Shown here: positions 1-64,000 of the stretch, piece after piece
Position numbering within the stretch: position 1 is the stretch's first letter
How the letters are laid out: every line of letters starts with the position of its first letter
NCBI GenBank assembly: GCA_965217095.1
Contig: OZ244235.1
Coordinates: forward strand, 5,268,609-5,332,608
Source: Candidatus Latescibacterota bacterium
GTDB taxonomy: Bacteria > Latescibacterota > UBA2968 > UBA8231
Reading direction: 5' to 3'
Length of the DNA stretch: 64,000 nucleotides
Program-made: the position numbers and the translations under genes
The notes under the pieces: generated by a model
Told to the model about the DNA's origin: nothing
The model's input: the letters and a program-made list of their open reading frames with translations, nothing else
Databases searched by the model: none

Positions 1-651
1 GCTCCGTTCGGTGAGGGCTTGAATGCGCCGCCGTCGAACGAGGATATCGCCAGAGTGGCGACGGCAACGCTGTCGGATCCCGCCACCCACATTAGCAGGA
101 GCTATCGGCCGACTGGCCCCGAGCTGATTTCACCGCAGGATATCGCCGGCATCTTGAGTAACGTCCTCGAGCGCAAGGTCACCTACAAAGACGTGCCTTT
201 TAAGGCCTTCAATAAAGCGGCCGTTGCTCAGGGCTTTCCGGTTTCCGATATCGCCCACATCCACTACTACGCTGAGGACCTCAGAAATGGTGCGTTCGCC
301 GTCGGAGCCCCGACCGATCACGTGCGCCAAGTCACTGGCGTCGAACCCGAAGGCTTCGAGTCGATCGCACGACGCTACACTCAGAATCCGTCGCTGATTC
401 ACCCGAAGCTCGACACCGGATCGAGAATTGGCGCCATTCGGTTTCTCTTGAAGTTGATCGCTACCCCGCCAGCGGACCTGGAAGCCTGGGAGCGCGATCG
501 TGGATATCCGTTGCTGAACGATCCGACCCTGGCACAACAGAGCGCCGAGTGGCGCGAGACGGCTCAGCGACAACAACTGAATCTGCTGCCGGAAGTTGCG
601 GTTGATGACGCACGTCATGGCGATATCAAACTGACGGCGATAGCGTCGTAA
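1..651 (+). CDS. NmrA-like / NAD(P)H-binding family protein, C-terminal part (5' end outside window)
   Basis: The reading frame is open from nt 1, so the ORF track's M at nt 19 is internal. Motifs PQDIAGILSNVLERKVTYKDVPFKAF and the HIHYY region resemble NmrA-family C-termini. Confidence 0.55.
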   Translation, partial: APFGEGLNAPPSNEDIARVATATLSDPATHISRSYRPTGPELISPQDIAGILSNVLERKVTYKDVPFKAFNKAAVAQGFPVSDIAHIHYYAEDLRNGAFAVGAPTDHVRQVTGVEPEGFESIARRYTQNPSLIHPKLDTGSRIGAIRFLLKLIATPPADLEAWERDRGYPLLNDPTLAQQSAEWRETAQRQQLNLLPEVAVDDARHGDIKLTAIAS

Positions 652-691
652 CCGATCGATACAGCTACTGTTTGGTTAAGGAGATAGACCG

Positions 692-1555
692 ATGACCTCC
701 ACACACATAACTGAAACCCAGATTCTTCCCCCGTTGCCAGTGTCACGCCCGGATTCGATTAACGGCAATGATGGAGACGACTACCGTTACGAGACCTTCC
801 GTGCGGGTGTGCTCATGAACGACGCCCGGTTCTCACCCGATGCCCTCAAGCCGGGGCAACTCCTGCCGGACCAAACGCTGGTCCGACCGGACGGCGAAGA
901 GATCTCGTTGCGAAATCTAGCGGCCGGTCGGCCGATCGTACTCGTAACCGGCTCGCTTACGTGCCCTCTCAGCATCAGCTCACTGCCCGCATTCGCACAG
1001 TTGAACCGCACCTACGGCGAACGCGTGGCCTTCGCCTTCATCTATACTCGCGAGGCTCATCCCGGCGAAAGTCTGGGGCAACCCTCGACCCTGGAGGAAA
1101 AGATGGAGCATGCACGCCAGCTGCAAGAGGTCCACCGAGTCGATTGGCCCGTGTTAGTGGACGATCTGGACGGCACCGTCCATCGGAAGCTGGATACCAA
1201 GCAGAATTCCGTCCACATTGCTGACGCCGAGGGCCGGGTTGTATTTCGAGCCCTCTTTGCAGGTAGTAACGCGGTGGGAAAAGCGATCGCCGCCGTCGCC
1301 GAGACGGGGCAGCCTCACAAAAGCCAGATTCATGGCATGCTAACTGGCTCCATGAGGTCGATCGGCTACATCGACGAGACCCTGCGACTAGCTGGCTCGA
1401 AAGCCTACCGCGACGTCATCAAAGCTCTGCCACCGATGGCTGCCGTAGCACTGATGGCTCGCGCCTTCCCGTTCCTGCCTAAAGCCAACCGTGGTTGGGC
1501 GGCGATATCGCTGATGCTCGGCGCGGTTGCCGCCCTATGGCTCGCTTTCAGGTAG
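692..1555 (+). CDS. thioredoxin-fold (redoxin / deiodinase-like) protein with C-terminal hydrophobic anchor
   Basis: 287-aa ORF. The motif VLVTGSLTCPLS...LPAF is a Cys-containing Trx-fold active-site-like motif. The C-terminal AAVALMARAFPFL...AAISLMLGAVAALWLAF segment looks like a transmembrane anchor. Confidence 0.45.
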   Translation: MTSTHITETQILPPLPVSRPDSINGNDGDDYRYETFRAGVLMNDARFSPDALKPGQLLPDQTLVRPDGEEISLRNLAAGRPIVLVTGSLTCPLSISSLPAFAQLNRTYGERVAFAFIYTREAHPGESLGQPSTLEEKMEHARQLQEVHRVDWPVLVDDLDGTVHRKLDTKQNSVHIADAEGRVVFRALFAGSNAVGKAIAAVAETGQPHKSQIHGMLTGSMRSIGYIDETLRLAGSKAYRDVIKALPPMAAVALMARAFPFLPKANRGWAAISLMLGAVAALWLAFR

Positions 1556-1640
1556 AAACCACTGACCCAGAGGATCCCATGGTTGCATCATTCTCTCAAT
1601 TCACGAAGCCCTGGGCGATCTAGTTTTATTTGAGCAGTAT

Positions 1641-1654
1641 GTTGCATATACAAC
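1641..1654. promoter_or_regulatory. palindromic operator-like site GTTGCATATACAAC (copy 1 of 3, one mismatch)
   Basis: Near-perfect 14-bp palindrome 33 nt upstream of the RBS/ATG of the DUF1918-like gene. The same motif recurs at 2781 and 3300 around the MarR gene. Confidence 0.5.
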
Positions 1655-1686
1655 TTGCGAATCTCAATTCAAAAAGGAGGTAAGAG

Positions 1687-1950
1687 ATGTCTCGTTTTGA
1701 ACCGGGAAATACCGTCCGCTTCACCCATCAACAGGATCTAATAATCGGCGAAGTGGAGGAGATACGGCGAGGGTTTGAAGGGGATCATGTGCTCGTCGTC
1801 CGTCAAGGCGGACCATGGTCGGGTGATCGCTATATGGTCCTGTCGAGCTACGTGGAAAAGATCGGGTCTCACACTGCGGAGACTGAGGTGGACTTTCGGG
1901 CGGCTTCCCATGGGCAGCATAAGCCCAGCACACTCTCTACCGAGCACTAG
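1687..1950 (+). CDS. small DUF1918-like protein (hypothetical)
   Basis: 87-aa ORF with a strong RBS (AAAAAGGAGG). Weak resemblance to the DUF1918 small β-barrel proteins. The palindromic site lies just upstream. Confidence 0.5.
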   Translation: MSRFEPGNTVRFTHQQDLIIGEVEEIRRGFEGDHVLVVRQGGPWSGDRYMVLSSYVEKIGSHTAETEVDFRAASHGQHKPSTLSTEH

Positions 1951-1970
1951 CGCAAAAGGAGCACTCAAAA

Positions 1971-2449
1971 TGACGACCACAACTTTTCCATTTTCAATCA
2001 ATCACCACCTACGGGCAAAGAATCTGAACGTAGAACCGCCGAGAAGTCCGTATGAGAAAATCGCCGATCATGTGTTTGCAGCCCGGACCCTGGATAAGTG
2101 TCGGTCCTATCTGGCTGGAACACTCGGTGAATACGAGTTCAACTGCAAGCTCGATCGGCGGTGGTTCGACTTCACCGGAATCAACGTCATCGACTTTATG
2201 GAGTTCGTGGCTACTGGCGCGGATGACGATGAGGTGGATCGCTGGATTCGCGAGTATTCGGTTGCACGGGAGCGAGTCCAGATCGTGCAATGGAACAACC
2301 AAATGCGGGAACTGCGGATTAGCGAACTTCCAGAGCGGTCTCAAGTCTATATAGAGGACCTCTTATCATCTATCGTACCCTCAGGCAGATCACCGGCCAC
2401 CCTGTTCGAGGTTTTTGAGGTTGACGAAGGACGTCTGGAACTCGGATAA
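1971..2449 (+). CDS. hypothetical protein (about 159 aa)
   Basis: The ORF track gives 1775..2449. The likely start is the internal ATG at 1971 (MTTTTFPF...), preceded by AAGGAG. No family recognised. Confidence 0.5.
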
Positions 2450-2457
2450 GAGGCGAC

Positions 2458-2760
2458 ATGTCTGAGTTAATCTACAAGTGCACCAGTCGATGGGTCGTGC
2501 GGCGAGCGCTGCTACAAGCGCTCGTGGTTGGCCCCGTCCTAACTGCCATCAATCACGGAGGTGCGATTCTCCGAATGGAACTGGACGGGGCCCGAGTGCT
2601 GGCGATCGGTCTGACCCTCGTTGTGCCTTATCTGATTTCGACCATATCTATCGTGTCGGCGATGAACCGGAGTACACTTGACCCATCCCAAAAGCGCGCC
2701 GATATGTGGGCGCGAGGTACTTCTTGCGACCAAACGGTTTCAGCCAGCTGCGGTGAATAA
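2458..2760 (+). CDS. NrtS-like small membrane protein (putative nitrate/nitrite transporter NrtS family)
   Basis: 100 aa. RRALLQALVVGPVLTAINHGGAIL followed by a second hydrophobic helix resembles NrtS-family proteins. Confidence 0.4.
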   Translation: MSELIYKCTSRWVVRRALLQALVVGPVLTAINHGGAILRMELDGARVLAIGLTLVVPYLISTISIVSAMNRSTLDPSQKRADMWARGTSCDQTVSASCGE

Positions 2761-2761
2761 T

Positions 2762-2794
2762 TTGACAAGCCCGCTTTTTAGTTGTATATACAAT
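2762..2794 (+). promoter_or_regulatory. sigma70-like promoter (TTGACA-17-TATATA) overlapping palindrome GTTGTATATACAAT (copy 2)
   Basis: TTGACA at 2762-2767, a 17-bp spacer, then TATATA at 2785-2790. The -10 sits inside the palindrome. This is a typical autoregulated MarR promoter layout directly upstream of the MarR gene. Confidence 0.55.
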
Positions 2795-2822
2795 GAAACC
2801 TAGTCGCAGGAGGACATTTTAG

Positions 2823-3278
2823 TTGGGAAAAACGCAGGTAAGTTCCGGCGAAGCCACCGAAGTCAACTGTAGCTGTATCGCTGACAAGGTTCGGCTCCTT
2901 AACCGGGTAATTACAAAAGTCTACGACGACGCGCTAAAACCGGCTGGCATCACGACGGCACAGATGAACATTCTAGGGGTCGTCGCCAAATACGGGGATG
3001 CAACGCCTCGACAGGTATGTGACTGGTTGTCCATGGAAAAGTCGACGTTGAGTCGAAACTGTCGTCGCTTGCGCGAAAACGGCTGGATGAACGTAATCGA
3101 AGAAGATGGACGTGCCCATAGGTTTCAGATTACCGCCAAGGGTGCCAGGCTGTGGAAGAGAATCGTGCCCTTGTGGCAGGAGGCACAGGACCAGGTACAT
3201 GCACTTGTAGGCGAGCGTGGCGTAAGAGACGTGATGCGGATTGCCAATACCGTGAGGTCTCTCGATGCCGCCGAATAG
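2823..3278 (+). CDS. MarR family transcriptional regulator
   Basis: 151 aa with a TTG start after a GGAGGA RBS. Winged-helix MarR signature ITTAQMNILGVVAKYGDATPRQVCDWLSMEKSTLSRNCRRLRENGWMN. Confidence 0.8.
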   Translation: MGKTQVSSGEATEVNCSCIADKVRLLNRVITKVYDDALKPAGITTAQMNILGVVAKYGDATPRQVCDWLSMEKSTLSRNCRRLRENGWMNVIEEDGRAHRFQITAKGARLWKRIVPLWQEAQDQVHALVGERGVRDVMRIANTVRSLDAAE

Positions 3279-3299
3279 GGACTCTTTTTTGTGCTCTGT

Positions 3300-3313
3300 G
3301 TTGTATATACAAC
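3300..3313. promoter_or_regulatory. perfect palindrome GTTGTATATACAAC (copy 3)
   Basis: Identical 14-bp perfect palindrome 22 nt downstream of the MarR stop and upstream of the sensor-kinase gene. Confidence 0.5.
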
Positions 3314-3354
3314 TTTTTGAGTATAGGCCAGCGACGAGTATTCGTGTACTGCTC

Positions 3355-3374
3355 CGTAATTTCGTGAAATTACG
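3355..3374. promoter_or_regulatory. inverted repeat CGTAATTTC-GT-GAAATTACG in the sensor-kinase leader
   Basis: 9-bp perfect inverted arms with a 2-nt spacer, about 85 nt upstream of the kinase start. Confidence 0.35.
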
Positions 3375-3459
3375 AAATGTCGAGAGTCGTCGGTGCGTTC
3401 AGAGGCCAGGAGATGAACTGCAAGGACCTACTCAAAACCGATCGAAAACAGGGACTTAA

Positions 3460-5274
3460 GTGAATCCTCAAAGACAGAGGCAACCAATGGCACAAGAATT
3501 GCCAGAACTCGAATCGAGGGCACCATTGAAACAACAACCCACCAACATACATCGGGCGCCTTTCGAGCCCATCGTGATGAACGGCAATTCGATCAGAGGT
3601 AAACCCTTTGACTCTGGCCGCCCAGCTACCAAGGATTTCTTCCAGAGGGTTGTGCGCCCACTCACCGGATCTGCTGCCATTTTCGCCTTGATGAGCGTTG
3701 CGATTGCTTGGGCTGTTGGTATTTACGTTTACAAACTCGGCACAGATGAAGCGACGAAAATCGTGTACGAAAAGAATCTGACTCTGGCCCATGCGTTTGA
3801 ACAGTACGCCCGTAACGAGGGTGGTAATGGCAGCTCAGATCTGAGTTCCGTCCGAGCCGCCTGGAAACAGATGGACCAACCACCTGGAAGCTACCTGTGC
3901 ATCATTGGTGCGGACGGGATGGCAAAGGTTCACACAGCAGAGCCGGCTCTGGTGGGCACGTACATGGGGGACCAACGGATCGACGCCCATGGGTCGGGTC
4001 CACGCACGGTCAATCAGCTATTCGAAACCCGCCAAGATTGGGTCGGCCCTTCATACGGACTGAACGGCCAGGAAGAGATAGGTGCGTTCGTCTACAGCGA
4101 TGTCCTGGACGCACTGGTGGGCGTCTACAATCCGGCGCACTTGATAAACTCCGAGATTAGAGCCGCGGCGATGCCGGAGGCGGCAGGTATCGCGCTGGTC
4201 ACTACGGTACTTTTACCGATTACGTTTGTATTCCTGCACCGAGCCTACAAGGCCTCCCGGAGAGAGCTGGAGAGGACGAACGTGGAACTCAGGCAGGAGA
4301 TCCATGAGCGCCTAGCACTCGAGGGGAAAAACCGGCTGCTTGCGGCCTTCCCGCGGGAGAATCCGAACCCCGTCCTTGCCTGCGACAAGGAGGGGACGGT
4401 GGTGTACGCCAACGAGGCGGCGCAGCAGCTTCTCGACCAAACGGAGCTTGGGGAGAGCGGCAGATTGTTTCCCACAAATGAGTTTTCCCGGCCACAAAAT
4501 TGCCTTGACGAGGGCAAGTGCCGCTGGGGCATCGAAACAATCCTGGGCGATAGGGTGTATTCCTGGACCTACAATCCGGTTCCTTCCATCGAATGCATTC
4601 ACATCTACGGGAGAGACGTTACCGAGACCAAGCGTGCGCACGAGCGCATCGAGGAGTCTCTACGGGAAAAGGAGATTCTGCTGCAGGAAGTGTATCATCG
4701 CGTCAAGAACAACCTGCAGATCGTCTCCAGCCTGCTCAAGCAGCAATCGGCTGCTGTGCAAAACGAAGAAGCTCGCGGCGTGTTCAGCGAGATGCAGCAT
4801 CGCATCCACTCGATGGCACTGGTGCATCAGGCGCTCTATCAGTCGACCGATCTGGGCCAGATCGCCTTCGACGGATACATAAGGAACCTAGCGGCCAATC
4901 TCGTTCGCTCCAGCAACCAACAGGACCGCCGAGTCGCGTTGGAGTTTGATTTGGAGGAAATATCTCTCGGTCTCGACTACGCCATCCCCTGCGGTCTCAT
5001 CCTCAACGAACTGATTACCAATGCGATCAAATATGCGTTCCCGGAGGGCCGCCGGGGAACGATTCGGGTCGAATTGCGTAAGCTGACAGAGGGAAGTTTC
5101 AGAATGGCGGTCAGCGATGACGGTGCGGGGATCTCGGGCGGCATTGACCTGGAGAATCCGCTCACTCTGGGGCTGCGACTGGTGCACGATTTGACCTATC
5201 AATTGGGTGGAGAAATGAAGATTGATCACATCAATGGTACCACATTTCAGCTGACGTTCTCAGAGTCGGCTTAA
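3460..5274 (+). CDS. sensor histidine kinase (periplasmic sensor domain, PAS, HisKA_2, HATPase_c)
   Basis: 604 aa. GTG at 3460, or ATG at 3487. Two transmembrane segments flank a roughly 170-aa periplasmic region, followed by a PAS-like region. H-box LQEVYHRVKNNLQIVSSLL is the HisKA_2 type. C-terminal ATPase motifs NELITNAIKYAF and DDGAG. Confidence 0.8.
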   Translation: MNPQRQRQPMAQELPELESRAPLKQQPTNIHRAPFEPIVMNGNSIRGKPFDSGRPATKDFFQRVVRPLTGSAAIFALMSVAIAWAVGIYVYKLGTDEATKIVYEKNLTLAHAFEQYARNEGGNGSSDLSSVRAAWKQMDQPPGSYLCIIGADGMAKVHTAEPALVGTYMGDQRIDAHGSGPRTVNQLFETRQDWVGPSYGLNGQEEIGAFVYSDVLDALVGVYNPAHLINSEIRAAAMPEAAGIALVTTVLLPITFVFLHRAYKASRRELERTNVELRQEIHERLALEGKNRLLAAFPRENPNPVLACDKEGTVVYANEAAQQLLDQTELGESGRLFPTNEFSRPQNCLDEGKCRWGIETILGDRVYSWTYNPVPSIECIHIYGRDVTETKRAHERIEESLREKEILLQEVYHRVKNNLQIVSSLLKQQSAAVQNEEARGVFSEMQHRIHSMALVHQALYQSTDLGQIAFDGYIRNLAANLVRSSNQQDRRVALEFDLEEISLGLDYAIPCGLILNELITNAIKYAFPEGRRGTIRVELRKLTEGSFRMAVSDDGAGISGGIDLENPLTLGLRLVHDLTYQLGGEMKIDHINGTTFQLTFSESA

Positions 5275-5291
5275 GTCAGGAGAAAGGATAT

Positions 5292-5311
5292 GAAAAAGAC
5301 TCGCATACTAG
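5292..5311 (+). pseudogene. orphaned 5' end (codons 1-7, MKKTRIL) of the response-regulator gene, separated from the rest by an IS insertion
   Basis: ATG AAA AAG ACT CGC ATA CTA G sits directly after the kinase stop with RBS AGGAGAAAGG. Removing the IS plus one CTAG copy restores MKKTRILVVEDEILVARDL, a canonical receiver-domain N-terminus. Confidence 0.7.
5308..5311. repeat. target-site duplication CTAG (left)
   Basis: Identical 4-bp CTAG directly abuts both IS termini. Confidence 0.7.
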
Positions 5312-6946
5312 CCTGAATAATTCATGAATCCGCACCAAGCGAACGAATTCGGTGCGCTGGTCAATGGCTGGACGTTTTGGTAGCGGGTTGATCGAGTGCT
5401 GTCGGTCGTCGAGGTGTTGTCTGGGAGATCTGAGCCTCTTTTGGATGTCATTGGGACAGTCGGGTCCCTTGGTGGATCGTGTGCGTGGATGTAGTGGGAC
5501 ATCGCAAAGCATCATGAGGTGTCGAGGTTGAGGACGACGGTGCGCATCAGATCCTTGAGCGGGTATGACGTCGGAAAGTGAAAACGGACCTTGGTGGCTT
5601 GCTCCCGCACGCGGGCGCCGATTTTGAGCACCCGGAGTTGGATCGTGTTAAAGTTGGACGTCGTCCATTGGGTGCCGCGCATGCCAATCTGTTGGATCGT
5701 GTGCAGCAGCACGTAGGCCGCGCTGTGCAGGAAGAGGCGAAATTGGTTGGCCGAGAAGCGGTGGCAGGAGGTGCGGTCGGACTGCAGGTAGGTCTTGTGA
5801 TTCTTGATGAAGCCTTCCGACCGCCCACGAGCGCAGTAGATCTCCTCATACAGAAACTCGGGAGAGCGGTTGCGGATATTGGTCACCACGAAGCGCGGGT
5901 TGGCTTTGCCTTGTGTGATCTCGGCCTTGTAGATAATCTGGCGCGGTCGGGGCCAGCTCTTGGCCTGATACTCGAAGCGGTCAAAAAGCCGCACCGGTTC
6001 ATCGCTCTGCTCGGCCAGCGCCGCCACCAGCTCCATCAGCGGTTCGCCGAGTGCCTTGAGCTTGTTGTTGATCGCCTGTCCCAGAATGAAATCAATACCG
6101 TATCCGTCGCACAGGTCGTGCACCTCAGGGGTGCTGAAGTGTGAGTCGCCTCGTAAGGTGATCTTCGTCTTCGGCCACACCATGATCAAATGATCCAACA
6201 CGCGTTTGAGGATGGCTACCGCCTCTCGGCCTCGCATTCTACGACCGGGTCGCAGCAGCGTCGTGATCAATTTGCCCGACTCCCCTTCGTAGAGATGGAC
6301 CGGAAGGTAGCAATACTCGTCATAGTAGGCATGGAACAACGTGAGTTGCTGGGCGCCGTGTGCCGGATCGTCCGTGTCGTCGATGTCGATGGTGAGCTTC
6401 TTGGGCGGCTGGTCGTAAGACTCGATGAATATTTCCAGCAAAGCGAGCCCGATGCGATACAGATCCGAGCGGCTGACACTGTTTTCCAAACGAGACATGG
6501 TTGGTTGACTGGCCAAATCGTCTCCCGTCAGAGGCAGACGGTCGCACGCGGTTTTCAGACCCGGATCGCAACGCAGGTCGTCACTGTCATTGGCGTCCTC
6601 GTAGCCACAGGCGATCTGGAATACGCGCTGCCGGATGAGGTCAGTATACGTATGGTCGATATAGCTTTGATGTCGACGATCCGACATCGCCGCCACGATT
6701 CGGTCGACGATCCCGGTGCGGGCTTCCGCTGGTCGCAGAAGCAGGGCGCCCCCATCACTGGTGGTCATGCCACCGTCAAAATCAGCTTCGATCTTTTTGC
6801 CCGAGATGTTTGCAAACGATAGCGCGATCTGCGAAGTTTCCATCTGCGGTGGCCCTCTTGATTGGTTGTTGTTTGTGGGTAACCCTAACGTAGGGCAAAA
6901 CAACCAGTTGTACAGAGGCTCACCGCATTTTTATGAATAATTCAGG
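5312..6946 (-). mobile_element. IS1380-family insertion sequence (1635 bp)
   Basis: Terminal inverted repeats CCTGAATAATTCATGAA (5312-5328) and CCTGAATTATTCATAAA (reverse complement of 6930-6946) match at 15 of 17 positions and start with CC as in IS1380. Flanked by a 4-bp CTAG duplication. Single 443-aa DDE transposase ORF. Confidence 0.8.
5512..6843 (-). CDS. IS1380-family DDE transposase
   Basis: The ORF track gives 5512..6903. The likely start is METSQIAL at 6843. The N-terminus (SFANISGKKIEADFDGGMTTSDGGALLLRPAEARTGI) and overall length are typical of IS1380 transposases. Confidence 0.8.
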   Translation of the reverse strand: METSQIALSFANISGKKIEADFDGGMTTSDGGALLLRPAEARTGIVDRIVAAMSDRRHQSYIDHTYTDLIRQRVFQIACGYEDANDSDDLRCDPGLKTACDRLPLTGDDLASQPTMSRLENSVSRSDLYRIGLALLEIFIESYDQPPKKLTIDIDDTDDPAHGAQQLTLFHAYYDEYCYLPVHLYEGESGKLITTLLRPGRRMRGREAVAILKRVLDHLIMVWPKTKITLRGDSHFSTPEVHDLCDGYGIDFILGQAINNKLKALGEPLMELVAALAEQSDEPVRLFDRFEYQAKSWPRPRQIIYKAEITQGKANPRFVVTNIRNRSPEFLYEEIYCARGRSEGFIKNHKTYLQSDRTSCHRFSANQFRLFLHSAAYVLLHTIQQIGMRGTQWTTSNFNTIQLRVLKIGARVREQATKVRFHFPTSYPLKDLMRTVVLNLDTS

Positions 6947-6950
6947 CTAG
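6947..6950. repeat. target-site duplication CTAG (right)
   Basis: See the left duplication. Confidence 0.7.
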
Positions 6951-7891
6951 TGGTAGAGGATGAAATTCTCGTCGCAAGAGACCTGCAGTCCAGTTTGGAA
7001 CTCCTTGGATACGACGTTCCAGAGATTGCTATCTCGGGCGCGGAGGCGTTGGAAAAAATAAAAGCTACTCAACCAGATGTGGTGCTGATGGATATCCACC
7101 TGAAGGGCGACATGGATGGCGTGGAGGCCGCTGGCATAATCCGCGAGCAGTACGACATCGCGCTCATCTACCTGACCGCATACGCCGACGACCAGACCCT
7201 GCAGCGCGCGAAACTCACGCAGCCGTACGGCTACCTGTTAAAACCGTATCAGGAAACAGAGTTGAAAACCACTATCGAAGTGGCCCTCTACAAACATGAA
7301 ACCGAGGACAAGCTGAAGGTCGCCCACCTGCAACTGGAGCGCGCGCATGCGCAGATCCGGCGCCAGGTGCGGGAGTTGGAGGGCCGTGACCAGCTGGTGC
7401 GATTTCAGGTGACCGGTCCCACCGTTGTCGAGGCTTGCGATCAGATCGCTCGGATCTTTTCCGCTGTTTTCGGGCCCACTCAAATCGCGGTCTATCTGCC
7501 CGACGCCAGCGCTACCTGGCTCGAGTTGACTTCGAGTTCCGTCGCGGGTATCGACAGCACCGATCTCACTGACAGATTGGTCGCCAACGATCCGGATTCA
7601 CTGGTTGCCGCGTCTTTTCGGCATGCCGCTGCGCGGCTCAGTGTCGACGGCGGGCAAGCGGCGGTCGCCATGCGCTACGGAGACCGGGCTGTGGGTGTGG
7701 TTATGCTCGCGGCCGTCGAGCAGGAAAGTTGGCCGGCCGCCGAGCTGATCCCGGCTTTGCGTCGACTAGGTGAACAATCGGCTTTACTGCTGCGCATGGC
7801 CCGGGTTGCGACGGAACTGGATGGAGGACAGCTAACGGTTGAGGAACTCCTGGAGCTCGAGGAAGAGGCCAGCTATGACGATGGTGCGTGA
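6950..7891 (+). CDS. response regulator (REC plus C-terminal coiled-coil/GAF-like domain), 5'-disrupted by IS1380
   Basis: The REC domain begins abruptly at VVEDEILVARD... with only a GTG available at the IS junction. The native start lies at 5292, upstream of the IS. The C-terminal ~180 aa look GAF-like. Confidence 0.7.
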   Translation: MVEDEILVARDLQSSLELLGYDVPEIAISGAEALEKIKATQPDVVLMDIHLKGDMDGVEAAGIIREQYDIALIYLTAYADDQTLQRAKLTQPYGYLLKPYQETELKTTIEVALYKHETEDKLKVAHLQLERAHAQIRRQVRELEGRDQLVRFQVTGPTVVEACDQIARIFSAVFGPTQIAVYLPDASATWLELTSSSVAGIDSTDLTDRLVANDPDSLVAASFRHAAARLSVDGGQAAVAMRYGDRAVGVVMLAAVEQESWPAAELIPALRRLGEQSALLLRMARVATELDGGQLTVEELLELEEEASYDDGA

Positions 7892-10133
7892 GCGACCCAT
7901 GAAACGGCGATCTTCTTTGCTCGAGTCAGAACTCCCCGATCCCGCACTATCCGATGTTGAAAGTGTCGACCGCTTTCTGGAAGAGGTCGACGCGTTCGCT
8001 GAGTACGATCCGGACGCTTCCGTTGCAGAGCCGCAATCAGTCAGCGTGCATCAACAGCAACGGATCCGCCGCTTGGCGAGCGCTCTTGGGAGGGTGGCTG
8101 CGGACCTGAAGCGCGTTGAGGCGCCGCCCGGATTCGAACCCGCGGGGGCCCAGCCGTACTATGAGCTGGATATGGAAGGACAGCGACTGGCCATTCGCCA
8201 CGATGGGCTGCAAGCCTTTTGGATTTCCGATCCCGACTGGCAGGAACCGGAACGGCTGGCTGAGCTGCTCCACGCCCATGGTCTCATAGAGATCAATCGA
8301 GAGGCGATTACGGGCGGAGCACAGCGACTGCGGGACCAGTGGATTGAGGTAGCCGCAGGATCCGCCCCCACCGCGGGTCACGCAGCCCAGATCGGCTTCG
8401 TGGAACCGGGCAACCCGAACTCAGAGATTTCACCGGAATCGCTGGGTTTGATTTCCCTGGAACTGGCAGAGACGTTGAAATCCCAGGATGCCAAGGCCAT
8501 CCGCAAGAATCGCAGCGCCCTCGTCGCCGCACCCGGCGATCTGTTGGCCCGAGCCACATCCCCGACGCCTGGCCAATCGGGGCAAGACATATTCGGCCGG
8601 AACGTGGCGGCCGCGATCGAGAGCCGGGAACTCCATCTGCAAGCGGGATCCCACGTGACCTCGACGGACGCCGGGGAGTTTCATGCTGCCCGGTACGGCT
8701 ATGTCGCTATTGAGGACGGTCGACTTTCCATTCTGCCACCCATTCGAAGCGATGCCACCTCCATGAACGCCCACTGGGCGATGATGGGTAGCCAACGCTC
8801 CTCCCTTACAGTCGCGATGATCCAAGAGTGGCTGGTCGAGCTCGACGTCAACACGGGTGTGAAAGTGGATGTCATCGAAGCTCTGGTGGCCAAGGTCGGC
8901 GCTGGCGAGCACCCCACCGGCAGGCACCTAATTGCTGTCGGCTCGAGCCCTGTCGACGGGGAGGACGCGCATGTGGAAATTCTGGTAGATATGGAACGAA
9001 GCGCCGGCAAAGAGCGGGAAGATGGCTCCATCGATTTCAGGGAAGTCAACTTCACTCCCAACGTACGAGCGGGTCAGCGGGTGGCCTGGCGCACTAGCCC
9101 GACAACCGGCACCCCGGGCTGGGACCTTACCGGTAACGCCCAACCTGCCAACAACGGCAAGGAGCAGGTGTTGCAGGCTGGAGAGAACGTCCGGGTTGTC
9201 GAAGAGAGCGACCAAGAGGAGTACTACTCGTTGATCGACGGAGTGCTGAAACAGCACGGAGACGAACTTTCGGTGGCAGAGCGCCTAACCATCAACGGCG
9301 ATGTGAGTTATCGCACCGGAAATCTGGACTTCGGCGGCGAGATCTTTGTTAACGGTTCGGTGCTCTCTGGATTCTCGGTCAAGGCGGCCGGCGATATTAC
9401 GGTTTCCGGCACCTTAGAACCTGGCGCCACGCTTCAATCCGGAGGAGATATCGCCGTCGGCAAGGGGATACTGGGGCGCAAAACCAAGGTGAAGGCCGAG
9501 GGGAACATTCGCGCCCAGCTAGTCCAGGAGGCCAACCTGCGCGCCGGAAACAACATTCAAGTCGGCAATTATATCTACCATGCCAACGTCAAAGCCAAAG
9601 GGAAAGTTCTGGTATCTCGCGGCAAAGGTCGTCGGGGGGGAAGCATCATGGGAGGTGAGACCTGGGGCATGTTGGGCGTCGAAGCGCATATCGTCGGAAC
9701 GCCCAGCGAAACTCCGACGACGCTGGTGGCGGGTTTGAGTTACGAAGATGCTCAGTTGCTCGACCGGCTGGAACGTAGCATTGGCACTGCCAGCGATCAC
9801 ATCGAACGCCTTCTCGAACGATTTGCGCTCGATCACTTCGATCTCGTTCAGATCCGCAACATGATCAAGGCAGCCGTCGGTCCGAAACGCAAGATACTCG
9901 CCAAGAATGCGCGCCAGCTGGGACAGCTTGCCCAGATGTATCAACAGCTGTTGGAGCGGCGCGGAACCTTGAGAGAAAGGGTGGAATCGGTGCGCGAGTG
10001 CATAGAGGTAAAGATCTGGGACAGCGCTCATGCCGGCGTAGAAGCCCGATTGGGAGAATTTCGCCGCCGGCTCTCGGAGTTGTACCGGGCACCGCGATTT
10101 CATATCAAAGAGGGCACGATGGTGGCGGCCTAG
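7875..10133 (+). CDS. FapA/DUF342-like β-solenoid protein
   Basis: Long ORF, 764 aa by the track from 7839. Probable start ATG at 7875 or 7899. The C-terminal half is full of short β-helix repeats (GDVSYRTGNLDFGGEIFVNGSV, GDITVSGTL, GGDIAVGKG, GNIRAQLV, GNNIQVGNY), then a coiled coil, as in FapA proteins. Located 3' of the kinase/regulator pair. Confidence 0.5.
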   Translation: MTMVRERPMKRRSSLLESELPDPALSDVESVDRFLEEVDAFAEYDPDASVAEPQSVSVHQQQRIRRLASALGRVAADLKRVEAPPGFEPAGAQPYYELDMEGQRLAIRHDGLQAFWISDPDWQEPERLAELLHAHGLIEINREAITGGAQRLRDQWIEVAAGSAPTAGHAAQIGFVEPGNPNSEISPESLGLISLELAETLKSQDAKAIRKNRSALVAAPGDLLARATSPTPGQSGQDIFGRNVAAAIESRELHLQAGSHVTSTDAGEFHAARYGYVAIEDGRLSILPPIRSDATSMNAHWAMMGSQRSSLTVAMIQEWLVELDVNTGVKVDVIEALVAKVGAGEHPTGRHLIAVGSSPVDGEDAHVEILVDMERSAGKEREDGSIDFREVNFTPNVRAGQRVAWRTSPTTGTPGWDLTGNAQPANNGKEQVLQAGENVRVVEESDQEEYYSLIDGVLKQHGDELSVAERLTINGDVSYRTGNLDFGGEIFVNGSVLSGFSVKAAGDITVSGTLEPGATLQSGGDIAVGKGILGRKTKVKAEGNIRAQLVQEANLRAGNNIQVGNYIYHANVKAKGKVLVSRGKGRRGGSIMGGETWGMLGVEAHIVGTPSETPTTLVAGLSYEDAQLLDRLERSIGTASDHIERLLERFALDHFDLVQIRNMIKAAVGPKRKILAKNARQLGQLAQMYQQLLERRGTLRERVESVRECIEVKIWDSAHAGVEARLGEFRRRLSELYRAPRFHIKEGTMVAA

Positions 10134-10759
10134 GTTAGTCAGAGAGTTGATGGCCTATCGCTATTCTGTTCTGACACTAAACAGACTGTGCGCTTCGATG
10201 AGTGCTGCTGCTCGGATTATGTTGCTGATGGATGCTGTTGTGAAATCAAGGAATCTTGGCGACTAGCTGCGAACGCTGCCGAAAAATGGATATTCAGGAC
10301 GCCTTCACTATTAGACGCCCCGCTTGCTCAGCCACACCTTAGGATCTCCTATCTCGAAGTTCCGCTTAGTGATACCCAGTTTCCAAGGAATCGTCCGCAC
10401 GATCCCTGTCGTACACTGGCAGACTTAAAACAAGCCCTCCTGATCTAGTAGCACACTTTTCCTCAGTTCGACTGTAATCCTTTCATCAACAGACGTCGTG
10501 ACGCCGTCTACATACCAAAGGAGAAAGTGTGCGCGAAGTCAGATTAGAAACCCGTGGTGACGCAGAAGAAGCGCTGCACGAGAGCGATGAAAGTTGGAAC
10601 GCTCTCTATACGGAGCGTGACTCGTAAACCCGGCTTTTTGCCGGTCCGGCCACGAATTCGGTGGGCCGTTTTTTACTTTGGCTCCTCGAGATCCGTCTAT
10701 ATTGTGAGGCTCGAGGAGATCTTTGTTAGAGCGACGAGAGGCGGACAACCATGACACCT

Positions 10760-11773
10760 CTACACGGAACGCGTGATGGTTCCGCACGGGGACCGGTGAC
10801 CCGACCGCGGCGTGGTGACGAATTCCGGAGCCGACCAGGTCATGCCGTCGTTGGTGGAGAATGCGACGCAGGGGGTTTCGAAGTCCGGTGTAGCACCCCA
10901 ATGTTGGTGCATGCAGACCATCAGCCGTCCGTCCGGCAGCTTGTGCACCCCTGAGTAGTTGTAACCCGCGTACATGTCGCCGCCGATGGGGGTAATGTGT
11001 GGGCTGATGCAGGCAACGTTGCTGACGTACTCGAAGCTAATGCCATTGTTGTAGCTGACGTAGTAGGCACAGATGTTGCGCCGGTAGATTCCTCCGACGA
11101 TGCCCAGAACTCCGTTGTCGAAGCGGACGTGGCCGAGGTTGACCGACAGAAAACCTCCGCCGGGCGCCCATCTGGGCGCGTCGAGCAGCGTCGCGTGCTT
11201 CTCCCAGGTGCGGCCACGGTCCGTGCTGCGCACACAGAACGACACGCAGTGCTTGGGTTTGCCCAGGTGAAAGTTGATCCCCTCGTTCGGTTGGTTCGAC
11301 GACCCTCCAATCGGAAATTTCACACTACTCTCCGCCTCGCAGAAGTGGATGATCGAGTCCGGGTCACCCAGGTCGATTTCCTCGCGCTCGCCGATGTCGC
11401 GTGGGCGCAGCCAGTCGAGCGTCTCGTCGATCGTGCGGTTGTTGTTCCAGATCCACTGGCGCTCGCTCTCGGGCCAGGTCTCACCCCAATCGAGGGAGCG
11501 GCTCAGCATCACCCCGGATTCGCTGCCCCATTTCTCGTGGGCCCCTCGAAAGGAAGGGTCTCCACCGCCGTGGCGGTTGTGCCCCGTCGGCAGATCGCCC
11601 GTGTAGTTCATCGGTACGGCGATGTAGGCGATGGCGATCTCGCCGTCACCGAAGTTCCAGATTCCACCTCGGTTAGGGGCGAACGGGTACAGATGTTCGT
11701 CGTGGTGGATCTTGATGTGCCTGACGTCGCTAACCTCGACCTGGCCTACGCCGACAGTTCGTCTTGATTCCAT
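10760..11773 (-). CDS. BNR/Asp-box repeat glycoside hydrolase (sialidase-like)
   Basis: Asp-box motifs RSTDRGRTW and STNDGMTWS. Start chosen at MESRR (GGAGAAG RBS). The track ORF extends to 11800. Confidence 0.55.
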   Translation of the reverse strand: MESRRTVGVGQVEVSDVRHIKIHHDEHLYPFAPNRGGIWNFGDGEIAIAYIAVPMNYTGDLPTGHNRHGGGDPSFRGAHEKWGSESGVMLSRSLDWGETWPESERQWIWNNNRTIDETLDWLRPRDIGEREEIDLGDPDSIIHFCEAESSVKFPIGGSSNQPNEGINFHLGKPKHCVSFCVRSTDRGRTWEKHATLLDAPRWAPGGGFLSVNLGHVRFDNGVLGIVGGIYRRNICAYYVSYNNGISFEYVSNVACISPHITPIGGDMYAGYNYSGVHKLPDGRLMVCMHQHWGATPDFETPCVAFSTNDGMTWSAPEFVTTPRSGHRSPCGTITRSV

Positions 11774-11931
11774 CAATGCTTCTCCGACAGGTTGTGGCAT
11801 GTTGTGCGCGATGTGATCACGGCGAAGGCACCGAAGCGCTCCTGCTCGGTGAGGACCGTGCTAATAAACGATATTATCGGCAGCGGCCAAGCGACAGTGT
11901 GCGACCCGACATTCACCGTGAGGAGATTGTG

Positions 11932-12759
11932 ATGCCCAAGTCAGGAGAAAAGCCCAACGCCCATCTCTACCCCGAGGGCGGTCCGGGACGGCAATTGAAG
12001 GGGCGCTTGAAGGTGGGAGAGGTGTTGGTCGGAGGAATCATCTTCGAATACACCCGCCCGCCACTGGTGAGGTTTTACCAGCAGGCCGGCTTCGACTTCA
12101 TCTACATCGAATACGAGCACATGTTCATGGATCCCTCGTCCCTGGTGGACACGGTTCAGTGCGCGCGCGACAACGGTTTGCCCATAATCGCCAAGCCCCC
12201 GACGCTCGACCAGGCCGAGGTGGCCAAGCTGATGGAGTGCGGCGTCGTGGGCATCCAGTTGCCTCGCACCGGGTCGCGCGAAGAAATAGCGACGCTGATC
12301 GACTGGGTGAGATTTACTCCGGTGGGCCACCGAGCCCTAGCTTCCGGTTACGGTAATAGCGACTACGTCCGGCCTGATGACAAGCGTGCGTGGATGGATG
12401 CGCAAGATGAAGAAATAGCTGTCGTGGCGATGATCGAGACACGGCAGGGATACGAGCATGCCGAGGAGATCATCAGCACCCCAGGTGTCGACATGCTCTA
12501 CGTAGGGCAGAGTGATTTCGCGGTGGAAATGGGCCAGCCTGGAAATGGCGAGCATCCAGACGTCAGGGGACCGATAGAGGAAATTCTCGAGATCTGCAAG
12601 AAGCACGACGTGCCCTTTGGCACCAACGCAGCGAACCTGGAAGCGGCTAAACGGTATGTGGACAACGGCGCCCTCTTCTTCGAAACGGTCGACGAACGAA
12701 TCCTCATCACCGAGGGGGCCAAGCAGGTGGTGGAGGACTATCGCAGGATACTCGCGTGA
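11932..12759 (+). CDS. HpcH/HpaI family 2-keto-3-deoxy-sugar-acid aldolase
   Basis: Start MPKSGEK after GAGGAG. Motifs FIYIEYEHM and PIIAKPPTLDQAEVAKLMECGVVGIQLP are typical of the HpcH/HpaI aldolase family. Confidence 0.7.
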   Translation: MPKSGEKPNAHLYPEGGPGRQLKGRLKVGEVLVGGIIFEYTRPPLVRFYQQAGFDFIYIEYEHMFMDPSSLVDTVQCARDNGLPIIAKPPTLDQAEVAKLMECGVVGIQLPRTGSREEIATLIDWVRFTPVGHRALASGYGNSDYVRPDDKRAWMDAQDEEIAVVAMIETRQGYEHAEEIISTPGVDMLYVGQSDFAVEMGQPGNGEHPDVRGPIEEILEICKKHDVPFGTNAANLEAAKRYVDNGALFFETVDERILITEGAKQVVEDYRRILA

Positions 12760-12982
12760 GATGTCGTGGCGGCCGATCAAACCTGGTCCGCCGAGGGCAT
12801 GATCCGCGGTTACGACCGGGAACGGGCCCGACGCCGGTTGCTGGACGACAGCGGCCGCGTGGCGATCGATCCCGCCGTCGAAACGGACCGATTCCCGACG
12901 AAGCGAACGATTTCGATTTCACTTAACTGCCGAATTGGGAGGACCTGATTCGGATCATGCCCTCAACGAGAGATGACTGACC

Positions 12983-14041
12983 ATGAGCGCCGAACCCGTC
13001 CGCGACGCCAGTGCCTGGACGCCCGATCTGCTCGAGCGAGACCGGTCCTGGGAATTTTTCCTCAGCGACGAGCAGCAGTCGACGCTCGCGCGGGCACTGC
13101 AGCAGGTCGGAGGGACGCCCTTCGAGCAGATCACGGCACGGGACTTTCCGCTGCCTGGACTGACCGAGACCCTCGATGGCGTACTTCAGCAGCTCCGTAG
13201 CGGGCGCGGCTTCGCGGTTCTGCACGGCTTTCCGACCTCTGGTTTCGAGCTGCCTCAGCTGGAGCGGCTCTACTGGGGCCTGTGCACCCACCTGGGCCGG
13301 GGGATTACGCAGAACAGCGATGCCGGTCTCATCCACTACGTGACCGACGGCAAGTTGCGGCCCCGCCAGGGCACCCGCGGCGTCGGTGATCCGGGACCGG
13401 TAGAGCTCCACATCGACCTGTCCGATATCGTAGCCCTATACTGCGTGCAGCAGGCACCCGACGATCCACCCAGCGTCGTGTCCAGCTCGATGACGATCTA
13501 CAACGAAATCGTTCGGCAACACCCGGAATGGCTGCCGTGTCTCGAACGGGGTTTCATCTGGGATCGCGCCGGCGAGGAGGTGCCCGGCGAGTCAGAGGTT
13601 TCCGACTATCTGGTTCCGGCATTCAGCGAGGCAGAGGGTATCGTCAGCTGCCGCTTCCACGCGAAGTGGATCCGCAAGGGGCTGGCGCGCGTTGACGCCG
13701 CGCTCAGCGACGAGGAGGAGATGATCTTCGACTTCATTCGCGACGTCAGCAACGCCAACTCCTTCGCCTTTCCGCTGCACGAGGGCGATATCGCCATCTG
13801 CAACAACTACACGGTCTGCCATGGGCGCGCTTCGCACGAGCCGATCGCCGACGCGGGGCGCAAGCGCATCCTGATGCGGATCTGGATGGAGATAGATGGC
13901 CTGCGACCGTACGCCGACGAAGCTCGCGTGCGGTATGGCGTGATTCGCCACGGCAGGCTCGGTTGGACGGCGGCCGATCTGCTGGCGGGCAACCACGACC
14001 GGCCGCGACAGCGCCGGCCCGACGGCGCACCGCTAATCTGA
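12983..14041 (+). CDS. TauD/TfdA-family Fe(II)/2-oxoglutarate-dependent dioxygenase
   Basis: 352 aa. HIDLSD metal motif plus a distal CHGR/H region. Clavaminate-synthase-like layout. Confidence 0.65.
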   Translation: MSAEPVRDASAWTPDLLERDRSWEFFLSDEQQSTLARALQQVGGTPFEQITARDFPLPGLTETLDGVLQQLRSGRGFAVLHGFPTSGFELPQLERLYWGLCTHLGRGITQNSDAGLIHYVTDGKLRPRQGTRGVGDPGPVELHIDLSDIVALYCVQQAPDDPPSVVSSSMTIYNEIVRQHPEWLPCLERGFIWDRAGEEVPGESEVSDYLVPAFSEAEGIVSCRFHAKWIRKGLARVDAALSDEEEMIFDFIRDVSNANSFAFPLHEGDIAICNNYTVCHGRASHEPIADAGRKRILMRIWMEIDGLRPYADEARVRYGVIRHGRLGWTAADLLAGNHDRPRQRRPDGAPLI

Positions 14042-14043
14042 AG

Positions 14044-14256
14044 AGCTGCAATGTCGAGCGGGGATTCCCGCAGCTCAAAGGGATCCACAACTACGACACC
14101 GAGCATCTGCAAATGGCCGTGAATTTCCTCGAAGCGACCCACAGCGAGTTCCCATTTGGTGAGATCGTCACGCACAGCGTGAATCTGGAGAATGTCACCG
14201 AGGGCCTGCGCCTGGCGGAATCCGGTCAAGCCATCCGCGTTGCGGTTCTGCCTTGA
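14044..14256 (+). pseudogene. C-terminal remnant (about 70 aa) of a zinc-type alcohol dehydrogenase / MDR gene
   Basis: LKGIHNYDTEHLQMAVNFLEATHSEFPFGEIVTHSVNLENVTEGLRLAESGQAIRVAVLP matches the conserved C-terminus of MDR dehydrogenases. There is no upstream body. It lies out of frame and overlaps the TauD 3' end. Confidence 0.45.
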
Positions 14257-14277
14257 GTTGATAAAAGGAGCAGCCTA

Positions 14278-15918
14278 ATGGACGAGACAAGGAAAGCTGC
14301 ACGCTGGCGCAAGCGGCGGATTATTTTCAACAATGACGGCGACGACGTGATCGAGTCAAAGACAGAAGCGGAACTTCGCCATGCCGCCCACTGGCGAGTG
14401 TTCACCCGCAGCGGAGGCGAGCTGATGGATGACTTCCTCAATGCGCGCAGAACGCCGCTGGTGGGGACACAGGTGGACAGCATCTGGTATTCCACTTGCC
14501 GAGCCGGCATCACATTCTGGCACCGCACAAAATTGGGTGGATTTTGCAATGAGGGTATTCCACAAGAGCTCATTGACAAGTACGGACGCGACATCCTGCA
14601 GATTCAGGTGGACTTCTGTCGCAAACACGATATGGAGGCATTCTGGTCATTGCGCATGAACGACGTGCATGATTCCTATCCCGTGGGTCATCGCAGCTGG
14701 CACTATCGTCTGGGTCCCTTCAAGCGGGACCATCCGGAATATCTGATGGGTGAGCCGGACGACTGGGAGAAATACCCAGATGGACCGAGACACCTCTGGT
14801 CTGCTCTTGATTTCAGCTATGCAGAGGTGCGGGAGCACATATTCTCGTTGATTCGGGAAGTATGCCAGGGATACGACGTAAATGGGGTGGAGTTGGACTT
14901 CTTCCGACATCCCAAGTTTTTTGCGCCGACTCTGGATGGACTTCCTGCCGAGCAACAGCACCTGGAGATGATGACCGACCTGATGCGTCGAGTCAGGAAG
15001 ATGGCCGACGAGGTGGGACAGCAAAGAGGGCGTCCACTGCTGCTGGCGGCGCGCGCACCTTTCAATCCTGCCGACGCACAGTTCATCGGACTGGATCTAG
15101 AAACGTGGCTTGCAGAAGATCTCATTGACATTCTGATACCTGGTGGCGGTACCGAGTCGAGAATGACTGAGTCGTTCCAGGAAATCGTGAATCTGGGGCA
15201 CAAATACGATGTGCCGGTGTATCCTTGTATCGGGTGGGCTTTCTGGAAACACTGGGCTTTCCTCGAGGTGGGAGAGGGCAAGCACAGGACGTTTGAATCG
15301 TGGGTGAAAACCCAATCGGCCGGAGACCCGAAGGACACTGAGAAGCCCTCCTTTGTCGTGGCGATCGATTCGTGGGCAGGAACAATTGCAGCTTGGCGGG
15401 GTGCGGCGACCAATCTGTTCAACGCTGGCGCCGATGGAATCTACACCTTCAATGCTTTTTCCCCGAGGAACGACATATGGCGAGAGATCGGAGATCCCAA
15501 AACGATGGAAAACAAGGACAAGATATTCGGTGTGGATCGGTTCGCCGGTGACTCCAGCTTCAAAGACGTGCGCGAGCTGGAGCTGAAGCCAGGGGAACCC
15601 GTCAGTGTGCCGTTTCAGGTGGGGGAGGATGTAAAGTCGGGGAATAGCCCCGAGTTGCAATTTCGTCTCCACTTCTGGGACTTTGCACACATTGATGATC
15701 TAGCTGTGAAACTCAACCAGGAACCCCTGAAGGAGTTAAAGCCAACCGGGCCTATGCAGACACCCTTGGCGGAGCAATGGCTCGAATGCCCGCTCGATCC
15801 CGCCCAGGTCAAGAGGGGGGAGAACAGGGTCGACCTGATGGTGGGCAAACGGGATGAATCCATGCCAACGCCCCTGGTCTTGGACGCAGTACAGTTGCAC
15901 GTTCGCCACAAGGGCTAG
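14278..15918 (+). CDS. glycoside-hydrolase-like TIM-barrel protein (GHL10/DUF187-like, tentative)
   Basis: 546 aa with RBS AAAAGGAG. The ELDFFRHP motif resembles the DY-x-RYP motif of GH-like family 10. No signal peptide. Confidence 0.4.
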   Translation: MDETRKAARWRKRRIIFNNDGDDVIESKTEAELRHAAHWRVFTRSGGELMDDFLNARRTPLVGTQVDSIWYSTCRAGITFWHRTKLGGFCNEGIPQELIDKYGRDILQIQVDFCRKHDMEAFWSLRMNDVHDSYPVGHRSWHYRLGPFKRDHPEYLMGEPDDWEKYPDGPRHLWSALDFSYAEVREHIFSLIREVCQGYDVNGVELDFFRHPKFFAPTLDGLPAEQQHLEMMTDLMRRVRKMADEVGQQRGRPLLLAARAPFNPADAQFIGLDLETWLAEDLIDILIPGGGTESRMTESFQEIVNLGHKYDVPVYPCIGWAFWKHWAFLEVGEGKHRTFESWVKTQSAGDPKDTEKPSFVVAIDSWAGTIAAWRGAATNLFNAGADGIYTFNAFSPRNDIWREIGDPKTMENKDKIFGVDRFAGDSSFKDVRELELKPGEPVSVPFQVGEDVKSGNSPELQFRLHFWDFAHIDDLAVKLNQEPLKELKPTGPMQTPLAEQWLECPLDPAQVKRGENRVDLMVGKRDESMPTPLVLDAVQLHVRHKG

Positions 15919-16173
15919 ATAAGAAGCGGATTACCGTCGCTCCCAGATTTCCACAAAGCCATCATCGTCATCGACCAGCGTCAGGCGATCTCCTCGGATC
16001 GTGTAGGAATCTGAAGTGCTTGCGGTCTCGCGTGCGGCGTAGATAGTGATGACCAATTTCCCCCCGACGATTTCCCACGTGCCTGAGAGGGAGATGGTCA
16101 AATCGCATTCGCGACTTCGTTGAATTGTGAGAACAAGCCGAAATGTGAAATGGGGGGGCCGCCGACATAGACC

Positions 16174-16620
16174 ATGGCCAGACAGCCGCTTCAAGTTCTA
16201 GTGATTCCGGTCCGAGTTCGCTCTGAGCCAGAGTTCGCGGTTTTTCGCCGTTCTGACGGCGAAATGTGGCAATTTATTGCTGGTGGCGCCGAGGACCACG
16301 AAGACGCATTGCAGGCAGCACATCGGGAGGCCGCAGAGGAAGCAGGCATTCCTCGCAATCTATCGATTGTTCGACTTGATTCAGTTGCCTCGATTACAAG
16401 ATCGTCGTTCTTGCAAACTGAACACTGGCCGGAAGATCTGTATGTCGTCCGTGAGTATTCGTTTGCCATTGATGTCGGTGACCGGCAATTGACGTTGTCC
16501 TCTGAACACGACGAGGTGAGGTGGTTGCCGTATGATATGGCATCATCTCTCCTGACATGGGACAGCAACCGGGTTGCCCTTTGGGAGCTAAATGAAAGGC
16601 TGGCAAGAGTCACTAGCTAA
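16174..16620 (+). CDS. NUDIX hydrolase
   Basis: Nudix box GGAEDHEDALQAAHREAAEEAGI. Confidence 0.8.
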   Translation: MARQPLQVLVIPVRVRSEPEFAVFRRSDGEMWQFIAGGAEDHEDALQAAHREAAEEAGIPRNLSIVRLDSVASITRSSFLQTEHWPEDLYVVREYSFAIDVGDRQLTLSSEHDEVRWLPYDMASSLLTWDSNRVALWELNERLARVTS

Positions 16621-16696
16621 GGGCAATGATTGGATTTCCGAACCCACTTCGGCTAACACGCGCGGACCGAACACTCCCAAGGAAAGGAGTAAAGCT

Positions 16697-17434
16697 ATGT
16701 CAGGAATCGAACCCGCATCCCGATTAAACCGCTTGAGCGGTGCCAGGATCGGACTTCTGGATCCGGGAAAACGTACTTCAGCAGCCGTTCTTGAGGCGGT
16801 AGGGGAACGGCTCGGAGGAGAGTATGACGCGAATGTGGTCGGGCCGTGGAGGAAGTCATCTCCCTACCGGGTCTGCTCGAAGAAGCTTCTGGAGGAGATC
16901 GTTCCCCAGTGCGATGGGCTTGTGATGGGAGTCGTGGACTGATGCGGCGCCAGTTCGTGCAGTTTGCACGATATGCTGGAGTTTGAGTTGAGAGGCATCC
17001 CGACCGCCTATATCACAGCCGCTGGAAGGGTTCCAAAGATCGAACGCGATGGTGTTGGGTTCAGGCTGTCGCATGCGACGGGGAGCTATCTGGTAGAGGA
17101 ATGGGAGGACTCCGGCCAACAGTCTGACGCCGTGCATCGCAGGTTGGTCCACTTCGGGGTACACCGCAGGATGCGGATGAGCGGGGTGAAGGAGGGAGAC
17201 GCGGTCCGCTACGGCGACAGGGAGCTGCGATGGGAATATCCTCCAAAGGACCTGGAGGCTAGAGCCAAGCCCGCCGGAGCCGGCGCCTGGTCGAGCACCT
17301 CTGACGGCGTTGCAGGCTACAGGAGTATTGAACTGCGGGCGTACGCAGCACCCGTGGGAGGCGATGAATTCGATGAAAGTGTGGCGGAGGCCGTCCCGCA
17401 GGTGGTTTCGATTCTGACGGGTGGGAAGGAGTGA
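16697..17434 (+). CDS. candidate selenoprotein (about 245 aa, GrdB/PrdB-like or UGSC-like family?) with in-frame UGA at 16940-16942
   Basis: Track ORFs 16592..16942 and 16964..17434 share a reading frame and are separated only by one TGA plus 7 codons. There is a strong RBS (AAAGGAG) before the ATG at 16697. The second ORF has no RBS. Local context VMGVVD-U-CGASSCSL...RGIPT. A SECIS-like hairpin starts 7 nt 3' of the UGA. Confidence 0.5.
16950..16979 (+). promoter_or_regulatory. SECIS-like stem-loop 7 nt downstream of the in-frame UGA
   Basis: CCAG-T-TCGTGCA-GUU-UGCACGA-UAUG-CUGG gives a 7-bp upper stem, a GUU apical loop with G-U, and a 4-bp lower stem. The apical loop lies about 20 nt after the UGA, the geometry expected for a bacterial SECIS. 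Confidence 0.45.
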
Positions 17435-17574
17435 GTCCACGCGAGCTTGCAGAATACGGACTCGATCGTCTCGGGTTTTCCTCGGTATAGGCAGCGGAGT
17501 CGCTGCTCTTTATCGAGCGGTGAAACTATATGAAATGAAGCGTGAAGACATGCTGAATTGGCCTTCTGGCGCGC

Positions 17575-18141
17575 ATGGCTAGCGACCGAGACCAGGGCAA
17601 GATTATTCTCATTAATGGCGCATCAAGCGCCGGTAAGTCGACTCTTGCACGTCACCTCCAGGAGACCTTGCCAGCACCTTTCTGGCATTTTTCGTTTGAC
17701 CATCTGCGCGATTCCGATGCCCTGCCGATGTCCCGCATAGGAAGAGGCGAACTCGATTGGTCGGCGATGCGTCCAGCCGTTTTCGACGGGTTTCACCAAT
17801 GTCTTCCGGTTTTGGCCAGGGCAGGCAACAATCTCATCGTTGACCACATAATCGAGACCGAGGCATGGCTGTCGGATCTGTTGAACCTTCTTTCTGATTG
17901 TGATGTATTCACTGTCGGGGTGCACTGTCCACTTCCAGAGCTAGAGCGAAGGGAGCGTGAGAGAGGGAACCGGCGCCCCGGTGAGGCAAAAGCGGATTTT
18001 CGGATAGTTCACAGTTTCGTCGAGTACGATCTGGAAGTGGATTCGACGCAACCCGCCGAAGCCAACGCCGCAGAGGTGATCGATGCTTGGACATGCCGCG
18101 TCCGACCGAATGCGTTCGATCGAATGGCTGCACGCAAGTGA
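17575..18141 (+). CDS. chloramphenicol-phosphotransferase-like (CPT family) P-loop kinase
   Basis: N-terminal KIILINGASSAGKSTLARHLQ P-loop and overall CPT-family layout. Confidence 0.7.
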   Translation: MASDRDQGKIILINGASSAGKSTLARHLQETLPAPFWHFSFDHLRDSDALPMSRIGRGELDWSAMRPAVFDGFHQCLPVLARAGNNLIVDHIIETEAWLSDLLNLLSDCDVFTVGVHCPLPELERRERERGNRRPGEAKADFRIVHSFVEYDLEVDSTQPAEANAAEVIDAWTCRVRPNAFDRMAARK

Positions 18142-18337
18142 TGTCCCCACTTCATACGACACAGCGGTTTACGGTGCGCCGTGCTAAGGCGCACATCTTC
18201 AGTGGGTGCGAATCCCACCCGGCAAGGGTCGCTCCAGCCGGTAGCAATCGGAGCAGCGGTGGAGGCGACGAAGCCGCTGAAGCCTTCGGCGTAGATGTGG
18301 TTCCGTCTGTTGAGACCACGTCCTCGCGCCGAAAAGC

Positions 18338-19432
18338 TCACTGAAACAGCGCGGCCTCGATGGTTAACCCCGGCCCGAACCCGAGCGCCACGCACGGCAT
18401 GCGGGCTCCCGAGTCCAGCAACCGTTCCAGGATGAACGCCAGAGTGGCCGATGACATGTTCCCGTGATCCCCGAGGACCTGGCGTGAGACGACAGTCGAC
18501 TCCGGGGACAGACCCAGCGCTTTCTCGGCTGCATCCAGGATCCTCGGCCCGCCGGGATGAATCGCCCAGGTGGAGACATCACCCCGCGTGAGACCCGACT
18601 CGGCGAGCCAAGGGTCCACGTACGCCGAAAGGTGCGCTTCGATGAGATCCGGGATCTGCGCCGAGATAGTCATCTGGAACCCATGATCGCCGATGCGCCA
18701 AGTCATGGCATCGGCCGAATCCGGCAGCAGGAAAGAGCCGCCGCGCGTCATCGTCCACTCGTCGGCTCCCCCGTCCGACCCGGCGGCGAAACGCGCCACG
18801 AGGGCGCCCGCGCCATCGGCGAACAGCGAATTCGAGACGATCCGGTCGGCATCCCAACCGTACTGGAAGTGCAGGGAGCACAGCTCGATCGAGGTCACCA
18901 GGATTCGGGCCTCTGGATCCGACCGGGCGATCGCCGCGGAGACGCGCAGCGCATTCAGCATAGCGTGGCAGCCCATGAAGCCAATCTGCACCCGCTCGAC
19001 CGTCCGCTCGAGCGACAGACCGTCGACGAGCTGGCAATCGATTCCGGGCGCGAAGAAGCCGGTGCACGTTACGGTTATCAGGTGAGTGATCTCACGCGGA
19101 TGCACCATGGATTTGCGCAGGGCATTGGAGGCGACCCGAAGCGCCAGCGACCCCGCGTGCCTTTCGTACCTGCACATTCGGGCTTCGGTGGACGGCCCCC
19201 GGTCCTCCGGACCTACCCGGAGCGGGTAGAAGTCGTAGTTCATTGACCCGCCGGTCTCGTCCAGGAGGACGCTGCCCCGCGCCCGAATCCTGGTCCTCTT
19301 GTAAAGTATCTTCAGCATCCGCTCCTGCTCCGGGGCGTTCGCCGATAGGGACAGCGCATGGTCCGCGCTCTCCAGCTGATCGATTGAGTGCGCCGAAGAC
19401 GCGGAAGCCACCGCCAGTATTCTGAGGGCCAT
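18338..19432 (-). CDS. type III polyketide synthase (chalcone/stilbene synthase family)
   Basis: Cys-containing GFMGCHAMLNAL segment, HPGGPRILD and the C-terminal GFGPGLT motif. Confidence 0.8.
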   Translation of the reverse strand: MALRILAVASASSAHSIDQLESADHALSLSANAPEQERMLKILYKRTRIRARGSVLLDETGGSMNYDFYPLRVGPEDRGPSTEARMCRYERHAGSLALRVASNALRKSMVHPREITHLITVTCTGFFAPGIDCQLVDGLSLERTVERVQIGFMGCHAMLNALRVSAAIARSDPEARILVTSIELCSLHFQYGWDADRIVSNSLFADGAGALVARFAAGSDGGADEWTMTRGGSFLLPDSADAMTWRIGDHGFQMTISAQIPDLIEAHLSAYVDPWLAESGLTRGDVSTWAIHPGGPRILDAAEKALGLSPESTVVSRQVLGDHGNMSSATLAFILERLLDSGARMPCVALGFGPGLTIEAALFQ

Positions 19433-19435
19433 GTA

Positions 19436-20593
19436 CTAGAGCCTTTCGATAAGGGGACGGTTGAAGCTCGCGACGACCGGCCGCGTCCACCCCGGTGACA
19501 ATGCTATCATGTGGATCAGCATACTCGTGATCGACGGCCGACCCAGCAGGTTCCGAAGGATTCGACAAACGGGCTGGCGTCCTACGATTTTCCGGCGGTG
19601 GATCCTCTCCCACTCGACGAGGAGCGATTCGGACCAGCGATCGCGGGCTGCTGCCGCGAGTGGCGCCACCCGCAGCGCCGAATTCAGTGCCCAGGACATG
19701 CCTTCGCCTGTGAAGGGCTCCACGTACCCGGTGGCATCGCCCACCAGGAACATCCGCCGCCTGCCGTGAATCCTGCGGCGACGCGTCAGGTACGGTGTGC
19801 CCCGGATACCCCGGACAATCTCAAACCCCTCCAGAACTCCCTCCCGCTCCAGGATACCGCGGAGGACCGCTTCCGGCGTCGACCCAACGAGCGCCCTGCG
19901 ATCGACGGCTGCAGCGACGTCCACAAGCCCATCTTCCAGGCGGACCAGGCCCACATATCCCTCAGAGGCCACCGTCATCCGGATCTCACCGACCCGGAGT
20001 TCCGACGCCGGCACCGCCGCGAGAACCCCGAGCCCGATCCTCGAGTCCGGTGCGACGACCGGGGAGAAGCATGGGTGCCCCCGGAGAAACCCTCCGTCGA
20101 GGCCGTCCGCGGCGAGCACAACGCGTGCATGCACGGTCGAGGGCGGAGTCCCGGCCCTCGGTTTCAGATCGACGAGCCAGCCTTCCGCCTGCTCCGCACC
20201 CAGTCGCGCGAAGGTGCCCGGTCGAAAGACCGTCCCTGCCTGCTGTGCCTCCCGCACCAGGGCGGCGTCGAGGGCTCGTCGCGAGACCGCGTAGCCCGAT
20301 GGGAGCGATATGTGCGCACGCCGTCCGTAGCCGCGAAGATCGAGCGTGTCCAGACGGTGGGCACCGAGACCATCGAGAAGCCCACGCAGCCCCGACTGTT
20401 CCAGGGCGTCCAGCGCCGCGCCGTTGAGGCAGCCGCCGCAGACCTTGTCGCGGGGAAACGCGCAGCGGTCAACGAGGAGCACCGACAGGCCCTTGCCCGC
20501 TAGCAGTCGCGCCGCAGTCGCGCCTGCTGGTCCCGCACCCGCCACGAACGCGTCCCAGTATTCACTGGGCTTCCCATTCCGCTCAGTTGCCAT
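19436..20593 (-). CDS. FAD-dependent oxidoreductase (geranylgeranyl-reductase / flavin monooxygenase family)
   Basis: N-terminal WDAFVAGAGPAGATAARLLAGKG Rossmann motif, FPRDKVCGGCL and GDATGYVEPFTGEG. Its 3' end is 4 nt from the PKS start, so the two are operonic. Confidence 0.75.
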   Translation of the reverse strand: MATERNGKPSEYWDAFVAGAGPAGATAARLLAGKGLSVLLVDRCAFPRDKVCGGCLNGAALDALEQSGLRGLLDGLGAHRLDTLDLRGYGRRAHISLPSGYAVSRRALDAALVREAQQAGTVFRPGTFARLGAEQAEGWLVDLKPRAGTPPSTVHARVVLAADGLDGGFLRGHPCFSPVVAPDSRIGLGVLAAVPASELRVGEIRMTVASEGYVGLVRLEDGLVDVAAAVDRRALVGSTPEAVLRGILEREGVLEGFEIVRGIRGTPYLTRRRRIHGRRRMFLVGDATGYVEPFTGEGMSWALNSALRVAPLAAAARDRWSESLLVEWERIHRRKIVGRQPVCRILRNLLGRPSITSMLIHMIALSPGWTRPVVASFNRPLIERL

Positions 20594-21350
20594 GTGTGCT
20601 CTGCGGGGCCCACGACAGCAGCAACCGGCACGGCCAGCGCCGCGTGCAGCGGACGCCCGGAAGGTCCGCGAGGATCGACATCGCGATCGTCTCTTCGAGC
20701 GAAAAGGCCGCCCGTACCGAGAGCAGGGCGTCCGCGTGCACGATCGGCGAGCGGGTGAACGCGCGACTCGCTACGCCCGCCAAGAGAAACCCCCGGGTTG
20801 ATCGCTCCAGGTCATGGACCACGAACCCGCGCCGGGCAGCGCGAGCCATTTCCCGAAACAGCCTGACCGCCTGTCCGTCAGCCAGGTGATGCAGGAAGAG
20901 GCTGGACACGAAGTAGCCGTATCCATCCGGTAGCGGCCCCTCGAGAACGTCGCGGGCGAAGAATCGGCACGTCGGCGTCGAGCCCGCGCGGGATTGCCGG
21001 TCCGCGAACTCGACCGCGTGACCACTCCTGTCGCAGCCGTCGAACTCGAACGGCATTCCGTCCCGTGCCGCCAGCGCCGCGAGTCGCCGGGTGATGTCCC
21101 CGCTCCCGCACGCGAGGTCCAGTACCCGCACAGGCCCTCCGCCTCCGTTGTGTCTGACCTCCATGCCCGCCAGCGCCGCCCATAGGCCATCCGCCGTTCG
21201 ACTCAGTCGGTTAAGACGTGCCAGCCCCCGTAGCGCCTGGATGTGCGACGAGGCGTCCAGGGCCCGGTCGTCCATGCGCTCATCGGCCCACTGGCGGCGT
21301 TCGAGCGCCCAGTTGCGTATCAGCCGATCTCTCCAGCGGACGTTGCTCAT
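20583..21350 (-). CDS. class I SAM-dependent methyltransferase
   Basis: VLDLACGSGD motif I. The track ORF extends to 21395, but the likely start is MSNVR at 21350. It overlaps the oxidoreductase start by 11 nt. Confidence 0.7.
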   Translation of the reverse strand: MSNVRWRDRLIRNWALERRQWADERMDDRALDASSHIQALRGLARLNRLSRTADGLWAALAGMEVRHNGGGGPVRVLDLACGSGDITRRLAALAARDGMPFEFDGCDRSGHAVEFADRQSRAGSTPTCRFFARDVLEGPLPDGYGYFVSSLFLHHLADGQAVRLFREMARAARRGFVVHDLERSTRGFLLAGVASRAFTRSPIVHADALLSVRAAFSLEETIAMSILADLPGVRCTRRWPCRLLLSWAPQSTHGN

Positions 21351-21733
21351 GCGCTGCCGGCCTCCAGTGCTTCGCGCGACACACAGACTCCACACATTTT
21401 GGGTTGTATCAGAGAACGATCAAAGTACCAAGTCTGTGAGGCAGGTTCAATTAGGGGAATTACTACATTCCAGAAGTGCGTGTAGGAAAACCACTTTGTG
21501 GGACACAACGCCATGCCTTGCTTGTGCCAATACGTGCACGATATCGCTTGCCAACGTGAATCCAATTCCCCAACATTTTTTGTTCGCACATTTTTGCATT
21601 GTCCAAAGTAGAGAATTTGCATGAGCTACCGCGAAATTCAATTGAATCCAAGATACTCTGATGAAATCCTAGCATGGGAGTACGACAGCTAAACAACAAG
21701 CTATCTCCTGCGAGGTGGCATGGTATCTGAAAT

Positions 21734-23780
21734 ATGCACACAAGGTCCAAGGCCAGCTCAGAGCCCCCCGGTGAGACCCACCCTTCAATCCCCTTGGATA
21801 GCGTAAGACAGCCAGAACCGAGCCGGGATGAAACGCCTCTCATTACGCTGCGGTCATTGGTTCTGGGTGCTCTGACCATTGCCGCAACCTTCTACTATTA
21901 CATAAACGAGATTCAGGGAACGGGCATGCTCGGTCATGCTGTGAGCTCACAGCTTCCGGTTGTCGTGTACGTTCCCTTCGTGTTATGGCTGTTCCTGAAT
22001 GTCCTTCTGAAACAGCTATGGCCGCGGCTGGCCCTCCGCAGGGGGGAGTTGCTGACGATCTTTGGAATGCTCTGGGTGGTAGGCACCATTCCGGGGTACG
22101 GCTGGATGGGGTATTGGGTACTCACGCTGGCGGCACCCGCTTTCTACGACACTGCCGAAAATCAGTGGGCCGAGATTCTCTTCGACTTCCTTCCCTGGCA
22201 TGTATTCCCCGACACCTCTGCACGGGTCATCGATGCCTTCTGGCTGGGCTTGCCGGAAGGTGCGCCGGTGCCCTGGGACGGTTGGTTCGGCGCAACAGCT
22301 CAGTGGTTGAGCGTTTCGGTGGCCATGGTCGGCTTCGGCCTCTGTTTGGTTATCCTGCTGCAACTGCAATGGGAAGCGAACGAGAAGCTGACCTTTCCCC
22401 TGGCTCAACTCCCGCTGGATCTGACTGCCGGATTCGACGGAGCACACGGGTGCCCCGTGATCTTCCGTTCGCGGCTGTTCTGGGTCGGCTTCGCCACAGT
22501 CTTCGTACCCGTCCTCTAACATCACATCCTACTTCATGGTCGGACTGCCGAGGATTGGGATTTACTGGGATCTCTACGACATTCATTTGGGAGAGGGATT
22601 CCCGACTTTACACTTCCGCATCATGCCTCTGGTGGTGGCCGTAACCTACCTGTGCCCCCTCGATATTCTGGCCAGCATGGTTGTCTTCCATCTGCTGGCG
22701 ATTTTCAAGGGGGCGGCTATGTCGCGGATCGGTTTCACCGTCGGCAGCGCTGAAGAGTCGTTACAGTGGAACGATATCCTTCATCTAGAAAGCTATGGCG
22801 CCATCATCTTCATGGGACTCTGGACCTTCTGGTTGGCTCGGGGCCACTTGCGCCACACCTGGCGGCAGGTTCGGTGGGGTGCCGGGGAACCTCAGGAGGT
22901 GTCGCGCCACCGGCGCGTGCTTCTGGGATTGACGATATGAGGCGTTTATCTCCTGGGATGGATGATGGCGCTGGGGATGAGCCTGCCAGCGGCGCTTCTA
23001 ATATTCTCCGTGGCGCTTTTGACCTACGTCGTGGTCGTCAAACTAATCGCCGCCACCGGATGTGCCTATCTGCTCACCGACCCAGGGCATATCAAGGGGA
23101 TCACCTTCGTGAATGAGCTGTTGGGCACTGCCCGCCTGTCACCCCGCAGCTATGTAGGGTTCAGGGTGTTCAGCGGTACGACCTTCTTTGGCAACTTACG
23201 CATTCCGGCCTGGCCTTCCCTGCCCCACCTGCTGCGCATCTTCTCGCTGAAACAACAGTCCGGATGGATAGCAGCGCTGGTCTTGGTCGCATTTCCAGTG
23301 GGATTCCTGGTAGCTGCGGGGGCAACGCTGGAAATGGCCTACACCAAGCAGGGGCTGGTCTTCTTTTCCGATAGCATCGGTCCCGGATACTACGAAACGG
23401 CTCGCAATCTGAATGACCCGGAAAATCCCGATCTCGGCCGCTGGCTCGTATTCCTTTTCGGCGTCGCGGAATCGGCGGTGCTGGCTATTTTGCGCGCCCG
23501 ATTTCACTGGTTTCCCCTGCATCCGGTGGGGGTCGCCTTTCAGTATACCATTGTCGGGATCGTATTTTGGTTTAGTCTGTTTCTGGTTTGGGCAGTGAAG
23601 GTGTTGCTGTTGCGCTTCGGCGGCAAAGGCGCTTACCTGGCGGGAAAGCCGTTCTTCTACGGTCTGGCAATCGGTTATGTAAGCGGAATAATCGTCTCGG
23701 TTTGCGTCGACCTCATCTGGTTTCCCACCGCAGGTCACAACGTTCATTCCTGGTTTGTGGAGATCAAAGCCCTGATCTAG
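21734..23780 (+). pseudogene. large polytopic membrane-protein gene (uncharacterised family) broken into three ORFs by a frameshift near 22520 and an in-frame TGA at 22938
   Basis: ORFs 21734..22519 (frame 2), 22536..22940 and 22962..23780 (both frame 0) are all hydrophobic, multi-helix and collinear. The last two are separated only by a TGA plus 7 codons, with no RBS. No hairpin follows this TGA. Confidence 0.5.
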
Positions 23781-23879
23781 CAGAATTCCGCCCTCTTATA
23801 GGTTAATCGGCAGACGGATCCTTAAGGGGGTCTCTCAATACACGTAACAAGCTGGTTGATGCTATGATTGTAGCCTGAA

Positions 23880-25382
23880 ATGGACCATGGACCTCAGCTA
23901 ATCGAACCTCACAAACACCGCCAGCTGTTCGCGGACGACGACGCCTTGGAAACGGGGTCCGGCGCCCAAAACCACGGTTGGACGCGGACCATGCATCTAC
24001 CCAAGAAGTGCGGCCCGGTCATTCGTCCTGATCTAACCTGCGGACAGAGGTCGCTGCAAAGTCGCAGCGCGCCGCAATGGAATCCCGAAATGGGCATCTG
24101 GGAATGGTGGTATTTCGGCCAGTACGTCTACTACGCCAGCTCGACCGACGGTGAGAACTGGGACCGCCCATCCCTGGGGCGTTACGAGTGGGAGGGTTCT
24201 AAAGACAACAACATCGCGGACGATCCCGGTACCGGCGAAACCCGGCGATTGACCCATGTCCTTCGCGACGAAGCCGAAGATAATCCGCAGCGACGCTACA
24301 AAGCGCTCTTTACCCGCAGGGCGGTCATCAATGCCAGTAGCCGTTTCTTGGCAACGTCCCCCGACGGGTTCGACTGGACCATTCTGGATCGCCCTCCCAT
24401 ACCCAGCAGCGACGAATGCCACTTCACTTACGACGAGTTCGGCCAGCAGTACCTGGCGCTCGTTAAGCACGGCACCGAATGGGGGCGCTCGGTTTTTCTT
24501 TCCACCAGCAAAGACTTCGAACAGTTCACTGAACCACAGCTTATTTTTCACTCCGACGAGCTCGATCGAGAGAACTGCCGGCGACGCGTACGCAAAGTGA
24601 TTGAGGACCCCGACTATATTACACCGCCCATCGTCGACGATGTGGACTATATGGCCGAGGTCTACCAAATGGCCGTCATGCCGTACGAGGGATGTTATTT
24701 CGGGTTCCCCGCTCTGTTCAATCCGTTCGGAGCCATCGCCCCACCCGACAAGAACTTCACCCGCATCAACCAGGTGGAACTGGCGTTTTCCCGTGACCTC
24801 CACAACTGGGACCGGCTCGGGGATCGACAGGTGTTTGTCGGCATCGACCGGTGGGACGGCGAAACCTACGGTACAAGCCAGATCCTGTTGACCGCCCGCC
24901 CGGTAGTGCGCCCGGATCTTGGAGAGATCTGGGTTTATTACAACGCCCTGCGTAATCCGGGGAATCGGGAACAATACCAGCAATTGAACCGCAACCGGGA
25001 ACTCTTCAGACTCAATGTGGATCCAGAGCTCTTCGAGGATGCTGGCGCCCTGTCGTTGGCAAAGCTTCGCTTGGACGGTTTTATCTCGCTCGACGGCGGC
25101 GAGTCGGCGACCATCACTACCAAACCGTTCATGCTCAGAGGAGAAGAGGTATACATCAACGTCGACGCCAAATGGGGTGCGATCTTTACCGAGATAGTCG
25201 ATGGGGAAACCATGAAACGTTTCCCTGACTGCACTGTAATTGGCGAACCAATCAGCGGCGATCACCTGCGCGCGAAGATAACTTGGCAGGGCGAACACGA
25301 CCGGGTCTTCGAGCGGCCGGTTCGTCTCATCTTCGACCTGCACCAGACGCGCCTTTACTCCTTCTGGCTGCAGAAGGAATAA
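23880..25382 (+). CDS. glycoside-hydrolase-like β-propeller protein (GH32/43-clan-like, family uncertain)
   Basis: 500 aa. LAFSRDLHNWDR-type motif. A paralogue with the same LAFSRD/IAFSRDG signature lies at 49672..51072. Confidence 0.45.
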   Translation: MDHGPQLIEPHKHRQLFADDDALETGSGAQNHGWTRTMHLPKKCGPVIRPDLTCGQRSLQSRSAPQWNPEMGIWEWWYFGQYVYYASSTDGENWDRPSLGRYEWEGSKDNNIADDPGTGETRRLTHVLRDEAEDNPQRRYKALFTRRAVINASSRFLATSPDGFDWTILDRPPIPSSDECHFTYDEFGQQYLALVKHGTEWGRSVFLSTSKDFEQFTEPQLIFHSDELDRENCRRRVRKVIEDPDYITPPIVDDVDYMAEVYQMAVMPYEGCYFGFPALFNPFGAIAPPDKNFTRINQVELAFSRDLHNWDRLGDRQVFVGIDRWDGETYGTSQILLTARPVVRPDLGEIWVYYNALRNPGNREQYQQLNRNRELFRLNVDPELFEDAGALSLAKLRLDGFISLDGGESATITTKPFMLRGEEVYINVDAKWGAIFTEIVDGETMKRFPDCTVIGEPISGDHLRAKITWQGEHDRVFERPVRLIFDLHQTRLYSFWLQKE

Positions 25383-25494
25383 GGCCGCCCGGGGGCTCGA
25401 GAGTGGCCGGGCCCGAAGTGGTCGACGCGATTCGGCCCGACCTCTGGGAAGCTTTATCGAATTCCCAGCAACGAACTCCGGGGCATCGGCTTCC

Positions 25495-28485
25495 CTAAAT
25501 TGGCTGACCGAACTCGGTAAAACCGACCAGACCTCTCACAAAGAATGACCAGTTGTGGAAGTTGCGGTTTGAGCGAAATTCTTCGTCGAACCTTCGTTTG
25601 TCTTTTGCCAAACCGACGATTGTTACCATCTCGTATCCGAAGTAGCTGGTCAGATTGGTGAGCGTACAAAAAGCGGTCCAGCGTTTGAAGCTCTCGCTTC
25701 CCGTGTTGTCCGCTACCCGGTATGGCAACGGACCAAGCCCCTGAAGCCCGACCCGTACGTCCGTTCGCGGCAACAACTGGTATCGAAGACGCAGTACTGG
25801 AATCGATCTCTTCTCATGCTGGACCGCGCGGCCACGATCATGATCGAATTGAAGGAACAGCATCTGTTTGTGTTGTGCGGTCAACTCCAACTGCGACGAC
25901 CAGCTCCACGACTTGCCGACACGGCTTACCCAGGTCAACAGATCGAGACGACGCCGTCGTTGAAACAGTCCGGGGTGAAGCTCGCCTCCTTGCTGCCAGT
26001 TTATGCGTAACCGCAGCTTCTGCACCACACTCAACCGGTGGCGCTCGAAGCTTCCTTCCAGATATCCTTCGTTGACGAAACTATCTCTATACGCCAGCAA
26101 ATCAGGCACCGCTATACTCGAGAAGATCGGAGGACGGTCATTCAAGAGGAACTCGGCAGCGCTCGAGCTGCTCAACCCCCCCTGTGTGAAAACATTGTCT
26201 CGATTCGGGTTCTCGACCGCGATCATGTAGGCATCGGCTATATCGTCAAAGATCCGGCGGAAGTGGTTCTCGAAAAAGAGATGTCGGAAACCACTCGAGT
26301 TTCGTTTCTGGTAGGTCAGGATAAGGTAGGTTGAGCGATTTCGGCCAGCACCGGCAATCTGCCTGACGGCGTGTCGGCCCACGGTAAGCGACCAGTTGGA
26401 ACTGAAATCCAGTTGACCGAAGATGTGGTACCCCCGTTGGTCGGCGTCATACGGGTAATCCACGTCGCCGTCATCTTCCCGCTGATCAGGCTCGTCGTTG
26501 TTGTTCCGGTCGAGACCGTAGGTATAGCGGTTGGGCTCCACGTCGTACATGAGAAACGGCTCGTCATAGTCGGCCACTGAATTGAGATTGCGGTTGGTAT
26601 CAGGGATTCCGTCCCCATCCTCGTCCTGCCCGAGGAAGACTCCGTCGATGTCGAAGCTGCGTTCGTCTGGTTCCAAGCCGACGATGTTTCCCATGCGACG
26701 ATCTGGGTAACGGTCGCCGTCATCGTTGTCCTGCACCAGATCCCAGTACACTGTGTTGTTGATCATGCCAGACAAATTCGTGTAGTCCAGGTCGGAGTTG
26801 TTGTCCAGGTATGTGCGCAGGCTGGTGGTGAATTCCGGGTTGATGGAGAAAAGCTCGGCCCCGACGCGACCCTGATCGAACCACCGAGTTCCGTTCAGGT
26901 AATAAGCCGATCCATGATCCGAGAAGCGCGCGCCCGATCCGAAATCGGCTGCACCTTCGGCGCGTCCAGGATAGCGGGCAAAGAGGGACGAGCGGGCGTA
27001 CTCTCCCCTTACCTGTACGCCGGCCAAGGCAATGTCGATGTCGGTACTGTAGGTAAACAAACCCGTACCCTCACCAACCCTGAAACGGACACGTCGCAGA
27101 TTCGAGTGATCGCGCATGTTCCCCTTGGACCGCAGCACGTTGCGATAGAAGGTGGTCTTATATCGCGTATGGTAGGTACGTCCCCGGGGATTGGCTTCGT
27201 CTAGCTGCGCCACGTCGACGCGGAAATCGCCTCCCATTATTGCATCCACCTCCACCGATTCGACTGGATCCTCCTCCGACAGATCGAAGAGAAAAACCAA
27301 CTGCTGGTCGCCGTCCGCGTGCAGCACTTCTGTTGCGGAGCGAATTTCGAATCCTGCAACCAACGCCTCCAGATTGGCGTCCTCGCTCACATCTACGCCC
27401 GCCTCGTGGTCCAATCGATACAGGTAGTCGGCATAAAGCGGGATCTCGTCTCGACCTCTATAGTACAATCGATGCCCGATAAATTGGGTGTAGTCTAGGG
27501 CCTGAAAGCGCCCGGTTGCAGTTGAAAACCGCCCGACTTGCGGCGATATGCCGCCGTTGTGGGCCAACACCCGGGGTGCCAGGTCCGGTCGCAACGCGCC
27601 ATTGACAATCAGCGTCAAATTCTGGACCACAGCGCCTCCCTTGCCGTCTTCGGGAGAATCGTCGGCGATGCGAACCACGATCCAATCAATGAGCGGCTGA
27701 TCTGGTCGCAGCACCCCATTCATGCTGTTGCCACCTCGGACGCTGTTGTATATGTGGATATTGGACCAGTTTAGTCCCAATTTTCCGATTCCGAGCTCAC
27801 TTTGCACTCGTGCTCCCAGGAGCAATGTCGAGTCGTGGGCTATATGCGTCTCTCCAAGGGCAAAAGTTGCGCGCGGCAGGTAGGCATGTGGCCGCTCGAT
27901 TCGCGAAGCCAGACCGGTCAATTGAAGGCGTGGCATAGAAATGTCCAAGCGAAAGCCGCTCAAGTCAGTCATCGACAAGGTCAGTGGTGAAAGTCGGGCG
28001 TTGAGGCCGTCGGCTACGACCAGGCTATATCCCCAAGCTCCGTAGCCGTCGCGTCCGACCACAGTTGCTTTGTACACCTTATTCCATACGAGAAGGAAGA
28101 TTCCGCTGTTTGGCTTGAAGATTGAGCTACCATATTCCTGCCCCGGATGCCGCGCCTCCTCCCAGAAATAGAGATCGTATCCATTGATCAGTCGATTGCC
28201 CAGCGGGCCGTAGAAGACCCTTGGCGAATCGGTATACGGAGCTGAATGGTTTGGGTAATTGTGAAAGGGATCGAAGGCCAAATTGCGATAACTTGGCCGC
28301 TCCCAGCGAAGAAAAACCCGCGTTGATTCGACTTCGGCCATGTCCGGCGTCTTGGCGATCGAAGAACCCTCGAAGGTTTGCAAGAGCACCAGGATGCTCA
28401 AAAAGCTAACCCGTAACGTCAGCCGCTGATCTGATCGCTTCACGACCTTAACAATCCCTTGGGTAGGAACGGGCGGGCTCGGCAC
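25495..28485 (-). CDS. large secreted/outer-membrane protein with Asp-rich Ca-binding-like repeats (paralogue A)
   Basis: 996 aa by the track. An alternative GTG start at 28443 gives MKRSDQRLTLRVSFLSILVLL, a clean signal peptide. Repeats DNDDGDRYPD, DEDGDGIPDTNRN, DRNNNDEPDQREDDGDVDYPYD. β-rich, with a C-terminal aromatic-rich end. About 45 % identical to 35283..38258. Confidence 0.6.
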   Translation of the reverse strand: MPSPPVPTQGIVKVVKRSDQRLTLRVSFLSILVLLQTFEGSSIAKTPDMAEVESTRVFLRWERPSYRNLAFDPFHNYPNHSAPYTDSPRVFYGPLGNRLINGYDLYFWEEARHPGQEYGSSIFKPNSGIFLLVWNKVYKATVVGRDGYGAWGYSLVVADGLNARLSPLTLSMTDLSGFRLDISMPRLQLTGLASRIERPHAYLPRATFALGETHIAHDSTLLLGARVQSELGIGKLGLNWSNIHIYNSVRGGNSMNGVLRPDQPLIDWIVVRIADDSPEDGKGGAVVQNLTLIVNGALRPDLAPRVLAHNGGISPQVGRFSTATGRFQALDYTQFIGHRLYYRGRDEIPLYADYLYRLDHEAGVDVSEDANLEALVAGFEIRSATEVLHADGDQQLVFLFDLSEEDPVESVEVDAIMGGDFRVDVAQLDEANPRGRTYHTRYKTTFYRNVLRSKGNMRDHSNLRRVRFRVGEGTGLFTYSTDIDIALAGVQVRGEYARSSLFARYPGRAEGAADFGSGARFSDHGSAYYLNGTRWFDQGRVGAELFSINPEFTTSLRTYLDNNSDLDYTNLSGMINNTVYWDLVQDNDDGDRYPDRRMGNIVGLEPDERSFDIDGVFLGQDEDGDGIPDTNRNLNSVADYDEPFLMYDVEPNRYTYGLDRNNNDEPDQREDDGDVDYPYDADQRGYHIFGQLDFSSNWSLTVGRHAVRQIAGAGRNRSTYLILTYQKRNSSGFRHLFFENHFRRIFDDIADAYMIAVENPNRDNVFTQGGLSSSSAAEFLLNDRPPIFSSIAVPDLLAYRDSFVNEGYLEGSFERHRLSVVQKLRLRINWQQGGELHPGLFQRRRRLDLLTWVSRVGKSWSWSSQLELTAQHKQMLFLQFDHDRGRAVQHEKRSIPVLRLRYQLLPRTDVRVGLQGLGPLPYRVADNTGSESFKRWTAFCTLTNLTSYFGYEMVTIVGLAKDKRRFDEEFRSNRNFHNWSFFVRGLVGFTEFGQPI
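28448..28481. repeat. 34-nt repeat copy A, TTAACAATCCCTTGGGTAGGAACGGGCGGGCTCG
   Basis: Identical apart from a 1-nt indel to 32883..32915. On the minus strand it ends ...CCCAAGGGATTGTTAAGGTC directly before the GTG start of paralogue A. Confidence 0.6.
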
Positions 28486-28514
28486 GCCGCTCTTTTTACT
28501 GACGACCTCTGCAT

Positions 28515-28537
28515 GATTCCGTACACCGTACGGAATC
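28515..28537. promoter_or_regulatory. perfect inverted repeat GATTCCGTAC-ACC-GTACGGAATC upstream of paralogue A
   Basis: 10-bp perfect arms with a 3-nt spacer, about 35 nt upstream (minus sense) of the repeat and start region. Confidence 0.4.
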
Positions 28538-29188
28538 CCATCTCGGATGCCAACTATTCAGGACCTATTTCATCGGCAACGGTATAAAGATAACCAGGAG
28601 TTACGCCGTTGTGCTTGACCGTACCTTGATCCGACAGAGACAAAAGGAAGGGGCGGTGTGAGAACGCTTTTGCCACATTCTTGTTCTGGGTGACCGAACT
28701 ACCGACTCTCAACTTTGTTAGCTTCTGCTGAGAGCCGTGATACCACGTCAGGTTATAGTCGCAATCTGGCATCAGTCACCTCAGAACCGCAAACTGAAAG
28801 GAAAACGGCCAAAACCAGCCTGCAAATGCCGCCCAACGTTAGGTCGGCTCGCACACCGCAAAGCGGCTTGCTAAGGGCCAGCGCCGAACGGAGCGCAGCG
28901 CGAGCCGTAGTGACATAGGGCCCGTGGCGTGCCCCGAGCGTTCCATTCACTCAAGCAGGTAGCGCTCCCAGGTTGAGTTCGTAGGTCTTTTCCTGTTGTC
29001 CCTCATACACTCGATGAATCGAAACGCTGTATGGTAGCCTGCATTCGCGGTAGAATGCTGGCGGAACTGGCGAAAATTGCCTTCGCGGAGCAAGGTGAGA
29101 TGGAAGTCGCGGATGACACGAGAGCAAACTCCCTCAAAACGTTTTACAATGACCGGTTTCTTAGTTTGACAGACAGGTTTCAACCTCT

Positions 29189-32100
29189 CTACCTGCGCGG
29201 CCGTCGCACTCGAATTGGGTCGGGGGGTTGTGGTCGGATCCTAACCTCCTCATCCTTCAGCAATTCGAGGGCGACGTCGACGGCTTTTTCGAGCTGGGGG
29301 TCGTGGCCCATATTGACCAGCTTCGGATCCTGCTCGACTTCGATATCCGGTGCGACCCCGATGTTCTCGACATCCCACTCGCCCTCTAGATTGTAAAATC
29401 CCCCGCGGGGAGCGGTGATGTACCCGCCGTCAATCAAGGGCGGTACGTCCCATACTCCGACCAGTCCGCCCCACGTGCGGGTGCCCACGAGAGGACCAAT
29501 TTCCTTCAGACGGAACATGTAGGGCAGCATGTCGCCCCCCGATCCCGCCATCTCGTTGATGATCATGACCTTTGGGCCCCACACTGCGGCGTTAGGGGCC
29601 GTGAACGGCTGCCGGTCTCCGAGAGGATTGTTGAAATATCCAAGTAACTTGCGCGACAACAGATCGACAATATAGTCTGCGATATAGCCCCCGTGATTGA
29701 AGCGCTCGTCGATTATAGCTCCCTTCCTGTCCTGCTGGGCGAAGTAATAGCGGTTGAAGCTCCGTTGGCCCGCTCTCGACGTGTTAGGTAACCAAACGTA
29801 AGCGATTCGACCGTAGGTCAACTCGTCGACCTTCCGACGGTTGCTCTCCACCCAATCCCGCTGGCGGAGGGCTGCTTCGCTCTTCACCGGCACGACGGTC
29901 ACCTCCCGCGCGCCGGATGTGTCCGGCTGATCGTTGACCAAGAGCGCGGTCTGCTCGTCAGCAGTGCGGTCGAACAGGCTGTACAGATTCATACCGGCGT
30001 CGAGAGCGTCACCGTTCACAGCCAACACGTAGTCGCCACCGCTGACATCGATGCCGGGACCGCTAAGGGGGGCGCGAAGCTCTGGATTCCAGTTCTCCCC
30101 GGTGTAGATCTTGACGATGCGGTAACGGCCTCGGTTGACCTCGAAATCGGCTCCAAGCAATCCTACCGGAACCCGATCGACCTCCGGCCAATCGCCGCCC
30201 CCAGTGAAAGAATGACCGATGGCGGTCTCGCCGCCGAGCTTATCGAGGATGTACGTGAGATCGGCTCGGTGACGAACGTTCGCCACCCAGGGAGAGTACG
30301 TCTCGTATACCCAGTCGAGGTCGAGCCCGTGGACATTGTCAACGTAGAAGTAGTCGCGTTGGTAGCGCCAGGCTTCCCTGAACATCTGCTCCCATTCAGC
30401 TTTAGGATCGACCTTCATTCTCATACCGTCGACGGGCAGGGCCTCGTCGATCGGCTCTATCTCCTCCCCCGCATCGGCGATTTCCCACACGTCATCATGA
30501 GTCCGATAGAGAAGCTTTTTGCCGTCTGCCGAGACGAGGACGTCTTCGATACCGTCCAGTACCTGCTTACCCTCGCGGTCTTGGAGGGAATAACGGTGCA
30601 ACCGCATCCCATCTTCGTTCGGAACATGCTCGCTGTAGTATATGACACCCTCTTCGCCGGCAAGCAGCGTCGCGTAGTTCCGTGCGGGTATGTCAAGGGC
30701 GATGATGCGCTGATCGAGACCGTTGAAGTCTATGTGGACATCAACGGGCTCTTTGTCGTCATCATCACCATCTTCAGATTTCTTATCTTCGCCATCCTCA
30801 CCGTTGTCCTCTTCCTTCTCCTCCTCGGGCTTCTCGTCATCACTTTCTGGCAGTATGGGAGAGGGCTCGTCAGCCGCGAGCACTGCGAGGTAGATCGCGC
30901 GACTGAGGGGACGATCGATGGAACTCATGTCGAGCCAACCGACTTGCAGTCCGTAATCGGTGCTGGACATGAAGTAGAGATATTTGCCGTTGGCATCCCA
31001 TGCCGGCGACAGGCAATCCGAAAGGCCATCGGTCAACTGAAACGACTTTCGTTGCTCGAGAGAGTAGACGAAGATGACATTGTATTGATTCGGCAATCGT
31101 TTGGTGTACGCGATCCACTTGGAGTCGGGTGACCACTCGGGGTAGATAGTGCGATAAGGATGGGAGAACCCCTCGTTGTCGATGAGCTCGGCTTTACCCT
31201 CGGCGACATTGGCAACCCACAGGTTGCGGTCTGCATCGGCGAAGCTGATGTGTTCGGAGTCGGGCGACCACTTCGGCGTGTAGTAGAAGGTCGGGTGATC
31301 TAGGCGCATGGTCGTCTGATTCTTGCCGAATTGGTCAGCAATGACCAGCTGGTACTCACCGCCCGCGTCAGAAAACCAGCTGATACGCGTACCGTCCGGA
31401 GACCAGGCGGGCGTGCGATCGGCAACGCCAGGGCTGCGCGTTAGGTTGCGGATCGACCCCTTCTCCGCCGGAACCGTGAAGATGTCCCCCCGAGCTGAGA
31501 ATACTGCACGTTTGCCTTTGGGCGAGATCGCTCGTCCACGGATGAGGCCGTCGACACTCTCCCAGTGAGGGCGTGCCCATGGAAAATCACCACGAAGCTG
31601 TACGGAAAGCCTTTCGGGTGTCCCACCGCCCGCGTCGAGCGTATAGAGATAACCACTGTTTGTGAAGACAAGCTGCCCCGCACCGCCCTCGAGGTCACCG
31701 CAGTCGGCATCCGTGAAGAAGGTGAGCTGTTCGAGTTTTTCTGCCTTCAGGTCGTAGGTCCACACATTCACGACGTGGTCGCGGTCAGATAGAAAGAAGA
31801 TCCTCTCACCCAGCCACACGGGGTTCTTGTCATTGGCTCCGTCCCAGGGAAGTTTCTCGACGTCATGTGTCTTTAAATCGATGATCCGAATCGGGTTGTT
31901 CTGTCCGCCGCGATAGTGCCGCCATTCGCTCTCCCACTGGAAAACCATTTGGTATGCGAGACGACGGCCATGTGGAGAGAGTTGTCCTTCTAGGAGCCGA
32001 GGTACAGGCAGTACATTCGGAAGGCCGCCGTCGAGTCCTATGGTCCAAAACTTATAGAGATACTGACGCGGGGCACTCGTTCGCCCAGAAGCGAACAGGA

Positions 32101-32458
32101 CGCGATCGTCTGGCGTCCAACCCCTCACAAGGTCGGGCCCGGGATGCCAGGTAAGACGTTGCGGTTCTCCTCCTTCCACGTCTACAACGTAGACGTCGAT
32201 GTTGCCGTCATACTCTCCAGACAGTGCAATTCGGGTGCCGTCGCGCGAGAAATGCGGCTGAAACTCTGCACCTGGGAAGGTGGTGATCCGCCTTGCCTCT
32301 CCACCATCCGTGTCAACGAGCCAGATGTCGTTTGCATAGACGAACGCAACGTGGTTCTCACTGATTGCCGGTTGCCTCAGCAATCGCGCTTCTTCAGCGA
32401 AAACTGCCGTTGCAAGCAGAAAGCTGAAGGCTGCAGACAGAACAATGCTGGCTTGCAT
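29189..32458 (-). CDS. tricorn protease homologue (β-propeller domains, PDZ, S41-type peptidase domain)
   Basis: Start chosen at MQASIVLSAAFSFLLATAVFA, a signal peptide. The track ORF extends to 32596. WD40/tricorn-type propeller signatures, then PDZ and C-terminal-processing-peptidase-like regions. Acidic insert DDEKPEEEKEEDNGEDGEDKKSEDGDDDDKE at about 30750-30850. Confidence 0.75.
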   Translation of the reverse strand: MQASIVLSAAFSFLLATAVFAEEARLLRQPAISENHVAFVYANDIWLVDTDGGEARRITTFPGAEFQPHFSRDGTRIALSGEYDGNIDVYVVDVEGGEPQRLTWHPGPDLVRGWTPDDRVLFASGRTSAPRQYLYKFWTIGLDGGLPNVLPVPRLLEGQLSPHGRRLAYQMVFQWESEWRHYRGGQNNPIRIIDLKTHDVEKLPWDGANDKNPVWLGERIFFLSDRDHVVNVWTYDLKAEKLEQLTFFTDADCGDLEGGAGQLVFTNSGYLYTLDAGGGTPERLSVQLRGDFPWARPHWESVDGLIRGRAISPKGKRAVFSARGDIFTVPAEKGSIRNLTRSPGVADRTPAWSPDGTRISWFSDAGGEYQLVIADQFGKNQTTMRLDHPTFYYTPKWSPDSEHISFADADRNLWVANVAEGKAELIDNEGFSHPYRTIYPEWSPDSKWIAYTKRLPNQYNVIFVYSLEQRKSFQLTDGLSDCLSPAWDANGKYLYFMSSTDYGLQVGWLDMSSIDRPLSRAIYLAVLAADEPSPILPESDDEKPEEEKEEDNGEDGEDKKSEDGDDDDKEPVDVHIDFNGLDQRIIALDIPARNYATLLAGEEGVIYYSEHVPNEDGMRLHRYSLQDREGKQVLDGIEDVLVSADGKKLLYRTHDDVWEIADAGEEIEPIDEALPVDGMRMKVDPKAEWEQMFREAWRYQRDYFYVDNVHGLDLDWVYETYSPWVANVRHRADLTYILDKLGGETAIGHSFTGGGDWPEVDRVPVGLLGADFEVNRGRYRIVKIYTGENWNPELRAPLSGPGIDVSGGDYVLAVNGDALDAGMNLYSLFDRTADEQTALLVNDQPDTSGAREVTVVPVKSEAALRQRDWVESNRRKVDELTYGRIAYVWLPNTSRAGQRSFNRYYFAQQDRKGAIIDERFNHGGYIADYIVDLLSRKLLGYFNNPLGDRQPFTAPNAAVWGPKVMIINEMAGSGGDMLPYMFRLKEIGPLVGTRTWGGLVGVWDVPPLIDGGYITAPRGGFYNLEGEWDVENIGVAPDIEVEQDPKLVNMGHDPQLEKAVDVALELLKDEEVRIRPQPPDPIRVRRPRR

Positions 32459-32882
32459 GAGTGACTCTCTTTGAGGCGATGGAGAAGAGCGTCCTCTCAG
32501 GCATGGACGCTGTGGAACAGGCAATACTACGCCTGCTCTATCGCTCTTGCAATGAGAAATCCCTCTGCTGCGCCATGTGAGAGAATCCCTTTGCACACAC
32601 GCGCAGAAAGACGCTTCGGGGATAGAGTCGGTAATCGGATTATGACAACGATTTGGATGTTAGGATTCCTAGAACTGGATTACGGGAAGGAGTCCTCCCC
32701 ACGAAGGCAGTTTGGGCGTGGTATCTTGGCTAACAGATGGTCTAGCTTCGCCGAAAGAGGTGGACTACTCTCGGGCGCAAATTGACATGCAATTGTGGGA
32801 ACAGGCAACACATCATTTCTCAGTAGCTGCGGTATGGCAGAGTCTTCAAGCTCTGCATAGGCAAACTGGTCTAGCCGTGACA

Positions 32883-32915
32883 TTAACATCCCTTGGGTAG
32901 GAACGGGCGGGCTCG
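32883..32915. repeat. 33-nt repeat copy B, TTAACATCCCTTGGGTAGGAACGGGCGGGCTCG
   Basis: Second copy, about 430 nt upstream (minus sense) of the tricorn start. On the minus strand it is immediately followed by ATG of small ORF 32680..32889 (...CCCAAGGGATGTTAATG). Confidence 0.6.
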
Positions 32916-32951
32916 CCTACGGGACTTTGGAAGAACGCCAATTGGACACCA

Positions 32952-33254
32952 TCAAAGGATAATTTCAAAGCCTTCAAATTGCGGATGACCGAGATAGGTG
33001 CCTTGCGGGGCATGGTCTTGGGCGTGGGCCTTGCGAAAGGACTCCGATTCAGTCCACGCGTCAAAGTTTGTCTCTGAATCCCAGACCGAATGGGATGCGT
33101 AAAGCGTGTGGTCTTCGTTGGTGGGACCGCGCAAGAGGTGGAACTCCCGGAAGCCGGGTACTTCGTCAAGAAAGGATTCGCGCTGGCGCCAGAGATTTTC
33201 GAAGGTTGCTTCGCTGCCGAGGGCGATTTTGAAGCGGTTCATCGCAATATACAT
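32952..33254 (-). CDS. antibiotic-biosynthesis-monooxygenase (ABM) domain protein
   Basis: 100 aa. MYIAMNRFKI...FENLW...PGFREFHLL...YASHSVWDSETNFDAWTESESF is the classic ABM/Dabb pattern. Confidence 0.7.
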   Translation of the reverse strand: MYIAMNRFKIALGSEATFENLWRQRESFLDEVPGFREFHLLRGPTNEDHTLYASHSVWDSETNFDAWTESESFRKAHAQDHAPQGTYLGHPQFEGFEIIL

Positions 33255-33533
33255 GGAGTCCTCATGTTATTTGGGTGTGCTGTGGGAAGCATTCTATTAA
33301 AGATAGCACTCCGGAATTATCGGGCAGTGGTCGGACATCGGCAAGCACGGGAAATGGCTTTGTTTGGAAACAAGCGGGGTGGCGCAATCCTGGAGCGACG
33401 CTGTCGAAGGTTCACCGCAGTCCGACCCGGCGGATTCATGCACAGCGCGATGCCCCCTGCTGCGCGATGAAGCGGTCGTCAATGAACCGTTGCCGGCGCG
33501 AACCGTCGTCGATTGCGGTAGCCAACGTTGTTC

Positions 33534-35090
33534 TCATAGCGGCTCGAAGAACGTCAGGTCGGCGCCAAAGCTCTCCATCGCCGCCACCTCGTCGCCGCGC
33601 AAGCGCGCCTTGATCTCCCGCGTGAGGTGCGCGAGCACGATCTCCTCGGTGGGCAGCTTGAAGGCGATGGTGATGGGCCGGTTCAGCGGCGGCTCGGCCA
33701 CGAACGGATAGCCGTTCGCCATGCGGAGCTCTGCCTCCACGCCCTCGAGGCGCATGGCCGCCAGGTCGACCCAGGGCGGCAGGCGGACGAACAGCGGTGC
33801 GGGCGTCTTCACCCGCACCGACAGCGTAGGATGGGTGTAGGGAGATTCGATCTTCAGGTGACGCGTCTCGCGATCGAAGAGCAGGTTGACCCGGTGACCG
33901 GTCGCGTCGAACCGCGTCGCTTCCCGAAGGGCCTCGCACAGCGACCCGACCGCGCCGCCGCCGACGTCGGTGTTGAAGCGCATGCGCTCCTGTTCGAGGG
34001 GTTCGTGCCCGAAAGGGGCCGGGAAGCCGAAGGAGCCCCGGATGCGCCCGGCGACATCGGTCAGGGCGTCTACCCCGTCCGGATTCGCCGGCTCCTCGAT
34101 CCACGACACGTCGCGCAGCTGCGACGGCAGCAGATGGCAGCGCAGGATCCGCTCGGCGTCGTGGTAGTACTCGGTGTACCCCCACCGCCCCAGGATCAGC
34201 GCCGTCTCGAGGATGTCGCCGGTGTTGTTCATCTCGCCCTCGTCGGGCCTCTTGCTCTCCGGTGACGCGTCCTCGATGGACCAGCCGATCCCGTCGCGCA
34301 TCTCCCAGAGACCGTTGTCGTAGAACGCCTTCACCCGGTTCATCAACGGCGTGTCACCGGTCAGGTCGGCGAGCTGTGCCAGGGACGACATGGTGCAGGT
34401 GACAGAGTGGGCATGCGTGCCGAACAGCTCGCGGTCGTAGGAGCCGTCCTCGGTGAAGTAGCGGCCGATCGCCTTCTCCTTCAGCAGGAGCGCGAGCTCG
34501 AGCGCGGCGGCGTGACCCGTGGAGCGATAGTACTTCACCAGGGGACCGATCGTGCGCGCAACCCCGGAGATGAACGTGCCGGAATCATTGAACACGATGC
34601 CCTGCTGCTCGAGCCGCGCCGCGTCCCACTCGGTCTCGGGATTCCAGTAATCGAGGATGGTCTGTATGCTCGCCTCAGCGAGATCGCGGGCCCGGAGTGA
34701 TCCCCGGAACTTGACGAGGGCGTACAGGGCGTGGAAACCCTCGCGCACGTGGTGCGGCACGAGCACGCGCGGCGACCCCGCCCCGTCCTGCCGGCCGAGG
34801 GACAGGGGCAGCGGACCGCTGTAGGACAGGAAGGCCGCCCGCGCATGCTTGTCGATGGCTTCTTCGTCGATGGCCACCTCGACGACGTCCTCGGCGTTGA
34901 GGAGGGCGTTGAGGTGCCGGCCGGGAACGTGGTCGATCAGGGGGATGCCCAGAAATGCGTCCGGCCTGGCGACCACGCGGAAGTACGGCACGTCGCCATC
35001 GTCGGCATCGAACACGTTGCACATGCAGTGACACCCCAGGCGGATCGCGTCCTCGATGTCACTCGTGTTGACGTCAGTCAAGTGGGTCAA
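33534..35090 (-). CDS. hypothetical protein, possibly (α/α)6-barrel glycoside-hydrolase-like
   Basis: 518-aa ORF with no recognisable motifs. Long coding stretch with ordinary residue composition. Confidence 0.5.
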   Translation of the reverse strand: MTHLTDVNTSDIEDAIRLGCHCMCNVFDADDGDVPYFRVVARPDAFLGIPLIDHVPGRHLNALLNAEDVVEVAIDEEAIDKHARAAFLSYSGPLPLSLGRQDGAGSPRVLVPHHVREGFHALYALVKFRGSLRARDLAEASIQTILDYWNPETEWDAARLEQQGIVFNDSGTFISGVARTIGPLVKYYRSTGHAAALELALLLKEKAIGRYFTEDGSYDRELFGTHAHSVTCTMSSLAQLADLTGDTPLMNRVKAFYDNGLWEMRDGIGWSIEDASPESKRPDEGEMNNTGDILETALILGRWGYTEYYHDAERILRCHLLPSQLRDVSWIEEPANPDGVDALTDVAGRIRGSFGFPAPFGHEPLEQERMRFNTDVGGGAVGSLCEALREATRFDATGHRVNLLFDRETRHLKIESPYTHPTLSVRVKTPAPLFVRLPPWVDLAAMRLEGVEAELRMANGYPFVAEPPLNRPITIAFKLPTEEIVLAHLTREIKARLRGDEVAAMESFGADLTFFEPL

Positions 35091-35282
35091 GGCAGGCTCC
35101 TTGTCAACGGCATCAGAAGTACGTCAAACTTGACAATAACGTATGCGCTGACCAAGGCTGTCCAGCCCTTTATTGCTCAGTTCAGCCGATTTTGGCAGAT
35201 TCCGTTTTACTGCTTCCCGTGGAGAGCGCTGAAACGCCCACCTTTCAACCCGTGAGATCCGGGAACAAGCAGGGCCGAAGCT

Positions 35283-38258
35283 ATGAGCAATCTACTCGTG
35301 CGCACGTGCTGGATCCTCGTGCCGGTGCTGGCCTGGGGTGCGGGGACCAAGGGTCAGAAGCCGGCGCACATCCAGGGGCCGCCCCAGATTTTACCCCCAC
35401 AACTGTTACTGCGCCAGGAGCGGCCCACCTACCGCAATTACGCCTTCCAAAGCTTTGTCAACTACGCGAACCACACTCAGCCCTATGATGATATCCCCAA
35501 GGCCTACTACAGCTCGCTGGGTAATTATCTGATCACCGGCTATCCCCTCTACGAGTGGGGGGAGACCCGCAGGGTGGGACAGGAGTGGGGCAGCCGCATA
35601 TTTAAAGAGAAGGGTGTGGGAAGGGTTATCGGCTCGTGGGGAAGTGTTTTCGACAGCATGGTGCTGGGGCGCGACAGCCACGACAGCTGGAGCTATGTGG
35701 CCATCGTCGGCGACGCGCTGATTGCGCGTTTTTCCCCGCTGACGCTGTCGAAGACGAATTTCAACGGCATACGGGTGGATATAACCACGCCGTATTTGAA
35801 GGTCACCGGCTTGGGATCGCGTGTCGAACGGCCCCACGGTTTTATCCCAACGACTCCTCCGACATGGGTTTCTGATTCCAAGACCCATCTAGCCGACGAT
35901 TCCACCCTGCTTTTGGGTAGCCGGGTGCAGGCCGAGCTGGGTGCCCTAAAGGTGGGTCTCAACTGGGCGAACCAGCACGTGTACGAGAGCACGCAGTTGG
36001 GCAACAGTCTCAAAGGCAGGTTGCGGCCGGACCAGCCGCTGGTGGACTGGATCATTGTGCGCTTTTCCGACGACTCGCCAGCGGACGGTCTGGGCGGTGC
36101 CGTAGTGCACGAGGTGCAGCTTGTGGTCAACGGCGAGGTGCGGCCGGATCTGCGCCGGGCGGTGGTGCGGCACCAGACTGGGGCCACACCACAGGTGGGG
36201 ACGGTTTCGCAGGCCACGGGTAAGTTCCGCCCGGTCGTATACAACAAACCCAAAAACAAGGCCCTCAGTTTCGAAGGCAGCACCTTTTACCGGGGGCGCG
36301 AGGTCCCGCTCTATGCCGACTATCTGACGCTCCTGGATCACGTGGCCGGAGTCGATGTGAGCAAGACCGCCCACCTGAGGGGGCTCTTGGGGAGTTTTGC
36401 GCTGGAATCGCCCGCAGAGATTCTGCGCGCCGACGGAGACGAGCAGCTGATTTTTCTCTTCGACGTGTCGGAGGAGCCCTACATCGAGTCGGTCGAGCTG
36501 GAGGCCGTCCTGGGCAACGACTATCGGGCGGAGGTGGCGTTTCTGCATACGGTGGGTCCGAGCGGCAAGGCCTACTACGCCGAATTCTTGAGCAGTTACT
36601 ATCACACGGTATTGCGCGCCCGGGGCAATGTGCAGGACCTGTCGAACCTCAAGCGGGTGCGCTTCGAGCTTGGAGAGCACACCGGCCACTTTGCCTACAG
36701 TGCCGACGTGGATCTGCGCCTGAAGAGTGTGGCGATCCACGGTGAGTACGCGCGCTCGTCGGTGTACGGGCGATATCCGGCACATTTGGAGCAGGAAGCC
36801 CGGTTCGACGTGAGTCCGCGCTTTGTGCAGCGGGGCGCGGCCTACTACGTCAATGCGACGCGATGGTTCGGGCGTGGCCGGTTGGGCGGGGAGTACTTTT
36901 CGATCCATCCCGACTTTCAGACCGAGATACGCACCTTTCTGGACTGGGAGCAGGCCCTGTCATTGGGCAACCTGTACGGGTTGGTCAATCAGACGATGTA
37001 CTGGCAGCTGGTGGAGGACAACGACGATGGGGACCGCTACCCCGACCAGCGGTTTGGCAATCTCCCCGGTCTCATGAACGATAGTAAGGGATACGATATC
37101 GATGGGGTTCTCTTAGGGCAGGACGAGGACAACGACGGTACGCTAGAGATCAATCGCAATCTCAACGACCTTGCCGACTACGAAGAGCCCTTTCTGATGT
37201 TCGATGTGGAGCCCAACGTCTATGTCTACGGCCTCGATCGCAACCACAACGACGAGCCTGACCACCGCGAGGACGACGGCGAGGTGGACTACCCCTATGA
37301 CTACGACCAGCGGGGCTACCACTTCTTTGGACAATGGGATTTGACGCGGTACTGGTCGCTGGCGGCGGGCCGCTTCACGACGCGACAGATGGCCGGCAGC
37401 GGTCGCAGTCGCTCCACCTATGCGCTAATGACCTACCGCAGGGAAAGCGTGGAGCGCCTTCGACGGTTGTTTTTCGAAAATCACTTCCGCCGGGTGCGGG
37501 ATGACATCGGCGACGAGTTCGTGGCGAACCACGAAACACCCACAAGGGACGGCGCTTGGGGAGACCAGGGACTCACTTTTCACTCCGTACGAACGGGCGC
37601 GTTTCTGCCCCCCCGTTTTACCAACTTTTTTCGCCTGGACGCGCTGCTCTACCAGGACAGCTATGTCAACGAAACGTACGTGGAGGGCTGGTTCCATCCC
37701 GGGTCCACGCTCAAGCTGGTGCAGAAGCTGCGCCTGCGACTCAACTGGCAGCAGGGCGGCCCGGTGCGGCCGGGCGTCGTCCAGCGCCAGCGCCGACTGG
37801 ACTTTTGGACCTGGGTCAGCGGGACCGAGTACACCTGGCGCTGGGCCAAATGGAGCGTCACGCCGCAGTACAAGTTCATGTTGCTGCACCTGATGGACCA
37901 GGAGCGCAACCAGGCCCTGCGCACGGAGATCCGTTCGATCCCGATTGTGCGCTTCGCCTATCCGCTGATGAGCCGCACGGTGCTGCAGGGGGGCATCCAG
38001 GGCTGGGGGCCGCTGCCGTATCGCCTGGAGGACCGGGCGACGGAGGCAGCGGAGAGCAACAGCTTTGAGCAGCGCACGGCCTTTGTGACGCTGACGAATC
38101 GCTCGCGGTATTTCGGCTACGAACTGGTGACGATCATCGGAATCCATAAGGATAAAAAGGAGTTCGATACGCCGTTCCAGGATCTCAGGAGCTTTGATAC
38201 CTGGAGCTTTTTCGTACGGGCGCTGGTGGGTTTTACCGAGTACGGACGAATATTCTAG
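35283..38258 (+). CDS. large secreted/outer-membrane protein with Asp-rich Ca-binding-like repeats (paralogue B)
   Basis: 991 aa. Signal peptide MSNLLVRTCWILVPVLAWGAG. Collinear with paralogue A and about 45 % identical. Repeats DNDDGDRYPD, DEDNDGTLEINRN, DRNHNDEPDHREDDGEVDYPYD. Ends FVRALVGFTEYGRIF. Confidence 0.6.
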   Translation: MSNLLVRTCWILVPVLAWGAGTKGQKPAHIQGPPQILPPQLLLRQERPTYRNYAFQSFVNYANHTQPYDDIPKAYYSSLGNYLITGYPLYEWGETRRVGQEWGSRIFKEKGVGRVIGSWGSVFDSMVLGRDSHDSWSYVAIVGDALIARFSPLTLSKTNFNGIRVDITTPYLKVTGLGSRVERPHGFIPTTPPTWVSDSKTHLADDSTLLLGSRVQAELGALKVGLNWANQHVYESTQLGNSLKGRLRPDQPLVDWIIVRFSDDSPADGLGGAVVHEVQLVVNGEVRPDLRRAVVRHQTGATPQVGTVSQATGKFRPVVYNKPKNKALSFEGSTFYRGREVPLYADYLTLLDHVAGVDVSKTAHLRGLLGSFALESPAEILRADGDEQLIFLFDVSEEPYIESVELEAVLGNDYRAEVAFLHTVGPSGKAYYAEFLSSYYHTVLRARGNVQDLSNLKRVRFELGEHTGHFAYSADVDLRLKSVAIHGEYARSSVYGRYPAHLEQEARFDVSPRFVQRGAAYYVNATRWFGRGRLGGEYFSIHPDFQTEIRTFLDWEQALSLGNLYGLVNQTMYWQLVEDNDDGDRYPDQRFGNLPGLMNDSKGYDIDGVLLGQDEDNDGTLEINRNLNDLADYEEPFLMFDVEPNVYVYGLDRNHNDEPDHREDDGEVDYPYDYDQRGYHFFGQWDLTRYWSLAAGRFTTRQMAGSGRSRSTYALMTYRRESVERLRRLFFENHFRRVRDDIGDEFVANHETPTRDGAWGDQGLTFHSVRTGAFLPPRFTNFFRLDALLYQDSYVNETYVEGWFHPGSTLKLVQKLRLRLNWQQGGPVRPGVVQRQRRLDFWTWVSGTEYTWRWAKWSVTPQYKFMLLHLMDQERNQALRTEIRSIPIVRFAYPLMSRTVLQGGIQGWGPLPYRLEDRATEAAESNSFEQRTAFVTLTNRSRYFGYELVTIIGIHKDKKEFDTPFQDLRSFDTWSFFVRALVGFTEYGRIF

Positions 38259-38276
38259 CAGACGGTGTCGATGTTG

Positions 38277-39185
38277 TTAGCTGCGAGAGCTTGGCGCAGT
38301 TTTTCCATCCGCCGCCAGTTCCTGTTCGACGAGTTCGACCCAATAAGATGAACCGAGCGTCAGGATTTCGTCGTTGAAATCATAGTCGGCGGAGTGGAGT
38401 GGTCGGGCGTGGACGCCTTGAGTGCCGCTGCCCATGAAGACGAAGCATCCGGGGTGGGCGATGGCCATGTGGGCAAAATCTTCCGAACCGAGGATGGGCG
38501 CGCAGTCGGTGTCTACGTTACCCGGCCCAGCCAGCGCCGTGGCTGCCCGTGCAGCCTTTTCGGTTGGTGCCGGGGCGTTGATGGTGACCTCGAAGACGGT
38601 GTCGTACTTAACCTCTGCGGTGATATCGTGCGCCAGGCAGATGCCTTCAACGATCTGGCGCATCTTTGCTTCGATCTGCGCGTTCACACCAGGCGTCAGC
38701 GCGCGGGCATCGCCGGAGAGTGTTGCGTGGCCCGGCAAAACATTGCGCTGGCCATCCGTGACGAAATCGGTGACCGAGACGACGCCGTTGAGCCCGGGGT
38801 CGAGTTTGCGTGAGACGATGGTTTGCAGTGCGCCGACGATTTCGGCGCCAACAACGATGGCGTCTACGCCATGATGGGGCATGGCGGCATGACCGCCGCG
38901 CGCCGTGATGACGATCTCAAACAGCGCTTCGCTCGCCATCATAGTGCCGGTGCGCATGGCGAATGTGCCGAGTTCCGTACCCGGCATGTTGTGCATCCCG
39001 TAAACTTCGTCGACGGGGAATTTTTCGAACAGGCCATCGGCGATCATCGCGGGACCACCCTTGCCGTGTTCCTCGGCGGGCTGGAAGATAAAGACCGCTT
39101 GACCGTCGAAGTTTCCGGAATCCGCAAGTGTTTTGGCGGCACCGAGCAACATGGTCGTGTGGCCGTCGTGGCCGCAGGCGTGCAT
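38277..39185 (-). pseudogene. M20D amidohydrolase (hippurate-hydrolase / aminoacylase type) lacking its N-terminal ~90 aa
   Basis: The ORF begins exactly at the metal-binding motif MHACGHDGH. The normally preceding domain is absent, and unrelated remnants lie directly upstream. Confidence 0.6.
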
Positions 39186-39189
39186 GATG

Positions 39190-39407
39190 TTTTCGTGTGA
39201 AGACGCGTGCTTGAAGGCTTAGGTCGTTTGAGAGGCGTTTCATGAGGCCTTCGCCATAGGTCGATTTATCCACGTGGGCGAGCAAATGGTGGTGGATGGC
39301 GTCGCCGATCTGCCAGTAGCCGTGGGCGAGACGACGGCCGCGGGCTTGGCTGCTCAGGTCCTTGCCGGAGGCGAAGATCTCGTCGATTCCTTCCAGCAAG
39401 GCGTCAT
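39190..39407 (-). pseudogene. N-terminal remnant (about 70 aa) of a DUF1016 / YhcG-like PDDEXK nuclease gene
   Basis: MTLDTYDALLEGIDEIFASGKDLSSQARGRRLAHGYWQIGDAIHHHLLAHVDKSTYGEGLMKRLSNDLSLQ matches the YWQIG...YG..L.K.LS.DL N-terminal signature of DUF1016 proteins. GGAGAC RBS. No C-terminal nuclease domain follows. Confidence 0.45.
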
Positions 39408-39529
39408 AGGTGTCGAGCGTCATGGGGGTCTCCGGGACGGCTTCGTTAGCTAGTGGGCAACGCGTCGGTGGCGCTGGGCCAATGGTCGAGAAAGGCCTGG
39501 CCGAGGGCACGGCCTCGCTGGAGATGTAC

Positions 39530-39673
39530 GAGCGTCGCACCCCCATGCGGCGGTTGGGCACGTCGCAGGAGATTGCCGAAGCCGTGCTCTATCTGGCCAG
39601 CGACGAAGCTTCCTACATCGTGGGGGAAGTGCTGCGGCTGGGGCGCGTATCAGCTTTTCTGAAGCGCTGCTAG
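39530..39673 (+). pseudogene. C-terminal remnant (about 45 aa) of a short-chain dehydrogenase/reductase gene
   Basis: TPMRRLGTSQEIAEAVLYLASDEASYIVGEVL is the canonical SDR C-terminus. It diverges where it meets the 3' end of the intact convergent SDR gene. Confidence 0.5.
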
Positions 39674-40494
39674 GCCGCGCACAATTGGCTTCCACCGTCC
39701 ACCCGCAGGATCTGCCCGCTAACGAAGCCGGCGAGAGGCGAGGCAAAGAACTGGACAGCAGCCGCAATCTCATCCGGCGTCGCATACCTGAGCAGGGTGG
39801 GTCGACCGCTCGCCTTGAGAAGCTCCGGATCGGGCTGTCGCGTCGCCAGGAACCGGGCGCTTAGTGCTCCGCCGGGAGCCACCATATTGACCGTGATGTT
39901 GTGCTCGCGGAGCTGGGAGGCCATGCAGCGGGTGTAATTGGCCTGGGCCGCTTTCGCCGCTGCGTATATGACGCCGTGCGATCGCCCGATGAATCCTGCA
40001 ACCGAACCGATGTTCACGATCCTCCCTCCGCCTCGATCGATCATTCCGGGCACAACCTCTCTGCAGCAGTCCACCGTCGTGATCAGGTTGCGATCTACGA
40101 TCGACCGAACGTCCTCGGGAGAAATGCCGAATGCATCGTTGGGCTCAGGCTTGCCCCCCTGGGCTGCGATATCGCCGCCTGCATTGTTGACCAGCACGTC
40201 GATCGGCCCCAGATCACTCTCGATCTGGGCAACTGCTGCCCTGACCTGTTCCGGATCTGCCAGATCAGCAAAGACGGTGGTCACCGGATTGCCCAGTGCT
40301 GCAATCTCTTCGGCGACCTGCCGCGTCGAAGTGGCCTCGCCGAACTCCGCGGGCGTTTTGTCCGAGCGGCTGTGCACCACGATCGAAACGCCGCATCTGG
40401 CGAGGCGTTCCGCGATGGCGCGACCGAGGCCTCGGGCTGAGGCGGTTACCCACGCTACTTTACCCTTTAGCAATTCAGCATCGATTCCTTCCAT
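39670..40494 (-). CDS. SDR-family oxidoreductase
   Basis: TASARGLGRAIA glycine-rich motif, NNAG, YAAAKAA catalytic motif and C-terminal ILRVDGG. Confidence 0.8.
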   Translation of the reverse strand: MEGIDAELLKGKVAWVTASARGLGRAIAERLARCGVSIVVHSRSDKTPAEFGEATSTRQVAEEIAALGNPVTTVFADLADPEQVRAAVAQIESDLGPIDVLVNNAGGDIAAQGGKPEPNDAFGISPEDVRSIVDRNLITTVDCCREVVPGMIDRGGGRIVNIGSVAGFIGRSHGVIYAAAKAAQANYTRCMASQLREHNITVNMVAPGGALSARFLATRQPDPELLKASGRPTLLRYATPDEIAAAVQFFASPLAGFVSGQILRVDGGSQLCAA

Positions 40495-40887
40495 CGCTTT
40501 TTCCTTGTCAGCTAAGACGATCTCACTCGGCTCGGAAACAGGTCCGAATCATGTGGAACGAGAAGTGCGAAGCGTTTGCGAGCGGTGATAGCAACGACAG
40601 GAGTGCCATTGAGGTTCTCCGCTCAAGCTATGATATAAAGGTACCCTGCGTGTGAAAAGGAGTCGCCTGAAAGAGCCGCCCAAAGGAGATGTGGAGTATG
40701 AATGCAGACGAAGTGTGGAGATTGGTGTTGCGCATGTGACGGGACTGGAAATGGCGTTAGTTTGACGGGGGTGGTAGGAGTCATGTGGCATTCGTGCCAA
40801 AAGCCGTATCCTCCTCCCTTCAGCTGATCGGGAGACAGGCGGGAATGTGGCCTGGCAATCGACCTCGAAACCAATAAAACCCAACAG

Positions 40888-42558
40888 GTGACCATGCGTT
40901 GGCACTTAGCATCGATCGCGGCGATGTTGCTCGTCGGTTGCGGTGATTCCTCGGGACCGACAAAGTCCCAAACCGAGTCGCCGAACGGATCCGAGCCGAC
41001 ACAGCCGTTGTCGACACCTGGCTCGCGCTACGTCGCGCACCGACTCCTTCAGGTCGGCGCGGAAGCCGACCTAACGGAAGCTGGCCAGGTCTTGGAGGTC
41101 ATCGACTTTTCAAGCGAGGGTAGCCTCGCGTACGACGCCGCCACGGGAGCGATCCGCTGTACGCGGGGCGGCGCCGGTTGCGTGCGTGTAAGGTATCGCG
41201 ACGACGTTACGCAGAACAGTGTGCAGACCCAGTGTTTCGTCTGCATCGACCAGACGGGCGACTGCGGCGGTGCCCCCCGTCTCGCCCTCGACCTGGAGCG
41301 CCTCTTAGAAGGAGGTTTGCCAGGTGACGGCAACTACCTGTCCCAGGGTAAACAGCTCTTTTACGGGCTTTGCCAGCGCGACGACGCCGTAGTATTGCAG
41401 CAATCCGAACGCGCTCTGCCGCCCCTGATGTTGCGGCTCGTGGACGCGTACGCCGTCGAGGGAAACACGACTATCGACGAGGATGAGATAGCGTTGGGCC
41501 GCCAGACCCGGTTGACGACCTACGGGGGCGCAGTCCTGGATTTTTCATGGCTGGCACTGATGGGTGGCGGCGGCGGGAACCTGCGACTCAACGAAGACGG
41601 CACCGTCGTGGTGGACGCTCCGATGTGCGATGCGCCGACCCTAGGAGGCGTCGAGTGCATTAGCGCCCCAGATATCGTGGTCGCCGGCGACATATTGAGC
41701 ATTTCGCCGCAGTTCCCCTCCGAAGAGACCATCGACGATCTGCTGGCGCCGGCCAACAACGACCTTCTCGACGCTTTTGTCTCCGCCTATCGGATCGCCT
41801 CGTGGGATACCACCGCCGCCCTGGCTGATCCCGGCTCCCGGCGCAATGTCGTGCAGCGCTTGACCAACATGGCGGTGATGGACTTCTACCTGCGTTTTTT
41901 CGACGGCGCATATGGCCTCCGCAACAAGGGTGTCCGCGTTGCGATGCGGCCTCCCTTTACGAGCGTGCTCGGCAACGTCTGTTTACCGGAAGACGTGGCA
42001 GTTTGCGCGACGGTCGAAGCGGAGCTGGTCGCCGCCGAGGCCCGGGTCGCAGCAGGTTGGCGCAATCAGGGGTTCGATATCTGGGTGATGTATTTCCTGC
42101 GCCACGACGAGATGGGTGCCTATCTGCCCATGGCTGACCTGGCGCCCTCATTTTCCGCCTTCAACGGCGTCGTCTTCGACGTCAACACAAACGCCAACCC
42201 GCCGGGTAGCCCCACGACGATTGCGGCGGGATTGACCAACGCCGTTCGAGGAGCATCCGAGGAAGTCGGCTCGCTCCCGGTAATCTTCAGCCCCTGGGCC
42301 GGTCAGATGAGCTTCTACACCGAAGGCGAAATCTGCACCTCGGCTTTCGGGGACTATTTCACGATCAACGAGGCGCTGTTCGACGCGGCTCTGACCCATT
42401 TTCCGTTCGACCAGATAAAAGCCTTTGTCATCCCGCTTGTAGACGGGTCCCATTTCGATATCCGCGACCCCCATGAGCTGGTGACGGGCATGGGCTTGAA
42501 CCGGGTCGGGGAGACCGGTTTCAACAACCCCTTGCTCAATATCTATTTGAGCCAGTAA
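40888..42558 (+). CDS. lipoprotein of unknown function
   Basis: Signal peptide plus lipobox MLLVGC. 556 aa. No recognised domain. Confidence 0.55.
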   Translation: MTMRWHLASIAAMLLVGCGDSSGPTKSQTESPNGSEPTQPLSTPGSRYVAHRLLQVGAEADLTEAGQVLEVIDFSSEGSLAYDAATGAIRCTRGGAGCVRVRYRDDVTQNSVQTQCFVCIDQTGDCGGAPRLALDLERLLEGGLPGDGNYLSQGKQLFYGLCQRDDAVVLQQSERALPPLMLRLVDAYAVEGNTTIDEDEIALGRQTRLTTYGGAVLDFSWLALMGGGGGNLRLNEDGTVVVDAPMCDAPTLGGVECISAPDIVVAGDILSISPQFPSEETIDDLLAPANNDLLDAFVSAYRIASWDTTAALADPGSRRNVVQRLTNMAVMDFYLRFFDGAYGLRNKGVRVAMRPPFTSVLGNVCLPEDVAVCATVEAELVAAEARVAAGWRNQGFDIWVMYFLRHDEMGAYLPMADLAPSFSAFNGVVFDVNTNANPPGSPTTIAAGLTNAVRGASEEVGSLPVIFSPWAGQMSFYTEGEICTSAFGDYFTINEALFDAALTHFPFDQIKAFVIPLVDGSHFDIRDPHELVTGMGLNRVGETGFNNPLLNIYLSQ

Positions 42559-42612
42559 CGGAGGAGGTCGGTGTCGGATCGGATGCACCAATTGCCCATC
42601 TGAAAACTACGC

Positions 42613-43606
42613 ATGAGAACGCGATCTCTTGGAAAAACAGGAGTCGCCGTCAGCGAGCTTGGTCTCGGGACGTGTTTCATGGCACTCCAAGGCCAGCAGG
42701 GCGTGAACGAATGCGTCGCTCGCGCGGTCGATCGGGGGATCAGCTACTTCGATACGGCAGCGGATTACGGCGACGACGAATCGATGCTGGGGGAAGCTTT
42801 GAGTGGACGTCGCGACGGCGTCTTCCTGGCGACGAAGGTAGGCGGCGTGGAGGCCCCGGACGGGCACAGAAGAGCGTCGTCCCTGATGCGGCTAGTTCGA
42901 GCGAGGTCTGAGCCGGCTCCAGACCGATAGAGTGGACCTGATCCAACTGCACGAGGCGGAACAACGGAAGTGGTGGTCCGACGATCCTGTCACGGAGCAA
43001 ATCGCCAAGACTCATTCGGGACCACTCATTCAGGATGAGGAAGATTACGATTTCGCCGATTCGCCTTGTCTCACGTTCCTCAAGCAGGCGAGGGAGCAGG
43101 GCAAGGCACGCTTCATCGGCATCACCGGGAAGGATGCACGGCGCCTCACGCGACTTGTCGAAGCCCTCGAGATCGACTCGATGATGGTCGCGCACCAATA
43201 CAATGCGATTCTGAGAAGCGCACCGCGATACCTGCTCCCACTGACGGAGTCGAAGGGGGTCGGTGTTGCGGGTGGCGCGATGTTCATCAAGGGATGGCTC
43301 GCTGCGCCCAGGACGGAGTGGCGCGATCAGGCTCCCGACTGGATGAACGACGAATTCCATCGTGCCTATTTCGGCTACCTCGACGTTCAGGTGTCATCCG
43401 GTATCCCGCTGCCGGAGCTCACGCTACGATGGCTCCTGCCCGAGGAGCGCATCCATAGCATCGTGACGGGATTCAAGGAGTGGCGTGAGATCGAGTCGAA
43501 TATCGAGGCGATCGAGCGCGGACCTTTGCCGGAGGAACTGCGGTCGGCAATCGACGCGCTGGGGATTGTCCAGCCGCTCTACTATCAAGGTAGATCGGAA
43601 ATGTAG
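42613..43606 (+). pseudogene. aldo/keto reductase with a single-nt frameshift near 42893
   Basis: ORF 42613..42930 carries the AKR N-terminus (LGKTGVAVSELGLGT...FDTAADYG...ATKVG). ORF 42932..43606 in the +1 frame continues with ...SRLQTDRVDLIQLHE..., so it is a split gene. Confidence 0.6.
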
Positions 43607-43754
43607 AAGGCCTATCTATGCGCAGTCCACCTTGAGACGATACGAGTACCGGGTCATCACCTTGTGGTCGGAGGACGGCCCGTTGATATCAGCGATCGAA
43701 TGGCTTCTCGCGATAGTCACCTTATGCGGCATGTCCCGATCATTCGCCGCCTGC

Positions 43755-44123
43755 TTATTCTGCCATCACGGTCTGTCTGTCCGCGGAGGAGAATGCGATG
43801 AACATCAGAGCTTCCTCCGTAGCGGACAGATTGCGGGCCTGATGCGGCGCTCCGACAGGGATGTTGACCGTATCGTCGGCTCTGAGCTCCACCTCCGCAT
43901 CGGCGTCGAGCGTGTGGGCGACCGAGCCCGCGATCACGACCAGTACCTCCGAGCAATTGGGATGGAAGTGCCTGGGATTGCTCTGACCCGGTTTCAGCAG
44001 ACATCGCCCAACCGTAATATCCTCTGAATTGCCCAGCTGCGCGCTGGCGTGCCAGCGCAGTTCACCCCAGTCTGCATCGACCACTTCGCATTCACTGGAG
44101 CGCAGTACGGAAATCTCTGCCAT
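43755..44123 (-). CDS. cupin-domain protein
   Basis: Start MAEISVL after a perfect AAGGAGG. Cupin motifs GQSNPRHFHPNCSEVLVVIAG and NIPVGAPHQARN. Confidence 0.65.
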   Translation of the reverse strand: MAEISVLRSSECEVVDADWGELRWHASAQLGNSEDITVGRCLLKPGQSNPRHFHPNCSEVLVVIAGSVAHTLDADAEVELRADDTVNIPVGAPHQARNLSATEEALMFIAFSSADRQTVMAE

Positions 44124-44404
44124 CTCTATGCCACCTCCTTGCGCGACTGCATCGTGAACGTAGTATATGTCGCCGCTCGATTCCCGAGAAGATAATCTGC
44201 TGGGAAGAGCCATCCTTGACCAAGAGCCCACCCCCATATCACATTCTCAAGGCAACTCCAATCCGGCCTGCGCTGTCCTTCCCTTTACGATAAACGTGAT
44301 CCACGGGTCACGCATCGGCCTCAGCTCGTGCACGCCGGCCGCCCTCAAAGAGAATCGAGTCTGAGTTTGATTTGGGAAATACCCGTTAAATTGCAAGAGG
44401 ACCA

Positions 44405-45169
44405 ATGATGACCTCTTACACGGCAGTGTTTTTCGATGCGGGGGGCACCCTATGGTACGCTAGGAAAACGGTTGTGGAAGTGTGGCATGAAGTGCTCGCT
44501 GCCCAGGGCATGGAGATATCCATAGAGCAGATCGACGATGCTTGGCAGACGATGCAACCAATGCGGCAAGGCCAAGTGGATGCCTTTGAGACTTCAGGTA
44601 CACCCACGAGCTTGGCTGGGGTTCAAGAGTACCTGGACCAATTCAATAGTAAGTTCCTGGGTGAGCTGAAGATTATGGATGAGGACGCCACCCTGGTAGG
44701 TCGGGTTCACCGCGGATTTGAGAATAATCGATTCTTGTATCCTGAGACAGCGGACGTGCTCAAGGAGTTGCAGGGCAAGGGATACCGCTTGGCTATCGTC
44801 TCCAACGGATACGAGCAGGAACAGACCGCTGCAAACCTAGGCATCGCCTCGTACTTTGATACCATCATCGGCTCGTTCTACGTGGGTTTCAGGAAGCCCA
44901 TGCCGGAGATTTACCACATGGCCCTCGATCGGCTGGGCATTGGCCCGGAGCAGGCCATCATGGTGGGCGACCACTGGGGAGCCGATGTTGAGGGGCCGGA
45001 AAGGGTGGGAATCAAAGGCGTTCATCTTCACCAAAGCCGTCTTGGCGTTCATCTCGACCGTGGCTACCCGACTCCCGGCCCAGAGGCCATTAAAGACCTC
45101 TGGGGCATTGTCCGGTTGGTCAACGAAGATGGCTCTGGGGTCGCTCGAGGAACGCCAAACTCAGGCTGA
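44405..45169 (+). CDS. HAD-family hydrolase (subfamily IA)
   Basis: VFFDAGGTL motif I, SNG and VGD motifs. Confidence 0.75.
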   Translation: MMTSYTAVFFDAGGTLWYARKTVVEVWHEVLAAQGMEISIEQIDDAWQTMQPMRQGQVDAFETSGTPTSLAGVQEYLDQFNSKFLGELKIMDEDATLVGRVHRGFENNRFLYPETADVLKELQGKGYRLAIVSNGYEQEQTAANLGIASYFDTIIGSFYVGFRKPMPEIYHMALDRLGIGPEQAIMVGDHWGADVEGPERVGIKGVHLHQSRLGVHLDRGYPTPGPEAIKDLWGIVRLVNEDGSGVARGTPNSG

Positions 45170-45210
45170 AGCTTGGGATGTCATGAGTATCTAAATGCTG
45201 GAGGAGTACG

Positions 45211-46122
45211 ATGGAAATCAGTTCAGCACCTGACTCACTAGCGCGATGGACGTCTCAAGAGGTCCAGGAACGGCTGGGTATCTCAACCCATGCCTTCAAA
45301 ACCCGGCCCATCGGGGCCAGGGAGATCGCCGCTGTTCGAGAAGCGGGAATCACTCGGATTGAGATTGATGGACTTTCCGGCACCAATACCCCAACCCCAG
45401 CCTTTGACTTCCACAACCGCTCCCAGGCATCGGAGATCCTGGCAGAATGTCAGAAACAGGGCGTTTCAATTGTATCGGTTCATGCCGCCGGTGGACAGTC
45501 TCCTGGGCATGGGCCGGGTTGTCCCATCTATGATTCACAGGACGAAGGGGAGAGGAAGGCAGCGGTAAGCCAAGCCGTCCTATATGCAAAGGTGGCGGAG
45601 GACTTGGGAGCTTCTGTTCTCGTGGGACACTTCTTTGGAGTCGCCGAGCAGTGTGAGAAAACCGTGAGCGAGATACTTGAGCAACTGCACGACTCGTCTG
45701 TGAAGCTTACCGTAGAGAATGGACTCGGCGATCTCCGCGACTTCATGGCAATTGTGGACAAGGCAGGTTCGGAGCGCTTCGGAATGGTTGTTGACACTGG
45801 GCATGCAAGGGACAGTGATGGTGTCAACCCGTTCACCAAGAAAGAGAATGCCCGCGAGACGATGGCGCAATGCGGCGAGCGTCTCTTCCATCTCCATTTG
45901 AATGACTTCACAAACGGGGACCATATAGCGCCTTTCGATGGCAACGTCCATTGGGGAGATGTTTTCGCTGCCCTCAAGGATATCGACTATAAGGGTACGT
46001 TCATGTTCGAGCCGGGCCCTTTCCGAAAAAAATACATAAATGGAGACGTTTCTCCGGAGGAGCTGTTGCGCAAGGTCGCCCTGTTTCCCAAGACCTATGC
46101 CGAGCGTTATGGGACCGGATGA
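45211..46122 (+). CDS. sugar phosphate isomerase/epimerase (xylose-isomerase-like TIM barrel)
   Basis: TIM-barrel AP-endonuclease-2 / xylose-isomerase-like pattern (ENGLGD, DTGHA, HLHLND). Confidence 0.7.
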   Translation: MEISSAPDSLARWTSQEVQERLGISTHAFKTRPIGAREIAAVREAGITRIEIDGLSGTNTPTPAFDFHNRSQASEILAECQKQGVSIVSVHAAGGQSPGHGPGCPIYDSQDEGERKAAVSQAVLYAKVAEDLGASVLVGHFFGVAEQCEKTVSEILEQLHDSSVKLTVENGLGDLRDFMAIVDKAGSERFGMVVDTGHARDSDGVNPFTKKENARETMAQCGERLFHLHLNDFTNGDHIAPFDGNVHWGDVFAALKDIDYKGTFMFEPGPFRKKYINGDVSPEELLRKVALFPKTYAERYGTG

Positions 46123-46191
46123 TAAGACTCGTCGTACTCAGCCTGTGCTGGTTCAGTCTCGGGTTGGAGACGTTGGTTTCCATGAATTCCC

Positions 46192-46986
46192 CTATCCGAC
46201 AAGGGCGTCGCGGAGGGAGTCGATCTCAGCCTGGCTCACGCCGCAGTGTTGCGCATAACCCTCGACGCCGCCGTGGCGCTCGTCCAGGTCCCGGAGAACG
46301 CCGAGCATCACGGCGGGATTGCAGGTATCACGCTGGTGGTCCTGCCAGGTGTAGTTGGTGGGGTCGATCTCCGGATGAGCCTCGAGGTAGCGAGGCAGGT
46401 GGCAACGAGCGGTGAGGGCGTAATCCTGCGCGATGGTCTCGGCAGGTACTCTAGCGATCCCGAGGACGAGGGCGGCGATCATACCTGTCCTGTCGGCGCC
46501 GCCGGCGCAGTGGATTAGCGCGGGAAACGAGTCGGGGGACGCCAGCGTGCGCAGGGTGTCGCGCACTGCAGACGCTCGCTTGTCGAGCACGACCGAGTAT
46601 CCCCAGCGCTTCCTTTCGACGTATTCATGCCCTTCAGGAAGGTCCTCCCATTCGGGGTAACCATTCCCGGGCGATGAACTTATCCATTCGGCCGGTATCA
46701 TATCCCCGGTCAGGCTCTGATGGTAGTAGGTCACCTTGTCCGAACCGAAGAAGACGTTGAGTGTGTCCTGTATCTCTACGCTCTTTCTCAGGTCGATGAT
46801 GGCCCGGACGCCGTAATCCAGGAGATCCTGCTGGTCTTTGGCTGACAGTTTATGTAGAGAATCGGAGCGCAGGAATTGTCCCCAGCGCGTCTGCCGCCCG
46901 TCCGAGGTGGCGTATCCACCGACATCCCTAGTGTTATAAGTGCCTTCGAGCTTCAGATGCCTTCTCGGGTCCAGTTCTGCGGTCAT
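46192..46986 (-). CDS. tyrosine-protein phosphatase (CX5R family)
   Basis: HCAGGADRTG P-loop. Start MTAELDP after AAGGGGAGG; the track ORF extends to 47103. Paralogue at 52800. Confidence 0.7.
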   Translation of the reverse strand: MTAELDPRRHLKLEGTYNTRDVGGYATSDGRQTRWGQFLRSDSLHKLSAKDQQDLLDYGVRAIIDLRKSVEIQDTLNVFFGSDKVTYYHQSLTGDMIPAEWISSSPGNGYPEWEDLPEGHEYVERKRWGYSVVLDKRASAVRDTLRTLASPDSFPALIHCAGGADRTGMIAALVLGIARVPAETIAQDYALTARCHLPRYLEAHPEIDPTNYTWQDHQRDTCNPAVMLGVLRDLDERHGGVEGYAQHCGVSQAEIDSLRDALVG

Positions 46987-47099
46987 ATCACAATCCTCCC
47001 CTTCTAGCTGCGGGCGTGAGTAGGTCAGATCCCAACGCTTGGGCCTGATCCTGGGCACGGCGGGATACGCGAATGGTCCTGCCGTCAAAAGGCGACGCG

Positions 47100-48287
47100 T
47101 CACCAGCCCTTCCAGCTACCGTCAGCATGGCGGTACTGACGGTAAGCCATGGGCTCGTGGGGTATGGCGGCGATGTCAGCTTCCTTCACCTCGAGGCCCA
47201 GACCGGGTGCGTCGGTGACGTTGATATAACCATCGGCAATGCGCCAGTCATGCTCCGCGTACTTGTCGAGGTTGGCGACGTAGGGCGGGCACAATTCCTG
47301 GATCAGAAAATTCGGCGTCGCCGCGTCCGCGTGCAGAGTTGCCGCCATGCCAATGGGACCAGAGATGTTGTGTGGCGCCATGAGCATCTGCTGGTGGTTG
47401 GCCCGCTTGGCGATCTCGCGCAGGGTGGTAATGCCGTGGCAATGGGCTATGTCCGGCTGCAAGAACGCGCAAGCTCTGTTCAGGATCAATGGCTCGAAAT
47501 CCGCCACGGTGAATAGCTTTTCGCCGGTGGCGACCGGAACGGGACTACGTCGGGACACCTCCATCAGCGCTTCCACTGAGCCGGGTTTGGTTGGCTCTTC
47601 GAGGAACAGAGGCGAGTAGGGCGCCACGCGGCGCGCGAATTCCAGACTGAGCTCGGGGATTGGGCTTCCGTGAGTGTCCAGCAATATGGCGATGTCGGGG
47701 CCGATCGCCTCGCGGACGGCGGCGATAGACTCGAGACTGCGCTCGATGGCCGCTATATCCATGGGGTCGCGCCGCGACTCGAGGGGGTTGCCCTTGATGC
47801 CGGCATACCCGTTGGCCATGTGACGCTTCGCCGCCGTCACGGCCTCTTCAGGCGAACCCTCCACGAGTCCGCCGCTGGCATAGACCCGAATGCGATCGCG
47901 CCGCTTGCCGCCGAGAATCGCGTGTACCGGCACGCCCCAGGCCTTTCCCGTGATATCGTAAAGCGCCATGTTGATCGCCGCGACCGCGGTGCCCATGAGG
48001 GGACCGCCGCGGAGGGGCGAACGCTCGCAGACTTCATCGGTCAGAGCCTCAACCCCAGTTGGGTCCCGGTCCCGAAGCATCGTAAATAGTCGGCCCAGCG
48101 TCACCTCGACCTGTTCTACCATCCAGCCGCTGCCCTCACCCCAGCCAACGATGCCGGCGTCGGTTTCCAGCTTGAGAAAGAGCCAGCTCTTGTGGGTGCT
48201 GCAGATCAGCTCGCCGGTGCCAGGGTCGCGAATCTCCTGGCCGGTGGGCACAGAGAATACATAGGTTTTGTAGGATGTGATTTTCAT
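47100..48287 (-). CDS. enolase-superfamily (mandelate racemase / muconate lactonising enzyme family) sugar-acid dehydratase
   Basis: Start MKITSYKTYVF; the track ORF extends to 48443. MR/MLE N- and C-domain signatures with the metal-ligand pattern. Confidence 0.7.
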   Translation of the reverse strand: MKITSYKTYVFSVPTGQEIRDPGTGELICSTHKSWLFLKLETDAGIVGWGEGSGWMVEQVEVTLGRLFTMLRDRDPTGVEALTDEVCERSPLRGGPLMGTAVAAINMALYDITGKAWGVPVHAILGGKRRDRIRVYASGGLVEGSPEEAVTAAKRHMANGYAGIKGNPLESRRDPMDIAAIERSLESIAAVREAIGPDIAILLDTHGSPIPELSLEFARRVAPYSPLFLEEPTKPGSVEALMEVSRRSPVPVATGEKLFTVADFEPLILNRACAFLQPDIAHCHGITTLREIAKRANHQQMLMAPHNISGPIGMAATLHADAATPNFLIQELCPPYVANLDKYAEHDWRIADGYINVTDAPGLGLEVKEADIAAIPHEPMAYRQYRHADGSWKGW

Positions 48288-48449
48288 GATTGGCCTGCAG
48301 GTTGAGTGTGAGCTCCGAACGCTGGGTGGCAATGAATCCGCGCTTCGCAACCGAACGTGGGCGCTGTGGGTTCGCCGCCACAGCGCGATCGGCGACCCGG
48401 ACGGTGCGGCTTTTCTCCTTCTACCTGTTATTCCCCATATCAAAACCAG

Positions 48450-49310
48450 TCAATCCCAGCTAGCCGCCACCGCGCGCGTCTGACGCGCCAGTTCGTCCTG
48501 GGTCTCGCCATTTCGTCCGTTGATGACTTCGAACGTCCACACACCGGGATACTCGATGCGCCGCAGCGCAGCACAAATACCCGGCCAATCCAGACCGCCG
48601 TGCGTTGGAACCCAATGGTTGTCACTGGGTTCTTCGGCGTCGACATCTTGAAGGTGTGTGCCCCACAACCGAGCACCGGCTGCCTCGATCTCTGCGACAG
48701 GGTCGTGCCGATCGGTCCACGCATGACCAGTGTCGATGATGAGCGCCACACATTCGGGTGGAAATGGCTCCACGAACGTGCTTAGTTCGCGCATTGAAAT
48801 GAGTGGATAGTCGCTGCCTGTCGCCGCTTTGACCTCGTGGTTGTAAGGCAGGTTTTCCAGCAACATGCGAACGCCTGCCTCGGCGGCGACGGGAACCAGC
48901 TCTTCCACGGACTGAGTCATCGATTCCACCATCACCGGGCACAGTGACATGAGCGGCCGATCCTGAGGAAGAAACATCGGGTTCGGTATCCCATGTATCA
49001 CCATCCCCTGCGCACCGAGTTCGCCCGTGAAACGAAGATAGCTTGCGAGTACCGCCACTTTTTCTTTCCGCCAGGATTCGGTAGACGCACCCAGTACGTT
49101 TCGTCGCGCTGGCCCGTGCACCGTCGTCGGCACGAGACCACACTCTTCGATCTGTCGGCGAAACTCCGTCGCCTCGCCTGGCGAGGACGGTTCGTCAACA
49201 TGCGCCATAGACAACTCCACGCCATCAAACCCCGCTTCCGCGATGGCATCGAGTGCTGCGGTAAGTTCACGATCGGCGAAACAGCTCGTACTAAGACTGA
49301 TGATCGGCAT
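48450..49310 (-). CDS. sugar phosphate isomerase/epimerase (xylose-isomerase-like TIM barrel)
   Basis: Start MPIISL. Motifs MLLENLP and IDTGHA. Confidence 0.7.
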   Translation of the reverse strand: MPIISLSTSCFADRELTAALDAIAEAGFDGVELSMAHVDEPSSPGEATEFRRQIEECGLVPTTVHGPARRNVLGASTESWRKEKVAVLASYLRFTGELGAQGMVIHGIPNPMFLPQDRPLMSLCPVMVESMTQSVEELVPVAAEAGVRMLLENLPYNHEVKAATGSDYPLISMRELSTFVEPFPPECVALIIDTGHAWTDRHDPVAEIEAAGARLWGTHLQDVDAEEPSDNHWVPTHGGLDWPGICAALRRIEYPGVWTFEVINGRNGETQDELARQTRAVAASWD

Positions 49311-49671
49311 GATTAATTCCTGATTGGCTTGCACGGCTATGGGTGGGCAGGATCGTCGTCATCCGCCGATCCTGCTATATTCTGCCCGAGCTCATGCTCG
49401 AGCAACACGGACGAGAGCGCGGGCTGCACTTCTATCGAGGTTCGCCAACACGGAATCCGAAAGGTGACCTCAATCAAGAAAGGAGAGCGTATGTCGCTTC
49501 GGAATTGTAAGCGATCTGCAGCTGGGACACACCCCCGAGGACGATGAAGAGCGGAGGCGCCCGTTAATCGAGCAGGTCGCCACCGACCGCACTTCGTGAT
49601 TGTGCGGAAGGGGACGTGATCGACCAGTGGACAGAAGCTGAACCCGAAACCTGAGCTCAAGGAGAGCGCAA

Positions 49672-51072
49672 ATGGCTGACGAATGGCGGGATATTCTAAC
49701 ACGCGGTAGTTACTTTCCCGGCGACTGGGTGCGCCCCCGGTTCAATCCCGGGACCTGGATGGCGATGGTGGATGTGATGGAGATCTTCCCGGGCTACCGA
49801 AGCGTTACCCGCGAGGGAAGCTACGAGCTGTTCGACGGACCAATCGGAGTCGATCTGCGGGTGGAAGAGGCACAGAGATGCGAGCCGATTCTGAATCCCG
49901 GAAAAGATTGGGGAGCTGAGGGTTTCGAAGATCCGTCGGCGCCGCCCGCAGAGCGCTACAAGGCTATGGACGCCAAAGGATTCTGGCTCGACCGCGAAAC
50001 CGGCGAGGAAGTGGTCCACGACGAGGCGAATAAATGCTGGCGCGCCGAACAGTACGAGGGCCCCGCCTATACCGGTCGCAAGGTAGTTCTCAAGGGCCAG
50101 ATGCTGGGCCGGACCTCGCCGGACCGCGTCAACTGGACCAAGATCGACGAACCCCTCGCCAACTATTCGGTCAATGGAGGTATTTCCCCTGGGTACGACG
50201 CCCACAGCAAGACCTACTTCGCCTTCCTGCAGCCCCAGGGAGTTGCCCCCTCAGAGCCGCAAGGCCTGGGCACCGGCATGCCCGAGACCGAGGTGGTGCG
50301 CCGCGCGGTGGGGCTGGCGCGGACCAAGGATTTCCGCCACTGGCCCGCGCCCAAGCTCTTGCTCCATCCCGATGCACAGGACCCTTTGGACATATCGTTC
50401 TACGGGACCTGCTACTTCCCCTATCCGGGCAGGCAGGATCTTCACGCAATAATCCTTCCGGTTTTCCACATGGTAACCGATCACGTGGACTTGCAGATCG
50501 CCTTCAGTCGCGACGGCCTGGTATGGACCCGCCCCGAACGCCGCGCCATACTCGGCCTGGGTCCGCGCGGAAGTGGGGAGGAGGGCCAGATCTATCCGTG
50601 TGCCCCTCCGGTTGAGCTTCCCGATGGCTATTGGGCCATGCAATACATGTGTCGCTCGACCACTCACACGGTCGCCGAGGAGTACAAGCCGGCTCTTTTT
50701 CCGGAGATGGCGCCGGAGCAGAAAAGGTGGGCGCGCTGGCGCTCGCATCGGCTCTGCGGCATGGAAGCCGAGAGCGAAGGAAGATTCACCATTGCTACAG
50801 TGTCTCGCCGGGCAAAGCAACTGCGTCTGAACTACCGCTGCGCACCCGGTGGTTGGATCAGCGTAGAGTTGCTGCGGGCGATACCCTCCAAGAACTGCCC
50901 GGATGTGGATCCCCTCGAGGGCTTCACTTTCGAGGTGTGTGACCGCCTGGTGGGAGATGAAGAAGACCAGGTCGTTACCTGGCAGCGGAATAGCGATATC
51001 TCCAGCGCCGGCGAGATGGTGGCCATTCGAGTGAGGATGTTCCAGGCGAAGCTGTTCGCTTACAGGGTGTAA
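49672..51072 (+). CDS. glycoside-hydrolase-like β-propeller protein (paralogue of 23880..25382)
   Basis: 466 aa with RBS AAGGAGAG. IAFSRDGLVW motif. Confidence 0.45.
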   Translation: MADEWRDILTRGSYFPGDWVRPRFNPGTWMAMVDVMEIFPGYRSVTREGSYELFDGPIGVDLRVEEAQRCEPILNPGKDWGAEGFEDPSAPPAERYKAMDAKGFWLDRETGEEVVHDEANKCWRAEQYEGPAYTGRKVVLKGQMLGRTSPDRVNWTKIDEPLANYSVNGGISPGYDAHSKTYFAFLQPQGVAPSEPQGLGTGMPETEVVRRAVGLARTKDFRHWPAPKLLLHPDAQDPLDISFYGTCYFPYPGRQDLHAIILPVFHMVTDHVDLQIAFSRDGLVWTRPERRAILGLGPRGSGEEGQIYPCAPPVELPDGYWAMQYMCRSTTHTVAEEYKPALFPEMAPEQKRWARWRSHRLCGMEAESEGRFTIATVSRRAKQLRLNYRCAPGGWISVELLRAIPSKNCPDVDPLEGFTFEVCDRLVGDEEDQVVTWQRNSDISSAGEMVAIRVRMFQAKLFAYRV

Positions 51073-51167
51073 CGCCCGACTGAAAGGAACGCACGATGCC
51101 CATTCCCGAGCGAGATCCTGGGCACTTACATCGAGATGAGGAACTTGATCTTCAAAAGCCCCCGAGC

Positions 51168-52406
51168 CTAAGGCCGCGTTACGGTGCCGTCGGGGCGCCG
51201 TGAGCTCTCTTCCCGAAGACGCGTCTCTCCTAGTGGATACTTGGCAGCCAGCTGCTCATTGATATCCACCCCCAGACCGGGTTTGCCACTCGGCCACATG
51301 TAACCACCGCGCACTTCAGGGACACCGGGGAACACCTCCTTCAAGGTCTCATTGGGGTTCAGATAACACGAAGCCTCCTGTACGCCGAAATTCCACACAT
51401 TCATATCCAGCATGAGGTTGGCCGCGTGCCCGACAGGTGACACATCTGCCGAGCCATGCCAGGCGGTGCGGACGTTGAAGGCTTCGCACAGCGCCGCCAG
51501 CTTGCGTGCTGGCGTCAGCCCACCGATCGTCGAAATGTGCAGCCGGAGGAAGTCGATCAGCCGGTCCCTGATCACCGGGACAATCTCATGGGGATTGCTG
51601 TATAACTCGCCCATGGCCATCGGAGTGCTCGTCTGCGCGCGCACGAGGCGGAAATAGTCGTTGTCCTCCGGCGCGAACAGGTCCTCTAGGAAGAATGGCT
51701 TGAACTGCTCCACGTCCTTGGCCAGTGCCAGACCCTGGATAGGAGGCATCGGCGATTTGAGGTCGAAGAGAATCTCCGGGTTCGGGCCAAAGGTAGAGCG
51801 GAACTGCTCGAAAGCTTGTACGATATTGCGGCAGATCGACGTCGCCTCGATGATGCTGCCGCCGTCAATGGAGGCCTTTTTGGTGATAACGGTCCGTTGA
51901 TAGTACTCCTTATCCTCTTCCGCCATCAAACTTCCCCAACCGAACTTGATGTGGTGGAAGCCCTGTTCCAAAAGCTCGCGGGTGTGCTCTTCGTACTCAA
52001 CGCGGTCCCGTCCCTTGGGGATCACGTACACCGCCGCAGCTTCTCTCGATTTCCCGCCGAACAGTTCGTACACCGGCATCCCCGCGACCTTGCCCTTGAT
52101 GTCCCACAGTGCTTGGTCGATGCCGCTGATGGAATTGTTGAGGACCGGTCCATTGCGCCAATAGGAGGACATGTAGCACGACTGCCAAATGTCTTCGATG
52201 TCGCCAGGGTCCTTGCCTATCAGAAAGGGCTTCAGGTAGTCGTCCACCGCGGCGGCCACAGCCGTCGGGCGCGTGCAGAATGAGGCGCATCCCAGGCCGT
52301 AGAGCTCCGGCTCGTCTGTCTCCACCTTGACAACGGTGAGGGTGCGAGCACCGGGCGGACGCGTGATAATCGTCCGCACATCGCGAATCTCAAGCTTGCT
52401 CATCAT
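51168..52406 (-). CDS. enolase-superfamily dehydratase (D-mannonate / D-galactonate dehydratase-like)
   Basis: 412 aa. ManD/RspA-like N-terminus MSKLEIRDVRTIIT...VKVETDEPELYGLGCA. Confidence 0.7.
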   Translation of the reverse strand: MMSKLEIRDVRTIITRPPGARTLTVVKVETDEPELYGLGCASFCTRPTAVAAAVDDYLKPFLIGKDPGDIEDIWQSCYMSSYWRNGPVLNNSISGIDQALWDIKGKVAGMPVYELFGGKSREAAAVYVIPKGRDRVEYEEHTRELLEQGFHHIKFGWGSLMAEEDKEYYQRTVITKKASIDGGSIIEATSICRNIVQAFEQFRSTFGPNPEILFDLKSPMPPIQGLALAKDVEQFKPFFLEDLFAPEDNDYFRLVRAQTSTPMAMGELYSNPHEIVPVIRDRLIDFLRLHISTIGGLTPARKLAALCEAFNVRTAWHGSADVSPVGHAANLMLDMNVWNFGVQEASCYLNPNETLKEVFPGVPEVRGGYMWPSGKPGLGVDINEQLAAKYPLGETRLREESSRRPDGTVTRP

Positions 52407-52799
52407 TTCCCTTTCGGTTACAGGTACGGGACCGCCAATCCTGTTCCGGCCCGTCCGCTACATACCTATACTACCAGGTATTCATACTGAGGCGCAACAC
52501 AGAGGTATGTGGCGAATCACTCCGACCGCAACCCCGCGTGGGACTTCCTTCTCTATACCGACGATGCTGCGTCTCATCCGGAAGGAGAGTGGAAAGGCCG
52601 TCTGGTCTACAAACGGTTCCTCAGCCGCGACGACATTCTGATTGAATATCGCCACTTCCAACAGTTTTGCGGGCGCGAGTGGGTGATACCGCCTTACGGC
52701 AAGTAAGAGATTTCGCCTGGACAGCAGGCCTTCTCAAGCGCGACGATCTTTGCGAGCATCACCGAAGCTGGCAGTGACATCTAAGGAAGAGGTCCAACA

Positions 52800-53558
52800 A
52801 TGACTGACGAGGCCCTACAACCGGAGCGACGCCTCGACATTAAAGGCACCTACAACCTGCGCGATATAGGCGGTTACCCTACAAGACAAGGAAAACACAC
52901 CCGGTGGAAGCAGTTCCTGCGCTCAGACAGCTTGCATGCGGTGACTGACGCCGGGCAAAGCGCCCTCAAAGACTATGGACTGCGGGTCATCATCGATCTG
53001 CGTTCGACGCTGGAAATCGAGCATAAACCTAATGTATTCGCCAATTCGCCCAGCGTCGACTATCGTCATCTCCCCGTGGTTGACGCTGTTGACAATACAT
53101 CAATACCGGAGGATAGAAGGCATCAGGGTGTGGGTGCGGGATATCGAAACTCAGTAGATCATTACCAATCCTGTATCAGCGCCATCATGATAGCGCTTGC
53201 CGAACCGCATGACGGCGCCAAACTCTATCACTGCGCCGGCGGCAAGGATCGGACGGGTCTGATCTCGACATTGTTGCTCGGCCTCGCCGATGTATCGCCC
53301 GAACTCATTGCCGCCGATTACGCCGTGACTGACCGCTACAACATCCATTCTTTCCTGGCCATGGCGAGCGTCTCCCGGTCAGACCCGCAAGAAATCCGCA
53401 CGTGGCAGGACTATGAGCAGCACCTCTGCCCGCCGGAAGCGATGCTCAGCACACTGCAGTATCTGGATGAGCACTACGGTGGCGTTGAAAGCTATGTGCG
53501 CAGGATCGGCTTATCGGATAAGCAGATCAATCAGCTGCGCAAGCAGCTGGTGGAATAG
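52800..53558 (+). CDS. tyrosine-protein phosphatase (CX5R family), paralogue
   Basis: HCAGGKDRTG. Collinear with 46192..46986. Confidence 0.7.
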   Translation: MTDEALQPERRLDIKGTYNLRDIGGYPTRQGKHTRWKQFLRSDSLHAVTDAGQSALKDYGLRVIIDLRSTLEIEHKPNVFANSPSVDYRHLPVVDAVDNTSIPEDRRHQGVGAGYRNSVDHYQSCISAIMIALAEPHDGAKLYHCAGGKDRTGLISTLLLGLADVSPELIAADYAVTDRYNIHSFLAMASVSRSDPQEIRTWQDYEQHLCPPEAMLSTLQYLDEHYGGVESYVRRIGLSDKQINQLRKQLVE

Positions 53559-53742
53559 GTTTATGCCTGGTCGACAGCAGCCGCCAGTTCACACATGACT
53601 TGACCCAGTGACGGTCAAACGGCTTTACATTGGATGGTAGTCGGTCGTAGACATTGCGCTCGAAGAATATCGACACCTTGTTCATGCACTATCCAGGTCG
53701 ACAACGTGGCGATCATAGCGGATCTTTGAGGTGAAGGGAAAA

Positions 53743-54597
53743 ATGCGGGAATACACCGAGCACCGTGTTTTGGTCAGTGGTCTTCACCTTCACTACGAGG
53801 ACTGGGGTAGTTCTCACCTGCCTCACATGTTCCTGACCCACGGGGCAGTAGCCAACGCCGCATACTGGGATCTCGTCGCTCCTGCATTTCGCGAACAGTA
53901 TCACGTCGTGGCCGTCACCGCCAGGGGTAGAGGTAAGAGCGATTACTCCCCCGACGGCCTGTATGACACTGAAGATTACCTGCAGGACTTTCGCGAGTTG
54001 ACTGTAGGGTTGGGCATGGACAAGCTGGTTTATGTAGGCCAGTCTCTGGGCGGCAGACTCGGCATGTCATATGCGGCAACCTATCCAGACCAGGTAGAGC
54101 GTTTGATCCTGGTTGATATCGGCGGCGAGTCGACGAGTGCTGCGACTGGCAATCCTATCACCGAGCGACCTGAAGTCTTCAATACTCTTGCCGAGGCCGA
54201 GGCTTGGCTGAGGAGGTTCGACCGCTTTTCGAGGTTGAGCAGCGAAGCGATGCAGATCGTTCTCGACACCAGCTTTCACCGACTTATCAACGAACAGTGG
54301 GCGTCTACGATGGCTTGCGCTCTCTTGCGAGGACAGGGCGTCGGGCAACCGGTATGGGACGTATTGCCCAATATTGCATGTCCAACACTCTTGATTCATG
54401 GCTCCCGGAGTGATGTGCTGTCGGACGAGGTCGCTCTACGGACTCAGAATGCTATCCCCGATTGCACGCTGGTGGAAATAGAGACGGGGCACCTCGCCCA
54501 TCTGGAGAATCCGAGCGACTTCATACGGTTGGTGCAGGAGTTCCTGGGCAGGATCACGAGCCGGTCTACGCAAACCGCTTCGCCTGGAACATCCTGA
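53743..54597 (+). CDS. α/β-fold hydrolase
   Basis: GQSLGG nucleophile elbow. Start MREYTEH after GAGG. The track shows a GTG at 53731. Confidence 0.7.
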   Translation: MREYTEHRVLVSGLHLHYEDWGSSHLPHMFLTHGAVANAAYWDLVAPAFREQYHVVAVTARGRGKSDYSPDGLYDTEDYLQDFRELTVGLGMDKLVYVGQSLGGRLGMSYAATYPDQVERLILVDIGGESTSAATGNPITERPEVFNTLAEAEAWLRRFDRFSRLSSEAMQIVLDTSFHRLINEQWASTMACALLRGQGVGQPVWDVLPNIACPTLLIHGSRSDVLSDEVALRTQNAIPDCTLVEIETGHLAHLENPSDFIRLVQEFLGRITSRSTQTASPGTS

Positions 54598-54657
54598 TGT
54601 GCACCGACTCGCCCACCGCGGAGATGTCACCGTTACCGTTCCGCAGCTGCGACGATT

Positions 54658-55329
54658 TCACTCGGCTCGGAAATAGATCCGAATCATGCGAAACGAGAAG
54701 TGGGAAATGTTACCGGCCCCGCCGCGAATGATGACGGTCGTCGTCGGCTCGATCTCGAAGCGGGCCGAGGTTTCGTAGGTCACCGGCTCGTAGTCATCCA
54801 CATAGGTCATCTGGTCGCCGCCGAAGGTCCCGATATTGCGACTCGGATGTTGGCAGTGCAATCCCTTGATGATCTGCTGCCGCAGATTCTGCATATTAAA
54901 ACCCTCTTGTCCGTGCCGTCTGGGTTCTTTGTTGGTCAACCCAGGTTGGGGATACTCGCAGATGAGATAGGCATCGGTCTTGCAGGCTGAGCCCAACACC
55001 GATACCGCAACGATCGGCTGTTCCTCGGTGATGGCGATGTATCCCTTGCTGCGTTCTAGCTCGAGCCCATGTCTGTGAGGCGCACCTTTATTCTTGCGTT
55101 CGCGCCACTCGGCGTCGCGTGTGCCGTCGTTCCAACAGGCATCGATTTCGATGTTGTCGTAGTCGTCGAACGGCGTCCAGTACTCTTTCATGGCCACACT
55201 GGTCATGGTCACGGCCTGCTCTCTCGTCGTGCGCACTACATCCGGATCCCTGTCCTCGCCCCAGTCGTCCGTGCAACCATGGAATGGGCTGAGCTTGTTG
55301 GCTTCCTTCCACAACGTTGCTTCGGTCAT
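54658..55329 (-). CDS. hypothetical protein
   Basis: Start MTEATLW with RBS AAAGGAGAAG. The track ORF extends to 55386. No family recognised. Confidence 0.45.
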   Translation of the reverse strand: MTEATLWKEANKLSPFHGCTDDWGEDRDPDVVRTTREQAVTMTSVAMKEYWTPFDDYDNIEIDACWNDGTRDAEWRERKNKGAPHRHGLELERSKGYIAITEEQPIVAVSVLGSACKTDAYLICEYPQPGLTNKEPRRHGQEGFNMQNLRQQIIKGLHCQHPSRNIGTFGGDQMTYVDDYEPVTYETSARFEIEPTTTVIIRGGAGNISHFSFRMIRIYFRAE

Positions 55330-55456
55330 TAGCTCTTCTCCTTTTAGGTGAGGGTCCACGCCTCTGCGGATCAGTCTTGCCAACATATCCTCAGTGGATG
55401 GACATTCAACTTTTCATCGATTTCGTTCCGCGAAGCTCGCTCATCTCCTTCCCCGG

Positions 55457-56476
55457 TCAGCCGTCGACGGAGACGGGCTCCCTCCTTGCTGCACTCTCGA
55501 TGGCGCCGAAGACCATCGCCAGGCTCTTGATGTTGTCGCTACCGACGGTCTCCGGTGTCTCGCCGTTGCCGATGCAGCGCACGAAATCGCGGATGAGTCC
55601 TTCATGGCCATCCTGCTTATCCGCCGCACTCGCCGGCTCCACTTCAAGGTCGCGGTACTTGGAACCAACAACCCCAGCTTGACCACTGAATCCGTCGGCG
55701 CCGTCCCATAAGATGCTGCCCTGGTCGCCAATCACGCGCCAATCGCATTCCCAGGTTGTTTCCAAACCTTCGGAACACCAGCTGCCGCGGTAGGTGTAGA
55801 CGATGCCGTTGTCCATTTCGAAGATGGCGACGGCCGAGGCGTCCTGCTTGAACCAGGAACCAGGTGGGTTCCACTCCTTGCAATAAACGGAAACAGGATC
55901 GGCACCGAGGATCAGGCGGGCAGCGTCAAAGGTGTGAATAGCCATGTCGAGCAGAAGCACGTGCGGCATGATATCTCTGAAACCGCCGAAATGGCGGCTT
56001 TTGTAGAAGTCGCTGTTCAGGGTCGTGAGCACTCCAATCTCACCCGATTCGATAACGCGCCTAAGCCGACGGATGTTGGCGTCGAAGCGGCGATTCTGCA
56101 TCACCGCATAAACCTTTCCGGCTTCTTCGGCGGCCTTCACGACTCGACGGGCATTTTTCATGGAGTCGGCCAGCGGTTTCTCTCCAAGAACGTGGCATCC
56201 TGCACCCAGTGCCTCGAGCGTAACCTCAGCGTGGGTCTCCGGAATGGTGCAGTCGAACAGCACGTCAGGTCTGGTGTTCTCCAGGGTCTTGGAGAGATCG
56301 GTGCTTATCTCCAACCGATCCATCTCGCCGTAATCAGCGGCCCTGGTCTTGGCGGCATCCAGGTCGATGTCCACGAATCCGACCAGCTCGAAGTCGGGAA
56401 TCTTCCGGGCAACCCGAACCCAGGTAAGACTCATGCCGCCGCAGCCAACCAAGACGCCGCGAAGCTTCTCGCTCAT
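55457..56476 (-). CDS. Gfo/Idh/MocA-family NAD(P)-dependent oxidoreductase
   Basis: N-terminal LRGVLVGCGGMS Rossmann motif and a typical C-terminal α/β domain. Confidence 0.8.
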   Translation of the reverse strand: MSEKLRGVLVGCGGMSLTWVRVARKIPDFELVGFVDIDLDAAKTRAADYGEMDRLEISTDLSKTLENTRPDVLFDCTIPETHAEVTLEALGAGCHVLGEKPLADSMKNARRVVKAAEEAGKVYAVMQNRRFDANIRRLRRVIESGEIGVLTTLNSDFYKSRHFGGFRDIMPHVLLLDMAIHTFDAARLILGADPVSVYCKEWNPPGSWFKQDASAVAIFEMDNGIVYTYRGSWCSEGLETTWECDWRVIGDQGSILWDGADGFSGQAGVVGSKYRDLEVEPASAADKQDGHEGLIRDFVRCIGNGETPETVGSDNIKSLAMVFGAIESAARREPVSVDG

Positions 56477-56479
56477 GCT

Positions 56480-56857
56480 CTAGTTCCGAAGAGGTCGCGC
56501 TTCAAGCTCAGAATGCGGAAAGAAATGAGTGGTGAGCCCGCGACGAGGATCGTCGGTGTGATTACCGCCGGAGTAATGGTAAGTGCGGCAGTGGTGGAAG
56601 GTGGCGTCGCCCGGTTCGAGGGTCACGGTGAAGGCGGAGTTCACGTCGACACCGGCAATCTCCAGTGCGCCGCCAACTTCAGAACGGGTGCTCGCATCTT
56701 CGTGAATGGTTATCTCTGCTAGGTGGCTTCCGGGCACAAAACTGACCGCACAGTTTTCCGGAAATGCGGGACTCAAAGCCAACCAGCAGGTTATCGCCCG
56801 CGTGTTGGCGATTTCCCGCCGGCGCCGGTAACTTCGTATCGTTCCGACTTCTACCAT
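56480..56857 (-). pseudogene. C-terminal fragment of a phytanoyl-CoA-dioxygenase (PhyH) family gene
   Basis: WLALSPAFPENCAVSFVPGSHL and the distal H..R region are present. The N-terminal half with the first His-x-Asp motif is missing. Confidence 0.45.
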
Positions 56858-56955
56858 TATGCGTACTTACGTTCCATATGCGTCAACCAGCGCTTGTTGA
56901 ATGAATCCGACGCGGCCCTATAATTAAGCCGATCCCAATTCCTCAGCAACACGCG

Positions 56956-57311
56956 GTGGAGTGCGAGAATGCCTTGCTTGACTTTCGCGAGCCGGGAGAC
57001 CTGTTTCGCTATCCGGTTCCCCGCGTATTACCCGACCTGCAGGAGTTCGAATGGGAGAAGGTCTGGATCGAGGATTGCACGGGGCGCCCGAGCGCGACCC
57101 GAGCATCTTCGGCAAGAGGTGGCTGGCGTTCGGCAATCAGATCCTTGCCCGGGATCTCATCGATGCTGTGGAACAGGATCGAGAACCGCTCTCCAGCGTC
57201 TCCTCGGTGCGCTTTGTCAACGAAATGGTGGAAGGGGTCTATCGATCACATCTTTCCGGCGGCATCCGCGTAACGATTCCCCTGGAAGATCGCAGCCACC
57301 CTTTGGAATGA
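56956..57311 (+). pseudogene. C-terminal remnant of a Gfo/Idh/MocA oxidoreductase, itself frameshifted
   Basis: Two overlapping frames (56956..57273 and 57051..57311) together read like ...LIDAVEQDREPLSSVSSVRFVNEMVEGVYRSHLSGGIRVTIPLE, the typical Gfo/Idh/MocA C-terminus. Confidence 0.35.
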
Positions 57312-57318
57312 GCGCAAT

Positions 57319-58273
57319 GTGACCGAGAACGCCCCAACGGGAACGGAGAGCGGACGCAAAGGGCTGGGTTGGGTGCTAGTAACGTTCACCGTCCTGAGCT
57401 GGGGATCGCTGGTCATTCTGCTCAAGCTGATTGTCCCGGAAGTCGATGTCTTAACCCTCACCTGGTACCGCGTCGCTGTTGGAGCCATTCTGATTCTGGC
57501 TTTCAGCGGTCGCACGGGCTTGCGCGATCTACGCCACGCGTTCGCGCGGCGGACTGCCATGCTGGTCGTCGTTGCCGGCTCGGGACTGGCGGTGAACTAC
57601 GTCCTGTTTCTGAGCGGGTTAAACTACCTGACGCCAGGTGTTGCCCTGATCGTGATGCAGGTAGCGCCATACATGATCTTGGCCGGGGGCGTATTGATCT
57701 TTGGCGAGGCTTTCGCCAGACAACAGTGGATCGGCGTCCTGTTCCTATTCGTCGGATCGATCTTCTTCTTCAATCAGCGTTATGAAGAGCTGCAGTCGCT
57801 CTCATCTGGGTACACGAGAGGTGTCGTGCTGGTGTTGATGAGTGCGGCCGGGTGGACCGTCTATCTGCTTATGCAGCGACGCCTGATCCGCGATCTCAAT
57901 GCGCGCACGATCATTACTGGCTGTTACATCGTCGGCATCCTGGCTTTGCTGCCATTTGCCTCTCACCGTCAGGTCATGGCGCTCGATGGCGGGACGTTGT
58001 TGGTGTTTGCTCTCGCAATCCTGCTGACTGCGATCTCCCATGTGGCTTTCAGTGCCTCCATGCGTTATATCGATGCCTCCAAGGCGGGCCTCGCGCTGGG
58101 CAACGTTCCTAATCGTCGCCTTGATTGGCACGGCGATACTCAGCCCCTGGGTGGTTGGTCTCGAACCGGACGGTCTCAACACTGCCGCGATCCTGGGAGC
58201 GCTGATGATCGTCGGCGGTACTGCCTTCGCGGCGCGGCAGGCACCCTTGACACTTGAAGAGAATCGCACTTAA
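57319..58273 (+). CDS. EamA/DMT-family transporter with an apparent +1 frameshift in a G-run near 58105
   Basis: ORF 57319..58257 carries EamA helices. The proper C-terminus (TFLIVALIGTAILSPWVVGLEP...AILGALMIVGGTAFA) lies in ORF 58040..58273. Deleting one G from CTGGGC restores ALATFLIV. Confidence 0.6.
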
Positions 58274-58311
58274 TCCGAATTGATTCTTCAACACAGACCA
58301 GGAGGTGGAAT

Positions 58312-59313
58312 TTGGACTGCAGCGACTATATGCGCGATGAAGATGTGGCCATGTTCGAGCGCGAGTTCGAGGCGTTCGTGCCCGACAAGGTCTACGACGC
58401 CCACTGCCACCTCCTCGCGCCCGGCGATCCTCACCCATTGGGCGACGACAGTCTCGGAGCTGTCGGCCATGCTGAATGCATGCGGTTGCTGGATTGTATG
58501 ATGCCCGGAAGAGACATTGCAGCAAACTTTCTCTCGTTCAGCGTCGACCCGGACTTCGCGACCAGCGCCAATGATTGGTCAGTAAAAGCGGTGGCGTGCG
58601 ACCCGCGCTGTCGCGCCGAGTTCTTCGTAAAACCGAACGACGATCCGGACTGGGTGCGTCAGGAGGTGAAACGGTTGGGCTCGAGCGGATTGAAATGTTA
58701 TCACCTTCAGGCTACGCTCAGCCCGTCGTGGGAAAAAGATCGCAAAACCTGGGAGGCCGATATTCCCGACTATCTGCCAGAGCCGTTCGTGCAGGTAGCG
58801 GACGAGGCGGGACTGGTGATCACCCTGCACATGGTCAAGGAGCGATCGGTGGCGGACCCGGGCAACCTTCATTGGATTCGCCACTATTGCGAGAAGTACC
58901 CCAACATGAAGCTGATCCTGGCGCATTCGGCGCGAGGTTTCCAACCGCAGCACAATCTCGAGGGACTTCCGCAGCTGCAAGATTTGGACAATCTCTATTT
59001 CGATTGCAGCGCCAATTGCGAGCCCGTCGCCCATCAGAGCATTTTCCGCATCTTCGGGCACAAGAAGATGATGTTCGGGTCCGACTTTCCCATTAGCCAC
59101 AAGCGGGGAAAATCCCTCGGGGCAGCGGATTCGTTCCTGTGGTTGTACGATGACACTCCGGTTTGGGGTGAAAAACATACGCAGGTAAAGCCGGTGCTGG
59201 TGGGACTGGAAAATCTGCGTTCGCTGAAGTGGGCTTGCTGGTCGGAGCGGCTCAGTGACCGTCAGGTGGAGGATGTGTTCTGGAACAACGCGGCTGAGCT
59301 GTTCGGCGTGTGA
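58312..59313 (+). CDS. amidohydrolase-2 family metal-dependent hydrolase (TIM barrel)
   Basis: TTG start after AGGAGG. Motifs DAHCHL, ILAHSA and GSDFP. Confidence 0.65.
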   Translation: MDCSDYMRDEDVAMFEREFEAFVPDKVYDAHCHLLAPGDPHPLGDDSLGAVGHAECMRLLDCMMPGRDIAANFLSFSVDPDFATSANDWSVKAVACDPRCRAEFFVKPNDDPDWVRQEVKRLGSSGLKCYHLQATLSPSWEKDRKTWEADIPDYLPEPFVQVADEAGLVITLHMVKERSVADPGNLHWIRHYCEKYPNMKLILAHSARGFQPQHNLEGLPQLQDLDNLYFDCSANCEPVAHQSIFRIFGHKKMMFGSDFPISHKRGKSLGAADSFLWLYDDTPVWGEKHTQVKPVLVGLENLRSLKWACWSERLSDRQVEDVFWNNAAELFGV

Positions 59314-60010
59314 TGGAGGTCGGCGAGTTCATCGGCCGCATCGCCGACGAGGGTTTCTGCGTTCTGCCAGACCTGCTGGAACCTGACGAAGCCGAACGTC
59401 TCGATGCGCTGGCTCGACCCCTGATGGATCCGCAAGCGGGTTACGTCAAGCTGGAAGGAGCGCTGAACGAGATCCCGGACCTGGCTCCGCTTTGCATGCA
59501 CCCGCTACTGCTTGAGATCACCGAGCACTTTCTGGGCGAGGACGATTTTCTGTCAAACAATGTGGCTATGATGTGGTGCCAACCAGGTGCCGGCGGCGGC
59601 CATCTCCATGCCGATTGGCCCCTATTTCGCGTTCCACAGCCGTGGCCCCGCTGGACATTCGGGATCCAGACCATGTGGATGCTCACCGATTTCACCGCCG
59701 AAAACGGCGCAACCTGCGTTGTGCCGGGCAGTCATCTGGCCGGGGGACCGCCGACTTCGGGGCAGGATACTCTCACGAGATGCCGGCCGCTGGCAAAAAG
59801 GGCTCGTTACTGATCTGGCAGGCGGCAGTGTGGCATCGCAGTGGGCTGAATACGACCAACGATCAGCACCGAATGGGTGCCAACATCGGGTACAAACCCT
59901 GGTTCGTACATCGACCAGCCGAGGAATGGCCGCTGCTGCGGCGGGAACTCTATCGGGAGTTTCCTGCACGGTTGCAGCAGTTACTGCGGCGCTCGGTCGA
60001 GAGTCCTTGA
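59310..60010 (+). CDS. phytanoyl-CoA-dioxygenase (PhyH) family protein with an apparent -1 frameshift in a G5 run near 59745
   Basis: ORFs 59310..59813 and 59573..60010. Adding one G to GCCGGGGGACC gives a continuous ...VVPGSHLAGGTADFGAGYSHEMPAAGKKGSLLIW... Confidence 0.55.
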
Positions 60011-60036
60011 TAGTCGTGTGAAGAGCGTAACCGGAT

Positions 60037-61050
60037 TCAAGCAGACGGCATCGAAACGGCTTCGTCTCGCCGTTGGTGCATGTTTTTCTCCATCGATTCA
60101 GGATAGCGATCGGGCAAGTGGGAGACGCGATTCAGCCGCTCCAACTGCTCTCCTTCGAGTTGGAACGAAGCCGCCGGGAGGTTGTTCACAAACTGATCCA
60201 GCGTGCGGGCCCCGACAATTATTGAAGTGATCGCCGGCTGCTCGAGGCACCAGCGCAACGCGATCTGGGCAGGCGAGCGACCTGTTTCCTGCGCCACATC
60301 GATGACGGCTTGCAGGGTCTCGTCGGCGTTGGCGGCGAAGTAGCTCTGCGGGAAAGCCCAGTCATCGGCTGACCGCGTTCCTGATAAAACCCGCTGGCCG
60401 GGCTGGTATTTCCCCGACAGGAATCCGCCTCCCAGCGGACTCCATACCACAACCCCGAGACCCTCCGTCTCGCAGATCGGGATCAGCTCCTGCTCGATGT
60501 CGCGCACCACCAGGTTGTATTGCGGTTGGTAGCAGTCGAAGCGGGCCCACCTGTGAAGGTCGCTGAGCCAGAGCGCTTTCATGAGACGCCAGCCCTGGTA
60601 GTTGCTGCAGCCGGTGTATCTTACCTTGCCCTGGCGCACGAGATCATCGAGGGCGCACAACATCTCCTCCATTGGCGTCTGCCGGTCGACATGGTGGATG
60701 TAATACAAATCCACGTAATCGGTGCCGAGGCGTTTCAGGCTCGCCTCCAACGCCTGCATGATGTGCAAGCGGGACGTGCCCGAGTCGTTGACTCCGCTCC
60801 CCATCGGATTAAAGAACTTGGTGGCGATGACGGTTCGGTCGCGATCGCCGGGGATCGCCTTGCCGAGCATTACCTCCGACTGGCCGCCGCCGTAGGAGTT
60901 GGCCGTGTCGAAGAAATTGATGCCGGCGTCCAGGGCTTGCGCGACCATCCTGTCGGCGGTGGCCTGATCGGTTCCGCTGCCGAAGGTCATGGAGCCGAAA
61001 CAGATCTCCGAGACCTTGATGCCCGTTCGTCCCATTCTGCGGTACTCCAT
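60037..61050 (-). CDS. aldo/keto reductase
   Basis: Start MEYRRMGRTGIKVSEICFG; the track ORF extends to 61383. Motifs FDTANSYG and TDYVDLYYIHHVD. Confidence 0.75.
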   Translation of the reverse strand: MEYRRMGRTGIKVSEICFGSMTFGSGTDQATADRMVAQALDAGINFFDTANSYGGGQSEVMLGKAIPGDRDRTVIATKFFNPMGSGVNDSGTSRLHIMQALEASLKRLGTDYVDLYYIHHVDRQTPMEEMLCALDDLVRQGKVRYTGCSNYQGWRLMKALWLSDLHRWARFDCYQPQYNLVVRDIEQELIPICETEGLGVVVWSPLGGGFLSGKYQPGQRVLSGTRSADDWAFPQSYFAANADETLQAVIDVAQETGRSPAQIALRWCLEQPAITSIIVGARTLDQFVNNLPAASFQLEGEQLERLNRVSHLPDRYPESMEKNMHQRRDEAVSMPSA

Positions 61051-61143
61051 GCACACAGCTCCCGTCTCGCAGTGCTTGATACCAGATATGTTGGGAGATA
61101 AGTTAAAATCGTTCAACAGGCGAAGAAAGGTGGGAGGATTTTT

Positions 61144-62070
61144 ATGAAGATTGCTGTGGTTGGCGCCGGCGCAATGGGTTCGATCTATGCAGGTCTGCTC
61201 GCCGATGCCGGAAACGAAGTCTGCGTGGTAGACAAATGGCAAGAGCACATCGACGCGATTCGCAAAAACGGGCTTCGAGTGGCCGGGGCGAGCGGCGACC
61301 GGGTGGTCAAGTTGCAGGCGACCACCGAAACCACCGATGTAGGTGAAGTAGATCTTCTGATCATCGCCACCAAAGCGATGCACGCCGAGGCAGCGGCGAC
61401 CAGCGCCCGTTCGCTGCTGACACCGGAGTCAACCGTGCTCACCATACAGAACGGCCTTGGAAGCGTCGAGAAGGTAGCTCAGGCTCTGGAGCTGGAGAGC
61501 GTTGTCACCGGCGTCGCCGGAGGGTTCGGAGCTTCGGTAGTCGGACCCGGACATGTGCACCACAACTCTATGCAGCTCATCCGTCTCGGTGAAGCGAATG
61601 GCCCGATTACCCCGCGTCTTAAACGGTTGACCGAAGTCTGGAGTGCCGCCGGTTTCAACGTGAAGGCGTTCGACGACATCGATCAGCTGGTCTGGGAAAA
61701 GTTGATCTGCAATGCCACCTACAGCGGTCCCTGCACGGTAATGGAACGGACCCTGGGAGAGGTTATCGCCGACGCCGAGGCTTGGAAGGTCGCATCCCGT
61801 TGCGCGGTTGAAGCGTTCGAAGTGGCCGGCGCGCTGTCCATCGCGTTGAGCTTCGGTGATCCAGTGCAGTACGTGCGGGACTTTGGGGCGCAGATGCCCG
61901 ACGCGGTGCCTTCGATGCTGCTCGACTATCGGGCCGGCAGGAGGTCGGAGATCGAGGTGATAAACGGGTCCATACCGCGGATGGCGTCGAGAGTCGATAT
62001 GAGGGCACCATACAACGAGGCGATCACCGCGCTCGTTCTGGCCAAGGAGAACGCCGCAGCCGGCGCCTAG
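61144..62070 (+). CDS. 2-dehydropantoate 2-reductase (ketopantoate reductase, ApbA/PanE family)
   Basis: MKIAVVGAGAMGSIYAGLL Rossmann motif and the ApbA C-terminal domain. Confidence 0.75.
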   Translation: MKIAVVGAGAMGSIYAGLLADAGNEVCVVDKWQEHIDAIRKNGLRVAGASGDRVVKLQATTETTDVGEVDLLIIATKAMHAEAAATSARSLLTPESTVLTIQNGLGSVEKVAQALELESVVTGVAGGFGASVVGPGHVHHNSMQLIRLGEANGPITPRLKRLTEVWSAAGFNVKAFDDIDQLVWEKLICNATYSGPCTVMERTLGEVIADAEAWKVASRCAVEAFEVAGALSIALSFGDPVQYVRDFGAQMPDAVPSMLLDYRAGRRSEIEVINGSIPRMASRVDMRAPYNEAITALVLAKENAAAGA

Positions 62071-62124
62071 TGCCGCTGTTTGAGCCCACTAGCGCGAGGG
62101 ACGACCGGCCGATCTTCTAGACGA

Positions 62125-63012
62125 TCACCGGGCGGGCGCGGAGTCTTCCCAGCGAAACGCGGGGTCGGTGACGCTGTACGGCCAACTGGAGCCGCCGTGG
62201 TGATGGAAGTCTCCTTCGCGGCCACATAACCACAGCAACAGTTCGGCTACGCGCGGTACGGACTGCCATCTGCGTGTCGAATCGGCGAAGTACTCGCTCT
62301 CGAAGGCAAATTCGGCGCGTGAAAAGTCGAAGCCTTCTTCCCGGATCCAGTCTCGCTGAGGCGGTACCGTCCTCCAACAATCCCATTTCAGCAGATTGCG
62401 TACGCCGTCCGCGCGTTTCCGCGGTTGGCGGTGCCAGACGGAGTAGGCCGTGAAGAAGACGGAACCGGCAGGGGATTCGGTCATCAGCTGTCCGGCAAGA
62501 TGGCCGAAATGTTCCAGCTCCTCGCGGGCGATGGGAACGAGGTGTGAGCCAGGTAGGAACAAGGTGGGTGCCATCTCCGGGTTCGCGTCTTTGGGGTAGT
62601 AGAAGATCTGCAGCAGTTTCAGGTTGCGCTCGAACTTCGAACCGGCGTCTACGTGCCACGGCCGCTCGGTCTTCGGTCCCTCCAACCGGTGATTGACCAG
62701 CCAATCGGGCAGCTGGAAACGTTCGCCAAGGAGGGAGCGGGTGACACCGGCTACGTCGGGGTGGAGCAGCACTTCGCGAACGAAACCTTCCTCTGCCAGT
62801 AGGTCGTTCTGGGCGGTCACCAGGGAGTCGCGATCGACCTCTTTGTCCACGAACTCGGCGACCCATTGATTGGTCGATTCCGGAATTACCGCCTCCAGCT
62901 TCAGTATTCCGGTTTTGCAGAACTCGAGGACCTCGCTGTCGTTGAGGGTTGGGGCGATACCTTCCTCTGCCAGTCGCACCGTCCTGTTTTCCGGCTTCAG
63001 CAGTTGGGGCAT
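62125..63012 (-). CDS. phytanoyl-CoA-dioxygenase (PhyH) family protein
   Basis: WHVDAGS and LFLPGSHL motifs. Confidence 0.65.
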   Translation of the reverse strand: MPQLLKPENRTVRLAEEGIAPTLNDSEVLEFCKTGILKLEAVIPESTNQWVAEFVDKEVDRDSLVTAQNDLLAEEGFVREVLLHPDVAGVTRSLLGERFQLPDWLVNHRLEGPKTERPWHVDAGSKFERNLKLLQIFYYPKDANPEMAPTLFLPGSHLVPIAREELEHFGHLAGQLMTESPAGSVFFTAYSVWHRQPRKRADGVRNLLKWDCWRTVPPQRDWIREEGFDFSRAEFAFESEYFADSTRRWQSVPRVAELLLWLCGREGDFHHHGGSSWPYSVTDPAFRWEDSAPAR

Positions 63013-63371
63013 GGCTCACCGAATCTTTCCAGAATAAATTCGCAGATGACGTGGTTGTCCTGCAAATGTTTTGCCGGAACCTCGGCGGGGAACCGTATCA
63101 CCCGCCACCCGTCGGTGATGGCTGCTGCCACGGTTTTATACGGCCAGCTCTCGTAGTCGGCGGGGCCGTCGTCGATCTTGCCCTCCCGCAGCATGGTCAT
63201 ACCGATCACCTTGGATTCCATGGATGTCGTTACGGTCTGCAGATAGAGCAGATCTTGAATGGGGTCGGACTGTCGCAGTCTGGCTTCGACGGCGCGCAGT
63301 TGGTCTTCGCTGAGATCACCTTTCCTGAAGGAGGCCAGGCACTCCTCCAGCAATTCGACGGCACTTGGCAT
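62997..63371 (-). CDS. hypothetical protein (124 aa), translationally coupled to the downstream PhyH gene
   Basis: 16-nt overlap with the PhyH gene. No family recognised. Confidence 0.4.
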   Translation of the reverse strand: MPSAVELLEECLASFRKGDLSEDQLRAVEARLRQSDPIQDLLYLQTVTTSMESKVIGMTMLREGKIDDGPADYESWPYKTVAAAITDGWRVIRFPAEVPAKHLQDNHVICEFILERFGEPCPNC

Positions 63372-63573
63372 GATCGGTCCTGGTGAGGAGAATCGGAACC
63401 CGAAAACGCTTCGGATGTCGGATTTAGCGGAGTATACCCCCTGGAGCGCCTACCTGCAAACGATATATACAGGGTATCCGATCCAAATGGGGACCGGCCG
63501 GAGTCGATGGTATGGAATTGGGCAAAAGCTGTTCTATATTGCTGTTCTGGGATCAAATCCAACGAGGTGAACT

Positions 63574-64000
63574 ATGAAGATCGCACTCTCAATACTGATG
63601 CTGGCGACGGCGATTGTCGGTCAGGCACGTGCCGAAGCGGAGATTGCTACATTCGCTGGCGGCTGTTTCTGGTGTACTGAAGCCTCTTTCGAAAAAGTAG
63701 AAGGGGTGAACGATGTTGTCTCGGGATATATGGGTGGCCCCGAGAAGAACCCAACCTACAAGCAGGTCTCCTCGGGTCGAACGGGGCACCTGGAGGTGGT
63801 TCAGGTGAGCTATGACCCGGAAGTCATCAGTTACGCCGGCATCCTACGCGCTTTCTGGATGATGTACGACCCCACCGACGCCGGCGGCTCTTTCTACGAC
63901 CGCGGTACCCAGTACACCTCGGCCATCTTTTATCACAGTGATTCGCAAAAAGGGTTGGCGGAGGTTTCCAAGCAGGAACTGGATGGATCCGGCCGCTTCT
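63574..64000 (+). CDS. msrA: peptide methionine sulfoxide reductase MsrA with signal peptide (3' end outside window)
   Basis: RBS GAGGTG. MKIALSILMLATAIVGQARA signal peptide, then the GGCFWC active-site motif. Not in the ORF track because it runs off the window. Confidence 0.8.
   Translation, partial: MKIALSILMLATAIVGQARAEAEIATFAGGCFWCTEASFEKVEGVNDVVSGYMGGPEKNPTYKQVSSGRTGHLEVVQVSYDPEVISYAGILRAFWMMYDPTDAGGSFYDRGTQYTSAIFYHSDSQKGLAEVSKQELDGSGRF

What the first reader, a model, noticed from the sequence alone, without database searches (positions are those of the whole stretch)
1641..3374. Three copies of a perfect 14-bp palindrome GTTGTATATACAAC around a MarR regulator: a compact regulon of small proteins
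The palindrome (or a one-mismatch version) occurs three times within 1.7 kb:
- Upstream of the DUF1918-like gene (1641).
- Embedded in the -10 of a textbook TTGACA-17-TATATA promoter for the MarR gene (2781).
- Just after MarR, ahead of the sensor kinase (3300).

MarR regulators bind such dyads, so this looks like an autoregulated MarR operator set controlling three small proteins (DUF1918-like, an uncharacterised 159-aa protein, NrtS-like) and perhaps the kinase. A second, unrelated inverted repeat (CGTAATTTC-GT-GAAATTACG, 3355-3374) lies in the kinase leader.
Basis: seen in the sequence. Interest (0 to 1): 0.6.

Follow-up and report, generated by a model that had tools for sequence, protein, structure and literature searches.

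The report
Operators of a MosR-type MarR repressor
The three palindromes are real and are almost certainly the DNA-binding sites of the neighbouring MarR repressor, a distant relative of the tuberculosis oxidation sensor MosR. The same gene-plus-two-sites module recurs in more than a hundred genomes and metagenome contigs from many bacterial phyla.

Summary
GTTGTATATACAAC (at most 1 mismatch) occurs at 1641, 2781 and 3300 and nowhere else in 64 kb (0.08 expected).

Comparative evidence identifies it as the operator of the adjacent MarR (2823-3278):
- In 20 of the 23 genome loci found with MarR homologues (36-97% identity, about ten phyla), a palindrome with at most 3 mismatches lies just before marR. 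It overlaps or abuts a TTGACA-type promoter.
- In 18 of the 23 a second copy lies just after marR.
- A metagenome scan for the composite site returned at least 120 loci. In 99 of them marR lies directly upstream.

The closest characterised relative is M. tuberculosis MosR (Rv1049), a thiol-based oxidation sensor. Its locus has the same layout: operator in the promoter, then mosR, then T6, a 9-nt gap, operator, SD and an oxidoreductase gene. The operators share the core TGTA-NN-TACA, and the Cys10 equivalent is conserved.

Elsewhere the post-marR gene is usually an oxidoreductase-type gene (SnoaL, QueG-like Fe-S, NmrA, Zn-ADH). In this window that slot holds a histidine kinase behind a rearranged leader. 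Site 1 precedes the 87-aa / DUF5069 / NrtS-like genes.

The second inverted repeat (3355-3374) is not conserved.

Verdict: a new, uncharacterised branch of a known kind. One conserved feature remains unexplained: a T-run exactly 9 nt upstream of target-type operators.

The parts
1624..1631 (+). T-rich tract (TTTTATTT) ending 9 nt before operator 1, the 'target-type' upstream element
   Evidence: sequence. D1: the 31-nt stretch 1626-1656 is 81% identical to 3285-3315 (T-run, gap and palindrome). Same geometry as 17/21 post-marR sites in other genomes.
1641..1654 (.). Operator 1 (GTTGCATATACAAC), target-type site ahead of the 87-aa / DUF5069 / NrtS-like genes
   Evidence: Identical site at the same place in relative L001. 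Lies 32 nt before the ATG at 1687, with AGGAGG at 1675-1680.
1687..1950 (+). 87-aa ORF of unknown family, first gene after operator 1
   Evidence: no family. 97% identical over 73 aa in L001, where it is truncated by a deletion.
1970..2449 (+). DUF5069 protein (159 aa), probable regulon member
   Evidence: PF16798, E 3e-30. A 57%-identical DUF5069 gene follows marR and a Zn-ADH gene in the Nitrospira locus L002. Deleted in L001, reduced to a remnant in L004.
2458..2760 (+). NrtS-like small membrane protein (100 aa)
   Evidence: NF038050, 38.8 bits against cutoff 25. Intact in L001.
2762..2767 (+). -35 hexamer TTGACA of the marR promoter
   Evidence: TTGACA followed by a 13-nt gap and the palindrome recurs in L002, L003 and L005-L008. 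In metagenome loci the TTGACA-to-palindrome gap clusters at 9, 13 and 24-26 nt.
2781..2794 (.). Operator 2 (GTTGTATATACAAT), autoregulatory site; contains the -10 TATATA (2785-2790), 17 nt from the -35
   Evidence: A palindrome with at most 3 mismatches lies before marR in 20 of the 23 genome loci, and one with at most 2 mismatches in 84 of 99 metagenome loci.
2823..3278 (+). marR: MosR-family MarR repressor (151 aa, TTG start, AGGAGG at 2808-2813), with Cys16-x-Cys18 in helix 1 and recognition helix MEKSTLSRN
   Evidence: MarR_2, HTH_27. (best solved relative MosR 4fx0, profile E 2e-22; next best 3.5e-12). (33% identity to MosR). (invariant C18 and recognition helix).
3285..3290 (+). T6 run ending 9 nt before operator 3
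   Evidence: a run of at least 5 T with an 8-10 nt gap at 17/21 post-marR sites against 3/22 pre-marR sites (Fisher p 1.2e-5). Also present after M. tuberculosis mosR.
3300..3313 (.). Operator 3 (perfect GTTGTATATACAAC), post-marR target-type site
3487..5274 (+). HisKA_2/PAS sensor kinase, the next gene after operator 3; regulation by MarR possible but unproven
   Evidence: The leader is 173 nt here but 60 nt in L001, where a 111-bp stretch (window 3318-3428) is absent, and L004 has a truncated kinase. Elsewhere the start codon is usually 10-30 nt after the palindrome.

Best explanation
The three 14-bp palindromes are operators for the dimeric winged-helix repressor encoded at 2823-3278. This protein belongs to the MosR branch of the MarR family. 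Operator 2 overlaps the -10 of the marR promoter (TTGACA-17-TATATA), so the protein represses its own synthesis by blocking RNA polymerase binding. Operators 1 and 3 are 'target-type' sites, each a T-rich tract followed by 9 nt and the palindrome. Operator 3 sits just after the marR stop codon, in the position that in other genomes immediately precedes the Shine-Dalgarno sequence of the regulated gene. Operator 1 precedes the 87-aa/DUF5069/NrtS-like genes. By analogy with MosR, oxidation or alkylation of the conserved N-terminal cysteine (Cys18, with Cys16 nearby in this protein) is inferred to release the repressor and derepress marR and its targets.

Shown here:
- the sites exist and are far above chance;
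- they co-occur with this MarR subfamily across phyla;
- the pre-marR site overlaps or abuts the promoter;
- the protein is homologous to MosR, and the MosR locus has the same architecture.

Inferred, not shown:
- actual binding of the protein to the sites;
- the redox signal;
- which window genes respond.
For: 1. Non-random sites: (3 found, 0.08 expected).
2. Cross-phylum footprint: loci found through the MarR protein alone carry the palindrome next to marR. L001-L003 and 20 of 23 genome loci (Latescibacterota, Acidobacteriota, Planctomycetota, Nitrospinota, Nitrospirota, Desulfobacterota, Geobacter, Thermodesulfovibrio, Victivallales) have it before marR, and 18 of 23 also after. Apart from two 3-mismatch matches in L019, no match lies more than about 210 nt from marR in those roughly 8-kb loci.
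3. Reverse test: scanning metagenomes for TTTTTT-N9-GTTGTATATACAAC gave at least 120 loci. In 99 a MarR homologue lies directly upstream on the same strand, and 84 of 99 have a second palindrome 454-541 nt upstream, that is before marR.
4. Repressor geometry: pre-marR palindromes overlap the -10 (TTGACA-13-palindrome) or follow a TTGACA-17-TATAAT-like promoter by 0-2 nt. In Acidobacteriota the ATG lies 4 nt after the palindrome, as expected for a leaderless transcript from that promoter.
5. Protein: invariant recognition helix MEKSTxSR and invariant Cys18. Among 83 metagenome MarRs the helix is E(K/R)ST(L/V/I/A/M)(S/T)R, and 81 have the N-terminal Cys.
6. MosR link: best solved relative, E 2e-22. 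The M. tuberculosis locus reads TTGACA-6-GTGTAGCTACAC before mosR and TTTTTT-9 nt-TGTGTAGTTACACC-SD-ATG(rv1050, SDR) after it. MosR residues R70, T71 and R75 read the half-site GTGTA (PMC3936728); their equivalents K73, S74 and R78 are conserved here, and the G and T that MosR R75 contacts are kept in TTGTA.
7. Target genes elsewhere are redox or electrophile-type enzymes, consistent with a thiol sensor.
Against: - No binding or expression data exist for this protein.
- The same 12-mer TTGTATATACAA is the operator of unrelated GntR/HutC-type regulators: the TreR box in Bacillus licheniformis (PMC11356801) and four HutC-like (GntR-type) loci in the metagenome scan. The sequence alone does not identify the binder.
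- The MosR Cys12 equivalent is Ala in this family. The second Cys of the window protein (Cys16) lies on the other side of the conserved Cys, so the MosR disulfide mechanism cannot simply be transferred.
- The Lys-for-Arg70 change does not track the operator strictly: 10 of 83 proteins with the TTGTA operator have Arg.
- In this window the post-marR slot holds no oxidoreductase, and the leader is rearranged in relatives, so the physiological output here may be partly decayed.
Confidence: 0.85

Rival explanations
1. The palindromes are bound by a GntR/HutC-family regulator encoded elsewhere in the genome, not by the adjacent MarR. TTGTATATACAA is a classical HutC/TreR-type box.
For: The TreR box of Bacillus licheniformis is exactly TTGTATATACAA. 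Four metagenome loci with the same composite site (L056, L071, L106, L109) have a HutC-like GntR gene downstream and no MarR.
Against: No GntR/HutC-like gene is found in the 64-kb window. The only gene constantly associated with paired palindromes is marR: 99 of 120 metagenome loci, and most genome loci found through the protein alone. The MosR homologue with a solved DNA complex reads the related GTGTA-NN-TACAC site in an identical locus layout.
Confidence: 0.04
2. The palindromes act as RNA or terminator hairpins, for example GUUGUAUAUACAAC followed by UUUUU after marR as an intrinsic terminator, rather than as protein-binding DNA sites.
For: Site 3 is followed by TTTTT and site 1 by TT. The palindrome can form a 5-bp hairpin in the predicted fold of 3240-3400.
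Against: The stem is short, has only two G-C pairs, and is not listed by the terminator scan. A T-run after the palindrome is not conserved in other loci; the conserved T-run lies before it. The pre-marR copy lies in the core promoter, largely upstream of the expected start site. There are no Rfam matches.
Confidence: 0.03
3. The two palindromes flanking marR are boundaries of a mobile or recombining gene cassette, such as recombinase target sites. This would explain why marR with its flanks appears next to different genes and why the surroundings differ by deletions among close relatives.
For: The marR-plus-two-palindromes unit is conserved while downstream genes vary. L007 carries a duplicated marR 3' end with T-run and palindrome. 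The window, L001 and L004 differ by several indels around marR.
Against: No integrase or transposase is consistently nearby. The IS at 5307-6951 has its own unrelated 22-bp inverted repeats. The upstream palindrome is integrated with a -35/-10 promoter at several defined spacings, and the downstream one with a Shine-Dalgarno sequence, as expected for regulatory sites. The indels do not end at the palindromes (breakpoints 1901/2427 and 3317/3429).
Confidence: 0.03

Closest known systems
MosR (Rv1049) of Mycobacterium tuberculosis, an oxidation-sensing MarR-family repressor (PDB 4FX0 and 4FX4; Brugarolas et al. 2012, cited through PMC5823404 and PMC3936728)
   Same: - Best solved relative (profile E 2e-22); 33% identity.
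- The conserved N-terminal Cys aligns with MosR Cys10 without gaps.
- The recognition helix ExxTLxRN is shared, with MosR's R75 identical and T71 conservatively replaced (Ser).
- The operator core TGTA-NN-TACA has identical half-site spacing.
- The locus layout is identical: promoter-embedded operator, regulator gene, T6, 9 nt, second operator, SD and target gene.
- Targets in most relatives are oxidoreductases, like rv1050.
   Different: - The half-site is TTGTA(T) rather than GTGTA(G), and Lys mostly replaces MosR Arg70.
- MosR Cys12 is replaced by Ala; the window protein has an extra Cys two residues before, not after, the conserved one.
- The family lies outside Actinobacteria and is only 33% identical to MosR.
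- In this window the post-regulator gene is a histidine kinase, not an oxidoreductase.
- No experiments exist.
1-Cys OhrR and other thiol-based MarR sensors
   Same: MarR fold. A reactive Cys in the N-terminal helix. AT-rich dyad operator overlapping the promoter. Repression of an adjacent detoxification gene.
   Different: Much weaker sequence similarity (PDB OhrR hits E about 1e-7). Different operator. OhrR usually controls ohr; here the targets differ (SnoaL, QueG-like Fe-S/SCP2, NmrA, Zn-ADH).
HutC/TreR (GntR family) operators
   Same: Identical 12-bp core TTGTATATACAA. HutC-like (GntR-type) loci were picked up by the same DNA pattern.
   Different: An unrelated protein fold and family. 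No such regulator is in the window. This is convergence of operator sequence, not homology.

Membership tests
MarR family (winged-helix repressors) | MarR-type winged helix-turn-helix domain of about 140-160 aa | tested here: met
   PF12802 MarR_2 (33.4 bits against cutoff 27) and PF13463 HTH_27; 76 solved MarR-family chains matched.
MarR family (winged-helix repressors) | Binds a (pseudo)palindromic operator that overlaps its own promoter (autoregulation) | tested here: inconclusive
   Sequence and comparative evidence are strong: the palindrome overlaps the -10 at 2781-2794 and is conserved in at least 100 loci. Binding itself cannot be tested with these tools.
MosR-type oxidation-sensing MarR | Closer in sequence to MosR than to other characterised MarR proteins | tested here: met
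   MosR 4fx0 E 2e-22 (82.6 bits); next best solved MarR 3.5e-12 (49.4 bits). No NCBIfam equivalog reaches its cutoff.
MosR-type oxidation-sensing MarR | Redox-active cysteine pair Cys10/Cys12 at the start of helix 1 | tested here: inconclusive
   The Cys10 equivalent (window Cys18) is invariant and present in 81 of 83 relatives. The Cys12 equivalent is Ala. The window protein has Cys16-x-Cys18, which BLASTP aligns with C10-x-C12 only by inserting a 2-residue gap.
MosR-type oxidation-sensing MarR | Operator GTGTA-NN-TACAC read by R70/T71/R75 | tested here: inconclusive
   The core TGTA-NN-TACA and its spacing are shared, the outer base differs (TTGTA), and the K73/S74/R78 equivalents are conserved. 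The K/R choice does not track the operator strictly.
MosR-type oxidation-sensing MarR | Regulator gene followed by a second operator and an oxidoreductase target gene | tested here: inconclusive
   The second operator is present (3300-3313) with the same T6 and 9-nt geometry as after mosR. Oxidoreductase-type targets occur in most relatives, but in this window the next gene is a HisKA_2 kinase 173 nt away.
MosR-type oxidation-sensing MarR | Oxidant-induced dissociation from DNA | not testable with these tools
   Needs EMSA with and without H2O2, organic peroxide or quinone, and Cys mutants.
Intrinsic (Rho-independent) terminator, considered for the T-run after marR | G+C-rich hairpin immediately followed by a U-tract | tested here: not met
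   One search lists no terminator at 3279-3299; hairpins next to the T-run occur in only about a third of 22 loci (mean z -0.39). The T-run keeps a fixed distance to the palindrome, not to the stop codon.
HutC/GntR operator | Adjacent or genomic HutC/GntR-family regulator using the TGTATATACA box | tested here: not met
   No GntR/HutC homologue in the 64-kb window (best E 0.11). The rest of the genome could not be searched.

The most novel reading that the evidence does not exclude
The conserved 'T6-7 run, 9 nt, operator' composite found after marR (and after M. tuberculosis mosR) may be a repressor-dependent conditional terminator. The target gene is co-transcribed with marR. Repressor bound to the intercistronic operator blocks elongating RNA polymerase with its active site on the U-tract, where the weak rU:dA hybrid lets the stalled complex fall off without a hairpin. 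Oxidised repressor leaves, and polymerase reads through into the target gene. This would uncouple the basal repressor synthesis needed for autoregulation from target expression, and would be a hairpin-less, protein-gated termination device conserved across about ten phyla.
Probability: 0.2. Interest if true: 0.7.

Novelty: new member of a known kind. Interest (0 to 1): 0.42.

Why it matters
The result gives an uncharacterised but very widespread MarR subfamily a predicted operator, a predicted signal type and a predicted pan-regulon. The subfamily occurs in Latescibacterota, Acidobacteriota, Planctomycetota, Nitrospirota, Nitrospinota, Desulfobacterota and others. The predicted signal is thiol oxidation or alkylation, by homology with MosR. 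The predicted regulon comprises SnoaL-like, QueG/RDH-like Fe-S plus SCP2, NmrA-like, Zn-ADH/quinone reductase, SDR and DUF5069 genes. All of this is directly testable with one purified protein.

It also shows that the M. tuberculosis mosR-rv1050 layout is an ancient module and not a mycobacterial peculiarity. It further exposes a conserved T-run at fixed spacing from the target operator that, as far as I know, has not been noted and whose function is open.

For this particular window the biology is ordinary: an autoregulated repressor with three operators in a locus that is partly decaying in close relatives.

Tried and rejected
- **T-run as canonical intrinsic terminator.** I folded the 40 nt before the T-run in 22 loci. 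Adjacent hairpins occur in only about a third, with mean z -0.39. Rejected as a general explanation.
- **T-run as a -35 element.** It sits exactly 17 nt from TACAAC (palindrome positions 9-14), the same geometry as the 'TTGACA, 9 nt, palindrome' class of marR promoters. But TTTTTT matches only 2 of 6 positions of TTGACA. All -10 candidates inside a perfect palindrome lack the final T. In 27 of 74 unique leaders the Shine-Dalgarno sequence starts within 4 nt of the palindrome end, so a start site downstream of such a -10 would cut into it. Not excluded for loci with longer leaders.
- **M. tuberculosis public data.** The TSS table of Shell et al. 2015 lists only the leaderless start at the mosR ATG. 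The Term-seq table lists no 3' end at the T-run, only an internal site at 1172585. Both tables were cut when stored and come from non-inducing conditions, so this neither supports nor refutes the roadblock idea.
- **Residue-base covariation (MosR Arg70/G against Lys/T).** Only partly holds: 10 of 83 proteins with the TTGTA operator have Arg.
- **Other MosR-clade loci (L148-L151).** These have convergent downstream genes and no clear second operator, so they are uninformative.
- **Rfam scan of 1-8000.** Nothing found.
- **Original MosR paper (PMC3488046).** Not held. Its operator was taken from the M. tuberculosis DNA itself and from PMC3936728.
- **Genome-wide scan of the source genome.** Not possible.
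Full report
**1. Observation**

The 14-bp palindrome is present exactly where stated:
- GTTGCATATACAAC at 1641-1654;
- GTTGTATATACAAT at 2781-2794;
- GTTGTATATACAAC at 3300-3313.

With up to two mismatches these are the only matches in the 64-kb window, against 0.08 expected from dinucleotide-preserving shuffles. Three mismatches add one, probably chance, match at 24196.

The genes around the sites are all on the + strand:
- an NmrA-like gene fragment (19-651);
- a deiodinase/redoxin-like gene (692-1555);
- an 87-aa ORF with no detectable family (1687-1950; no DUF1918 match);
- DUF5069 (1970-2449);
- an NrtS-like 100-aa membrane protein (2458-2760);
- marR (2823-3278, TTG start behind AGGAGG);
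- a PAS/HisKA_2 kinase (3487-5274).

After the kinase comes an IS (5307-6951, DDE_Tnp_1_4 transposase, 22-bp terminal inverted repeats), followed by a response regulator and a FapA protein.

TTGACA (2762-2767) lies 17 nt from TATATA (2785-2790), which is inside the palindrome. The simple sigma-70 scan did not list this promoter because the -10 lacks the final T.

**2. The palindrome travels with this MarR across phyla**

A protein search with the MarR found few but informative relatives. In the contigs of three of them the core TTGTATATACAA occurs both immediately before and immediately after marR:
- L001, 97% identity;
- L002, a Nitrospira defluvii assembly, 55%;
- L003, 56%.

In L002 and L003 the downstream gene is a Zn-dependent dehydrogenase, not a kinase.

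A scan of one genome per species with an alignment of these MarRs gave 23 loci:
- Latescibacterota (L004, 97% identical to the window's MarR, so probably a close relative of the source organism);
- Acidobacteriota, Planctomycetota, Nitrospinota and Nitrospirota;
- Desulfobacterota, Geobacter/Geomesophilobacter, Thermodesulfovibrio and Syntrophorhabdaceae;
- Gemmatimonadales and Victivallales.

Protein identity in these loci is 36-59% apart from L004. Even so, 20 of the 23 carry the palindrome (0-3 mismatches) before marR, and 18 also carry it after. Apart from two 3-mismatch matches in L019, no match lies more than about 210 nt from marR in these roughly 8-kb loci.

The reverse experiment agrees. 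I scanned metagenome contigs for the DNA pattern TTTTTT-N9-GTTGTATATACAAC.
- In 99 of them an HMM built from the MarR alignment finds a homologue directly upstream on the same strand.
- In 84 of the 99 loci with enough upstream sequence a second palindrome lies 454-541 nt upstream, in front of marR.

Four of the remaining loci are HutC-like (GntR-type) genes. The same 12-mer is the published TreR box of Bacillus licheniformis. The sequence is therefore also used, convergently, by GntR/HutC regulators. No such gene is in the window.

**3. Two classes of site**

*Pre-marR sites* are embedded in a sigma-70-type promoter. Two arrangements occur:
- TTGACA, 13 nt, then the palindrome, so that the palindrome's TATATA is the -10 at a 17-nt spacing. 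This is the arrangement in the window, Nitrospira and Acidobacteriota. In Acidobacteriota the ATG follows the palindrome by 4 nt, as expected for a leaderless mRNA.
- TTGACA-17-TATAAT-like hexamer, with the palindrome 0-2 nt downstream.

In the metagenome set the gap between TTGACA and the palindrome clusters at 9, 13 and 24-26 nt. All of these are classical positions for steric repression.

*Post-marR sites* lack TTGACA (98 of 114). Instead they have a run of 5-9 T ending 9 nt (range 8-10) before the palindrome.
- In the genome set, which was not selected for this feature, the T-run occurs at 17 of 21 post-marR sites against 3 of 22 pre-marR sites (Fisher p 1.2e-5).
- The window's site 3 has it (T6 at 3285-3290).
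- Site 1 has an interrupted version (TTTTATTT, 1624-1631). The 31-nt stretches around sites 1 and 3 are 81% identical (D1).

Sites 1 and 3 are therefore 'target-type' and site 2 is 'autoregulatory'.

**4. What the regulator is**

No NCBIfam equivalog comes near its cutoff. Against solved structures, the family profile hits M. tuberculosis MosR (4fx0/4fx4) at E 2e-22, ten orders of magnitude better than any other MarR. Pairwise identity is 33%.

MosR is a thiol-based oxidation sensor. Its Cys10 and Cys12 form a disulfide, and it represses the adjacent oxidoreductase gene rv1050 (PMC5823404; PMC11351531).

The cysteine that is invariant in the new family (window Cys18; 81 of 83 metagenome relatives) aligns without gaps with MosR Cys10. 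The Cys12 position is Ala. The window protein has an additional Cys16.

I retrieved the M. tuberculosis locus. It reads as follows:
- before mosR: TTGACA, 6 nt, GTGTAGCTACAC, then the leaderless mosR start. The TSS at the A of the ATG comes from Shell et al. 2015 supplementary data;
- after the mosR stop: TTTTTT, gcgcatata (9 nt), TGTGTAGTTACACC, then GAGGAG and the ATG of rv1050.

This is the same architecture, including the T6 run and the 9-nt gap. The operator core TGTA-NN-TACA has the same half-site spacing.

In the MosR-DNA crystal structure, as summarised in PMC3936728, R70, T71 and R75 read GTGTA. The equivalent residues here are K73, S74 and R78. They sit in an essentially invariant helix, and the G and T that MosR R75 contacts are retained in TTGTA.

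The outer base differs (T for G) where Arg70 is mostly Lys. This correlation is not strict: 10 of 83 relatives have Arg.

**5. Targets**

The gene behind the post-marR operator varies. In the genome set it is one of:
- Zn-ADH/quinone-reductase-like;
- a roughly 440-aa QueG/reductive-dehalogenase-like 4Fe-4S protein with an SCP2 domain;
- beta-ketoacyl synthase;
- a PhnB/glyoxalase-like protein;
- an SRPBCC protein.

Among 93 metagenome proteins the counts are SnoaL-like 18, Fer4_16/SCP2 about 17, NmrA-like 12, SDR 4, and single or double cases of MMPL, CMD and KAS. This is the kind of gene set expected for an oxidant or electrophile response.

Two links to the window:
- Its NmrA-like gene (19-651) is 35-49% identical to NmrA genes that are direct targets elsewhere.
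- DUF5069 also follows marR and the Zn-ADH gene in the Nitrospira locus.

In the window lineage, however, the post-marR slot holds the kinase, and the region is in flux.
- L001 lacks window 1902-2426 (the end of the 87-aa ORF and DUF5069), 3318-3428 (111 bp of the kinase leader) and the IS.
- L004 lacks 2068-2726, retains only about 70 bp of DUF5069, and has a kinase with large deletions.
- All three genomes keep marR with operators 2 and 3 intact.

Control of the kinase is therefore possible by position but unproven. Control of the three small genes rests on site 1, which L001 shares but L004 lacks.

**6. The second inverted repeat**

The repeat at 3355-3374 is unique in the window. It lies inside the 111-bp segment missing from L001 and within the stretch deleted in L004. 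It is not conserved, and I see no evidence that it is a regulatory element. It does form a hairpin in the predicted fold of the leader.

**7. How the target-type site may work (inferred)**

In 27 of 74 unique leaders the Shine-Dalgarno sequence begins within 4 nt of the palindrome end. The most common start-codon distance is 11-17 nt. A promoter using a -10 inside the palindrome would start transcription at or inside that Shine-Dalgarno sequence.

M. tuberculosis has no TANNNT-like -10 near its post-mosR site, and no TSS is listed there.

The most economical reading is that target genes are usually co-transcribed with marR and that the second operator is intercistronic. In that position it can act only on elongating polymerase, as a roadblock.

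The T-run is not a canonical terminator, since hairpins are inconsistent. It keeps a fixed distance to the operator rather than to the marR stop codon.

A polymerase halted by a protein bound about 10-14 bp ahead of its active site would sit on the U-tract. From general knowledge of roadblocked elongation complexes, this could promote release. I rate this conditional-terminator idea at about 0.2. M. tuberculosis Term-seq shows no 3' end there under the conditions used, which is uninformative given low expression.

The alternative is that the T-run serves as a weak -35 element, spaced 17 nt from TACAAC. This remains possible for loci with longer leaders, and for stand-alone sites such as L144, where the upstream gene is divergent.

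**8. Verdict**

The system is a new, uncharacterised branch of the MosR-type MarR repressors, with an operator conserved across about ten phyla.

For this window it is an ordinary autoregulated repressor module in a partly decaying locus. The wider value lies in three things:
- the family-wide operator and regulon prediction;
- the demonstration that the mosR-rv1050 layout is ancient;
- the unexplained fixed-spacing T-run.

Noticed in passing
window 3285-3290 and 1624-1631; L147 (M. tuberculosis) about 1950-1956; post-marR sites in L002-L026: A run of 5-9 T ends 8-10 nt (mostly exactly 9) before target-type operators: 17/21 post-marR sites against 3/22 pre-marR sites. It is also present after M. 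tuberculosis mosR. It is not a canonical terminator and not a TTGACA-type -35, and its function is unexplained.
   Followed up: partly
window 5307-6951: An IS element with a DDE_Tnp_1_4 transposase (5512-6903, minus strand) and 22-bp terminal inverted repeats is inserted between the kinase and its response regulator. It is absent from relatives L001 and L004.
   Followed up: partly
window 1902-2426, 2068-2726, 3318-3428, 3345-3693, 3731-4422 compared with L001 and L004: Three closely related genomes (96-98% DNA identity) differ by several deletions clustered around marR. DUF5069 is lost in both relatives, the kinase leader is shortened in L001, and the kinase is truncated in L004. marR and its two flanking operators are intact in all three.
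   Followed up: partly
window 3355-3374: A perfect 9-bp inverted repeat with a 2-nt loop sits in the kinase leader. It is unique in the window, lies in a segment absent from L001 and is deleted in L004, and so is not conserved.
   Followed up: yes
L002 143-811 (Nitrospira defluvii assembly GCA_017114385.1): The deposited 222-aa 'glutaredoxin-MarR fusion' is probably an annotation artefact. The marR promoter (TTGACA at 316-321) and operator (334-347) lie inside the called ORF, and an SD-ATG at 368 gives a normal 147-aa MarR. The upstream 75 aa match Glutaredoxin (E 4.8e-8).
   Followed up: partly
L007 4467-4580: Tandem duplication of the marR 3' end together with the T-run and palindrome, giving two post-marR operators 99 nt apart before a probable Zn-ADH gene.
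   Followed up: no
L056, L071, L106, L109 (metagenome loci): The same palindrome, preceded by a T-run, lies before HutC-like GntR-family repressor genes. TTGTATATACAA is also the published TreR box. This is a case of operator convergence between unrelated regulator families.
   Followed up: partly
window 1594-1608 and 1662-1676: A 15-nt direct repeat (TCTCAATTCACGAAG / TCTCAATTCAAAAAG, 87% identical) flanks operator 1. It may be chance.
   Followed up: no
L011, L014, L015, L019 and many metagenome loci (e.g. L028, L063, L099): The commonest post-marR gene in Planctomycetota, Thermodesulfovibrio and many metagenome contigs is an uncharacterised protein of about 440-450 aa. It combines a QueG/reductive-dehalogenase-like 4Fe-4S region with a C-terminal SCP2 domain, and is a candidate redox or lipid-related enzyme with a now-predicted regulator.
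   Followed up: no

What the first reader, a model, noticed from the sequence alone, without database searches (positions are those of the whole stretch)
5292..7891. IS1380-family element inserted at codon 7 of the response-regulator gene, uncoupling a kinase/regulator/FapA-like operon
A precise junction can be reconstructed: ATG AAA AAG ACT CGC ATA CTA G | IS (CC-initiated 17-bp inverted repeats, 1635 bp) | CTAG TG GTA GAG GAT GAA...

Removing the IS and one CTAG copy restores MKKTRILVVEDEILVARDL, a canonical receiver-domain start. The insertion is therefore recent, since the target-site duplication is intact, and it leaves the regulator with only a GTG start at the IS edge. Expression of the regulator and the downstream FapA-like gene would depend on an outward promoter from the IS or on read-through.
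Basis: seen in the sequence. Interest (0 to 1): 0.55.

Follow-up and report, generated by a model that had tools for sequence, protein, structure and literature searches.

The report
IS1380 insertion splitting a response-regulator gene
A 1.6-kb jumping gene of a well-known family (IS1380) has recently landed seven codons into a signalling (response-regulator) gene and almost certainly switched it off; near-identical strains still carry the intact gene, so this is a real but ordinary strain-level mutation.

Summary
A 1635-bp IS1380-family element lies at 5312-6946. It has a 443-aa DDE transposase on the minus strand and imperfect CC-initiated terminal repeats. It is flanked by a perfect CTAG duplication and interrupts a response-regulator gene after codon 7.

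The empty site exists. Three contigs 99.5-99.9% identical in the flanks, plus a sister-species contig, run straight through ATGAAAAAGACTCGCATACTAGTGGTAGAGG with a single CTAG. The three near-identical contigs encode exactly the reconstructed 320-aa protein. None of the other 119 closest homologues starts at VVEDE.

The element is active. An identical copy sits on a 57-kb circular contig, and related copies occupy different sites in sister strains. In 62 relatives the 4-bp duplications are overwhelmingly YTAR.

The cut removes three of the five residues of receiver strand beta1 and the native AGGAG ribosome site. I found no consensus promoter. A conserved hairpin plus T-run at the IS edge looks like an outward-facing terminator, so read-through from the kinase gene is unlikely. 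The most likely outcome is a null, polar allele of a conserved kinase / REC-GAF regulator / FapA-like module.

This is a new member of a known kind, of low to moderate interest.

The parts
3487..5274 (+). Sensor histidine kinase gene (595 aa; PAS + HisKA_2/HWE + HATPase_c), intact. Left without its partner regulator by the insertion.
   Evidence: Pfam HisKA_2 2.2e-26, HATPase_c, PAS_4. 591/596 positions (595 aa plus stop) identical to the orthologs in L004 and L005.
5290..5316 (+). Orphaned 5' stub of the response-regulator gene: its AGGAG ribosome site 7 nt upstream, the ATG and codons 1-7. It then reads into the IS and stops (MKKTRILA*).
   Evidence: Sequence read. Identical to the first 22 bases of the intact gene in L003-L005.
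5308..5311 (.). Left copy of the 4-bp target-site duplication, CTAG.
   Evidence: locus coordinates 10019-10022 of L003-L005 align to both 5308-5311 and 6947-6950.
5312..6946 (-). Complete IS1380-family insertion sequence, 1635 bp, with a single transposase ORF.
   Evidence: Boundaries come from the empty-site alignments. A 100% identical 1635-bp copy is in L002 and a 99.88% copy in L004.
5312..5329 (+). Terminal inverted repeat at the end downstream of the transposase gene (IRR), CCTGAATAATTCATGAAT. It abuts the kinase-proximal stub.
5512..6843 (-). Transposase gene, 443 aa, with the DDE triad and Y(2)R(3)E(6)K motif intact.
   Evidence: NCBIfam NF033539 379.6 bits against a cut-off of 180. 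Pfam DDE_Tnp_1_4 1.8e-151. D153/D155, D233, Y336, R339, E343 and K350 are invariant in 12 relatives down to 43% identity.
6845..6927 (.). Conserved long hairpin between IRL and the transposase start. On the transposase strand it buries the ribosome site and the ATG. On the + strand it is the stem of a terminator-like structure facing the regulator gene.
   Evidence: Repeat pair I1. Sense-strand fold -36.5 kcal/mol, z = -3.5, 0 of 200 shuffles fold as well. Present in 13/13 representative relatives, with different but self-complementary outer arms such as GCGGTG/CACCGC and GGTAGTTTCC/GGAAACTACC.
6928..6932 (+). T-run (TTTTT) directly after the hairpin on the + strand. Hairpin and T-run together look like an intrinsic terminator, 14 nt inside the IS edge.
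   Evidence: A run of 4-6 T follows the hairpin within a few bases in all 13 relatives folded.
6929..6946 (-). Terminal inverted repeat upstream of the transposase gene (IRL), CCTGAATTATTCATAAAA. It abuts the regulator remainder.
6947..6950 (.). Right copy of the target-site duplication, CTAG. Its G is the first base of the GTG.
6950..7891 (+). Remainder of the response-regulator gene (codons 8-320; REC, long helix, GAF-like domain). Annotatable only from GTG, with no proper ribosome site.
   Evidence: Pfam Response_reg, with protein residues 2-109 matching profile positions 4-110. 100% identical to residues 8-320 of intact P0121. AlphaFold2 model pLDDT 87, with beta1 at residues 5-9 of the intact protein.
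7875..10133 (+). FapA-like (DUF342) gene, 752 aa. It overlaps the regulator's 3' end by 17 nt and is intact.
   Evidence: Pfam FapA 2.4e-54 and FapA_N 1.1e-39. 753/753 positions (752 aa plus stop) identical to L005. The start codon is taken from the orthologous gene calls.

Best explanation
A transposase-competent IS1380-family element transposed into a CTAG site formed by codons 7-8 of the response-regulator gene. It made the usual staggered cut and 4-bp duplication. This happened recently, within one strain lineage of the species; the host is probably a Candidatus Latescibacterota bacterium, though that is inferred only from where the IS's relatives live.

Shown:
- the insertion and its exact borders;
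- the empty site in sister strains;
- the element's family, its intact catalytic motifs, its YTAR target preference and its mobility in the population.

Inferred: the allele is a loss-of-function, polar mutation.
- The regulator loses its AGGAG ribosome site and residues 1-7, which include three of the five residues of the central beta1 strand of the receiver domain. Only a GTG remains, 3 nt after a bare AGG.
- Transcription from the kinase promoter must cross 1.6 kb of untranslated antisense IS and then meets a hairpin plus T-run 14 nt before the IS edge.
- The kinase is therefore left without its partner, and the regulator remainder and the FapA-like gene are probably silent or nearly so.
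For: Anatomy and borders.

Family. The nearest annotated plasmid relatives, at 43-46% identity, are mostly annotated 'IS1380 family transposase'.

Empty site: L003-L005 align to the window up to 5311 and resume at 6947, with 4 bases (CTAG) shared, at 99.5-99.9% identity. They encode P0121, which equals the reconstructed 320-aa protein. Sister-species locus L001 is also empty.

N-termini: 19 aligned homologues all have (T)R/K-I/V-L-V/I-V-E-D/N-E. 119 of the 120 best homologues are not truncated this way: 114 have 5-32 residues before the motif, 5 lack the motif in their first 40 residues, and only the window's own gene call has none.

Mobility:
- an identical copy in L002 and a 99.88% copy at a different site in L004;
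- a 96% copy in L003;
- at least 10 copies of a 1604-bp derivative in a conspecific MAG.

Target preference: 53 of 62 related elements have perfect 4-bp duplications and 46 of these are YTAR. 109 of 124 flanks are YTAR, against a background of 0.0045 per position.

Effect on the protein: in the model, beta1 is residues 5-9.

Expression: no consensus promoter; hairpin plus T-run on the + strand, conserved in 13/13 relatives.

Module: conserved synteny in L001 and L096-L098.
Against: Nothing contradicts the structural claim.

The functional part is untested.
- The promoter scan covers only sigma-70-type consensus, and the host's promoter type is unknown.
- A weak TTGTAC-17-TATGAA pair (read by eye, 7 of 12 matches) lies at 6909-6937. 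It could start transcripts downstream of the hairpin.
The two sites it did flag are no more than chance gives.
- The FapA-like gene has its own GAGG ribosome site and could have an internal promoter inside the regulator gene.
- The kinase, regulator remainder and FapA-like genes show no decay. That fits recency, but it also fits continued use.
- Whether the insertion is fixed or a minority variant in the sampled population is unknown.
Confidence: 0.9

Rival explanations
1. The IS rewires rather than kills. A promoter reading out of the transposase-upstream end drives a GTG-initiated, N-terminally shortened regulator and the FapA-like gene independently of the kinase operon promoter.
For: Outward promoters are documented in this family for ISEcp1 and ISPme1 (PMC9330008). 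The downstream genes are intact. NCBI and ENA gene callers annotate a 313-aa product from GTG 6950 (P0001). A weak TTGTAC-17-TATGAA pair (read by eye) lies just inside the edge.
Against: [quoted passage not shown] Here that end faces the kinase gene in antisense.
- No sigma-70-like site passes the scan.
- The ribosome site is reduced to AGG at 3-nt spacing.
- Three of the five beta1 residues are missing, and no natural homologue is this short.
Confidence: 0.1
2. Read-through rescue. Transcription from the kinase promoter continues through the IS, and the regulator remainder and FapA-like gene are still expressed at useful levels.
For: The tool's terminator scan finds only two weak sites on the + strand (5357-5371 and 6145-6162), which is no more than shuffles give.
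Against: - The long hairpin 6845-6927 is followed by TTTTT on the + strand and is conserved, with compensatory changes, in 13/13 relatives.
- 1.6 kb of untranslated RNA would be expected to provoke Rho-dependent polarity (general knowledge, not tested).
- Translation of the regulator would still lack a ribosome site.
Confidence: 0.1
3. The occupied site is ancestral, and the empty sites in other strains arose by precise excision.
For: None specific. Precise excision of an IS with loss of one repeat copy does occur at low frequency.
Against: The empty site is found in three conspecific contigs from three samples and in a sister species about 90% identical across the regulator and FapA-like genes. 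The regulator's N-terminus is conserved in all homologues. The IS is identical to a copy elsewhere.
Confidence: 0.02
4. Assembly artefact: the assembler placed a repeated IS inside the gene by mistake.
For: The IS is multicopy in related genomes, and repeats are a common cause of misjoins.
Against: A misjoin would not create a perfect 4-bp duplication of a YTAR target exactly at both IS termini, with both flanks colinear with the empty-site contigs.
Confidence: 0.02

Closest known systems
IS1380 family insertion sequences (e.g. IS1380, IS1247, ISPme1, ISEcp1)
   Same: - A single DDE transposase of about 440 aa that matches the family's curated model above its cut-off.
- Y(2)R(3)E(6)K motif.
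- Length of 1.6-1.7 kb. IS1247 is 1672 bp with 16-bp repeats and a 5-bp duplication (PMC3281130 Table 2).
- Short imperfect terminal repeats starting with CC, and a 4-bp duplication.
- Two alphaproteobacterial plasmid members at 43-46% identity are also flanked by CTAG.
   Different: - Only 43-46% identical to the annotated plasmid-borne members.
- At most 88% identical to any copy in the species-representative genome set. By the ISfinder isoform rule quoted in PMC4133298 it would therefore get its own name.
- AT-rich palindromic ends (TGAATWATTCA).
- The leader hairpin is followed on the opposite strand by a T-run in this clade, but not in the two plasmid relatives folded.
- No evidence here of the outward promoter or one-ended 'transposable module' behaviour of ISEcp1 and ISPme1.
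IS5-group elements that target YTAR/CTAG
   Same: A 4-bp duplication of a YTAR tetranucleotide. That this is the classic IS5 preference is from my own knowledge, not checked here.
   Different: The transposase is not IS5-like. It matches the IS1380 equivalog model and DDE_Tnp_1_4, and it is a single 443-aa ORF in a 1.6-kb element.
Insertional inactivation of two-component regulator genes by IS elements
   Same: An IS lands in the 5' end of a regulator gene of a kinase/regulator operon. It removes the start and is polar on downstream genes. Such events are a common class of spontaneous mutation (general knowledge).
   Different: Here it is seen as a natural strain polymorphism in uncultured bacteria. 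No phenotype or selective context is known.
HWE/HisKA_2 kinase + receiver-domain regulator systems; FapA (DUF342) proteins
   Same: - The kinase has HisKA_2/HWE + HATPase_c.
- The regulator has a canonical receiver domain.
- The downstream protein has the FapA_N + FapA beta-solenoid architecture.
- The whole-chain fold matches REC-GAF sensor modules such as 6OAQ.
   Different: - The regulator's output is a GAF-like domain with no DNA-binding or enzymatic domain.
- The function of this kinase / REC-GAF / FapA-like triad is uncharacterised.
- The name FapA comes from a Vibrio flagellar-assembly protein (own knowledge). That says nothing firm about the role here.

Membership tests
IS1380 family (insertion sequence) | Transposase matches the curated family model above its trusted cut-off | tested here: met
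   NCBIfam NF033539.1 (equivalog) 379.6 bits against a cut-off of 180, covering profile positions 2-418 of 419. Pfam PF13701 DDE_Tnp_1_4 504.7 bits.
IS1380 family (insertion sequence) | Intact DDE catalytic residues with the Y-(2)-R-(3)-E-(6)-K signature | tested here: met
   DIDDT (D153/D155), RGDSH (D233) and YCARGRSEGFIKNHK (Y336, R339, E343, K350) are invariant across 12 relatives at 43-100% identity. Assigning these residues to catalytic roles rests on general knowledge of IS4/IS1380-type transposases.
IS1380 family (insertion sequence) | Single-ORF element of roughly 1.55-2.0 kb | tested here: met
   1635 bp with one 443-aa ORF. The family size range is from memory of ISfinder. IS1247 is 1672 bp (PMC3281130).
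IS1380 family (insertion sequence) | Short imperfect terminal inverted repeats beginning with CC | tested here: met
   CCTGAATAATTCATGAA versus CCTGAATTATTCATAAA, 15/17 matching. The same ends are found in 62 relatives. The 'CC' rule is from memory of ISfinder.
IS1380 family (insertion sequence) | 4-5 bp target-site duplication | tested here: met
   CTAG on both sides, single in the empty sites. 53/62 relatives have a perfect 4-bp duplication.
IS1380 family (insertion sequence) | Evidence of actual mobility | tested here: met
   Presence/absence polymorphism between contigs 99.5-99.9% identical in the flanks. Identical or 99.9% copies lie at other sites. No transposition assay was possible.
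ISEcp1/ISPme1-type behaviour within IS1380 (outward promoter, one-ended mobilisation of adjacent DNA) | Outward-directed promoter at the end downstream of the transposase gene, and capture of flanking DNA | tested here: inconclusive
   No sigma-70-like site was found anywhere in 5100-7200, but the host's promoter type is unknown. Both ends are the authentic repeats with a matching duplication, so no extra DNA was mobilised here.
Two-component response regulator (receiver domain) | Complete (beta/alpha)5 receiver fold, including beta1 and the acidic pocket | tested here: not met
   The intact allele P0121 meets it: Pfam Response_reg, and a pLDDT-87 model with beta1 at residues 5-9. The window's allele starts at residue 8, so it keeps E10, D11 and D55 but lacks R5, I6 and L7 of beta1. 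No natural homologue is this short.
FapA / DUF342 family | FapA_N region plus the C-terminal beta-solenoid domain | tested here: met
   PF20250 1.1e-39 and PF03961 2.4e-54. A role in flagellar assembly was not tested.

The most novel reading that the evidence does not exclude
The conserved hairpin plus T-run at the transposase-upstream end of this Latescibacterota IS1380 clade may be a built-in outward-facing terminator, doubling as a ribosome-site-sequestering hairpin for the transposase message. Every insertion in this orientation would then be an obligate transcriptional insulator. Together with YTAR targeting and massive copy-number expansion, the clade would be actively dismantling signalling modules in these probably host-associated bacteria. 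The same kinase / REC-GAF / FapA-like module carries an independent lesion in the sister species, a deletion of the kinase's sensor half in L001.
Probability: 0.2. Interest if true: 0.4.

Novelty: new member of a known kind. Interest (0 to 1): 0.2.

Why it matters
This is a clean natural example of an IS knocking out a regulator, with both the occupied and the empty allele available in near-identical genomes. It is useful in three ways.

1. Annotation: the 313-aa 'MVEDE...' protein in the public record is a truncated remnant, not a real start.
2. It documents an active, expanding IS1380 lineage with YTAR target choice in Candidatus Latescibacterota.
3. It is a natural mutant for the uncharacterised kinase / REC-GAF / FapA-like module, should transcriptomes or phenotypes ever become available.

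It opens no new question in transposon biology or signalling.

Tried and rejected
- An exact 45-nt IS-end pattern in the species-representative genomes found nothing. The source genome, or an identical IS, is not among the representatives, so I could not count copies in the 6.7-Mb source chromosome. The indirect evidence is that the identical transposase (P0128) and the 334-aa derivative ORF (P0132) are both recorded on a 6,706,622-bp contig.
- Looking up the truncated protein P0001 in the contig index gave 'not on record'. The source record name and sample were therefore not obtained.
- The sigma-70 promoter scan of 5100-7200 found nothing. The two terminator-like hits are at chance level.
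- An Rfam scan of 1-14000 found no family.
- RNAalifold on a MAFFT alignment of 17 leader regions recovered only the inner helix, because the outer arms were aligned out of register. I used per-sequence folds instead. No formal covariation statistic is therefore given for the outer stem.
- A whole-window repeat search found no second IS copy or IS fragment in the 64 kb.
- Literature: no open-access paper holds both 'IS1380' and 'CTAG'. The Siguier et al. family review could not be retrieved, so some family features are quoted from memory and marked as such.
- The host taxon was not established. The window's larger ORFs gave no phylogenetic marker, and the Latescibacterota assignment rests only on where the IS's relatives live.
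- I rejected the idea that the YTAR preference is peculiar to this clade. Two alphaproteobacterial plasmid members at 43-46% identity are also flanked by CTAG.
Full report
**1. What is in the sequence**

Reading 3000-10000 shows a kinase gene ending at 5274. It is followed by an AGGAG ribosome site and then ATG AAA AAG ACT CGC ATA CTA G, with the ATG at 5290-5292. Next comes CCTGAATAATTCATGAAT...

At the other side the sequence is ...ATTTTTATGAATAATTCAGG | CTAG TG GTA GAG GAT GAA.

- The segment 5312-6946 is 1635 bp.
- Its ends are imperfect inverted repeats starting with CC, with 15 of the first 17 bases matching. The repeat finder gives arms 5307-5328 / 6930-6951 as 91% complementary.
- The end motif occurs only at these two places in 64 kb. 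Chance would give 0.09 matches, and 0 of 100 shuffles gave two.
- CTAG flanks both sides, at 5308-5311 and 6947-6950.
- Inside, on the minus strand, lies one long ORF. From ATG 6843 to the stop at 5512 it encodes 443 aa.
- The upstream stub now reads MKKTRILA-stop.
- An in-frame TAA at 6938-6940 blocks any fusion from the IS, so the regulator remainder can begin only at GTG 6950.

The only corrections are that the ATG starts at 5290 and that the break lies after the first base of codon 8.

**2. The empty site exists**

A search with the reconstructed 320-aa protein returned two close hits. One is the window's own truncated product (P0001, 313 aa, 'MVEDE...'). The other is an 88%-identical ortholog (P0002) that starts MNKTRILVVEDE.

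The 90% cluster of P0001 also holds P0121, a 320-aa protein identical to the reconstruction.

P0121 is encoded on three contigs from three samples, L003-L005. Blastn of these against the window gives 99.5-99.9% identity. The alignments stop at window 5311 and resume at 6947. The locus coordinates overlap by exactly four bases, the single CTAG.

The sister-species locus L001 shows the same uninterrupted junction.

All 19 aligned homologues carry (T)R/K-I/V-L-V/I-V-E-D/N-E at the N-terminus. Among the 120 best hits:
- 114 have 5-32 residues ahead of the hydrophobic-acidic beta1 motif;
- 5 lack the motif in their first 40 residues;
- 1 has none, and that is P0001 itself.

The insertion is real and derived.

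**3. What the element is**

- The transposase scores 379.6 bits on NCBIfam NF033539 'IS1380 family transposase' (cut-off 180) and 504.7 bits on Pfam DDE_Tnp_1_4.
- In an alignment with relatives at 43-88% identity, the DIDDT and RGDSH aspartates and the Y(2)R(3)E(6)K block are invariant. The enzyme therefore looks functional.
- Size, single ORF, CC-initiated repeats and a 4-bp duplication all fit the family. IS1247, an accepted member, is 1672 bp with 16-bp repeats and a 5-bp duplication (PMC3281130).
- The nearest annotated plasmid-borne relatives are only 43-46% identical, and most are annotated 'IS1380 family transposase'.
- In one genome per species the best match is 88%, and nearly all matches are in Candidatus Latescibacterota MAGs, often in tens of copies per chromosome.

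It is therefore a new member of a known family, in a lineage where that family has expanded.

**4. Target choice and activity**

For 62 related elements with recognisable ends:
- 53 have a perfect 4-bp duplication;
- 46 of those are YTAR (CTAG 18, CTAA 11, TTAG 10, TTAA 7);
- 109 of 124 flanks fit YTAR, against a background of 0.0045 per position.

Two alphaproteobacterial plasmid members are also flanked by CTAG. The preference is thus not peculiar to this clade.

The window has only 61 CTAG sites, where base composition predicts about 235. Codons 7-8 of the regulator (CTA GTG) happen to provide one.

The element is demonstrably mobile in this population:
- A 1635/1635 identical copy sits on a 57-kb contig flagged circular (L002).
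- A copy with two mismatches lies downstream of the FapA-like gene in L004, at a site that is empty in the window.
- A 96% copy lies upstream in L003.
- A 1604-bp derivative occupies at least ten sites in a conspecific MAG.

The window itself holds just this one copy.

**5. Consequences for the genes** (inferred unless marked as shown)

The three genes form a tight unit. The kinase stop is 15 nt from the regulator's ATG, and the regulator's end overlaps the FapA-like start (7875) by 17 nt. The order HisKA_2 kinase / REC regulator / FapA-like is kept in homologues at 49-51% identity.

An AlphaFold2 model of the intact regulator (pLDDT 87) has three parts:
- a receiver domain with beta1 at residues 5-9;
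- a long helix at 109-161;
- a GAF-like domain at 166-299.

Whole-chain fold hits are REC-GAF sensor modules such as 6OAQ.

The insertion removes residues 1-7 and turns Val8 into the initiator. Three of the five beta1 residues of the central strand are lost.

The native AGGAG, 7 nt from the ATG, is replaced by AGG 3 nt from the GTG.

The kinase, the regulator remainder and the FapA-like gene are otherwise intact: 591/596, 314/314 and 753/753 positions identical to L005, counting the stop codon. This fits a very recent event.

**6. Can expression be rescued?**

The sigma-70-type scan finds no promoter in 5100-7200.

The outward promoters known in this family (ISEcp1, ISPme1) read out of the end downstream of the transposase gene (PMC9330008). 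Here that end faces the kinase gene in antisense, not the regulator.

For read-through from the kinase promoter, the + strand carries a long hairpin at 6845-6927, immediately followed by TTTTT at 6928-6932, 14 nt before the IS edge.

- On the transposase strand the same hairpin pairs with the ribosome site and start codon (-36.5 kcal/mol, z = -3.5).
- Folding 13 representative relatives one by one shows the hairpin in every case.
- The outer arms differ in sequence but stay complementary: GCGGTG...CACCGC, GGTAGTTTCC...GGAAACTACC, GCGATGTCC...GGACACCGC.
- A run of 4-6 T follows the hairpin within a few bases on the antisense strand.
- Two plasmid relatives have the hairpin but not the T-run.

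I read this as a leader hairpin that shields the transposase from outside transcription. In this clade it also looks like an outward-facing intrinsic terminator.

Read-through into the regulator is therefore unlikely, and the allele is most probably null and polar. This is an inference. The tool's own terminator scan did not flag the structure because its loop limit is exceeded. Promoters of this phylum may not fit the consensus used.

**7. Comparison, novelty and score**

The element is a member of the IS1380 family on every feature that could be tested. It works like any cut-or-copy DDE insertion sequence. The event is ordinary insertional inactivation of a regulator gene.

What is new is modest:
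- an unnamed IS lineage in an uncultured phylum;
- its YTAR preference documented on dozens of copies;
- a conserved edge structure;
- a natural knock-out of an uncharacterised kinase / REC-GAF / FapA-like module.

The public 313-aa annotation is a truncated remnant.

Interest 0.2; novelty: new member of a known kind.

**8. Limits**

- The source record, the host taxon and the IS copy number in the source chromosome could not be obtained.
- Rfam found nothing.
- The family review I wanted for the defining features was not retrievable, so those features are partly quoted from memory.

Noticed in passing
L086-L095 (IS at 2102-3705 of each); the deleted stretch corresponds to window 6683-6713: A 1604-bp derivative of the same IS occupies at least 10 different sites in a conspecific MAG. 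It has a 31-bp deletion between 11-nt direct repeats (GGATCGTCGAC), which splits the transposase into 85 + 334 aa. About half of the copies have matching YTAR duplications; four have non-matching flanks. A defective copy seems to have kept spreading, presumably using transposase from an intact copy. Its 334-aa ORF is also recorded on the 6.7-Mb contig.
   Followed up: partly
L002 2898-4532 (contig ctg809132_56x_c, 57,293 bp, flagged circular): A 100% identical copy of the IS sits on a 57-kb apparently circular contig at 56x coverage, next to a TonB-dependent receptor gene. It may be a plasmid that carries the element between genomes. Its flanks are TTAG and CTAG, which do not match.
   Followed up: no
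window 6845-6932; the same position in L006-L079: The hairpin between IRL and the transposase start is conserved across relatives at 57-88% transposase identity, with different but self-complementary outer arms. It covers the ribosome site and start codon. In this clade it is followed on the opposite strand by a T-run, which makes it terminator-like. Two alphaproteobacterial relatives have the hairpin without the T-run.
   Followed up: partly
window 10407-10780; L003 13851-17440; L004 13852-17400; L005 13479-15084: A second strain-variable spot lies just downstream of the FapA-like gene. The window lacks about 3.5 kb that L003 and L004 carry (SBP_bac_3, sulfatase fragment, UxuA, the 3' end of a BNR gene, and in L004 an IS copy). 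L005 has a third arrangement. No IS or YTAR signature is visible at the window's breakpoint.
   Followed up: partly
L001 9093-9133 versus window 3345-4422: In the sister species the same module has a different lesion. About 1 kb is deleted, covering the kinase's upstream region and N-terminal sensor half, and only a 41-nt remnant of the membrane segment is left. The kinase call there is 291 aa. Two independent lesions in one module may point to relaxed selection.
   Followed up: partly
L006, L018-L020, L031, L042, L051, L062, L083, L086-L088, L094, L002: About one copy in six has two different YTAR tetranucleotides at its ends (for example TTAG / CTAG). This is what recombination between IS copies, and hence genome rearrangement, would leave.
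   Followed up: no
whole window: CTAG occurs 61 times in 64 kb where base composition predicts about 235. The element's preferred target is therefore roughly four-fold depleted in this genome.
   Followed up: no
L096 and proteins P0006, P0007, P0011: One 3.18-Mb contig encodes three paralogues of this REC-GAF regulator. The one examined again sits between a HisKA_2 kinase (there with its own receiver domain) and a FapA-like gene. The triad is thus a recurrent, sometimes multi-copy module of unknown function.
   Followed up: partly
L003 8194-9905 and 10947-13203: The kinase and FapA-like genes are split into two calls each in this 12x contig, although it is 99.6-99.9% identical to the window. 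These are most likely long-read indel errors rather than real frameshifts.
   Followed up: no

What the first reader, a model, noticed from the sequence alone, without database searches (positions are those of the whole stretch)
16697..17434. Probable selenocysteine-recoded gene: in-frame UGA followed by a SECIS-like hairpin
Two ORFs in the same frame (16592..16942 and 16964..17434) are separated by one TGA and 7 codons. The upstream half has a strong RBS (AAAGGAG-N6-ATG at 16697); the downstream half has no RBS and no plausible independent start.

Starting 7 nt after the UGA there is a hairpin: CCAG-U-UCGUGCA-GUU-UGCACGA-UAUG-CUGG, with a 7-bp upper stem and a G-U apical loop about 20 nt from the UGA. 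This geometry fits a bacterial SECIS.

The local context (hydrophobic stretch, then U, then CGASSC...E..RGIPT) resembles, as far as I can recall, the Sec loop of the glycine/proline reductase protein B family (the UxxC / UGSC-type families). The total length of about 245 aa is also in that range. That family assignment is from memory and may be wrong.

The alternative is a nonsense pseudogene, which is not trivial here because this window contains other decayed genes.
Basis: partly seen in the sequence, partly recalled or inferred. Interest (0 to 1): 0.75.

Follow-up and report, generated by a model that had tools for sequence, protein, structure and literature searches.

The report
Selenocysteine gene of the UGSC family
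This is almost certainly one 245-residue gene in which an internal UGA stop codon is read as the rare amino acid selenocysteine with the help of an RNA hairpin just downstream; it belongs to a known but functionally uncharacterised selenoprotein family (UGSC), in an undescribed variant that public annotations cut into two fragments.

Summary
Window 16697-17434 (+) is one reading frame with a single internal TGA (16940-16942), followed by a hairpin at 16950-16979.

The evidence for selenocysteine recoding is comparative:
- The TGA and an intact 245-codon frame are kept in every orthologue recovered, from Latescibacterota/Gemmatimonadota genomes of many species.
- Both halves are under purifying selection (dN/dS 0.13 and 0.21).
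- The UGA aligns with the first Cys of the D-[C/U]-G-S-C motif of the UGSC family (Pfam PF24696, 83.5 bits).
- The hairpin meets all four published bacterial SECIS criteria.
- The hairpin is kept in the same register across divergent TGA-type members, with compensatory base changes, and is lost or degraded in Cys-type members.

The glycine/proline reductase B suggestion is not supported; the "UGSC-type" suggestion is correct.

The protein is an atypical UGSC member. An Obg-C-terminal-like domain of about 70 residues is inserted in the flavodoxin-like core. The motif is U-C-G-A-S-S-C rather than UxxC.

One gap remains. No selA, selB, selD or tRNA-Sec was found in the 392 kb I could reach, which says little for 5-6 Mb genomes.

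Verdict: a real selenoprotein gene, a new variant of a known kind, of moderate interest.

The parts
16683..16689 (+). Shine-Dalgarno sequence AAAGGAG, 7 nt upstream of the start codon
   Evidence: Read directly. The same motif and spacing precede the ATG/GTG start in nearly all orthologous loci.
16697..17434 (+). Complete selenoprotein CDS: 245 codons including Sec-82, plus the terminal TGA at 17432-17434
   Evidence: Translation. The same 245-codon frame with one internal TGA is found in 24 loci. dN/dS is 0.13 upstream and 0.21 downstream of the UGA.
16940..16942 (+). In-frame UGA, codon 82, proposed Sec codon
   Evidence: It is TGA in 21 of 21 distinct orthologues. It aligns with the first Cys of D-C-G-S-C in family members, and 17 cluster representatives end exactly before this column.
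16950..16979 (+). SECIS-like hairpin. Lower stem 16950-16953/16976-16979, upper stem 16955-16961/16965-16971, apical loop GUU 16962-16964.
   Evidence: MFE is -14.5 kcal/mol, z = -4.7. It meets the bSECIS criteria quoted in PMC13188914. The upper stem has 6-7 of 7 bp in 28 of 28 distinct Sec-type sequences, with compensatory changes. Covariation score is 0.239 against 0.084 for shuffles, with 0 of 500 shuffles reaching it. dS is lowest here.
16700..17035 (+). N-terminal part of the UGSC domain (residues 2-113): beta-alpha-beta flavodoxin-like core, with Sec at the start of helix 3
   Evidence: Pfam PF24696, 83.5 bits, residues 5-108. hhalign against canonical UGSC proteins gives 99.9% probability. 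AlphaFold model of the Cys homologue P0041 has pLDDT 92.
17036..17251 (+). Inserted Obg C-terminal (OCT/DUF1967)-like domain, about residues 114-185
17252..17431 (+). C-terminal part of the UGSC domain (residues 186-245): last strand and helix of the core
   Evidence: hhalign aligns it with the C-terminal ~55 residues of canonical UGSC proteins.

Best explanation
Window 16697-17434 is a single gene for a 245-residue selenoprotein of the UGSC family.

Proposed mechanism. Translation starts at ATG 16697 behind a conserved Shine-Dalgarno. At UGA 16940-16942 the ribosome does not terminate. The mRNA hairpin at 16950-16979 (7-bp upper stem, GUU apical loop 19 nt after the UGA) acts as a bacterial SECIS element. 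It is expected to recruit SelB-GTP-Sec-tRNA(Sec), so that selenocysteine is inserted at position 82.

What is shown:
- the UGA is conserved
- both halves are under coding constraint
- Cys and Sec alternate at this column across the family
- the hairpin is conserved, covaries, and fits the consensus bacterial SECIS model

What is inferred: SelB dependence, and actual incorporation of selenium.

The protein. It is a flavodoxin-like alpha/beta domain. Sec sits at the junction of strand 3 and helix 3, in the motif D-U-C-G-A-S-S-C. An Obg-OCT-like domain of about 70 residues is inserted between strand 4 and the last strand-helix unit.

Likely chemistry. By analogy with other UxxC/CxxU selenoproteins, I infer a redox-active selenol. 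It would cycle through a selenenylsulfide with Cys83 or Cys88. The substrate is unknown.
For: (1) One frame, one internal TGA, and a conserved RBS.

(2) Twenty-four orthologous or paralogous loci all have TGA at codon 82 and an otherwise open 245-codon frame. They come from Ca. Latescibacterota/Gemmatimonadota genomes in a collection holding one genome per species, plus metagenomes. The gene's own terminator is also TGA in 20 of 21, so UGA is an ordinary stop codon in these genomes.

(3) dN/dS is 0.13 for codons 2-81 and 0.21 for codons 97-245. Codons 83-94 lie between the UGA and the first possible restart codon, and they have dN = 0 with dS = 0.31. That stretch is therefore translated.

(4) Pfam UGSC scores 83.5 bits against a cut-off of 25. 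In a 142-sequence family alignment the UGA column is the first Cys of D-C-G-S-C. Seventeen 50%-identity cluster representatives stop exactly before it. Natural full-length Cys homologues exist, namely P0030 and P0041.

(5) The bSECIS criteria in PMC13188914 are all met:
- apical loop 3-9 nt: here 3
- upper stem 4-16 bp: here 7
- G in the first two loop positions, usually followed by G or U: here GU
- 16-37 nt from the UGA to the loop: here 19
- MFE <= -7.5 kcal/mol: here -14.5

(6) Across 28 distinct TGA-type UGSC sequences the stem has 6-7 of 7 bp in every case, and the loop starts with G in 28 of 28 and GU in 27 of 28. Compensatory changes occur at two pairs: GC to CG/AU at pair 18-30 and CG to GC at pair 21-27, numbered by alignment columns from the U of the UGA (= 1). 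Overall 94.9% of cells are paired, against 86.5% when shuffled and 9-55% with partners slid. Eleven cells have changes on both sides against 2.2 expected, with 0 of 500 shuffles as high.

(7) Of 23 Cys-type sequences, only 3 have >= 6 of 7 pairs. Only 2 of 23 have U at the synonymous loop site (Ser AGU against AGC), compared with 27 of 28 Sec-type. Fisher p is about 5e-11, not corrected for phylogeny.

(8) A second UGSC-type gene in the same genome as L003 has an in-frame TGA at the homologous site, GVGH-U-STC.
Against: - No selA, selB, selD or tRNA-Sec was found in the window or in any fetched locus (392 kb in all). The probes were validated. These genomes are 5-6 Mb, so this neither supports nor refutes the claim, and the machinery remains undemonstrated.
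- Within the close orthologues the upper stem is invariant, and it overlaps the conserved peptide S-C-S-L-H-D. Part of its conservation is therefore imposed by the protein. One Cys homologue (L006) keeps all 7 pairs, and another (L081) keeps a weak wobble-rich version with a GUU loop.
- The dip in dS over the hairpin is modest: 0.21, against 0.27-0.28 in two other windows.
- No Rfam family matches the hairpin at E <= 1.
- The NCBIfam UGSC equivalog model scores 60 bits, below its cut-off of 125.
- There is no experimental evidence of selenium incorporation.
Confidence: 0.9

Rival explanations
1. Nonsense pseudogene: a Cys (TGC/TGT) or Trp codon mutated to TGA, and the gene is decaying, like other broken genes in this window.
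For: The window does contain a disrupted gene, the DUF6785/DUF6784 gene at 21734-23780, with a frame change and an in-frame TGA. One orthologue (L005, 5.5x coverage) has an additional stop at codon 51.
Against: - The same TGA is present in all 24 orthologous or paralogous loci, across many species, at 62-99% protein identity, with no other stops or frameshifts.
- Both halves have dN/dS of 0.13-0.21.
- One genome keeps three paralogues, all with the TGA.
- Seventeen further family representatives break at the same column.
Confidence: 0.01
2. Two separate polypeptides: translation terminates at the UGA to give an 81-residue N-terminal protein. The C-terminal ~150 residues are translated independently from an internal start, as gene callers annotate, and the two halves assemble non-covalently.
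For: All public gene calls split the gene this way. An in-frame ATG (Met93, 16973) exists in the window clade.
Against: - There is no Shine-Dalgarno before Met93.
- That position is Leu (CUG), Val or Ile in divergent Sec-type and Cys-type relatives, so no start codon is conserved.
- The ten codons between the UGA and Met93 are perfectly conserved as amino acids while varying synonymously: dN = 0, dS = 0.31.
- Full-length single-chain Cys homologues exist.
- The break would fall at the N-terminus of helix 3, inside the alpha/beta core.
Confidence: 0.03
3. UGA read-through without selenium: the hairpin stimulates insertion of a standard amino acid (Trp, Cys or Gly) by a near-cognate or suppressor tRNA. 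Alternatively, Cys is delivered by the Sec machinery under selenium limitation.
For: The selenium machinery was not found in the sequence I could reach. Hairpins downstream of stop codons can stimulate read-through in other systems (general knowledge).
Against: - The column alternates strictly between UGA and Cys codons within a family known to contain selenoproteins.
- The hairpin has the specific features of SelB-binding elements: GU at the start of a small apical loop and 19-nt spacing.
- The loop U is kept at a synonymous site only in UGA-type genes.
Confidence: 0.05

Closest known systems
UGSC-containing selenoprotein family (Pfam PF24696; NCBIfam NF041046). It was first reported from marine metagenomes and is listed among the most abundant prokaryotic selenoprotein families (PMC2398784, PMC13188914).
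   Same: - Significant Pfam match, and 99.9% hhalign probability to canonical members.
- Sec/Cys at the same column after a conserved Asp at the end of strand 3.
- SECIS hairpin in the same register (stem at +15 to +31 from the U of the UGA) with a G-U loop.
- Cys-containing homologues exist.
- Stand-alone gene of unknown function.

   Different: - The motif is U-C-G-A-S-S-C, with Ala where the canonical UxxC has its second Cys; Cys is at +1 and +6 instead.
- An Obg-OCT-like domain of about 70 residues is inserted in the core, giving 245 aa against about 175-190.
- It scores below the NCBIfam equivalog cut-off (60 against 125 bits).
- The predicted fold is flavodoxin/Rossmann-like, not the thioredoxin-like fold suggested in PMC2398784.

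   Same: Both are bacterial selenoproteins with Sec in a U-x-x-C-type context and a SECIS directly downstream (established knowledge). PrdB is of similar length.
   Different: - No PF07355 hit, even at E <= 1.
- No grd or prd genes in any neighbourhood.
- The AFDB library, where these proteins would be represented, was unavailable.
Escherichia coli fdhF-type bacterial SECIS element and the consensus bSECIS model (PMC13188914, Fig. 2 legend)
   Same: A hairpin inside the coding sequence immediately 3' of the UGA. It has a small apical loop beginning with G-U, a spacing within 16-37 nt, and a stable upper stem.
   Different: The loop is only 3 nt, the minimum the model allows. No bulged U was examined. 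Binding to SelB is inferred, not tested. No Rfam family matches it.
C-terminal (OCT, DUF1967, TIGR03595) domain of the GTPase Obg/CgtA (PDB 1udx)
   Same: The inserted segment matches it in three ways:
- by profile (E = 2.3e-5, aligning the conserved G-x-x-x-A-L-R-x-x-G-x-x-x-G-D-x-V block)
- by secondary-structure pattern of four strands and three helices

   Different: There is no GTPase or Obg-fold domain. The OCT-like module is embedded in a redox-type domain. Its Pfam and TIGRFAM scores are below the cut-offs.

Membership tests
Bacterial selenoprotein gene (Sec-UGA recoding) | In-frame UGA conserved among orthologues, with coding conservation on both sides | tested here: met
   TGA in 21 of 21 distinct orthologues, and 24 loci with an intact 245-codon frame. 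dN/dS is 0.13 upstream and 0.21 downstream.
Bacterial selenoprotein gene (Sec-UGA recoding) | Cys in homologues at the position aligned with the UGA | tested here: met
   The UGA column is the first Cys of D-C-G-S-C in about 100 family representatives. P0030 and P0041 are full-length Cys homologues.
Bacterial selenoprotein gene (Sec-UGA recoding) | SECIS element fitting the consensus bSECIS model: loop 3-9 nt, stem 4-16 bp, G in the first two loop positions, 16-37 nt spacing, MFE <= -7.5 kcal/mol | tested here: met
   Loop GUU, 7-bp upper stem, 19-nt spacing, -14.5 kcal/mol.
Bacterial selenoprotein gene (Sec-UGA recoding) | The hairpin is conserved in related genes through compensatory changes, and is not required in Cys forms | tested here: met
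   94.9% paired, 11 cells with changes on both sides against 2.2 expected, 0 of 500 shuffles as high, slid controls 9-55%. Cys-type sequences mostly have 2-5 of 7 bp, and the loop U is lost.
Bacterial selenoprotein gene (Sec-UGA recoding) | selA, selB, selD and tRNA-Sec present in the same genome | not testable with these tools
   None found in the window or in 84 fetched loci (392 kb) by ARAGORN or by tblastn with validated probes. The rest of these 5-6 Mb genomes could not be read.
Bacterial selenoprotein gene (Sec-UGA recoding) | Selenium demonstrated in the protein (75Se labelling or mass spectrometry) | not testable with these tools
   Requires an experiment.
UGSC family (Pfam PF24696 / NCBIfam NF041046) | Score above the Pfam gathering threshold | tested here: met
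   83.5 bits against a cut-off of 25, residues 5-108 on profile positions 16-119 of 172. hhalign to canonical members gives E = 2.4e-36.
UGSC family (Pfam PF24696 / NCBIfam NF041046) | Score above the NCBIfam equivalog cut-off | tested here: not met
   60 bits against a cut-off of 125.
UGSC family (Pfam PF24696 / NCBIfam NF041046) | U/C-G-S-C (UxxC) redox motif | tested here: not met
   The U is at the canonical position, but +3 is Ala. The motif is U-C-G-A-S-S-C, with Cys at +1 and +6.
UGSC family (Pfam PF24696 / NCBIfam NF041046) | Single-domain protein of about 175-190 residues | tested here: not met
   245 residues, with an OCT-like insertion of about 70 residues between the N- and C-terminal parts of the UGSC core.
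Glycine reductase GrdB / proline reductase PrdB (PF07355) | Sequence match to the GRDB family model | tested here: not met
   No PF07355 hit at E <= 1. Only UGSC and a weak DUF1967 hit were returned.
Glycine reductase GrdB / proline reductase PrdB (PF07355) | Operon context with grdA/grdE/grdC or prdA partners | tested here: not met
   Neighbours are NUDIX and CPT-like kinase in the window, and PhyH or glyoxalase in L001, L003 and L005. No context is conserved.
Thioredoxin-fold oxidoreductases (suggested for UGSC proteins in PMC2398784) | Thioredoxin fold | tested here: not met

The most novel reading that the evidence does not exclude
The OCT-bearing UGSC proteins (motif U/C-x5-C, Obg-OCT-like insertion, about 30 cluster representatives) may be a functionally distinct selenoprotein class rather than a decorated UGSC. 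In this reading the Obg-type OCT module docks a redox-active selenol onto a partner that Obg's OCT domain also recognises, such as the ribosome, RNA or a nucleotide alarmone. That would couple redox state to translation or stress signalling in sponge-associated Latescibacterota.
Probability: 0.08. Interest if true: 0.6.

Novelty: new variant of a known kind. Interest (0 to 1): 0.38.

Why it matters
- **Annotation.** Every public gene call I saw cuts this gene into an 81-aa "UGSC" fragment and a nameless 148-156-aa ORF. One source calls the downstream half-ORF of two orthologues, and the full-length Cys homologue P0041, "hypothetical protein". Read correctly, it shows that Latescibacterota/Gemmatimonadota MAGs, including several labelled as complete chromosomes, very probably use selenocysteine. 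I found no report of this in the searchable literature.
- **Family definition.** It adds a defined subfamily to one of the most abundant selenoprotein families that still has no known function. The subfamily has an altered redox motif and an inserted Obg-OCT-like domain.
- **Fold.** A high-confidence model points to a flavodoxin-like fold rather than a thioredoxin fold, which redirects hypotheses about the chemistry.
- **SECIS dataset.** The UGSC SECIS set assembled here has 28 Sec-type and 23 Cys-type sequences in one register. It is a clean example of an RNA signal superimposed on a conserved peptide.

None of this changes the understanding of how Sec recoding works.

Tried and rejected
- **Sec machinery.** ARAGORN on the window and 21 loci found no tRNA. 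Pfam scans of 20 window ORFs found no Sel proteins. tblastn with E. coli SelA, SelB and SelD found nothing in 392 kb. These probes were recalled from memory and validated against the NCBIfam equivalogs at 632, 920 and 619 bits. I ran no further search on SelA/SelD, because hits cannot be filtered by genome and E. coli-like sequences would fill the list.
- **Literature.** Searches for Sec use in Latescibacteria or sponge symbionts returned nothing relevant.
- **Rfam.** No SECIS family matches at E <= 1.
- **Fold search.** The AFDB library was unavailable. Foldseek against the PDB gave no hit at E <= 0.001.
- **GOS supplement.** The UGSC/Unknown_1 fusion figure is an image, and the GOS sequence files do not contain this clade's motifs. 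I cannot say whether that fusion is the OCT type or the 547-aa type.
- **Corrected analysis.** A first dS estimate for the hairpin segment was biased, because I had filtered out pairs with dS = 0. I redid it without the filter.
- **Other Sec candidates.** The remaining in-frame TGAs in the window are spurious overlapping ORFs, ordinary stop codons, or the broken DUF6785 gene.
Full report
**1. The observation**

- The region reads as described. From ATG 16697 to TGA 17432-17434 there is one frame of 245 sense codons, broken only by TGA at 16940-16942 (codon 82).
- AAAGGAG lies at 16683-16689, 7 nt before the ATG.
- The mechanical ORF list gives 16592..16942 and 16964..17434 in the same frame.
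- The hairpin CCAG-U-UCGUGCA-GUU-UGCACGA-UAUG-CUGG occupies 16950-16979. Alone it folds at -14.5 kcal/mol, z = -4.7, and 0 of 200 shuffles fold as well.
- A wider 66-nt segment is not exceptional (z = -1.6), so a single-sequence fold would not settle the matter.

**2. The UGA is conserved and both halves are translated**

- A protein search with the read-through product (Cys in place of the stop) returned 31 hits. Most were ORFs of 148-156 aa covering only the C-terminal ~60%. Gene callers therefore broke the gene at the same place in many assemblies.
- The DNA around these hits shows an 81-aa ORF with a UGSC Pfam hit, 30-45 nt upstream of the C-terminal ORF.
- A scan of the one-genome-per-species collection gave 20 more loci. 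All came from Candidatus Latescibacterota or Gemmatimonadota MAGs, several labelled as complete chromosomes of 4.8-5.9 Mb. One genome has three paralogues.
- Every locus has a stop at codon 82 and an otherwise open 245-codon frame (244 codons in the paralogue L025; L026 is cut by the contig end).
- The single exception is L005, a 5.5x-coverage contig with one extra stop at codon 51.
- The codon is TGA in 21 of 21 distinct sequences. The gene's own terminator is TGA in 20 of 21, so UGA is a normal stop in these organisms and the recoding is site-specific.
- dN/dS is 0.13 for codons 2-81 and 0.21 for codons 97-245.
- Codons 83-94 lie between the UGA and the first possible restart codon. They have dN = 0 and dS = 0.31, so this stretch is read as protein.
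- The Shine-Dalgarno and start position are conserved, while the start codon itself alternates between ATG and GTG.
- Met93, which gene callers use as a start, has no SD. It is Leu, Val or Ile in more distant relatives.
- Together these results exclude a pseudogene and argue strongly against two separately translated polypeptides.

**3. What lies at the UGA column in the family**

- Pfam assigns residues 5-108 to the UGSC family (PF24696, 83.5 bits, cut-off 25).
- The NCBIfam equivalog NF041046 scores 60 bits, below its cut-off of 125.
- UGSC-containing proteins are a known prokaryotic selenoprotein family of unknown function. They are among the most abundant families in the Global Ocean Sampling data, with a UxxC motif (PMC2398784; PMC13188914).
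- An exhaustive phmmer search with the natural Cys homologue P0030 found 141 representatives of 50%-identity clusters.
- In their alignment the window's UGA falls on the first Cys of the family motif D-C-G-S-C. Seventeen representatives end exactly before that column, as expected for Sec forms truncated by gene callers.
- The glycine/proline reductase B part is not. There is no PF07355 hit at E <= 1. No grd or prd neighbours occur in any locus.

**4. The hairpin as a SECIS element**

The consensus bacterial SECIS model is quoted in PMC13188914. The window element meets all four criteria:

| Criterion | Model | Window |
|---|---|---|
| Apical loop | 3-9 nt | GUU, 3 nt |
| Upper stem | 4-16 bp | 7 bp |
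| UGA-to-loop spacing | 16-37 nt | 19 nt |
| MFE | <= -7.5 kcal/mol | -14.5 kcal/mol |

Conservation among close orthologues:
- The upper stem is invariant among close orthologues, and synonymous divergence is lowest there. dS is 0.21 at codons 86-97, against 0.65 and 0.78 in the flanking windows.
- The dip is modest, since two other windows reach 0.27-0.28.
- The stem is also encoded by the conserved peptide S-C-S-L-H-D, so close orthologues alone cannot separate RNA constraint from protein constraint.

The wider family does separate them:
- Divergent Sec forms and a metagenome scan gave 28 distinct TGA-type and 19 distinct Cys-type segments, all alignable without gaps from the Sec/Cys codon.
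- In TGA-type genes the stem has 6 or 7 of 7 pairs in 28 of 28. It spans alignment columns 16-22 pairing with 26-32, counted from the U of the UGA (= 1).
- The stem is built from different sequences: CGUGCA/UGCACG, CAUGCA/UGCAUG, CGUGGA/UCCACG and CCUGGA/UCCAGG. The encoded peptides differ too (C-S-L-H, W-S-V-H, W-S-V-Q).
- The loop begins with G in 28 of 28 and GU in 27 of 28.
- The formal pair count gives 94.9% of cells paired, against 86.5% in shuffles and 9-55% with partners slid. Eleven cells have changes on both sides against 2.2 expected. The covariation score is 0.239 against 0.084, with 0 of 500 shuffles as high.
- Cys-type genes mostly have 2-4 of 7 pairs and a GCG loop.

Cys forms within the window's own subfamily:
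- Four further Cys forms were fetched, making five with L006. L006 keeps all 7 pairs. L080 has a single uncompensated synonymous change, giving 6 of 7 pairs. L082 and L084 have 5 of 7. L081 has a weak wobble-rich stem.
- Four of the five have C instead of U at the second loop position, because Ser is AGC rather than AGU.
- Over all sequences, U at that synonymous site is found in 27 of 28 Sec-type and 2 of 23 Cys-type genes. Fisher p is about 5e-11, inflated by shared ancestry.
- This pattern is what a SelB-binding loop would produce, and protein constraint does not explain it.

Specificity: a scan with these criteria passes only the target and one spurious antisense ORF in the whole window.

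**5. The protein**

- The natural Cys homologue P0041 is 45% identical to the window protein and has the motif D-C-C-A-C-S-A-C-C. It was modelled with a 147-row alignment that included the window's two halves. The model has pLDDT 92.1 and pTM 0.88.
- The core is a parallel beta-alpha-beta sandwich. The Sec-equivalent Cys sits between strand 3 and the N-terminus of helix 3.
- Foldseek finds nothing at E <= 0.001.
- The thioredoxin-like fold suggested in PMC2398784 is therefore not supported by this model.
- Profile-profile comparison with 50 canonical ~180-aa UGSC proteins gives 99.9% probability (E = 2.4e-36). It aligns residues 2-113 and about 186-245, leaving about 114-185 as an insertion.
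- That insertion matches the C-terminal (OCT) domain of Thermus thermophilus Obg in three ways:
  - by profile (1udx_A residues 347-411, E = 2.3e-5)
  - weakly, by Pfam DUF1967 and TIGR03595
- The redox motif is also atypical. U-C-G-A-S-S-C has Ala where UxxC has its second Cys, and has Cys at +1 and +6. Related OCT-bearing clades read U/C-G-H-G-S-[SA]-C.
- Gene neighbourhoods differ between loci, so there is no operon clue.
- I infer a redox-active selenol that forms a selenenylsulfide with Cys83 or Cys88. The substrate and the role of the OCT-like module are unknown.

**6. What remains open**

It could not be run genome-wide.
- Nothing was found in the 64-kb window or the 84 fetched loci, 392 kb in total (with probes validated). 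For 5-6 Mb genomes that is uninformative.
- Indirect support comes from the same genome as L003. A second UGSC-type gene there has an in-frame TGA at the homologous site (GVGH-U-STC, 547 aa read-through).
- No paper in the searchable library reports Sec use in these phyla.

**7. Verdict**

The confidence of 0.9 is limited by the untested machinery and the lack of experiment.
- By Pfam it is a member of the UGSC family. It fails three of the canonical features: the NCBIfam cut-off, the UxxC motif, and single-domain length. I file it as a new variant of a known kind.
- The recoding mechanism is standard. The interest lies in the mis-annotation across all public records, the implied Sec use in Latescibacterota/Gemmatimonadota, the flavodoxin-like rather than thioredoxin-like fold, and the unexplained Obg-OCT-like insertion.

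Noticed in passing
window 18200-18339 (+): Rfam RF02003 (group II intron D1-D4-4) matches at 63.1 bits against a gathering score of 49. The 5' two-thirds aligns well and the 3' part poorly. The match sits between the CPT-like kinase gene and the end of the type III PKS gene, with no reverse-transcriptase ORF nearby. It is probably an intron remnant.
   Followed up: partly
window 21734-23780 (+): A DUF6785/DUF6784 membrane-protein gene is broken. The N-terminal part (21734-22519) and the rest (22536-23780) are in different frames. The second part has an in-frame TGA at 22938 inside a hydrophobic stretch (LLGLTI*GVYLLGW), with no Cys nearby. It looks like a decayed gene or an assembly error, not Sec.
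   Followed up: partly
window 5512-6903 (-): An intact DDE_Tnp_1_4 transposase (504 bits), that is, an insertion sequence in the window.
   Followed up: no
window 18338-21395 (-): Three adjacent genes on the minus strand: a type III polyketide synthase (chalcone/stilbene synthase domains), an FAD-binding monooxygenase and a SAM methyltransferase. This looks like a small biosynthetic cluster.
   Followed up: no
L003 5054-6697 (+): A second candidate selenoprotein in the same genome as one orthologue. It has a UGSC N-terminal domain with an in-frame TGA at the family's Sec position (GVGH-U-STC, a true UxxC), read through into a C-terminal domain of about 430 aa, 547 aa in all. Cys-type proteins of similar length exist (P0078, P0115, P0166, P0170). 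Its downstream hairpin is in a different register, with a GGUC loop.
   Followed up: partly
L010, L011, L025 (MAG isolate 2fef8444-24d4-470e-a0f0-8c307ac56c94): One genome carries three copies of the gene on three contigs. Two are nearly identical, and the third is 67% identical to the window protein. All three have the TGA and the hairpin (loop GUC in L025).
   Followed up: partly
L005 9725-10462: This orthologue has an extra stop at the conserved Trp-51 codon, on a contig of only 5.5x coverage. It is either a sequencing error or a genuine loss in one lineage.
   Followed up: no
L081 830-1594 (P0046) and L006 85-768 (P0030): Two Cys-type members of the OCT-bearing subfamily still carry a hairpin at the SECIS position. 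L006 has 7 of 7 pairs with a GCU loop. L081 has a wobble-rich stem with a GUU loop. These may be recent Sec-to-Cys conversions with a fossil SECIS.
   Followed up: partly
L028 1400-1888: In this Sec-type relative a C-to-U change turns a G-C pair of the SECIS stem into G-U, at the cost of a His-to-Tyr replacement in the otherwise conserved S-L-H-D peptide.
   Followed up: no
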